This document shows, one piece after another, positions 1 through 20,000 of a stretch of DNA of 20,000 nucleotides. The notes beneath the pieces are model-generated. The model searched no databases. It had not been told where the DNA came from and saw only the letters and a list, made by a program, of their open reading frames with translations. The DNA comes from an uncultured virus (IMG/VR IMGVR_UViG_3300026116_000006) (taxonomy: Duplodnaviria > Heunggongvirae > Uroviricota > Caudoviricetes): the IMG/VR virus record IMGVR_UViG_3300026116_000006, one strand, 5' to 3'. Within the stretch, counting starts at the first letter, position 1, and the number at the start of each line of letters is the position of its first letter. The translations under genes were made by a program, and so were the position numbers.

Positions 1-383
1 CCTGGTATCGGCGCGGCGACACCGAGCACGGACTGTCCCGACATCGCCGCGAGCTGGGCTGCGGTGAGGGTCGGCGCGATGCGGCCGGTGGCCGCTTTCA
101 CGTTCACACCGGACACATAGTCGGTGCCGCCCGATGTGGTACCGATCGACAGCGTCGCGCTTGTGGCGCTATCGAAGGCGGTGAGAACGTCGATGTCGAA
201 AGCGCTCAGCCGACAGCCCGGCGGCACGAAGATCTCGACCTCAGTCTTCAAGCCACCCGTGTTGACCGGCAGATTGACGAACTGCGCCAGACCAACGGTG
301 CCTTGGTTGTAGGGCGCGTTGGGGTCACCCGGATCTTTGTTCGGGCCGAAGTACCCTGGACCCGACCAGTGCGAAGCAGCCAT
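1..383 (-). CDS. Virion structural protein after the major capsid gene (head decoration-like), truncated by the window edge
   Basis: Not in the ORF track; translated by hand from ATG at 383 with AGGAG RBS (389-393): MAASHWSGPGYFGP...EIFVPPGCRLSAFDIDVLTAFDSATSATLSIGTTSGGTDYVSG... Open to position 1. Function inferred from position and Gly/Thr/Ser-rich composition. Confidence 0.7.
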   Translation of the reverse strand, partial: MAASHWSGPGYFGPNKDPGDPNAPYNQGTVGLAQFVNLPVNTGGLKTEVEIFVPPGCRLSAFDIDVLTAFDSATSATLSIGTTSGGTDYVSGVNVKAATGRIAPTLTAAQLAAMSGQSVLGVAAPIP

Positions 384-432
384 ATCAGCTCCTGTTGTCG
401 GTGATAAAATCCGCCTGGGACTTCATCACAGA

Positions 433-1347
433 TCAGCTCGTCGGGAAGGTCCCCCAGATCGAACGCCAGTTGTAGTAAGCAAAACTGTAGCGCTCATACC
501 CCTTCACCAGCAGATTGTCGGTGAAGAAATCCACCTGCATGTCGGTCTCGAACGGGATGCGCACCATGTACGACAGGCCGTCGATATTGGTGAGCAGGAA
601 CCACGCGAAGAACGACGTGAGGAAGTCGTTGACGATGTAACCCTCGGTTAATCCACCTGCGGTTGTAAAAATTGCGTTCGTATCATTATCGCTTGTACCG
701 GGGCGCAGCTCCGTCTTGGTCAGTCGGATCGCCACAGGCTCCAGCTCGGGCGGGATGACGAGCTTGCGCGCACGCGCGAACTGCTTCAGCCCAGCCTGAT
801 CCTTGAAGTTGCGGCGGATCGAGATCATCGCATTGAGCAGCGTCGCCTCGTTGAGGTCGACGTCGGTGCTCGGGCGATTGGCAATCGTGCCACCATCGAT
901 CGGATGGTTGGTGGCCATCAAGGCCACGCCGTCGCCGCCGATGTAGGCGTTGTAGACGTTGCCCGTGTTGAGCACGTTCGCGCCGTAGATCTCCTTGGTC
1001 TGCTGGAAGCTCTCCATCAGGCCGAGGTTCGACGGGTGGAACTGGCTCTTGTAGAGGTTGTCGTCGATCGCCTTGCGAGTCATCGAGTACCCGAGGCCGA
1101 TCTCGATGTGCTCTTGATTGTAGATGAAGCGCTCGCCGGCCGCGTTGTCGAACGCGGTCTGGCCGCCTTCGGTCTTCAGCTGGGCGAGGCCGAGGTAGCG
1201 CATCTCGGCAGTGCGCTCGAGAGCCATCTTCGACGTGTGGGTCGTGAAGATCTTGTCGTACTGCGTCGGGATCTGCTCGTACTTGCCTTCGATGCCTCGA
1301 AGGCCGGGCAGGAGCAGATCGCGGATGGCGGAAAGATTGACGGCCAT
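433..1347 (-). CDS. Major capsid protein (304 aa)
   Basis: GGAG RBS. Motifs LLPGL, KTEGG, TRKAIDDNLY, GDGVAL...HP, KLVIPPEL, KGYERYSF...WR are recognisable from phage major capsid proteins. Position in head module fits. Confidence 0.9.
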   Translation of the reverse strand: MAVNLSAIRDLLLPGLRGIEGKYEQIPTQYDKIFTTHTSKMALERTAEMRYLGLAQLKTEGGQTAFDNAAGERFIYNQEHIEIGLGYSMTRKAIDDNLYKSQFHPSNLGLMESFQQTKEIYGANVLNTGNVYNAYIGGDGVALMATNHPIDGGTIANRPSTDVDLNEATLLNAMISIRRNFKDQAGLKQFARARKLVIPPELEPVAIRLTKTELRPGTSDNDTNAIFTTAGGLTEGYIVNDFLTSFFAWFLLTNIDGLSYMVRIPFETDMQVDFFTDNLLVKGYERYSFAYYNWRSIWGTFPTS

Positions 1348-1362
1348 GGGTCTTGCTCCTGA

Positions 1363-1992
1363 TTACGAGATACCAACCGGCCCGGCGCCGTTGGACCGCA
1401 TGATCTCGTTGTTGAAACCGACGATGACCCAGTTGAAGGCCGTGGTTGGGTCAGCCCCGTTCGAGCCCGGCGGATCCGTGACGAGATCGACCACGCGGAA
1501 GGGGAAGGTGACGGTGGTGCCGAGCGAGTTGAGGAACGCGCCCGACTGCTGGGTGGAGGCGTTGCCCGTGCCGATGGCGAACTGGGCGTATTGCATCAGC
1601 GGGCTGCTGGTGAAGCTCGACAGCGAACCGGTGATGTTGAAGGTGGTGGAGTTGCCCTGGACCACGAACTGGGCGTTCGGGTCATCGAGGACATAGGCTT
1701 TGACGTCGTTGGTGGCGTCGCTGCCCGGCCAGTAGTTCATCCAGAGCGTGCGCTTCTGGCTGGTCGACAGGTACTGGCAACCCGCGAAGATCCCGGCCAG
1801 GGTCGTCGTCCCTGGTGCGCCCTGGGTGATGTACCCGTTGGCGGTGCCGATGACCGGCATGACCGGATCGCCGCGATAGATCGCGGTCGTGTTGCCGGAG
1901 GCAATCCGATATTCGTGGGTGGAAAAGCTGCCATCGCCGCCAGAGCCGACGCGATAGCTACGGAAACCGAAGGGGGCGTTCGTGTTCGCCAC
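1363..1992 (-). CDS. Conserved virion/head protein upstream of the capsid gene
   Basis: GTG start at 1992 with GAGGAG RBS at 1999-2004 gives MANTNAPFGF...IYRGDPV...GIFAGCQY...DDPNAQFVVQ, a pattern typical of the gene preceding this type of capsid gene. Confidence 0.75.
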   Translation of the reverse strand: MANTNAPFGFRSYRVGSGGDGSFSTHEYRIASGNTTAIYRGDPVMPVIGTANGYITQGAPGTTTLAGIFAGCQYLSTSQKRTLWMNYWPGSDATNDVKAYVLDDPNAQFVVQGNSTTFNITGSLSSFTSSPLMQYAQFAIGTGNASTQQSGAFLNSLGTTVTFPFRVVDLVTDPPGSNGADPTTAFNWVIVGFNNEIMRSNGAGPVGIS

Positions 1993-1998
1993 GATCCA

Positions 1999-2071
1999 CT
2001 CCTCACTGAGGAGCATCGTGGCCGCACACCGGGGCGCCTTGATGCAGTAAAGGCTCCACGCCGGGGGAGCC
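1999..2071 (-). promoter_or_regulatory. Structured leader: two hairpins sharing the loop CCCGGYGU, plus a hairpin sequestering the RBS
   Basis: GGCUCC-CCCGGCGU-GGAGCC (2052-2071); GCAUC..GGC-GC-CCCGGUGU-GC..GCC..GAUGC (2013-2045); CUCCUC-AGU-GAGGAG (1999-2013). Confidence 0.5.
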
Positions 2072-2093
2072 GAACGGGCGGATTTAGCTCAGA

Positions 2094-2291
2094 TCACTTC
2101 GTTCTTGTCAACTTTGTGAGTTTCAGCGTTGCGCGCAGGAGCTTCAAAACGCGCGGCGGGGCGCCGTTTTTCTCCCACCGCCAGACCGTGACCCGGTCGA
2201 CGTCGAGCGATTGCTGAACCGCTCGACGCCATCCGGTGGCACCGTAAAGCTCGATTGCGAGCTGCCGGAACTCGTTCCGGCCTAATGCCAT
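2094..2291 (-). CDS. Small helix-turn-helix DNA-binding protein (65 aa, Cro/XRE-like)
   Basis: ATG at 2291, one base after the rsr stop, with GGAGG RBS inside the rsr 3' end. LYGATGWRRAVQQSLDVDRVTVWRWEKNG matches an HTH pattern. Confidence 0.75.
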   Translation of the reverse strand: MALGRNEFRQLAIELYGATGWRRAVQQSLDVDRVTVWRWEKNGAPPRVLKLLRATLKLTKLTRTK

Positions 2292-2292
2292 G

Positions 2293-3705
2293 TTAGCGGG
2301 CCTCCACCTCACGCAGGTAAGTGAAAATCCCCTCGGAGAAACCGTCGATATGGATCCACTGCTCACCGTAACCAACGCCGTTCTGCGCCGATGCAACGTT
2401 GATCATATAGGCTGAGCCGTGGAACTTCGACGGCATCGCGCCAAGATGCGCCTGCTCATCCGTGATCACCACCAAGCGGTCATAGCGATACTGCTTGTTG
2501 GCCTTCGCAAGCGCCTGGGCGAGATAGGTTCCACCATGGCTCTGCGAACCGATGATCGCCTCGACCCCCGCCATCCCGCGCCGAGGCGGCACCTCGACGA
2601 TGCTGTTGGAGAACGAGCAGATCGTGACGTCGCCGGGGAACACTGCCGCCAGCGTGGCCGCCGCGTCCATGCGGGTCATGTCGGACTTACCCGAGAGCTT
2701 CTCCTTCATCGACCCAGACACATCGACCAGGATCAACGTATGCCCACGAAACTCGGGCATCTCGTCAATCGACGCCAGCAATGCCTTGTCGAGATGACGC
2801 TCGAAAGTCGGTGCTGCACGCGCCGCCGCGATGTAGCGGAACGGCAGCACCCACTGCGCCCCCTTGCGCGCCTGGATCGCCGCAATCACGAGATCACGAT
2901 CGACCCCCGCCTCATGCATGTTGCGCAGGTTGCGCAGCAGCGCAAGGTAGCCGAGCTTCTCCTCCTCGAGGAGCCGCGTAAACGTCGCCTTCTTATCCTT
3001 CCCGGCCGACAGGTTCGTCTCCCAGGTATCCGGGATCTCCAGGCCCGGCTCACCCTTGAGGCGCAACGAACGGATCGAGAAGCCGCTCTTCAGCTTCTTC
3101 GGGAAGAACGTCTTGTTCACCAGCTTGGCGAACATGACCGCCTGCTCGCGATCCTCCGGCTTGGTATGGCTGAGGAAGATCACGTCGCGCAGCTTGACCG
3201 GCGTGTCGCGATTGTACTTCGCGAGCTGATAGGCATCGAAGCGCTTGATCGCGGCATTGAGGCCAAGCTTCAGCTGCTTGGACAGCATCCGACGACCGTC
3301 GCTCTTCGGATTGAACTTCCAGTACATCGCCACCAGCTCGCTGATCTCGTCGGCGCGCCGCACGACCTGAGCGATCGTGTTGGAGGCGAGATTGCTGAAG
3401 CCCTGACCACGGGCGCGCTTGATCAACGTCACCAGCAGAAGCAACGGCACATGGCGCAGCTTGAACTGCACGCGCGCCTGGATGGCCATCGCCGCGAGGT
3501 CGCGCGGATCGACCTTCTCGGCCAGACGCTGGATACGCTTGGCGATCTCCTCGCCGTCCTCATAGAACTCATCCTCCCACAGGAGGCAGCTCATGACGGA
3601 GCGCTTCAGCTGATCCTTGAAATTGATGGCGACAGCGTGCGCACCCTCATGCGTGCGCAGGTTCGAACGGGCGGCCCAGCCACCCGACACATTGAGCCGA
3701 GACAT
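2293..3705 (-). CDS. rsr: Ro60/Rsr ortholog (TROVE plus vWA domain, 470 aa), Y RNA-binding protein
   Basis: ATG at 3705 with GAGGAG RBS (3713-3718). TROVE motifs THEG, LWEDEFYEDG, KLRHVP, RADE, YQLAKY, DTWE, ALLRNLRNM, LPFRY. vWA MIDAS motif DVSGSM, then GGT and ITDEQ. Confidence 0.95.
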   Translation of the reverse strand: MSRLNVSGGWAARSNLRTHEGAHAVAINFKDQLKRSVMSCLLWEDEFYEDGEEIAKRIQRLAEKVDPRDLAAMAIQARVQFKLRHVPLLLLVTLIKRARGQGFSNLASNTIAQVVRRADEISELVAMYWKFNPKSDGRRMLSKQLKLGLNAAIKRFDAYQLAKYNRDTPVKLRDVIFLSHTKPEDREQAVMFAKLVNKTFFPKKLKSGFSIRSLRLKGEPGLEIPDTWETNLSAGKDKKATFTRLLEEEKLGYLALLRNLRNMHEAGVDRDLVIAAIQARKGAQWVLPFRYIAAARAAPTFERHLDKALLASIDEMPEFRGHTLILVDVSGSMKEKLSGKSDMTRMDAAATLAAVFPGDVTICSFSNSIVEVPPRRGMAGVEAIIGSQSHGGTYLAQALAKANKQYRYDRLVVITDEQAHLGAMPSKFHGSAYMINVASAQNGVGYGEQWIHIDGFSEGIFTYLREVEAR

Positions 3706-3732
3706 GGTCTTTCTCCTCGTGACAACGACGAA

Positions 3733-3861
3733 ATCGGGCAACAGGGTGAAACGGCAACGTAGGCGCTCTATCCGCTGAGCTACGGATCTCACGACCCGGA
3801 GGGATTCGAACCCCCGACCTCCCGCTTACAAGGCGAAGTAACCGTCGCTAACAGCACCGAC
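3733..3861 (-). ncRNA. Y RNA 1 (YrlA-like): permuted tRNA module in the order anticodon arm, T arm, closed acceptor hairpin, D arm
   Basis: Shared scaffold GGUGCUGU..CGGUUACUUCG ... CCG..UGUUGCCC. Inside: UUCGC-CUUGUAA-GCGGG, AGGUC, GGGGG-UUCGAAU-CCCUC, CGGGUC-GUGA-GAUCCG, UA, GCUC-AGCGGAUA-GAGC. Directly upstream of rsr. Confidence 0.88.
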
Positions 3862-3890
3862 ATTACGCAACGCGAACGCAAGACATCGAT

Positions 3891-4024
3891 ATGGGCAACA
3901 GACGAAACCGGTATGAAGGTTGGACTCGAACCAACGACCTCCGGGCTATCGACCCGGCGCTCTACCGCTGAGCTACTCGCCCTGTAGTGTGGTGAGCGAA
4001 GTAACCGATCTCTGACAGCACCAT
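3891..4024 (-). ncRNA. Y RNA 2: tRNA module in the order 3' acceptor strand + ACCA, linker, 5' acceptor strand, D arm, anticodon arm, T arm
   Basis: Same scaffold. Inside: UUCGCUC-ACCA-CACUACA-GGGCGAG, UA, GCUC-AGCGGUA-GAGC, G, CCGGG-UCGAUAG-CCCGG, AGGUC, GUUGG-UUCGAGU-CCAAC. Confidence 0.85.
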
Positions 4025-4035
4025 CTTTACCTCAC

Positions 4036-4120
4036 GCCTGGGCAACAAGCGCTTGCGGTTTGGACCGAAGTCCATCGTTCAACCAATGTACGAAGTAACC
4101 GCTTGCAAACAGCACCAAGC
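4036..4120 (-). ncRNA. Y RNA 3: minimal form without a tRNA module
   Basis: Same scaffold (GGUGCUGU..GCGGUUACUUCG ... ACCGC..UGUUGCCC), terminal stem GCUUGG/CCAGGC, and two small hairpins including UGGAC-UUCG-GUCCA. Confidence 0.78.
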
Positions 4121-4126
4121 CCGGCG

Positions 4127-4158
4127 CTTGTAGAAGGCTCTGTTGCAATTTGCAACAG
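4127..4158 (-). promoter_or_regulatory. Putative sigma70-type promoter with overlapping palindromic operator
   Basis: -35 TTGCAA (4155-4150), 17 bp spacer, -10-like TACAAG (4132-4127). The implied start near 4120 coincides with the 5' end of Y RNA 3. Perfect inverted repeat CTGTTGCAA-N-TTGCAACAG at 4140-4158. Confidence 0.55.
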
Positions 4159-4166
4159 CCGATTTC

Positions 4167-4198
4167 AAAGAAAATGCGGCGCCTGACAGCGCCGCATT
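4167..4198 (-). terminator. Intrinsic terminator downstream of the 4235-4906 gene
   Basis: 10-bp stem AAUGCGGCGC/GCGCCGCAUU with 6-nt loop, followed by UUCUUU. Confidence 0.75.
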
Positions 4199-4234
4199 CC
4201 CTGGCAAGCAAGTCGTCAAACCCGCGCAGTCGGT

Positions 4235-4906
4235 CTACGCATCGGGCACTATAAGCGGCTCATACCCTCGTTTGACAAGAGGCATGTTCTTGGGGTGCTG
4301 GTCGCGCGGGAAATGGCCCGGCGGAGCCGCGCGGATCTGCTCGCTCTTGACCCGCACCTGCTCGATCGCCTTGCGCTGTTCCTTCTTGACCAGGATCTCG
4401 TAAACCTCTTCCGGCACTTCCATCAGGATCATGCCGTCGCGCTCGATCGTGATGTAGGGACCACCGGTCGACGGCATCATTTCGGGGTGACGCTCGGCCG
4501 GCACCACGGTCCAGCCAGTCTGGGCAATCTTGACCATGTATTGCGGGTCTTCCTTGCCGTAGACCGACTTGCGCCGCCAGAGATACTTCCAACCCTCGGG
4601 AATGATCTCGGGCGGGATGTAGTATTTGTCGTCTTCGTCCGAGCCGATGTCGTGCTCGAGGATCTCGGCTGCGCGCAGACGAGCGCGTGCCTTGCTCTCG
4701 TCGGCGTCGATCGATTGTCGCCGCGCGGAGCGCTTGATCTCGGGCGCTTGCTCGGCAGCCGGTGGGGGCGGCGGTGGTGTAGCCCGGCGCCCGCGCGGTG
4801 CGGGTGTCTGAGCTGCCGCCCCAAGACCTGAGCCCTGAGGCGCCTCGTCCATCGTGGGAACCTGCGGCGCCTGGACGTGAGAGCGCCTTCTGCGACGTTC
4901 AGCCAT
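4235..4906 (-). CDS. Conserved phage head-module protein, function unknown (223 aa)
   Basis: GAGGAG RBS. C-terminal IPEGWKYLWRR..G.ED..GW..VP..RHPEM..IERDGMILME pattern resembles genes that follow the scaffold in such phages. N-terminus looks disordered. Confidence 0.75.
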   Translation of the reverse strand: MAERRRRRSHVQAPQVPTMDEAPQGSGLGAAAQTPAPRGRRATPPPPPPAAEQAPEIKRSARRQSIDADESKARARLRAAEILEHDIGSDEDDKYYIPPEIIPEGWKYLWRRKSVYGKEDPQYMVKIAQTGWTVVPAERHPEMMPSTGGPYITIERDGMILMEVPEEVYEILVKKEQRKAIEQVRVKSEQIRAAPPGHFPRDQHPKNMPLVKRGYEPLIVPDA

Positions 4907-4917
4907 GACTGCTCTCC

Positions 4918-6018
4918 TCAGTGCATGCGGTTGCGATTGGACGCGCGCGGGCCGATGCGGTCCTCCTTGAGGAGCGCTCGCTTGTTGCGCGCGTATTCCT
5001 GCGGCGAAAGGCCAGATGCCTCAGCCATCTCGATCTCGGCCGCACTCAGACGCACCTGTCGACCGGTGTCGCGATCTGCGCCGCCCACACCTCGACCATT
5101 ACGCGACGGCGGAGCCGCTGCCGGAGGACGATCATCGTCGTCTTCGTCGATGCTCTGCCGGCGACGACCACGCGATGCCGTCGAACGGTTATCGTCGTCC
5201 TCATCGTCGTCAGCTCCACCCCCAGAGTTGCCTGTACGGGTGTCCCGATCGAATTTTGGGTCGTCGAGGAGGTCTTCCACCGCTTCGAAATATTCCGGTG
5301 AATTGATCGTGGGACGATCCTTGCGCCGGGTCATGACGATGTTGTGGGCCGCGATCACGCGCTGCAGCAGCTCATCGTCGCGATAGTATTCAGGATTGTC
5401 CCTGAGCCATTGCTTGGCCGCGGGGTGCATGTCCTTGGTGATCTGCGCAAAGCGGTTCTCGTCGCTCGGATTTTCACCACGCCTGCGCAACGCTTCGCGC
5501 TGCTTGGGGGCATTTTCGAGCGCCAGGATCCCATTCTCGATCACGTTGGTGTCGGCGCTATTCTTGATCATCGCCGCCTGGACGTCGGCGATTTTCTGGA
5601 AATCACCTTCGGCATGCGCCTGGGCCAGCTCGGCGGTCATCGCTTTTCGCGCTTCCTGGAGTCGCTCCTGCGTGCCTTTGAGCATGTTGAGATCGGCCTG
5701 CGTCTTGGCATCGAGCGCTTCGGCGCGGCCACCTTCGGCCTCCGCGACGCGACGCTCGGCCTGCTCGGCCCGCCGATTGGCACGTTCGAGATCTCGCCGC
5801 ATCTTGGCGAGGTCGTTCGTGTCCTGTTCAGAGATATCGTTGTCCGACGCGTCGTCAGTGTCGGTACCGGCACGCGCCGTGTCTAACGCCTTCTCGACAT
5901 CTGCCTCGAGCTTCTTGGCGTTGGTCCCGCGACCGGTGTTGCCACGTTGGTCTTGGGTTCTCGGTTCTTTATCGTCGTCATCTGGCAGTGTGATGACCGT
6001 GTCCCCGCGGTCTGCCAT
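4918..6018 (-). CDS. Probable capsid scaffolding protein (366 aa)
   Basis: ATG at 6018 with AGGAGG RBS. Acidic, coiled-coil, with W..DNP and SPEYF motifs and a C-terminal VRLSAAEIEMAEASGLSPQEYARNK helix. Lies between portal and capsid. Confidence 0.7.
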   Translation of the reverse strand: MADRGDTVITLPDDDDKEPRTQDQRGNTGRGTNAKKLEADVEKALDTARAGTDTDDASDNDISEQDTNDLAKMRRDLERANRRAEQAERRVAEAEGGRAEALDAKTQADLNMLKGTQERLQEARKAMTAELAQAHAEGDFQKIADVQAAMIKNSADTNVIENGILALENAPKQREALRRRGENPSDENRFAQITKDMHPAAKQWLRDNPEYYRDDELLQRVIAAHNIVMTRRKDRPTINSPEYFEAVEDLLDDPKFDRDTRTGNSGGGADDDEDDDNRSTASRGRRRQSIDEDDDDRPPAAAPPSRNGRGVGGADRDTGRQVRLSAAEIEMAEASGLSPQEYARNKRALLKEDRIGPRASNRNRMH

Positions 6019-6028
6019 GTGCCTCCTA

Positions 6029-6505
6029 TCACCAGATCGTATCAGGAGCTGGTATTGCCATGTGAATGCTCTTCTCGTTGACCATGCGGCAGAGCACACC
6101 ATTCACCTTGAGTGCCCAACCGTCCGAAGCGCGCACCGCTATCCATTGGCCCGGTTCAAGTTTTGCGCCGCGCGATTCATGCTCGTCATTGACCATCGGC
6201 CCGACCTTGATGATCAGTCCGACCTTGCCCTGGTACTCGTCTTCGCCCGTGGTGTTGTCGGTGAGATGGATGCCGCCCTTCGTCACCTTCGGCCGCTCGT
6301 AGATCGCGTAAAGCACGTAGGTGTTGAAGACATGGATCTTCCCGATGTCGCCCAGCTTCTCGAGCAGCAGCTCGGCCGGATCCTGGTCGTGCTGCATCCG
6401 CATACCCATGGGCTTGCGCGTGCCTGCGCGCTTGAGATTGCCCTGCAGATGCGTGCCGGTCTTCGGGAAGGGTGTCACGTTAGCGGCGGCGGTTTTTCTC
6501 GGCAT
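6029..6505 (-). CDS. GroES/Cpn10-like co-chaperonin
   Basis: ERPKVTKGGIHL mobile-loop-like motif, GLIIKVGP, LEPGQWI, LKVNGVLCRMVNEKSI. ATG at 6505 has a GAGGAG RBS; a later start at MGMRMQH is possible. Confidence 0.8.
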   Translation of the reverse strand: MPRKTAAANVTPFPKTGTHLQGNLKRAGTRKPMGMRMQHDQDPAELLLEKLGDIGKIHVFNTYVLYAIYERPKVTKGGIHLTDNTTGEDEYQGKVGLIIKVGPMVNDEHESRGAKLEPGQWIAVRASDGWALKVNGVLCRMVNEKSIHMAIPAPDTIW

Positions 6506-6719
6506 CTTCTCCTCGTCCTGCCGTTTGAAGTTCAGAGACGCTCTCGTCGAGTGCCTCGAGTGCATCCTGCAGCCCCTTGATGATGCCGCAGTGGTATTTG
6601 TACGCAGCGAAGTCGGGCATCATGCCGTCAGAGACGGAGACGCCTTTCTCATTGATGAGCTTCCTGACCTTGCGCTTGAAATGATCCTCGAGCGCTTCGT
6701 TGAAGGTGATTGCGGCCAT
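6480..6719 (-). CDS. Small conserved phage protein (79 aa)
   Basis: Helical protein with DFAAYKYHCGIIKGL motif, a type commonly found just before the phage GroES-like gene. Confidence 0.7.
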   Translation of the reverse strand: MAAITFNEALEDHFKRKVRKLINEKGVSVSDGMMPDFAAYKYHCGIIKGLQDALEALDESVSELQTAGRGEDAEKNRRR

Positions 6720-6808
6720 GCGTTAGGTGGGGCCGCGCCACGAGGAGGCAGCGCGGCCCCTTTCGCGTCGGCCCTCTCGGCATGAGAAGGCGCTGCCGCC
6801 GCGAACCA

Positions 6809-7756
6809 TCAAGTCCTCTGGTGCTCGCCATAACGGCGCGCCTTCTCGAGACGCCCGAGGCCGGATCCCGCGCCAGCATGCATCTTGACCATGCCCCCGC
6901 GCTTACGGCCCGGCAGGCCGGGTGGCGGCATCGGTGGCTTGCCGCCAGCCATGCTGGGCGGCGGCATGGGTGGACCGCCTGGACCACCCGGAGGTCCGCC
7001 CATCCCAGGGGGTGGGCCTGGAGGCGGCCCAGGAGGCGGACCAGGGGGAGGGGTGGGTGGTCGTGTGATAGCGCTGGGCGGCGGCATGGGAGGCATGGCG
7101 CCCGGCTGGTTGCCGACATTGATGTTGATCGTGGTCGATCCCTTTTTCTTCGCCCGGCCGCCTTCGGCACGGTGAGCGCGACCGCCTCGAGCTTTGTCGT
7201 CGGGGTTTTTCGACATCTCGCGCCAATCGAAATCCTGGCGCCCGCTGCTCTTGGAGACCGTCCCGCCGCCTTCGCGCGCGATGCGACCGCCGGTCGGGCG
7301 CGTGCCCTCGACATAGCCATCGCCTGACTTGTTGCCGGTGCGCGCGTGGCCGCCGCGGGCGCGCTTCTCGCGGCAATCACCGACCATCTTGTGGATCAGC
7401 TTGCGGTCCTCGGCTTCGTCAGCATGTTTGGCGCGACCGCCCTTGTTCAGGAACGAGCTGTGCTGGACCGGGCCTTCGTTGAAGCGCGCGGAGGGCACGC
7501 CGCCATCGACGTAGCCGCCACGGGCTTTCTTGTCCCGTCGCATCGGGCCGCGATCGCCCTGGATCCGACCGCCAGCCTTGTAGATCATCGGCCGCACGCC
7601 CTTCAGGGTTTGCGGATTGTAGACCTTCTTGCCGGCATTGAGAGATTCGGGAGGGGACCAGTCGCTCGCATCGACGTGCTGATGCGGATCGGCGGTCGTG
7701 AGACGCTTGGCTTTGGCGCGCATGTCGCTGCGCGCCTTCTTCGACATTTCACTCAT
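6809..7756 (-). CDS. Low-complexity protein with repeated xxxGG motifs and a Pro/Gly-rich tract (315 aa), possible internal virion protein
   Basis: ATGA overlap with the upstream gene. YKAGGR, KARGGY, YVDGGV, LNKGGR, RARGGH, KARGGR, RAEGGR, RKRGGM; PPGPPPG repeats; C-terminal AGAGSGLGRLEK. Confidence 0.75.
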   Translation of the reverse strand: MSEMSKKARSDMRAKAKRLTTADPHQHVDASDWSPPESLNAGKKVYNPQTLKGVRPMIYKAGGRIQGDRGPMRRDKKARGGYVDGGVPSARFNEGPVQHSSFLNKGGRAKHADEAEDRKLIHKMVGDCREKRARGGHARTGNKSGDGYVEGTRPTGGRIAREGGGTVSKSSGRQDFDWREMSKNPDDKARGGRAHRAEGGRAKKKGSTTININVGNQPGAMPPMPPPSAITRPPTPPPGPPPGPPPGPPPGMGGPPGGPGGPPMPPPSMAGGKPPMPPPGLPGRKRGGMVKMHAGAGSGLGRLEKARRYGEHQRT

Positions 7757-10700
7757 CTCGTCGCCCCCGCGGCAATCTCGAGTGCTATCTGCAGGGCCGA
7801 CTTACCAGTTTTTGCCGGTTCAGGATAGGGGGCGACGACGCGTCCCCCATCCTGGCGTGCTACTCGCGGCCCGAAGTCCGATGCGGTCGGTGGCCGTGCG
7901 GTGAGGTTTCGGCCTCCTCGCGCGCGTCCTTGTGCTGGCTTTGCTTTCGCAAGCCATGCTTCGAGGTCTTTCTCAAGTTGTGCTCGAGCGCGATCGAGGT
8001 GGGCTCGGGGATTTCGTCCGAGTGCTTGCTCCAGCCGGTCGAGATAACCTTTCCCATGGGGATCCTTGCTCCAATCGTTGCGCGCCTTGGTGATCTCTGC
8101 TTCGTGACCCAGCAGCCGGATATCATACGGCAGCTGCTGGGCAACACGATGCAAAGGCCCGCCTTCAGCAATAGCCGATTGTAAACTTTGGTGTGTCTTT
8201 ACGCCACCCTTATCGACCAGCGCCCGGATGCCGCGCTCGCCGGCCGCGGTGGTGATCGGCTGATAGCCCTGGATCAGGCCGCTGGGGTCGGCGGCCATCA
8301 CTTTTTCCCAGAGATCCTGTAGTTTTTGCGGGTCCTCGAGGTGCTTCGACCCGTGCTCGATGAAGTCGACCGCGAAGCCCTTGGGGTTGGCTGTCACAGG
8401 TTTGGCACGATGATGCCAGACCTCGGTCTGGTTCAGGAGATAGCCCAAGGCATTGGCGGCGATATCGGCGCCCTTGTGGGTCGCCAGTGTCTGGCCGACC
8501 GCCGCCGGGTTCTGATCACGCTGCCACGCGCCCGTGCCATGCACCAGTTTTTGCAACGGGATGCCGGCGAGGTTGCGCGCATGCTCCATCGCCCGTTCGG
8601 TGAGGTGGCGCGTCAGGCCAACCTTGTCCTCGGGCGACAACGCCGCAAAATGTTGGCCGTACTTCTTCGCCCAGGGCGACCCTTCGCCCGGCGCGACCTC
8701 GAACGACAACCGACGCAGATTGCGCTCGAGCCCGCTTTCGCTGTCCTCCTCGGCATTGCGCGTGAGCTTGGTCATGCCCATCCAGCCCACGGCCTGGGCC
8801 TCGGCGGGGGTCCAGTCCTTGCGCCCCATCCAGCCCACTTCGTTCAGATGCTTGGTGAGCGCGCGTCCCCAGTCGGCCCGGTTTTCGTAGGCGGTGGCCG
8901 TTGGTGTGCCTTGCATATCGACCTTGAGCTTCTTGAGGGCTCGCTTGTCGTATCCAAGCCGCTCGAGGTGGTTGAGCAATTCTTTGTCGACCATGCCGGT
9001 ATCGCGGGCGGTGTGGACATCGACCACGAAGGGGTCGCCACCTTCCGGGTGATTGCCCATCCATGATCGAACACGCTTTCCTTCAGCCGCGTCCACGAAG
9101 TCGCCAATTTTCTGACCCACGCCTGCAGTGATCGGTTGATCTTGAAGAACGGCACGCGCGGCCTCCGTCGGGTTGGGCATGCCGCCAGCTTTCCAGAGCC
9201 GCTTCGGCATACCGCGATTGATCTGTTCTTGCTGCATCAACACGTTGTGCATCGCGCCGCCCGGCGAGATGTTCTGCTGCGCTACCAGCCACGCATTACG
9301 ATGCCGACGCGCGAGATCAGGATTGTCGGGGTAGTATTGATTGAACTGGTGGGCGACATCCTTGTACCAGCGCGCCGCCTTGTGGATCTCGTCGGGCGAC
9401 AGGATGCGCTCATGGCGTTGCTTCCAATCTTCAAAGTTGATGTCGCCGGTCGCGAAGTCAGGCAGGTGGTTGCTGCCGGGCGGCGCCTTGATGATCGTGC
9501 GTGGATTGCCAGGGTTACCGACAACCTTGTTCTTGGCCACACGCATCTGGCGCAGGCGCATCCGATTGGCCGCGTCGGCGTCAGGAAACTTCAGGCCGCC
9601 GAGATCGGTCGACTGCGGCATCCCCGTCTGGTCGACCTCGTGCCCGATCTCATCGCCCGGTGGGATCTCACCACCGCTGGCATATTTCGCACCTTTGCTG
9701 ATCAGCTGATGGGCGCGTGCGTGCATGTCGGGCGTCCAGGTCGACGGATGGACATGCGACAGCACATGCATGTGGCGCTGCTCTTCACGCGTCAGTTTCG
9801 CGACGCCGCCTTCACCGTACGCGCCGGGCTCGTCGACCGCGCCACCATCGGCATAGACCTCACCCCCTTCGCTGTAGGCCGGCAGGCCCTTCAGAATCGA
9901 CTCGCGCATCTTGGGCGTGATCTCGAGCTTATGGACTTTCGGTCCAGAAACCACGTGAGACTTGATCCGGTAGAGGTCATCGCGCTTGCGCTTCCAGTTC
10001 GCCGCGTTGCGCTCAGCCCATTTCAAGGCTTCAGCATGCGTCTCGAAAGGATTGCTCACAGGCTGGTTATCCTCGACATCATGCACGACGTATCGCTTCT
10101 GCGTGCCCAGATCGTGCCCGAACAGATGCACCTTGGCCTCGGGGTCATGCTTCTTCGCCAGCTTCTCGAGCGCGGCTGGCACGATCTTGTCGTAGAAACC
10201 CTTCATCCCTTCGCCACCGACATTGAGGTCGAGACCGCTATACTCGCGCTGGAAAGGGCCGTGGCCGGTATTGGTGTGCTGACCGTGATGCTCGCGGATC
10301 TTCTGCGCCATCTCCTTGCCGACGGCGTCCTCGAGCTTGTCGTGGAAGACGAGATGGGGTGAGTGCCAATCGCCGCCGTGTTCTTTCATCGCGATGTCGT
10401 AGGCCTTGTCACCAGGACGATCGCGCACGTCGAGCGCCTCGAGGCGCTTGGCAAGACTGTACCGCTTCGCCTGTTCCTCGCCGGGTGTGATCAGCAGGTT
10501 CTTATGACCGCCCTTCGCGGCTTCCATCAATGCATGCTTGAGACCGAGATCGACCCACTTCGATGTGTTATCGACGTAAGGACCATGCGGTGTTGTTGGA
10601 CCCCATGTACGAGCAAACTCTTGCGCTAGCTCAGGCGTCGTGAAGCTGATCGACCGTCGTCCACTCGGTGTTTCCGCGTAAAAACCTCCGTCATCTTCCA

Positions 10701-11469
10701 CAATCTTAGGCCCGCCAAAACCGTGCTTTCGCCCTTCTTGCGCCCAGTCGCTTTGCAACTCCTCGAGATGCAGGTCTTTGCCGAGCTTCATCGCCCCAGG
10801 ATCGCGGTGCGTGCGATCGGACATGCGTAGATGCAGGATGGGGTTGTTGACGTCGTCCCAGTGGCTCGATCGGTAAGGTGCTTCGGTATTGCTTTCAGCC
10901 GCATTGCGTCGCTGTGCTTCGTCACGCATGCGTCCATACATACCGTGGAGAACTTCCTGTCCCGTGTGTCGATCAACCAATGGAACGTACGGCCCTTGTT
11001 GCGGTACGTGATATCGCTTGACCATTTTTGGCGAGGGTAGGTGCAGCACCTGCTCGCGATAGTTCTTGCCGCCGGGGATCGTGTAGTCGGCATATTTCGG
11101 TCCACCCGATCCACCCTCGTCGGGATCATAATCGTAGGTATCGTCGCTGAACTCGTGCGTGCCGAGCTTGGGGAGGTTCTGATGGAAATGTTTCCTCAAT
11201 TCCTGACGCGTGACGCTGGGCCGGCTGCCGAAGGTTTCGTCGAATTTAGCCTGTTTGATTTCATCGGGCTTGACGCCGCCCTTCAGCAGCATGGCCTTAA
11301 ACTGAGCTGGCGTGCCCTTCTCCTGCTTGACGCCGCGCAGCGCCTCTGCGGCGGGCGAATAGAGGCCAAGGTCGGTCAGCTCGCGACGGTTCGGGTCAGG
11401 CTCCTTGATGTAGGAGGGCGACTGGAGGTTCTGCGACAGCCGCATGGCATCTTCGACGGGATCAGCCAT
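7753..11469 (-). CDS. Large multidomain (polyvalent-type) phage protein, about 1238 aa, with a putative HhH-GPD-like domain
   Basis: Long ORF coupled to the portal stop (ATG 11469; GTG 11487 is an alternative). N-terminal domain has PGGKNYRE, SHW, HLRMSDR, EELQSDW, GMKGFYD. Central domain has WY..SP..GVGQK..VVDVH..QAVGW. Confidence 0.8.
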   Translation of the reverse strand: MADPVEDAMRLSQNLQSPSYIKEPDPNRRELTDLGLYSPAAEALRGVKQEKGTPAQFKAMLLKGGVKPDEIKQAKFDETFGSRPSVTRQELRKHFHQNLPKLGTHEFSDDTYDYDPDEGGSGGPKYADYTIPGGKNYREQVLHLPSPKMVKRYHVPQQGPYVPLVDRHTGQEVLHGMYGRMRDEAQRRNAAESNTEAPYRSSHWDDVNNPILHLRMSDRTHRDPGAMKLGKDLHLEELQSDWAQEGRKHGFGGPKIVEDDGGFYAETPSGRRSISFTTPELAQEFARTWGPTTPHGPYVDNTSKWVDLGLKHALMEAAKGGHKNLLITPGEEQAKRYSLAKRLEALDVRDRPGDKAYDIAMKEHGGDWHSPHLVFHDKLEDAVGKEMAQKIREHHGQHTNTGHGPFQREYSGLDLNVGGEGMKGFYDKIVPAALEKLAKKHDPEAKVHLFGHDLGTQKRYVVHDVEDNQPVSNPFETHAEALKWAERNAANWKRKRDDLYRIKSHVVSGPKVHKLEITPKMRESILKGLPAYSEGGEVYADGGAVDEPGAYGEGGVAKLTREEQRHMHVLSHVHPSTWTPDMHARAHQLISKGAKYASGGEIPPGDEIGHEVDQTGMPQSTDLGGLKFPDADAANRMRLRQMRVAKNKVVGNPGNPRTIIKAPPGSNHLPDFATGDINFEDWKQRHERILSPDEIHKAARWYKDVAHQFNQYYPDNPDLARRHRNAWLVAQQNISPGGAMHNVLMQQEQINRGMPKRLWKAGGMPNPTEAARAVLQDQPITAGVGQKIGDFVDAAEGKRVRSWMGNHPEGGDPFVVDVHTARDTGMVDKELLNHLERLGYDKRALKKLKVDMQGTPTATAYENRADWGRALTKHLNEVGWMGRKDWTPAEAQAVGWMGMTKLTRNAEEDSESGLERNLRRLSFEVAPGEGSPWAKKYGQHFAALSPEDKVGLTRHLTERAMEHARNLAGIPLQKLVHGTGAWQRDQNPAAVGQTLATHKGADIAANALGYLLNQTEVWHHRAKPVTANPKGFAVDFIEHGSKHLEDPQKLQDLWEKVMAADPSGLIQGYQPITTAAGERGIRALVDKGGVKTHQSLQSAIAEGGPLHRVAQQLPYDIRLLGHEAEITKARNDWSKDPHGKGYLDRLEQALGRNPRAHLDRARAQLEKDLEAWLAKAKPAQGRARGGRNLTARPPTASDFGPRVARQDGGRVVAPYPEPAKTGKSALQIALEIAAGATR

Positions 11470-13822
11470 TGGGGAGATCCGCGGCACCCAGGCCTCGCTT
11501 CATTTTCTCCTCCTTCTCTTGGCGCTGCACGTCGGCCAGGGCCGGCGTGATCAGGGGCGCCACGAGATGCGCGCTCTCGGGATGCACGGCGAGGTTTTGC
11601 GCGGCATCGATCAAGTTCATCTTCTCGGCCGTGATGCCCTTGGCGATCTCGTTGTCGACCTTCCGGCTCTCGAGTGCGGCATCCATCTTGGTCTTCACGA
11701 TCTTGACCTTGTTGTCGACATCGCTGTTCTGCTGCTCGAGGTTGAGCTTGGCCTGACCCAGGCCCTGGTCGAGCTGGGCCTTTGACATCGCCGCCTGAGC
11801 CTTCATCTTGTTGGCATCGACAGCCCCCTGCTTGATCTTCAGCTCCTCCATCGCCTGCATCATCTCGGGCGTCGGCTGGTTTGCCTGATCGTCAGGCTTC
11901 ATAAACTCCTGCGGGTTGCCCCAGCCCAAGGTGCGGAGAGCCAGCTCATGCAGAGCCTTCATGTCGTAGAGCTGCGGCGCGCCCTGCGCCAGGAGGAACA
12001 GCGCGCCCACCTTCGCAATCCGCTGGACCTGCGAAGCCGTGTTCGGGTCCGCCTGGGGTACAAGGTAGAAATTCTCGAGCGCGTCTGTGAAGGTCTTCTG
12101 GTCCCAGGGGAGAGCGGGCCGTTTGTTGGTCTCCCAGAAGCTCTCGGGGTGCTCGCGGAAGACCTGGGCCAGGAGCTGAAACTCGCGCGCTTGGCTGGCG
12201 TGCAGCCGCTTATGGACGCTGTTCAGGATCTTCTGCGCCTGCTCGATCAGGGCCAGCGTGGTCCCGACCGGGGCATTCTGCTTGCCCTCACCTACCTGCT
12301 GCTCGGCTGTCATGCCGACGCGCTGGGTTGTCTCGACGATATTTTTCGCCAGCTCCATCAGCGCCGGCAGGCCCTCGGTTTTGTAGGGCAGCGGCATGAC
12401 GGCATCGCGCATCGGCATGCCCGCCGTGTCGATCTCGGCGCCGCCGCCCGGCGGGATCCTGAAGATGTTGGTGTTCTGTCGGCCGCCGCCCTTGGCGTAG
12501 AGGAAACCGGGGAAGCTCGCGAACATGCCGGCGTCGAGCATCTCGCGCCACGCCGCAGTCACGGCGATCGTGGCATTGGCCAGGATGTGCAGCAGGCCGA
12601 TGCCATAGAAGCCCATGCCGGGCACGAAGGTGTACTCGATGAAGACGTCCCGTCGCTGTGGGAGCTTGCCTGCCGCCGGCTTGCTGTAGTTGCGCCGGAT
12701 CGACAGCATCTTCTTCGAGCTGACATCGATCGTCACGACATAGGGCACCGGCAGGCCTGACTCCTTGCCCTTCCAGCGGTGCTCGAGGCCTTTGACGTCG
12801 ATGTCGGTGTAGCATTCGTAGATCTCGCGATCGCGGTCCTGCGCACGCGTGGTCTGGGTGTCGATGCCCTCGACATCGCGCTTCTTGCGCCGGATTGCAT
12901 TCTCGACTGGCTCCTGCGGATCGCCGAGATCGACATCGTCGTAGATGCCGAGGATCTGCATGCGTCGCACGGTCGACTGTGTCAGCATCGATCGGTGCGT
13001 GATGCGCTTGGCGTCATCGAGCGTGATCGCGGCATTGTTCACGATCAGATCATCGGCATCGACCGATAGGGAGCACGGCCGGTTCAGCAGCGGATCGTAG
13101 TAGACTTTCTTGAAGGTCGTCCCGCCGAAGCCCAGGAACAGCAGCATGCGGTCGGTGTCGGCATAGTAGTTCTTGTCGGTGACGGTGAGGAAATGATTGA
13201 AGTCTTTCTCGAGCGCATGCGCCAGCTCATCCTCAGCTTTGGGCGTGTTGTTGTTGTCGTCTCGGATCTTGACCGGCCCATCAGTCGGCAGCAGTTCGCT
13301 GCGTGCGTTGGCCTGGAACCGCAGCACGGCTTCAAGAAGCAGTGGATGCCGGATGGTCGACTGGCTCTGAACGGAAAGGCCGTCGGGCGAGCCCCCAACG
13401 TCGTCTGGGTTCTCCAGTGTCAGCCCGAGCAGGTCGATGCCTGTCTCGCGAGTAGTAATCCAGTCCTGGCGGGATGCCAGATCATCCTGAACGCCGCGCA
13501 GGATGTCGTCGACAATTCGGTTCTTCTCGATGTCTTCGATTTTGTCGACAAGGTTGGTGAACCAGCCATGCGGGCTGTCGTCTTCGGCCGAACGCAGGGG
13601 TCGGTCATCGGTCGAGATCGTGATCGACCCATCCGAGTGCTCGATGCTCACCACATTGCCGCGCTCGTCGAGGATTTCGTTATCGTCCGAGGCGTTCAGC
13701 GGGACGTCGTCTTCATCGTCGTCGATCTGGCTGTTGATCCGCTCGACAAAACGCTGGGCGCTGGGTGAGATCTTGAGGCGGACGCCGGCAGGCTTGAGAC
13801 CATAAGCGGAGGAGGCAGCCAT
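11462..13822 (-). CDS. Portal protein (786 aa)
   Basis: Follows terL. HPLLLEAVLRFQA...ELLP..GPVK, GTTFKKVYYD, GFYGIGLLH, PVGTTLALIEQ and a C-terminal coiled coil. TGATG overlap at the start. Confidence 0.9.
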   Translation of the reverse strand: MAASSAYGLKPAGVRLKISPSAQRFVERINSQIDDDEDDVPLNASDDNEILDERGNVVSIEHSDGSITISTDDRPLRSAEDDSPHGWFTNLVDKIEDIEKNRIVDDILRGVQDDLASRQDWITTRETGIDLLGLTLENPDDVGGSPDGLSVQSQSTIRHPLLLEAVLRFQANARSELLPTDGPVKIRDDNNNTPKAEDELAHALEKDFNHFLTVTDKNYYADTDRMLLFLGFGGTTFKKVYYDPLLNRPCSLSVDADDLIVNNAAITLDDAKRITHRSMLTQSTVRRMQILGIYDDVDLGDPQEPVENAIRRKKRDVEGIDTQTTRAQDRDREIYECYTDIDVKGLEHRWKGKESGLPVPYVVTIDVSSKKMLSIRRNYSKPAAGKLPQRRDVFIEYTFVPGMGFYGIGLLHILANATIAVTAAWREMLDAGMFASFPGFLYAKGGGRQNTNIFRIPPGGGAEIDTAGMPMRDAVMPLPYKTEGLPALMELAKNIVETTQRVGMTAEQQVGEGKQNAPVGTTLALIEQAQKILNSVHKRLHASQAREFQLLAQVFREHPESFWETNKRPALPWDQKTFTDALENFYLVPQADPNTASQVQRIAKVGALFLLAQGAPQLYDMKALHELALRTLGWGNPQEFMKPDDQANQPTPEMMQAMEELKIKQGAVDANKMKAQAAMSKAQLDQGLGQAKLNLEQQNSDVDNKVKIVKTKMDAALESRKVDNEIAKGITAEKMNLIDAAQNLAVHPESAHLVAPLITPALADVQRQEKEEKMKRGLGAADLPNG

Positions 13823-14073
13823 CAATGCACCTGTTGAAGAATAGGCTTCAAGGTGCCGAGCTTGTCCTCCTCGACAAAGCGTCGGATCCCTTCGTGGGCG
13901 GCCAATGTATCAGACGGGGCTTCGATGAAATAGACCCGGCGGGCCTGGAAATGCCAGAACGGCGCAGTGCGCACGATCACCTGCCATTGCCAGCTGCCGC
14001 CGCCGATCTGCCGGTCCTGACGATCGACCACGCACATGCAGGGAATGTCCTGCTTGAGAAAATCATGCGTCAT
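13822..14073 (-). CDS. Small hypothetical protein between terL and portal (83 aa)
   Basis: ATGA overlap with the terL stop and TGATG overlap with the portal start. MTHDFLKQ...AAHEGIRRFVEE. Confidence 0.75.
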   Translation of the reverse strand: MTHDFLKQDIPCMCVVDRQDRQIGGGSWQWQVIVRTAPFWHFQARRVYFIEAPSDTLAAHEGIRRFVEEDKLGTLKPILQQVH

Positions 14074-15824
14074 GCGCGGGCCCCCGGATAAAGCGGCTTG
14101 GGCCGACGCACGTTCTCGTAACGCATCGACCGCTGGATATCGTCGCGGATCTCGGGCGGGCGCGAGAGCAAACCGAGCTGGCGCAAATGGCGCAGCGCTT
14201 GACTGGTGGTGTCGACCAGATCGTCGTGCTGCCCGTTGGGGAACGTGCCACATTGACCCATCACTGCTTCGGCCCAGGGGCGCTCCGGCGCAAACACCAT
14301 GCCCTCTTCAAAAAGATGCTGAACCGAATACAGGCGCGCCACCTTGTCGTTCCCGTGCCCTCCGCGCGAGGCTCCCACATTGTTGAGCTGTGTCGTGAAG
14401 CGCGCGTTGCCAAACAGCCGGTGGATTTCCTGTGCTACCGAGTGGCCTGTGGCTTTCGCCTCGATCAGGAGCTTGTCGACACGATACTGCGTGCAGAGCT
14501 GTTCGACCTTTACCACGAGAGGATGCAGCTCAAGATAGTCGGTCCAGGAGTAGAGCAGCATGACCTTGGGGATGGTCTTCGGCTGCATCAGCTCAAGCAG
14601 CTCGGCCTCGTTGCCATAGACCTGAATGACGTTGCCTTCACGGCGGATCCGACGCGTCGGCAGATTGAGATCGGTCGCTTGGTTGAAGATGCCCCAGATG
14701 GTCAATGCCGATGGATCATTGATCGTCTTCTCGGTGTACGCCGTATCGAGCGACGCCAGAATGTAGCTCATCGGTGGGAACTCGAGCGTTTCCGTCGGCC
14801 GTCCACGCTCGTCGAACTGCTCACCGCCGGGCGGCCAGACCTGCCACCAATCGCGCTGGATGATGCCGCCGCCCTTGGGCTCGGGGCGCTGCTGCAGCTG
14901 GCCCGCGATCCGCCACTTGGTTCGAAGACGCGTCTTGAGGTCCTCTACCGCGCGCCGATTGAAGCGCTGCGGCCAGAGCAACTCGTTCTCCTTGGTCCGG
15001 GGATCCCGCCAGCCGATTGAGGTGGTAGCGCAGCGTGCCTTCTCGAACTCCATCGGCAGGACGAGATGCTCCCATTCCTGCTTCTTGTCGTTCTCGAGGA
15101 TGTGACCGGAGAGATCCTGCTCACCCAGCCGCTGCTGGATGACGATGATGGCGCCGGTCGACGGATCGTTGAGACGGGTTGCCATCGCACCGTCCCACCA
15201 TTCCTCGTTGGTGGTCTGGATCACCACGTCGGACAGCGCCTCGCGGGCGTTGTTGGGATCGTCGACGATGATGATGTTGCCGCCCTCGCCGGTCACCGCC
15301 GCATCGACTGAGGTGATCAGGCTCTCGCCGCCCTTGGTATTGGAGAAGCGGATCTTCATATCCTGGTCGACCGCGATTTGGAAGCGGTCGCCGAACAGGC
15401 GCTGGTACCATGTGCCCTTGATCAGGCGGCGGCGCTTGACGCTGTCGCGCAGCGCCAGGGAGTGGGCGTAAGATGCGTGGAGGATGGGAACGCCCGGACC
15501 CGAGGTCGGCGACAGATGCGACTGCGCCCACACCCAGGCCGGGAACGCGACGGAGCAGATCGACGACTTCGAGCAGCGCGGCGGGATGTTGATCAGGAGC
15601 CGCCGGATCTCGCCATCAGCCACCGCCTCGAGATGCTCACACAAGGCATCGACCACCCAACCATCGGTGAACGGCGCCGGATCGATGAACCTCCAGGCCT
15701 TCTTCAGGAAGAAATGCAGGTCCTCTTCACAGTCGCAGCGATCCAGCTCGAGCAGCTGGGACAGGCGATTGACCCGCTTGCCGTCGACGATGACGTACTC
15801 GTTCACATAGGCGCCATCTGGCAC
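14070..15824 (-). CDS. terL: Terminase large subunit
   Basis: Walker A-like INIPPRCSKS, Walker B IIIVDDP, IQQRL coupling motif, QQRP, nuclease motifs SLDTA, LIEAKATG, FPNGQHDDLVD. Confidence 0.95.
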   Translation of the reverse strand: MPDGAYVNEYVIVDGKRVNRLSQLLELDRCDCEEDLHFFLKKAWRFIDPAPFTDGWVVDALCEHLEAVADGEIRRLLINIPPRCSKSSICSVAFPAWVWAQSHLSPTSGPGVPILHASYAHSLALRDSVKRRRLIKGTWYQRLFGDRFQIAVDQDMKIRFSNTKGGESLITSVDAAVTGEGGNIIIVDDPNNAREALSDVVIQTTNEEWWDGAMATRLNDPSTGAIIVIQQRLGEQDLSGHILENDKKQEWEHLVLPMEFEKARCATTSIGWRDPRTKENELLWPQRFNRRAVEDLKTRLRTKWRIAGQLQQRPEPKGGGIIQRDWWQVWPPGGEQFDERGRPTETLEFPPMSYILASLDTAYTEKTINDPSALTIWGIFNQATDLNLPTRRIRREGNVIQVYGNEAELLELMQPKTIPKVMLLYSWTDYLELHPLVVKVEQLCTQYRVDKLLIEAKATGHSVAQEIHRLFGNARFTTQLNNVGASRGGHGNDKVARLYSVQHLFEEGMVFAPERPWAEAVMGQCGTFPNGQHDDLVDTTSQALRHLRQLGLLSRPPEIRDDIQRSMRYENVRRPKPLYPGARA

Positions 15825-15856
15825 CGGCCGCCCCCGCGGTTGATCGGGCGGACCAT

Positions 15857-15886
15857 AAAAAGAGCCGGTCGCTTGCGCAACCGGCC
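15857..15886 (-). terminator. Intrinsic terminator just upstream of terL
   Basis: GGCCGGUUGC-GCAA-GCGACCGGCU (GNRA loop) followed by CUUUUU. Confidence 0.75.
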
Positions 15887-16051
15887 TGAAGGATGGGGAG
15901 ATACCCTCGTCGCTGAATGCACACAGCGAAGAGAACGCGGTCAGTGTAGCCGACTGCGGTTCGGAGCGCTATGCCGCAATCGACCACTGTACCCGCGTAG
16001 AGCCTTGAGTCTTACTAGCGGAGCGTCCCTAGTAAAGCTTCACGCGAGCCG

Positions 16052-16411
16052 TCAGTTGAGACGGGAGATGATCTTCGGCCCCATGTGCGGGGCCTGCCCC
16101 TTGATGCGCATGCCGATTTTGATCAGCCCGGTCGGGTCGTCGATGATCCTGATGTCGCCCTGCTGGACGGCCTGGACCTCGACCGGCGAGAGCGTGATCA
16201 CGTCGAGCGTGCCGAATTTGCGTACGATTGCCGCCATCAAGAGCCGCATCGTGGCGATGGTGCGCGCCTGATCAGCTTCCCGTTGAGACGGCGGGGTTGC
16301 CTTCGCTGGTGCCGGGCTCGGGGACGGTCTGAGAGTTGACGGGGCTGGATCCAGCGTCGTCACTTCCCTCGGGCTCACCTTGCGGGTTTTCTTGTGTGGT
16401 CGACGAGGCAT
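16052..16411 (-). CDS. Hypothetical protein (start uncertain)
   Basis: The C-terminal ~70 aa look globular with high third-position GC. The N-terminal part overlaps 16272-16655. Confidence 0.55.
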   Translation of the reverse strand: MPRRPHKKTRKVSPREVTTLDPAPSTLRPSPSPAPAKATPPSQREADQARTIATMRLLMAAIVRKFGTLDVITLSPVEVQAVQQGDIRIIDDPTGLIKIGMRIKGQAPHMGPKIISRLN

Positions 16412-16655
16412 AGGAACCATCGGACGGAGGGGTTGACGAGCTGACAGGATCGATCGGCTGACGTGAGGCGCGCGCCTTCTCGGCGTGCTCGTGCAGCTCA
16501 TCGCTGTCGATATCGCCATTGCCCGACATCATGCATTCGGCGGCATCCATCACGGTGCGCATGGCAAGCCCTGGCTCGAGCTGATGCGGCGCTTGGCTTT
16601 CCATCCAGGCTTTGGCGTGCTGGCTCACGATCGCGATGGCTTGAGAAAGTTTCAT
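16272..16655 (-). CDS. Hypothetical protein (127 aa)
   Basis: GAGGAG RBS and ATGA overlap with the upstream ORF. Acidic Ser-rich tail. Confidence 0.6.
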   Translation of the reverse strand: MKLSQAIAIVSQHAKAWMESQAPHQLEPGLAMRTVMDAAECMMSGNGDIDSDELHEHAEKARASRQPIDPVSSSTPPSDGSYASSTTQENPQGEPEGSDDAGSSPVNSQTVPEPGTSEGNPAVSTGS

Positions 16656-16876
16656 GGTGCTGCTCCTCGCTGCTTCAGAGATTGAACATCGCGCTCGAGA
16701 GCGTCAAGCCGCTCGCGCACGAGCTGAAGAAAACCCTTATCGTCCTTCGAGATCTTCCCGCCGTACAGCATCGCCTCGACCGTCGTCAGGCGCGCGTTCA
16801 GCAACAGGGCTTCCAGGGCCCATACCCGCTTCTCCAAGGGCTCGAGCCTTAGCAAAATACTCTTGCTGTCCTCCAC
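16652..16876 (-). CDS. Hypothetical coiled-coil protein (74 aa)
   Basis: GTG start with GGAGG RBS. Leucine heptads (RLEPLEKRVWALE, RLDALERDVQSLK). Confidence 0.6.
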   Translation of the reverse strand: MEDSKSILLRLEPLEKRVWALEALLLNARLTTVEAMLYGGKISKDDKGFLQLVRERLDALERDVQSLKQRGAAP

Positions 16877-17129
16877 GACCGGTTTCCTCCAATGACAGCA
16901 CCCGCTTCTCGAGCTTGCCGAAACGGATCAACCACATCCTGCTAATCGCGTTGTTGTCGTTCTCGAGGTCAAGCACCTCGAGCGTCGAGAAGCGGAACAT
17001 GCATTTCTCGCACTGCCGACGTCGCTTCTTGCCCTTGTCCTTGTTGAAGCGTGAATCGATGACCCGCGAGATGATATGCCCGCAGCTGGGGCAGGGCACG
17101 GCGCCCGCGGTGTCACCGGGCTCGATCAC
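16737..17129 (-). CDS. NrdR-like zinc-ribbon protein without ATP-cone
   Basis: CPSCG..SRVIDSR..KKRRRQCEKCMFRFSTLE matches the NrdR N-terminal zinc ribbon. GTGA overlap with the upstream gene. Confidence 0.75.
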   Translation of the reverse strand: MIEPGDTAGAVPCPSCGHIISRVIDSRFNKDKGKKRRRQCEKCMFRFSTLEVLDLENDNNAISRMWLIRFGKLEKRVLSLEETGRGGQQEYFAKARALGEAGMGPGSPVAERAPDDGRGDAVRREDLEGR

Positions 17130-18187
17130 TTCCAGGGCGTCCCGCCCGGCGCATTGATCGCCATCGCCGGCTGGCTGCCGGAGCCGTAGGGCGTGACCCA
17201 GGCGTTGCTATTCTGGATCTTGTTCATGCTGCCGCCCGAGTTCAGCACGTACTGCGAGACCTTGCCGCCGGGCGCCTTGGTCTGTCCATCGCTCGACATG
17301 TTGCAGCCGCTGAGATTGCTGCCGAAGCTCGAGCCTGGGATGTTGATCAGGCTGAGCCCCGTGTTCTCGCCGTTCACGCCCATCACGGTGCGAATACCCG
17401 TATTGGCGAAGATGCCACCGAAGGCGTTGTTGATGAAGCTGCCGCCGAACATGTCGACCGAGTTGGCCTGATCGGGCAGGTTCAGCCCATAGCCTCGATT
17501 GCGGCTGAGATTGGTGCCGTACATCATCAAATTCGAGATGACGCCGTTGCTGCCGCCATTGGTCGGCACGTCGGAGATCACCATGCCGTCGCCGTAGTTG
17601 TTCTCCGAGATCATGTTGTAGAGCGCCGCCTCGAACACATCGCCGCAAAAGCGAATGCCCTCGAGCCCGCAATACTGGACGCTGAGATTGTCGAAGATGC
17701 CCTTGTAGATCGGCCGCCCGCCGCCCGGCGCATTGATTACGATGCCACGCCCGCATTGCTGGCCGATGTAGCCATTGCCGAACACGTAGAGGTTCTTCAG
17801 CACGAAGCCGCGGATCGGCGAGCCCGCGGGCGCCTTCGAGGTGTCGAAGGTGATCACGTCCTTGGTAGTGTTGAGGCCGCCGTTCCAGCTGAGGTTGAGG
17901 TTGCTGAAATCGCAACCGAACGGCGCGCCGCCGGTGTAGGCCACCGGGATCACGATCGGCGCGGTCACGGTGAAAGCCGGTGTCGACGGGTCGATGATCA
18001 AATAACCGCCGCCCGTGCAGACCTTGGTCAGCTGGGTGACCAGATCCTGCAGCGAGGTCGGCTTGTAGAGCCCGCCGCCGCTGGGCGGCGTCGGTGGGAT
18101 GGGCGGCGTGGGGCCAGCGGGGTAGACCTGGGCGCCGTTCACGTTGACGCTCGCCACCGTGCCCGTGATATCGACCGTGTCTGTCAT
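17126..18187 (-). CDS. Right-handed parallel beta-helix (pectin lyase-like) protein (353 aa)
   Basis: Asn/Gly-rich repeats (NLYVFGNG, GRGIVI, NLSVQYCGLEGIRF, ENNYGDGMVI, SRNRGYGLNL, NNAFGGIF) after a Pro-rich linker. Confidence 0.7.
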   Translation of the reverse strand: MTDTVDITGTVASVNVNGAQVYPAGPTPPIPPTPPSGGGLYKPTSLQDLVTQLTKVCTGGGYLIIDPSTPAFTVTAPIVIPVAYTGGAPFGCDFSNLNLSWNGGLNTTKDVITFDTSKAPAGSPIRGFVLKNLYVFGNGYIGQQCGRGIVINAPGGGRPIYKGIFDNLSVQYCGLEGIRFCGDVFEAALYNMISENNYGDGMVISDVPTNGGSNGVISNLMMYGTNLSRNRGYGLNLPDQANSVDMFGGSFINNAFGGIFANTGIRTVMGVNGENTGLSLINIPGSSFGSNLSGCNMSSDGQTKAPGGKVSQYVLNSGGSMNKIQNSNAWVTPYGSGSQPAMAINAPGGTPWK

Positions 18188-18197
18188 AGTGCCCCCT

Positions 18198-18596
18198 TTA
18201 TCGCCGGCCGGCGCGGATCCTCGTCGCCTTGGAGAAAAACAAACCGGCCGAGTAGCGACGAATGCTCTCGGCCATGCCGCGCATCAGGCCCTTGGGCGTG
18301 GCGCGTTGCAGTGCTTCGCTGAACAGCGGCGTCTGGCCCACGCCCTTGTGCTGCATGTTGCGATGCTGTCGACGCGCAAAGCGCGCCAGACTGATCGCAT
18401 CGATCGGCTTACCCTCGAGCGTGTGCTTGAAAACCCGCGGCACCTTGCGATAGCGACGCTGGTCGTTGTCGTTGCCGGCGCACATCATCGAGGTCTGCTC
18501 GCGCATCTCGCGCGCCGTTTCACGGGAAACACCCATCGCCGTATCGCCGGGCGCGAGCTTCGTCTTGAAGCGGCTGCGGGCGTAGGGGAGGTTCAC
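18198..18596 (-). CDS. Hypothetical basic protein (132 aa)
   Basis: GTGA overlap with the upstream ORF; fills the gap in the operon. Confidence 0.55.
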   Translation of the reverse strand: MNLPYARSRFKTKLAPGDTAMGVSRETAREMREQTSMMCAGNDNDQRRYRKVPRVFKHTLEGKPIDAISLARFARRQHRNMQHKGVGQTPLFSEALQRATPKGLMRGMAESIRRYSAGLFFSKATRIRAGRR

Positions 18597-18883
18597 CCGC
18601 CGGCCTCGGCCATGCGCTGCTCGAGCGCGCGGTCCTCGGTGTGATGATCATTGCCGTCAAAGCCCACCAGTTCGGCGATCTTCTGCTGACAGCACGGACA
18701 GGTCAGACCCTCGACGATCGGAAAGTAGAGCGCGGACGTGCGGCCATCCTGGGACGGGCTGAGATGCACCTGGACGACGCGGCGCTTGGCGCCGCCCTCC
18801 GCGATCTTGCGCGCATCGTCGGTTGCCTTCTCGGGATCGAGATAGGCGAAAATCGCGACGTCCGATTTCACGATCGTGTTCAT
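18593..18883 (-). CDS. Hypothetical protein (96 aa) with a CPCC motif
   Basis: ATGA overlap with the upstream ORF; GC-rich third positions. Confidence 0.6.
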   Translation of the reverse strand: MNTIVKSDVAIFAYLDPEKATDDARKIAEGGAKRRVVQVHLSPSQDGRTSALYFPIVEGLTCPCCQQKIAELVGFDGNDHHTEDRALEQRMAEAGG

Positions 18884-19191
18884 GCGATGGTCCCGTTCTC
18901 GTCAAGCCGCACGAAGTGGCGCTTGAGCTTGTGGTCCTCGAGATAGTTCTCGCTGTCGAGCGGGCTGTCGCCCTTCCAGGTGGTCATGATGAGACGCGTG
19001 AAGAGCTGGGTGATCAGCGCCACCTCGAGAGCGGTGATGTCGGCCTGAGGCATGAACACGAGCTTGGCGCGGTCGGGCAATTCGAGCGAGATCGGTTTCA
19101 CGGGATAGCCGGTGAAGACGCCGGGCGTCGGCGCCTGATCAAGATCCTTCTCGGTGACCTTGGTGCCGTAATGGCCAGCCATGTGCCCCAT
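18880..19191 (-). CDS. Hypothetical protein
   Basis: GGGGAG upstream of ATG 19191 or 19182 (start uncertain); contains FMPQADITALEVA. Confidence 0.6.
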   Translation of the reverse strand: MGHMAGHYGTKVTEKDLDQAPTPGVFTGYPVKPISLELPDRAKLVFMPQADITALEVALITQLFTRLIMTTWKGDSPLDSENYLEDHKLKRHFVRLDENGTIA

Positions 19192-19244
19192 GCTCTCCCC
19201 GTGCCGATGCGCGGCGCGGAGGATGCACAAGCGCTAGGGGTCCG

Positions 19245-19517
19245 TCAATGGGGGTGGTCGTGGGCGCGCCGTCGCGCGGCGTAATCGGGCAAGCCCTTCA
19301 GCACCGTGTCGATGCAGTGATCCAGCTCACGCTTGGTGAATTTCTTGCCGACCAGGGCGTACAGCTCGATCGTCAGCTTGATCGAGGTCAGCCTTGCCAT
19401 GGCGAGCGGTGCATCATCGATCGGCAGATCGTAGAACTTGGTGACCAGATGCTCCAGCTCGCTTACGTCGCGCTTTTGGCCCGTCGATTTCCGGGATTGG
19501 CCTTTCGAGTATTTCAC
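19245..19517 (-). CDS. Hypothetical protein (90 aa)
   Basis: GTG start with GAGGAG RBS; helical composition. Confidence 0.65.
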   Translation of the reverse strand: MKYSKGQSRKSTGQKRDVSELEHLVTKFYDLPIDDAPLAMARLTSIKLTIELYALVGKKFTKRELDHCIDTVLKGLPDYAARRRAHDHPH

Positions 19518-19692
19518 GCAGTCTCCTCGCGGGCTCGGTCTGATCTTTTATGCGCAGGCTGTCGAACCTCGGTTGTGCCGGCAGCGGTGTCAAGAGCTGC
19601 GCCGCCAGCAGCGTCGCCGCATGCCGCTCCTGCGCCGCCCTCGCGATCGCCGCGCCCTTCTTGGCCTCACCCGATCTCGCGCTTCTCGACAT
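19414..19692 (-). CDS. Hypothetical basic protein (92 aa)
   Basis: ATG with GGAGG RBS, but overlaps the next gene by 104 bp. Confidence 0.4.
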   Translation of the reverse strand: MSRSARSGEAKKGAAIARAAQERHAATLLAAQLLTPLPAQPRFDSLRIKDQTEPARRLREILERPIPEIDGPKARRKRAGASGHQVLRSADR

Positions 19693-19915
19693 TCATCCTC
19701 CGAAAATATTTTCCAATCGCCTCGCCGAGATCGCCGTCACTCGGCGCCGCTAGCTCGGGGCGCGCGACGCGCAGCCAGATCGCCTTCAGGATCTCGCGCG
19801 TGCAATCGATCAGCACCTTGTCGCCGCTGTTGGCGATATCCTCGAAATACTTTCGCGCCATCTCGGCATCGCTCGGGATGCTGGCGAACGAGACGGGCTT
19901 ATGGGTCTCGACCAT
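19667..19915 (-). CDS. Hypothetical protein (82 aa)
   Basis: TGATG overlap with the upstream partial ORF. Confidence 0.6.
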   Translation of the reverse strand: MVETHKPVSFASIPSDAEMARKYFEDIANSGDKVLIDCTREILKAIWLRVARPELAAPSDGDLGEAIGKYFRRMNVEKREIG

Positions 19916-20000
19916 CAGTGCAGCTTCTTCGGTGGAACAAAGTCGAACAGCTCGCGCGTGATCGTCATCGCTTCCTCCTTGCCGGTCCGGTCGTCGAGCT
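19915..20000 (-). CDS. 3' end of a hypothetical gene entering from the right edge
   Basis: ...LDDRTGKEEAMTITRELFDFVPPKKLH-stop, coupled to the next ATG. Confidence 0.45.
   Translation of the reverse strand, partial: LDDRTGKEEAMTITRELFDFVPPKKLH

Follow-up and report, generated by a model that had tools for sequence, protein, structure and literature searches.

The window, a stretch of 20,000 nucleotides of phage DNA, carries a cassette whose parts all lie on the minus strand: three RNAs built on one scaffold, an intact rsr-like gene, and a coupled HTH gene. The source setting was the root zone (rhizosphere).

The rsr-like gene (2293..3705) encodes a Ro60-type TROVE-vWA protein of 470 aa. The full-length protein matched Pfam TROVE PF05731 with 48.6 bits (cut-off, 23) and VWA_2 PF13519 with 34.1 bits, and it also matched phrog_850. 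The MIDAS residues DxSxS...T...D (D328, S330, S332, T393, and D416) were invariant in 16 sequences. The modeled product has the Ro60 fold, with Foldseek E values of 4.6e-20 against 9KOP and 1e-11 against 2NVO and a further match to 1YVR. The protein is 58% identical to CcrColossus gp139 and 27% identical to the Ro60 of phage phiLo (E 4.7e-25); it scored 17.4 bits with the NCBIfam Rsr equivalog NF041674, below the cut-off of 900. By sequence, it belongs to a different, shorter subfamily than NF041674, that of CcrColossus gp139. Ro60 homologs were found in 96 phage records.

Comparison with relatives indicates that the cassette was inserted. rsr was missing at the matching site in all 79 relatives examined, and in 72 of them the flanking genes lay 132 to 735 nt apart. 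The first-pass annotation had placed the cassette between two head genes and had counted a terminator among its parts. Insertion in the head region held up, the flanking genes matched no named family in profile searches, and the terminator has to be assigned elsewhere. This hairpin with a U run (4167..4198, minus strand) was recognized by eye and was not called by a terminator scan. In cassette-free relatives the empty gap has a hairpin, a T run, and a promoter-like site, again by eye, and by this comparison the terminator is the upstream gene's own and lies outside the inserted cassette. RtcB, already noted as missing from the window, was not found in the complete 68.6 kb phage genome either.

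A putative native capsid-operon promoter (2081..2111, minus strand, with TTGACA at 2111-2106) overlaps the end of the HTH gene. Contigs from three RNA libraries stop at 2052-2058 and a DNA contig continues to 2150, a weak hint of this promoter; the RNA-library contigs, whose strand, ends, and level are not readable and which possibly contain DNA, cover late genes too, and their depth was not used. All of them come from 2025 rhizosphere studies, possibly from one campaign. A second strain is seen among them; it retains the cassette with three differences in RNA3, one of which converts a stem mismatch to an A-U pair.

A coupled HTH protein and its probable operator

The HTH gene (2094..2291, minus strand) encodes a Cro/XRE-like protein of 65 aa, and its ATG lies one base past the rsr stop codon. 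The protein model has four helices (pLDDT 86); its top fold matches were all HTH proteins, none of them at E 0.001, with Aca7 as the best (probability, 0.87; E 0.9). Of 247 loci, 97 have an HTH homolog as the next gene after rsr, a count that includes our own contig twice. The gene is translationally coupled to rsr, and its product is a probable autorepressor.

Upstream of the RNAs is a putative sigma-70 promoter for the cassette (4127..4155, minus strand), with the -35 box at 4155-4150, a 17-nt spacer, and the -10 box at 4132-4127. The boxes are weak and were read by eye and from their position in relatives; a promoter scan called none at its threshold, the cassette promoter included. An operator palindrome (4140..4158), with the core GTTGC-N5-GCAAC at 4142-4156, overlaps the -35 box and has no second exact occurrence anywhere in the 68.6 kb of the phage genome. 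The exact operator was present in 45 of 76 rsr loci that bear the HTH gene and in none of the 116 that do not, and it varies together with the HTH recognition helix. In this comparison the HTH gene is strongly associated with the operator over the -35 box, where the protein is predicted to bind. Both the putative promoter/operator and the intact TROVE/vWA gene with its coupled HTH gene had been noted in the first-pass annotation, and both stand, the promoter still as a putative one. With this pairing, the Ro60/RtcB operons of alphaproteobacteria would gain a further regulator; no description of it was found in a partial coverage of the literature, which may hold an earlier account.

The three RNAs and their graft points

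All three RNAs lie at most 420 nt upstream of rsr on the same strand (the criterion for bacterial Y RNAs is at most 4 kb). [quoted passage not shown] The scaffold pattern matched 503 times upstream of 265 rsr loci compared with 16 times on the opposite strand, although these locus counts overstate independence because many of the loci are close kin. One pair of the outer stem was Watson-Crick in 368 of 441 RNAs, the 3′ ends of which were picked from sequence alone, against a shuffled mean of 162 and maximum of 187. Three tandem RNAs on a shared scaffold, as first annotated, are thus borne out by the strand contrast, and the covariation then proposed as a check on their common stem was found. 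The idea of one handle with different inserts stands for the Y-type handle, with the amendment that RNA1 has no tRNA module. A scan with too long a gap gave 70 matches, nearly all of them chance, and was discarded; another scan returned, among the matches listed, only the window itself. The strict GNCGAAN0-1G motif, present in 43 of 450 relatives, is absent from the window RNAs, which have GCUGUNAG or GCUGUUUG.

RNA1 (4036..4122, minus strand), as judged from its fold (z, -1.74) and its relatives, adds to the Y scaffold only two small hairpins, one of them UUCG capped. Its class is the largest, with 223 of 450 relatives lacking a T or D arm. A D-loop-like motif was seen in 22 of these 223 (shuffled mean, 3.5).

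RNA2 (3889..4025, minus strand) contains a complete tRNA cloverleaf in the normal order, as indicated by an Rfam tRNA score of 48.4 bits, a minimum-energy fold with all four arms, viral relatives, and covariation. The acceptor 3′ strand (3998-3994) is followed by A73 (3993), CCA (3992-3990), a 7-nt linker, G1-G7 (3982-3976), the D arm (3973-3959), the anticodon loop with GAU and C33 (3952-3946), the T arm (3935-3919), and nt 66-67 (3918-3917). Sequence comparison places the graft of the Ro stalk between nt 67 and 68: in the RNA2 class, pair 7:66 is Watson-Crick in eight of nine members and 6:67 is paired in all nine. A graft at 65/66 had been considered and was replaced after the covariation analysis. 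The encoded ACCA lies within the loop that closes the 7-bp acceptor, and the anticodon loop is noncanonical; only one of the nine has a canonical 7-nt loop. The layout was found again in eight other viral loci, NCCA was present in four of six other copies retrieved by a search not requiring it, and searches of 5 and of 401 genomes sampled from one bacterial class gave no instance of the pattern. ARAGORN reported nothing at default settings and RNA2 only as a pseudogene; it labels several RNA2-type copies tRNAs, and in practice such genes get mis-called as ordinary tRNAs.

RNA3 (3732..3862, minus strand) has the order anticodon arm, V arm, T arm, acceptor sealed by GUGA, and D arm, with a Thr-type UGU in the anticodon loop (3832-3826). 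The order T arm, closed acceptor, D arm is found in RNA3 only, RNA2 being reversed and RNA1 having neither arm. The search with YrlA models suggested earlier gave 37.2 bits for RNA3 (RF02553, model positions 24-84), below the gathering score of 69, and no match for RNA1 or RNA2. Comparison with its relatives shows RNA3 to be a tRNA cloverleaf of four arms, interrupted between nt 28 and nt 29 by the grafted Ro stalk. Pair 28:42 is Watson-Crick in 48 of 49 RNA3-class relatives (shuffled mean, 21.7; maximum, 31), which led us to replace an initial placement at 26/27. U33 is kept in 49/49 and purine 37 in 47/49 of them, together with 23 different triplets; a stem with both U33 and a purine at 37 is seen in RNA3 and, among the 152 relatives of the class, in 47. 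The anticodon-arm type made up 19 of 60 genome RNAs and 20 of 59 viral RNAs. The RNA3 acceptor has 6 bp and is closed by a tetraloop, and CCA is in place in only 19 of the 152. The cloverleaf, at -34.0 to -36.9 kcal/mol, is not the fold of lowest energy for RNA3, which reaches -44.5 kcal/mol.

Possible functions of the cassette

Our preferred reading, to which we give a probability of about 0.45, is that the cassette is an autorepressed fragment of an RNA-repair operon serving as tRNA bait. The front half of an alphaproteobacterial operon (Y RNAs-rsr-HTH) would have been captured by the phage between its native terminator and its native capsid promoter. A single transcript would start at the promoter with the operator-covered -35 box, and HTH binding would limit its expression, as Aca proteins do; co-occurrence and covariation point to such repression. 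The transcript may then be cut into three RNAs, each expected from homology to dock Ro60 via the same bulged stem. RNA3 would show a tRNA elbow and a normal anticodon arm with its acceptor hidden. RNA2, with a defective anticodon loop, would show the elbow and a 7-bp acceptor with ACCA, which the host could open through RNase P and 3′ trimming; for a Mycobacterium smegmatis YrlA with a 7-bp acceptor, RNase P cleavage and gain of CCA are reported in PMC4201824. Neither RNA2 nor RNA3 can decode. They would most likely act as Ro60-stabilized bait or competitors for host tRNA-recognizing proteins, above all tRNA-attacking defense enzymes; tRNA-Thr(UGU) is reported as a main target of PARIS AriB and P2-OLD, and an earlier proposal has YrlA inhibiting an anticodon nuclease (Hughes 2020, PMC7790460). 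If so, the cassette would provide an RNA-based counterdefense against tRNA-cutting immunity. Against bait stand the noncloverleaf minimum-energy fold of RNA3, the absence of the strict motif, the wide spread of the anticodon triplets, and the phiLo data, which in the sections available to us (PMC12135203) point to PNPase. Only 18 of 49 RNA3-class RNAs have the paired CNG motif that OLD substrates carry. An apparent enrichment of AriB-target anticodons (GUU 9, UUU 2, and UGU 2 of 49) came mostly from GUU copies that are related to one another and was not taken as support. Bacterial chromosomes carry these RNAs too, so that they are no phage invention against defense.

Those phiLo data favor a doubtful but serious contender, a RYPER-type function in which the RNAs serve as tether or gate for the PNPase of the host, or for another RNase, on the phage Ro60, redirecting decay or draining PNPase, with the tRNA shape serving only for stability. 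PNPase tethering is reported in Deinococcus, and phiLo Ro60 is reported to act likewise on host PNPase in vitro (PMC12135203), a stability role for the tRNA-like part is suggested in PMC4201824, and the largest class, that of RNA1, has no tRNA module. This function leaves unexplained the conserved U33 and purine 37 with a variable triplet in one class and the NCCA in the other.

An elaboration of the bait reading, unlikely as it stands, makes Ro60 the display platform of a two-sided decoy set. Host RNase P and 3′ trimming would mature RNA2 to a two-piece, CCA-ended, possibly chargeable tRNA mimic that absorbs acceptor-end enzymes. The Thr(UGU) arm of RNA3 is interrupted at 28/29, where P2-OLD makes its 5′ cut, and RNA3 would therefore compete for Toprim-type tRNA nucleases (OLD and PARIS AriB), with phages swapping triplets to match host defenses.

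A role as repair cofactor in trans, the RNPs aiding or switching on host RtcB or Pnkp/Hen1 and rescuing tRNA or rRNA cut in infection, seems rather improbable. It was already proposed in 10.1101/312249 (Wang et al. 2018), and in the nearest bacterial operons, those of alphaproteobacterial relatives, RtcB or Pnkp/Hen1 often stands right behind the HTH gene. However, within the flank examined, only 26 of the 78 bacterial loci have a ligase next to rsr, leaving 52 with none nearby, and phages almost never take it along (1 of 91 viral loci). Still less probable is a neutral passenger, a self-repressed and recently acquired fragment of no use to the phage. Its absence from all 79 relatives and its expected silencing by the HTH protein would fit, whereas every part is intact, the second strain keeps the cassette with one RNA3 change that makes an A-U pair of a mismatch, and Ro60 homologs recur in 96 phage records. 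Hidden functional genes for tRNA-Ile and tRNA-Thr, whose transcripts would lose the stalk and have their ends joined like those of algal and archaeal permuted tRNA genes, are very improbable: despite the four arms, the 7-bp acceptor, ACCA, and GAU of RNA2, the ARAGORN calls, and the processing of YrlA to tRNA raised in 10.1101/312249, functional tRNAs have a continuous cloverleaf, U33, a 7-bp acceptor, and a free CCA, and here RNA2 has C33 in a mostly broken loop class, the 6-bp acceptor of RNA3 is sealed in a class that rarely has CCA, and the phage has no ligase.

Comparison with known systems

A phage Ro60/Y RNA cassette is a known arrangement, and its layout is common (265 loci examined). 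Ro60 with Y RNAs was reported in 22 phages (Chen 2014, PMC4201824), and Thermus phage phiLo has a Ro60/Y RNA pair with binding to host PNPase in vitro (2025, PMC12135203). The phiLo system (9KOP, 9L5Y) has the same Ro60 fold, more than one Y-like RNA upstream (Yrl1 and Yrl2), and no phage nuclease; it differs in the 27% Ro60 identity, and the available text describes no tRNA module or HTH protein. In Salmonella, rsr-yrlBA-rtcBA with RtcR (PMC7790460) likewise ties Y RNAs and Rsr to RNA repair. That operon uses the sigma-54 activator RtcR, whereas the phage cassette has a small coupled HTH protein, a sigma-70-type operator, and no ligase.

According to the portions available of PMC4201824 and 10.1101/312249, YrlA (RF02553) is encoded, like the cassette RNAs, directly ahead of Ro60 and in the same orientation, and it shares with RNA3 a T arm before the D arm and a closed acceptor. 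A YUAY motif is another common feature. The window RNAs have the 5′ motif GCUGUNAG, not GNCGAA. The published YrlA of the Caulobacter phage CcrColossus (Table S2) also departs from the strict motif and has the cassette's scaffold and a CUGUUAA loop. In those portions, the hairpin before the T arm is named the V arm, and the anticodon loop is said to be lacking (Salmonella YrlA); the same hairpin is a full anticodon arm in RNA3, completed by the D-arm tail. The normal order of RNA2, its acceptor closed over NCCA, and its 67/68 graft have no description there. Deinococcus radiodurans Yrn1 (PMC4201824) resembles RNA2 in that its D arm precedes its T arm and an anticodon-like arm separates the two; as far as described there, it differs in a 6-nt loop, an incomplete D arm, a metazoan-like Ro site, and the lack of a V arm and of an acceptor hairpin with CCA.

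Permuted tRNA genes and two-piece tmRNA (PMC3978253) resemble RNA2 in that a linker joins the acceptor ends and processing opens it, and the Caulobacter tmRNA is a known two-piece form without religation. The cassette RNAs differ from these in showing no tag reading frame and no sign of religation, in breaks that lie inside a stem, and in the Ro60 handle. As far as the literature covered here shows, three features of the cassette are new: the grafting of complete cloverleaves at two different points, the ACCA that RNA2 encodes, and the pairing of HTH protein and operator. Within one small cassette, a single handle thus carries two forms of tRNA mimicry, one of the anticodon end and one of the acceptor end, a division that bears on what the tRNA-like part of bacterial and phage Y RNAs does.

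Anatomy and insertion site of the Ro60 cassette

The window forms the end of a phage genome of 68,628 bases, which has direct terminal repeats and is rated complete. Pfam and PHROG searches identified genes for the terminase, the portal, a GroES-like protein and the major capsid protein, all on the minus strand. On the same strand, between an upstream gene (4906-4235) and a downstream gene (2016-1363), one scaffold is repeated three times (RNA1, 4036..4122; RNA2, 3889..4025; RNA3, 3732..3862), with rsr (2293..3705) and the HTH gene (2094..2291). The three tandem RNAs, TROVE/vWA gene and coupled HTH gene reported by the first-pass annotation are present and intact. The 470-aa rsr product has a Ro60 fold and its TROVE/vWA assignment was borne out by Pfam (48.6 bits); the HTH gene starts one base past the rsr stop and encodes a 65-aa four-helix protein. 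In Rfam searches, RNA2 matched tRNA (48.4 bits), and RNA3 matched YrlA at 37.2 bits, under the gathering threshold of 69. ARAGORN with default settings found zero tRNA genes in the whole phage genome and reported RNA2 only as a pseudogene.

For the downstream gene, 547 viral loci were found; the insertion was assessed in the best 80 of them, one of which was the window's own. The upstream gene lay 132-735 nt away in 72 of the 79 relatives compared; six were too short to tell and one had no match. None of the 79 carried rsr or the HTH gene at this site. By eye, their empty site contains a hairpin resembling a terminator and a stretch resembling a promoter, and the cassette therefore sits between native signals. 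The cassette is real, intact and inserted. The lack of rtcB first seen in the window extends to the entire phage genome, and no RNA ligase was found among 44 further ORFs compared with PHROGs.

In three RNA libraries, contigs were found that span the RNA genes and the rsr start (3170-4109, 3515-4147 and 3525-3842), and a DNA contig runs across 2761-5240. These contigs show the presence of a near-identical strain rather than discrete RNAs. That strain has three differences in RNA3, one of which (3847) changes a mismatch to an A-U pair.

Other minus-strand features were recorded. The capsid-operon leader (2070-2020) has two hairpins bearing the motif CYCGGYGYG, without a match in Rfam; among 47 distinct relatives the motif occurs twice in 28, once in 14, three times in one and not at all in four. 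The hairpins are possibly a translational operator or another cis-acting RNA. The head module includes the GroES-like co-chaperonin gene (6029-6565), and a weak suhB/mmgR (alphaproteobacterial sRNA) match (15848-15941; 25.2 bits, below the gathering threshold of 41) lies upstream of the terminase gene. A 1244-aa protein (7753-11487) has a weak match as its sole PHROG match, and family searches gave no match for a 353-aa glycine-rich, beta-helix-like protein (17126-18187).

A shared scaffold and its grafting into tRNA-like RNAs

Ro60 homologs were found in 96 phage records. Our comparison covered 265 rsr loci, taken from named phages and from collections of viruses, genomes and metagenomes with at most 80 loci per scan; the window's own contig and some others were present twice. 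The scaffold search gave 492 calls, 450 of them unique; the parser overlooked some RNAs, among them the window's RNA3 and CcrColossus YrlA as published, and mis-ended nine calls. By arm content, 223 RNAs had no tRNA arm, 152 had T before D, 61 T only, 4 D only and 1 D before T. Covariation upholds the shared stem far above shuffles: the outer-stem pairs were Watson-Crick in 368, 372, 338 and 312 of 441 RNAs (shuffle maxima 187, 183, 174 and 156), counts that kinship among RNAs may inflate and for which the 3' end was picked from sequence alone. The window's scaffold has a C-G pair where G-C is usual, a variant found in 18/450. Among the matches listed, the nearest bacterial Ro60s are mostly from Caulobacteraceae and other Alphaproteobacteria, which are the likely host group.

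The first loop of RNA1 (4085-4077) resembles UGG-N1-2-(U/A)GA, a motif that is perhaps a D-loop remnant and is present in 22 of the 223 RNAs lacking tRNA arms, against a mean of 3.5 in shuffles.

The minimum-energy fold of RNA2 has four arms in normal order. Its first hairpin is the acceptor stem, whose loop consists of ACCA and a 7-nt linker. A relaxed search gave a second case (locus L011), a CCA-containing pattern gave eight viral matches, seven with the RNA2 layout, and a CCA-free pattern gave at least two further copies. A Ro60 homolog (27-100% identity) lies near seven of nine copies; one locus is only 516 nt long. Pair 7:66 is Watson-Crick in 8/9 and 6:67 is paired in 9/9, with compensating changes that place the graft between nucleotides 67 and 68. 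NCCA occurs in four of the six other copies whose search did not require it, and a canonical 7-nt anticodon loop survives in one of nine. Among the matches listed, none of 80 bacterial rsr loci showed the layout, and the pattern occurred in 0/5 and 0/401 genomes in a sample of one bacterial class. RNA2 has GAU, A37, A73, C4:G69 and U12:A23, which we take to be isoleucine identity elements, but also C33 and G38. L537, L540 and L543 (near 2440-2605) hold RNA2-type genes in phage tRNA clusters, which ARAGORN labels as tRNA-Thr, -Phe and -His.

RNA3 was compared with 49 relatives in which the spacing is that of a tRNA and the three inner pairs are present. Their loop has U33 in 49/49, a purine at 37 in 47/49, a pyrimidine at 32 in 44/49, and 23 triplets. 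Using two bases 3' of the D arm, 27:43 and 28:42 are each Watson-Crick in 48/49, and the Ro stalk therefore splits the stem between nucleotides 28 and 29; in shuffle controls 28:42 reached a mean of 21.7 (maximum 31), and 27:43, which hardly varies, a mean of 42.3. The minimum-energy fold of RNA3 differs from the cloverleaf (-44.5 versus -34.0 to -36.9 kcal/mol; z 0.40) and counts against this reading. The anticodon arm is kept in 47/152 (about a third) of the T-before-D class, in which the acceptor is mostly sealed, with a GNRA or UNCG-type loop in 74/152 and CCA in place in 19/152.

The HTH gene and its putative operator

An HTH homolog directly follows rsr in 97/247 loci, the window's own contig being counted twice. 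In the window, the putative operator is a palindrome (4140..4158) over the putative -35 box. With the window left out and duplicates removed, GTTGC-N5-GCAAC was found upstream in 45/76 HTH-bearing versus 0/116 HTH-free loci, and in all three collections. The site varied with the first residue of the recognition helix: Arg went with GTTGC-N5-GCAAC in 48/49 (one mismatch allowed, window included), Gly, Ala or Thr with AGTGC-N5-GCACT in 6/10 (4/116 HTH-free loci), and Val with CGCGC-N5-GCGCG in 2/2; one helix began with Tyr and 15 HTHs were unparsed.

RtcB or Pnkp/Hen1 genes lie beside rsr in 26/78 bacterial, 8/52 metagenome and 1/91 viral loci. Caulobacterales loci (L257, L261, L264, L277; L274) have operons in which Y RNAs, rsr and HTH are followed by rtcB, or by Hen1 and Pnkp; the operator is often present two or three times.

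Putative function and relation to known systems

Our best guess is that the cassette RNAs are a putative bait for tRNA-recognising enzymes (probability about 0.45). We rank this ahead of PNPase tethering, then repair in trans, a passenger role and, last, hidden tRNA genes. In PMC7790460, YrlA is proposed as a competitive inhibitor of an anticodon nuclease. According to 10.1101/2025.02.04.636281 and PMC12445682, two nucleases target tRNA-Thr(UGU): AriB, which cuts at 40/41, and P2-OLD, whose substrates have CNG at 28-30 and 40-42 and are cleaved after the first C. RNA3 has UGU, A37 and paired CNG, with its graft at 28/29. This is a lead, because only 18/49 RNA3 relatives have the paired CNG motif.

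Two cultured phages, CcrColossus with seven of these RNAs (L172, 720-1912; one copy annotated tRNA-Gln) and Xanthomonas phage Olaya with four (L173, 1324-1933), are ready test systems.

The hairpin before the YrlA T arm is named 'V' by Chen et al. (PMC4201824), whereas in the window's lineage it is an anticodon arm. Neither graft layout nor the HTH was found described in the literature searched. The cassette thus belongs to a known kind of system, and, as far as that literature goes, its grafted four-arm layouts and HTH-operator pair are new.

Follow-up and report, generated by a model that had tools for sequence, protein, structure and literature searches.

The window analysed here, a stretch of 20,000 nucleotides from a soil phage, carries on its minus strand three tandem Y-RNA-like units upstream of the phage rsr gene (Ro60/TROVE). 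The rsr gene (2293-3705, minus strand) encodes a Ro60-type protein (470 aa) whose TROVE and vWA domains were recognised by Pfam (TROVE, 9.2e-13; VWA_2, 4.4e-08; vWA_Ro60, 5.7e-06 and 26.8 bits, just below the curated cut-off of 27.7). It matched phrog_850 in PHROGs (2.3e-51), and its homologues align from residue 1. The middle unit, unit 2 (3891-4024, minus strand), was delimited by family models and folding as an entire permuted-tRNA Y RNA between the two strands of a terminal stem. It ends at 3891, and the rsr ATG at 3705 lies 186 nt downstream on the same strand. The identification of unit 2 as a Y RNA in the preliminary description was upheld, the unit being Y-RNA-like and adjoining rsr. 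A scan of 3500-4400 gave zero promoter-like sites and a sole terminator-like hairpin (4130-4116, minus strand), a count no higher than in shuffled sequences.

The flanking units were scored with R1, a single-sequence model built from two copies of unit 2 in place of a MAFFT alignment of three units, whose acceptor region was misaligned. Unit 3 (3734-3860, minus strand) was matched by R1 over the same span and has the YrlA order, consisting of a hairpin (UUCGC-CUUGUAA-GCGGG), AGGUC, a T arm, a 6-bp acceptor closed by GUGA, and a D arm. Its score against the Rfam YrlA model was 37.2 bits over 3762-3822, under the gathering score of 69. Unit 1 (4038-4118, minus strand) is short and has the terminal motifs of the other units plus GGUUACUUCG, without a tRNA-like module, and its R1 match of 27.5 bits came from the stems only. 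GGUGCUGU is present in each of the three units, where it occupies the terminal stem in place of GNCGAAG; related units have GGCGAAG, GGCGUAG or GGUGAAG, and most of the Y-like units in related loci have GNUACUUC after their lower stem. The available text of PMC4201824 places an Rsr-binding motif, GNCGAAN0-1G, near the 5′ end of Y RNAs, and the terminal stem of unit 2 is probably the Rsr-binding stem.

Read in its own direction, unit 2 begins with the 5′ strand of this presumed Rsr-binding stem (AUGGUGC, 4018-4024; direct reading, with covariation of helix 1) and the 5′ strand of a lower stem (GAGAUCGGU, 4004-4012), which pairs with 3904-3912 in the fold. The junction UUAC (4001-4004), read directly, corresponds to the conserved YUAY described for YrlA-type RNAs in the Fig. 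2 legend of PMC4201824; since U4004 doubles as the final lower-stem pair, the unpaired junction is UAC (4003-4001). The 3′ acceptor strand UUCGCUC (tRNA positions 66-72, 3994-4000) comes next and is followed, within the acceptor loop, by the directly read A73 and C74-C75-A76 (3990-3993) and a linker of 7 nt, CACUACA (3983-3989). The 5′ acceptor strand GGGCGAG (positions 1-7, 3976-3982; direct reading and covariation) closes the loop. All seven acceptor positions are paired (U4000-G3976, U3999-A3977, C3998-G3978, G3997-C3979, C3996-G3980, U3995-G3981 and C3994-G3982), two of them as G-U.

The rest of the cloverleaf was placed by the Rfam tRNA alignment. U8, A9 and the D arm GCUC-AGCGGUA-GAGC occupy 3959-3975 (arm 3973-3959), and G26 separates them from the anticodon arm CCGGG-UCGAUAG-CCCGG (3941-3957), which contains GAU at 3950-3948, C33 and G38. 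The variable loop AGGUC (3940-3936) and the T arm GUUGG-UUCGAGU-CCAAC (3935-3919) span 3919-3940, and G15 pairs with C48. Folding and covariation assign the remaining 3891-3918 to a 3′ junction (CUUCAU), the 3′ strand of the lower stem (ACCGGUUUC, 3904-3912), an internal loop and the 3′ strand of the terminal stem (GCCCAU). The Rsr-side stem enters the cloverleaf at 65/66, the junction at which the T stem ends and the 3′ acceptor strand would otherwise follow. The preliminary description had claimed the seven-position acceptor pairing with two G-U followed by ACCA and a 7-nt linker, the tRNA order of the D arm, anticodon arm, AGGUC and T arm after the acceptor hairpin, and a Ro-side stem at the T-arm/acceptor junction, unlike the T-acceptor-D order of YrlA. 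The first two were read directly in the sequence, the order being borne out by the Rfam alignment as well, and the third holds against unit 3 and against 113 YrlA-order units of related loci, all of which have the order T, acceptor, D instead.

The Rfam tRNA model, whose gathering score is 29, matched 3917-3977 (minus strand) with 48.4 bits, but of its 71 positions only 6-65 were aligned. Since the match ends at position 65, the 3′ acceptor strand is absent after the T arm, where the flank would pair at only 4 of 7 positions as an acceptor. With neither a 3′ acceptor strand nor a discriminator after the T arm, unit 2 is not a contiguous canonical tRNA gene, and ARAGORN called zero tRNAs in the window. 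The YrlA model (Rfam RF02553; gathering score 69 bits) gave no match to 3891-4024 at E up to 10, and the tmRNA models gave none anywhere in the window. Unit 2 scored 173.8 bits with R1, which is its own sequence, and 133.6 bits with R2, a model built from 12 units.

The minimum free energy fold of unit 2 recovered the D, anticodon and T hairpins, the 9-bp lower stem and the terminal stem. Five of the seven acceptor pairs were formed as drawn, with the junction-proximal pairs in a shifted register, and the full cloverleaf had an energy of -43.2 kcal/mol compared to -46.5 for the minimum. The fold energy was ordinary (z = -1.0), and 33 of 200 shuffles folded at least as well, so it was not used as evidence and the case beyond chance is comparative. 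An energy no better than that of shuffles, like the non-canonical anticodon loop, is what would be expected if unit 2 had no function of its own, being either a tRNA gene in decay or a fortuitous likeness to one within a Y RNA array.

The comparative evidence came from 11 further units with the architecture of unit 2, found in phage contigs, giving 12 in total. Among 181 sources selected by Rsr, a script found the architecture in the window and at two other loci (L010 and L119). When R1 was run on 179 of these sources, the three scored 173.8, 58.8 and 82.5 bits, respectively, and the next-best score was 50.7 bits, for an ordinary tRNA. A DNA pattern scan of viral contigs returned 59 loci, 10 of them at 50 bits or above; two were the L010 and L119 contigs again, which left eight new units. 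One more unit (L267) was recovered by a CCA-free pattern. The same CCA-free scan returned two loci that were rejected as members, a YrlA-order unit with a 7-bp acceptor and the loop AACAAUAU (L280) and a tRNA with a long anticodon-loop insertion (L294). With R2, no member scored below 101.7 bits and no non-member above 55.3 bits. Several members were called as odd tRNAs by ARAGORN, and in some the 5′ acceptor strand can alternatively pair at 5-6 of 7 positions with the flank after the T arm.

Eleven of the 12 member contigs have a TROVE gene on the strand of the unit, no more than about 4 kb away from it. In the L267 contig there was no TROVE match and there were few long ORFs near the unit, but this contig is an estimated 47% complete, so the absence there is not informative. 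The Rsr proteins of the member contigs have identities to that of the window as low as 27-30%. In phage GenBank records no homologous array was found, only tRNA-sized partial matches, none of which covered more than 20% of the query. A strict pattern (exact TACTTC, CCA and a 7-nt D loop) returned 27 loci from representative bacterial and archaeal genomes, with none of the unit 2 architecture: the best R1 score was 49.6 bits, the best upstream pairing was 6 of 7, and a canonical 7/7 acceptor was present in 24. This pattern is narrow, and an absence from cells does not follow from it.

In the alignment of the 12 units, 95.6% of the cells were paired compared to 68.8% in shuffles, none of 500 shuffles reached the observed value, and sliding the partners by 1-3 columns lowered it to 36-54%. 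Changes on both sides were present in 27 of the 36 pairs, and every variable helix covaries. The lower stem (9 of 9 pairs), the anticodon stem (5 of 5) and the terminal stem, helix 1 (5 of 6), all changed on both strands, and the D stem is invariant in all 12 units. The acceptor helix is 7 bp long and 100% paired in every unit. The preliminary description had proposed that homologues be examined for covarying acceptor pairs and for retention of NCCA; two-sided changes were found in six of the seven acceptor pairs, and NCCA was present in 12 of 12 units, including all seven that were reached by routes blind to CCA (L010, L119, L267, L196, L208, L215 and L222). Both outcomes speak for the preliminary description. 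The Levitt pair 15:48 was G:C in nine units and A:U in three, with zero mismatches, and the nucleotides of the tRNA core were kept (UA ahead of the D arm; GG and UUCRANY in the D and T loops, respectively). The linkers are 2-8 nt long with no conserved sequence; in two members (L010 and L119) a 2-nt linker follows NCCA, giving a 6-nt loop.

These results indicate that unit 2 belongs to a distinct, recurrent subclass of phage Y RNAs, putative partners of Rsr, that carry a whole, circularly permuted class-I tRNA cloverleaf as their effector end. An origin of unit 2 by decay or chance is the least probable of the readings considered here and can scarcely be maintained, because 12 phage contigs share the architecture with Rsr identities down to 27-30%, compensatory changes occur in every variable helix, members are cleanly separated from non-members by score, and the divergence of the stems excludes recent copies of one sequence.

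The E. coli tRNA-Ile identity set comprises G34, A35, U36, A37, A38, A73, C4:G69, U12:A23 and C29:G41. Unit 2 has GAU, A37, A73, C4:G69 and U12:A23, and deviates at G38 and G29:C41. The Ile identity elements listed in the preliminary description (GAU, A73, C4:G69 and U12:A23) are thus present, but U12:A23 belongs to the invariant D stem of all 12 units. The anticodon is different in every member (for instance UAC with A73 in L119 and GAA with G73 in L208), and the 15 most similar of the 689 tRNAs called by ARAGORN in related loci included no Ile tRNA. The term tRNA-Ile-like was therefore overstated, as only the anticodon triplet stands behind the label. The anticodon loop is no longer constrained: loops of 5, 6, 7, 8 or 12 nt occur in the family, with 7 nt in six of the 12 members, so decoding is not conserved. 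C33 and G38 of unit 2, noted earlier as non-canonical, were read directly, a canonical 7-nt loop having U33 and a purine at 37, and the suggestion that the RNA is unfit for decoding agrees with the loops of the family.

The permuted order is also that of a permuted pre-tRNA. In the red alga Cyanidioschyzon merolae, permuted tRNA genes (Soma et al., 2007, cited in 10.1101/312249) resemble unit 2 in that the 3′ half precedes the 5′ half and the precursor has a closed acceptor loop that RNase P and/or RNase Z then open; decoding tRNAs are made from them via a circular intermediate by a splicing endonuclease and a ligase. Once the loop is open, excision of the Rsr-side stem and ligation of positions 65 and 66 would, in the same way, turn unit 2 into a working tRNA-Ile. 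Such a possibility is raised for YrlA generally in the available part of 10.1101/312249, and some members have canonical 7-nt anticodon loops (CUUACAA, UUGAAAA, CUUGAAA and UUCAUAC). However, C33 and G38 in the window unit and loops of 5, 6, 8 or 12 nt in six of the 12 members argue against it, as does the extra stem, whose terminal part bears Y RNA motifs common to units 1 and 3. Unlike the algal genes, unit 2 has no evident bulge-helix-bulge motif; a bacterial splicing endonuclease is not known according to the same source; PHROGs named no RNA ligase among the 18 window ORFs scanned, and Pfam assigned no family to seven of nine ORFs, the exceptions being rsr and a GroES-like ORF. We consider a true permuted tRNA gene very improbable.

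The known RNAs closest to the family are YrlA, above all that of Mycobacterium smegmatis, and Yrn1 of Deinococcus radiodurans. As described in 10.1101/312249 and PMC4201824 (Chen et al., 2014) in the parts available, YrlA and the family share an rsr neighbour on the same strand, a terminal stem with presumed Rsr-side motifs, YUAY, D and T arms with matching tertiary-pair nucleotides, which covary at 15:48, and a loop that caps the acceptor helix. YrlA differs from unit 2 in its order (T arm, acceptor, D arm) and in the place of its Rsr-side stem, which is the anticodon-stem position (10.1101/312249). The order of unit 2 is acceptor, D arm, anticodon arm and T arm, with the Rsr-side stem at 65/66. 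The YrlA form described in that source has neither an anticodon loop nor an encoded CCA for a free end, both of which are present in the unit 2 family. The 113 distinct YrlA-order units from the same loci provide a further contrast, since their acceptors range from 4 to 10 bp, with 7 bp in 25, and NCCA opens the acceptor loop in three of them. Yrn1 of D. radiodurans, compared by its published description (PMC4201824, available part), was modelled there much like unit 2, with modules resembling the D arm and the anticodon arm (5-bp stem, 6-nt loop) and a T module, arranged as in tRNA relative to the 5′ end, and with a stem-loop between the D and T arms at the anticodon position; three family members also have 6-nt anticodon loops. 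In Yrn1, however, the Rsr-binding stem replaces the acceptor, and the description includes no acceptor hairpin, CCA, full D arm or variable loop. The module order of unit 2 with its encoded CCA was not found in the parts of PMC4201824 and 10.1101/312249 searched, and other variants may be published.

The YrlA of M. smegmatis has a 7-bp acceptor, is cut by RNase P in vitro, and occurs in vivo as two halves, the 5′ half ending in CCA (PMC4201824 and 10.1101/312249, parts available). A two-piece Y RNA thus has a precedent, since this RNA is opened by RNase P and gains its CCA in vivo. The preliminary description mentioned neither this precedent nor the D-anticodon-T order modelled for Yrn1. There, CA is added after nibbling, whereas NCCA is encoded in unit 2. 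By analogy with the M. smegmatis RNA (PMC4201824, in the part available), the RNase P cut in unit 2 is predicted between A3983 and G3982, and A3990 is the predicted mature 3′ end. In the reading that we favour, and hold to be somewhat the more probable, unit 2 is a phage Y RNA of the recurrent permuted-cloverleaf subclass whose loop is opened to give a two-piece tRNA mimic rather than a decoder. Host RNase P would open the acceptor loop 5′ of G3982, and exonucleases would trim the other side back to A3990, leaving two pieces that stay joined through their acceptor, lower and terminal stems and expose a free CCA end. The 7-bp acceptor and CCA would then be kept on account of this opening and trimming. 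The tRNA module would not decode; it may serve as a docking site for a tRNA-binding factor or cap the Rsr particle with a nuclease-resistant structure.

The coaxial stack of acceptor and T arm is what RNase P, the CCA enzyme and EF-Tu recognise. The helix inserted at 65/66, which is absent from the M. smegmatis YrlA, lies in this stack and may hinder cleavage. The 6-nt acceptor loop of two members is a tight substrate and was also counted against loop opening, and CCA could have been inherited from donor tRNA genes, rather than selected, if the members arose independently. The ordinary fold energy, the alternative pairing of the 5′ acceptor strand in some members, the odd tRNA calls by ARAGORN and the L267 contig without a TROVE match also weigh against the favoured reading. 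The inserted helix and linkers down to 2 nt fit a one-piece Y RNA, in which the acceptor loop stays closed and the RNA is a tRNA mimic like the YrlA of S. Typhimurium; the NCCA loop would be a recognition element or a slowly decaying inheritance from a donor tRNA. Most YrlA RNAs are thought to be uncut, according to the available part of 10.1101/312249.

RNA-library data bear on the same question. The sequence of the array was present in 19 RNA-library runs of rhizosphere metatranscriptomes, and in each of the four runs compared, contigs covered the units and one bridged 3982-3990 with no joint there. Uncut sequence therefore exists in those libraries, which agrees with a closed loop, and DNA carry-over is a conceivable source of the bridging contigs. 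The main matching contigs (X3, 3637-4109; X4, 3737-4099; X8, 3752-3908 and 3881-4092) cover the array and its near edges only, and a contig of X5 extends beyond position 3600; since these are contigs, uncovered parts are uninformative, and no conclusion on transcript ends, level or strand follows from them. Anomalous joints and loose contig ends within 3799-3835 and 3954-3976 were discarded as T- and D-arm sequences of other organisms. Against a closed loop, the 7-bp acceptor and NCCA are kept in 12 of 12 units while linkers, acceptor sequences and anticodon loops drift, and the tetraloop-closed YrlA-order units show no such constraint (stems of 4-10 bp, NCCA in 3 of 113). A loop that stays closed is therefore rather unlikely in our view, although it deserves to be weighed.

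The opened, two-piece form that we favour would present a Ro60-tethered, tRNA-shaped RNA with a free CCA, and its aminoacylation by a host synthetase appears doubtful, though conceivable. For the window unit the enzyme could be IleRS, or another synthetase that reads the acceptor end and the discriminator. A charged, non-decoding mimic might bring Rsr and a recruited host exonuclease to the tRNA-handling machinery, or might act as a decoy or sensor for host defences that target tRNA. If charging were true, this would be the first charged Y RNA, and would add a third aminoacylated class of non-tRNA molecules to tmRNA and the tRNA-like structures of viruses.

Mimicry of tRNA by Y RNAs is already documented, but the forms published, so far as described in the sources available, are without an anticodon arm and an encoded CCA end, and opening of the acceptor loop is shown there in one species only, M. 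smegmatis. The phage subclass described here is conserved, with every part of a tRNA, a 7-bp acceptor and an NCCA that is always encoded, and the design of unit 2 looks built for tRNA-like opening. The subclass makes tRNA-like processing, charging, and the recognition of Y RNAs by tRNA enzymes testable, and gives phage biology a defined RNA that may be examined for a part in RNA decay or in the evasion of defences directed at tRNA. It also directly supports an origin of these RNAs from tandem tRNA transcripts, since a 3′ acceptor strand, CCA, a short spacer and a whole tRNA body are exactly the remains expected of a truncated tRNA dimer.

In two-piece tmRNA, the 3′ acceptor strand and CCA are encoded upstream of the 5′ acceptor strand, and removal of the intervening segment leaves two base-paired RNAs with a free CCA end. 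These RNAs (Rfam RF01849 and RF04321) share the permuted acceptor order with unit 2. Unlike unit 2, tmRNA has no anticodon arm, contains a tag reading frame and pseudoknots, and extends a long helix from the anticodon position. A two-piece tmRNA gene was observed at one related locus (L013), in a phage tRNA array upstream of rsr.

The window lies in a 24.4-kb virus record of a tailed phage, and ORF scans against PHROGs and Pfam placed the terminase large subunit at 14070-15824, the portal protein at 11462-13825 and a weakly matching major-head protein at 433-1347, all on the minus strand. The rsr gene (2293-3705), encoding a Ro60-type protein of 470 aa, was found on the same strand between the head and packaging genes. 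Its product matched TROVE (9.2e-13) and VWA_2 (4.4e-08) in Pfam and phrog_850 (2.3e-51) in PHROGs, and the Pfam match to vWA_Ro60 (5.7e-06) was slightly below the curated cut-off. Three tandem Y-like units were located immediately upstream of rsr, sharing GGUGCUGU near the 5' end, GGUUACUUCG after the lower stem and the 3' end GUUGCCC. Unit 1 (approximately 4038-4118, minus strand) is without a tRNA-like part. Unit 3 (approximately 3734-3860, minus strand) has the published YrlA order of T arm, acceptor and D arm, and its partial match to the Rfam YrlA model, 37.2 bits, does not reach the gathering score of 69. Unit 2 (3891-4024, minus strand) is the permuted-tRNA Y RNA. The rsr gene and its Y RNAs sit inside the head and packaging block (433-15824, minus strand) and not among genes of nucleic-acid metabolism; along the block the order is terminase, portal, a 1244-aa protein, a GroES-like ORF of 178 aa (6029-6565), the Y RNAs with rsr, and the head protein.

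In unit 2, the 3' acceptor strand UUCGCUC (4000-3994) forms 7 of 7 pairs, two of them G-U, with the 5' acceptor strand GGGCGAG (3982-3976), and the loop between them holds ACCA (3993-3990) and the linker CACUACA (3989-3983). The 5' acceptor strand is followed, 5' to 3' on the RNA, by U8, A9, the D arm and G26, then by an anticodon arm with a 5-bp stem and the loop UCGAUAG, and then by AGGUC and the T arm. Direct reading of the sequence confirmed every base pair and coordinate of the preliminary description, as well as its non-canonical C33 and G38. The seven bases 3' of the T arm form only 4 of 7 pairs with the 5' acceptor strand; the Rfam tRNA model matched 3917-3977 at 48.4 bits over model positions 6-65 only, and ARAGORN called no tRNA in the window. 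The MFE fold recovered most of the design, including the terminal stem. It contained the 9-bp lower stem (4012-4004/3912-3904) and 5 of the 7 drawn acceptor pairs, with the junction-proximal pairs in a shifted register. Fold stability was not above that of shuffled sequence (z = -1.0; 33 of 200 shuffles equal or better), and the sequence of unit 2, taken alone, proves little.

The search for relatives covered 180 loci around Rsr relatives (20 viral, 80 metagenomic and another 80 viral, some contigs being included twice). The descriptor demanded a 7/7 upstream acceptor partner, NCCA and then the D, anticodon and T arms without a canonical 3' acceptor strand, and in these loci and the window it found the design in three places only, the window and two fetched loci from other contigs, L010 and L119. 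A single-sequence covariance model (R1) of the window unit, run on 179 of the 181 sources (the duplicates L003 and L020 were omitted), agreed with the descriptor script: the window unit itself reached 173.8 bits, L119 82.5 and L010 58.8, followed by an ordinary tRNA at 50.7 bits as the next-best match. Viral contigs were scanned with the pattern TACTTC, 5-6 nt, CCA, 9-18 nt, TAGCTCANNKG, which yielded 59 loci; ten reached at least 50 bits, of which eight were new units, the other two falling on the already known contigs of L010 and L119. A CCA-free pattern returned at least 119 stretches, and among the 80 listed five members were found again and L267 was new. With R2, a model of the full set of 12 units, members scored 101.7 bits or more and the best non-member 55.3, and this gap indicates that the permuted, NCCA-bearing class is sharply bounded. 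It is also rare, occurring in 2 of about 170 distinct Rsr-selected loci, the window not counted. In bacteria and archaea, each species being represented by a single genome, a strict pattern, too narrow for absence to be implied, gave 27 loci, none with the unit 2 architecture. Around the L267 unit, only four ORFs of at least 150 aa were seen in 10 kb (L390, G005:C1:25000-35000, table 11), which points to a low density of coding sequence or to a genetic code other than table 11. This unit was called tRNA-Met(cat) by ARAGORN through a 5/7 downstream acceptor. At approximately 320-480 (+) in another locus, L294, a tRNA whose acceptor pairs 7/7 in the canonical way has about 50 extra nt in the region of its anticodon loop, which may be an intron.

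In the alignment of the 12 units, which was fitted to the model and is therefore biased toward structure, 95.6% of the cells were paired compared to 68.8% in column shuffles, none of 500 being as high, and sliding the partners by 1-3 columns left 36-54% paired. Pairing was imposed by neither search pattern. Changes on both sides were found in 27 of 36 pairs, including 9 of 9 in the lower stem, 5 of 5 in the anticodon stem and 6 of 7 in the acceptor helix, where every cell was paired; the D stem was invariant. The Levitt pair 15:48 also covaries (G:C in nine units, A:U in three, zero mismatches). All 12 units have an acceptor of exactly 7 bp followed by NCCA, the discriminator being A in 7 units, G in 4 and U in the remaining one, with linkers of 2-8 nt that are not conserved in sequence. 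A fair count of NCCA excludes units reached solely by the CCA-requiring pattern, and it was present in 7 of 7 members reached without requiring CCA (L010, L119, L267, L196, L208, L215 and L222; for the CCA-free scan, among the matches listed). Homologues with covarying acceptor pairs and a retained NCCA, which the preliminary description had proposed looking for, thus exist. The anticodon loop, in contrast, drifts freely: six units have a loop of 7 nt and three a loop of 6 nt, the remaining three loops being 5, 8 and 12 nt long, and no two units share the triplet at the anticodon position. Several members (L215, L227, L196 and L208) carry a CCCCGUU-like sequence directly 3' of the T arm. In these copies the G-rich 5' acceptor strand can form 5-6 of 7 pairs with this flank, which makes an alternative acceptor pairing possible, in canonical order and without CCA.

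Of the 12 member contigs, 11 have a same-strand TROVE gene about 4 kb or less from the unit. In the window this is its own rsr. Those of L010 and L119 are close relatives of the window rsr (51-54% identical), those of L192, L222, L200 and L196 are distant relatives (27-30%), and the contigs of L208, L215, L223 and L227 have TROVE at the level of a Pfam match; the L267 contig, estimated to be 47% complete, gave no TROVE match. Since the search patterns used no protein information, this linkage independently supports the identity of the member units as Y RNAs. Unit 2 is a real, conserved and phage-borne element.

The sequence features behind the description of unit 2 as tRNA-Ile-like are correct, GAU, A73, C4:G69 and U12:A23 all being present. 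However, U12:A23 belongs to the invariant D stem shared by all 12 units, G29:C41 departs from the E. coli Ile identity set, and the tRNAs closest to unit 2 (best 15 of 689 ARAGORN calls in the fetched loci) were other family members, Val, Arg and Gln, with no Ile. For these reasons, isoleucine identity would be confined to the window copy at most.

The loci searched contained 113 distinct YrlA-order units. Their acceptor stems, mostly closed by tetraloops, ranged from 4 to 10 bp, with 7 bp in 25 units, and only 3 units had NCCA at the loop start. The 7-bp acceptor with NCCA is therefore specific to the new order and not general to phage Y RNAs. Two of the three (L013:2737-2800 and L147:1066-1125) combine a 7-bp acceptor with an ACCA encoded at the start of its loop, the L013 copy with G3:U70 and A73; the third, in L134, is simply a GCCA tetraloop. 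A short Y-like unit at L011:2551-2624 (+) reads UUCGCUC-GCCA-CACUUU-GAGC after a UUAC motif, an acceptor-like hairpin with NCCA and no tRNA body, its 5' part close to UUCGCUC-ACCA-CACU of the window. A hairpin resembling an anticodon stem-loop, with a 5-bp stem and a 7-nt loop Y-U-NNN-R-A, precedes AGGUC and the T arm in YrlA-order units (window, 3836-3852 (-); L004:2791-2860, L005:2824-2893, L008:2700-2771); Chen et al. name it the 'V' arm. The loops include CUUGUAA, CUCGUAA, CUGUUAA and CUGUGGA, and ARAGORN called some of these units tRNA-Gln, tRNA-His or tRNA-Thr.

Unit 2 would behave as a YrlA-type Y RNA, yet it departs from YrlA in two features that define it, the Rfam model match and the module order. 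Its D-anticodon-T order recalls the D. radiodurans Yrn1 model (PMC4201824), which is without the acceptor hairpin and CCA. Full-text searches and the passages covered gave no account of a Y RNA that combines this module order with a full anticodon arm and an encoded CCA. Unit 2 is a new variant among tRNA-mimicking Y RNAs.

RNase P reads the acceptor/T stack. The extra helix of unit 2 enters at 65/66, within this stack, which counts against processing in the loop, as do two members with only two bases between CCA and G1. Contigs ran straight through the loop in 4 of 4 RNA-library runs, a further point against processing, although contigs cannot show ends and DNA was possibly present. Processing in the loop is nevertheless plausible by precedent: M. 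smegmatis YrlA has a 7-bp acceptor stem and undergoes an RNase P cut, nibbling and CCA-tailing (10.1101/312249; PMC4201824). Two features relevant to such processing appear to be retained in the subclass while the surroundings drift, namely the 7-bp acceptor stacked on the 5-bp T stem and the RCCA-type 3' sequence, its discriminator mostly A or G. On this ground the loop would be expected to be opened 5' of G3982 and the other side trimmed back to A3990, leaving an Rsr particle in two pieces that carries the end of a true tRNA; by analogy, we consider the chances of this roughly even. According to PMC4201824 and 10.1101/312249, bacterial Y RNAs bind Rsr via the terminal stem and tether it to PNPase in D. 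radiodurans and S. Typhimurium, and PMC12135203 reports that a phage Ro60 and two phage Y-like RNAs assemble with host PNPase in vitro. The module would have no decoding role; it may instead mimic a tRNA towards a partner that binds tRNAs, or form the nuclease-proof cap suggested by Chen et al. (PMC4201824). Charging of such RNAs is possible, and unlikely to be general.

The layout runs from a 3' acceptor strand through NCCA and a short spacer to a complete tRNA body without its own 3' strand. We infer that it may be the remnant of a tandem pair of like tRNAs truncated at both ends, which would fit the dimeric-tRNA origin proposed for YrlA (10.1101/312249) and the fact that phage rsr genes often lie within tRNA arrays. 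In L004, L005, L013 and L018, rsr and the Y RNAs lie within same-strand arrays of 7-19 tRNA genes. The gene topology of unit 2 is paralleled by two-piece tmRNA and by the permuted tRNA genes of Cyanidioschyzon. A permuted two-piece tmRNA gene of alpha-proteobacterial type was seen at L013:1162-1453 (+) (alpha_tmRNA 134.8 bits, tmRNA_permuted 95.5 bits), inside the phage tRNA array, with the Y RNAs and rsr following about 1.5 kb downstream.
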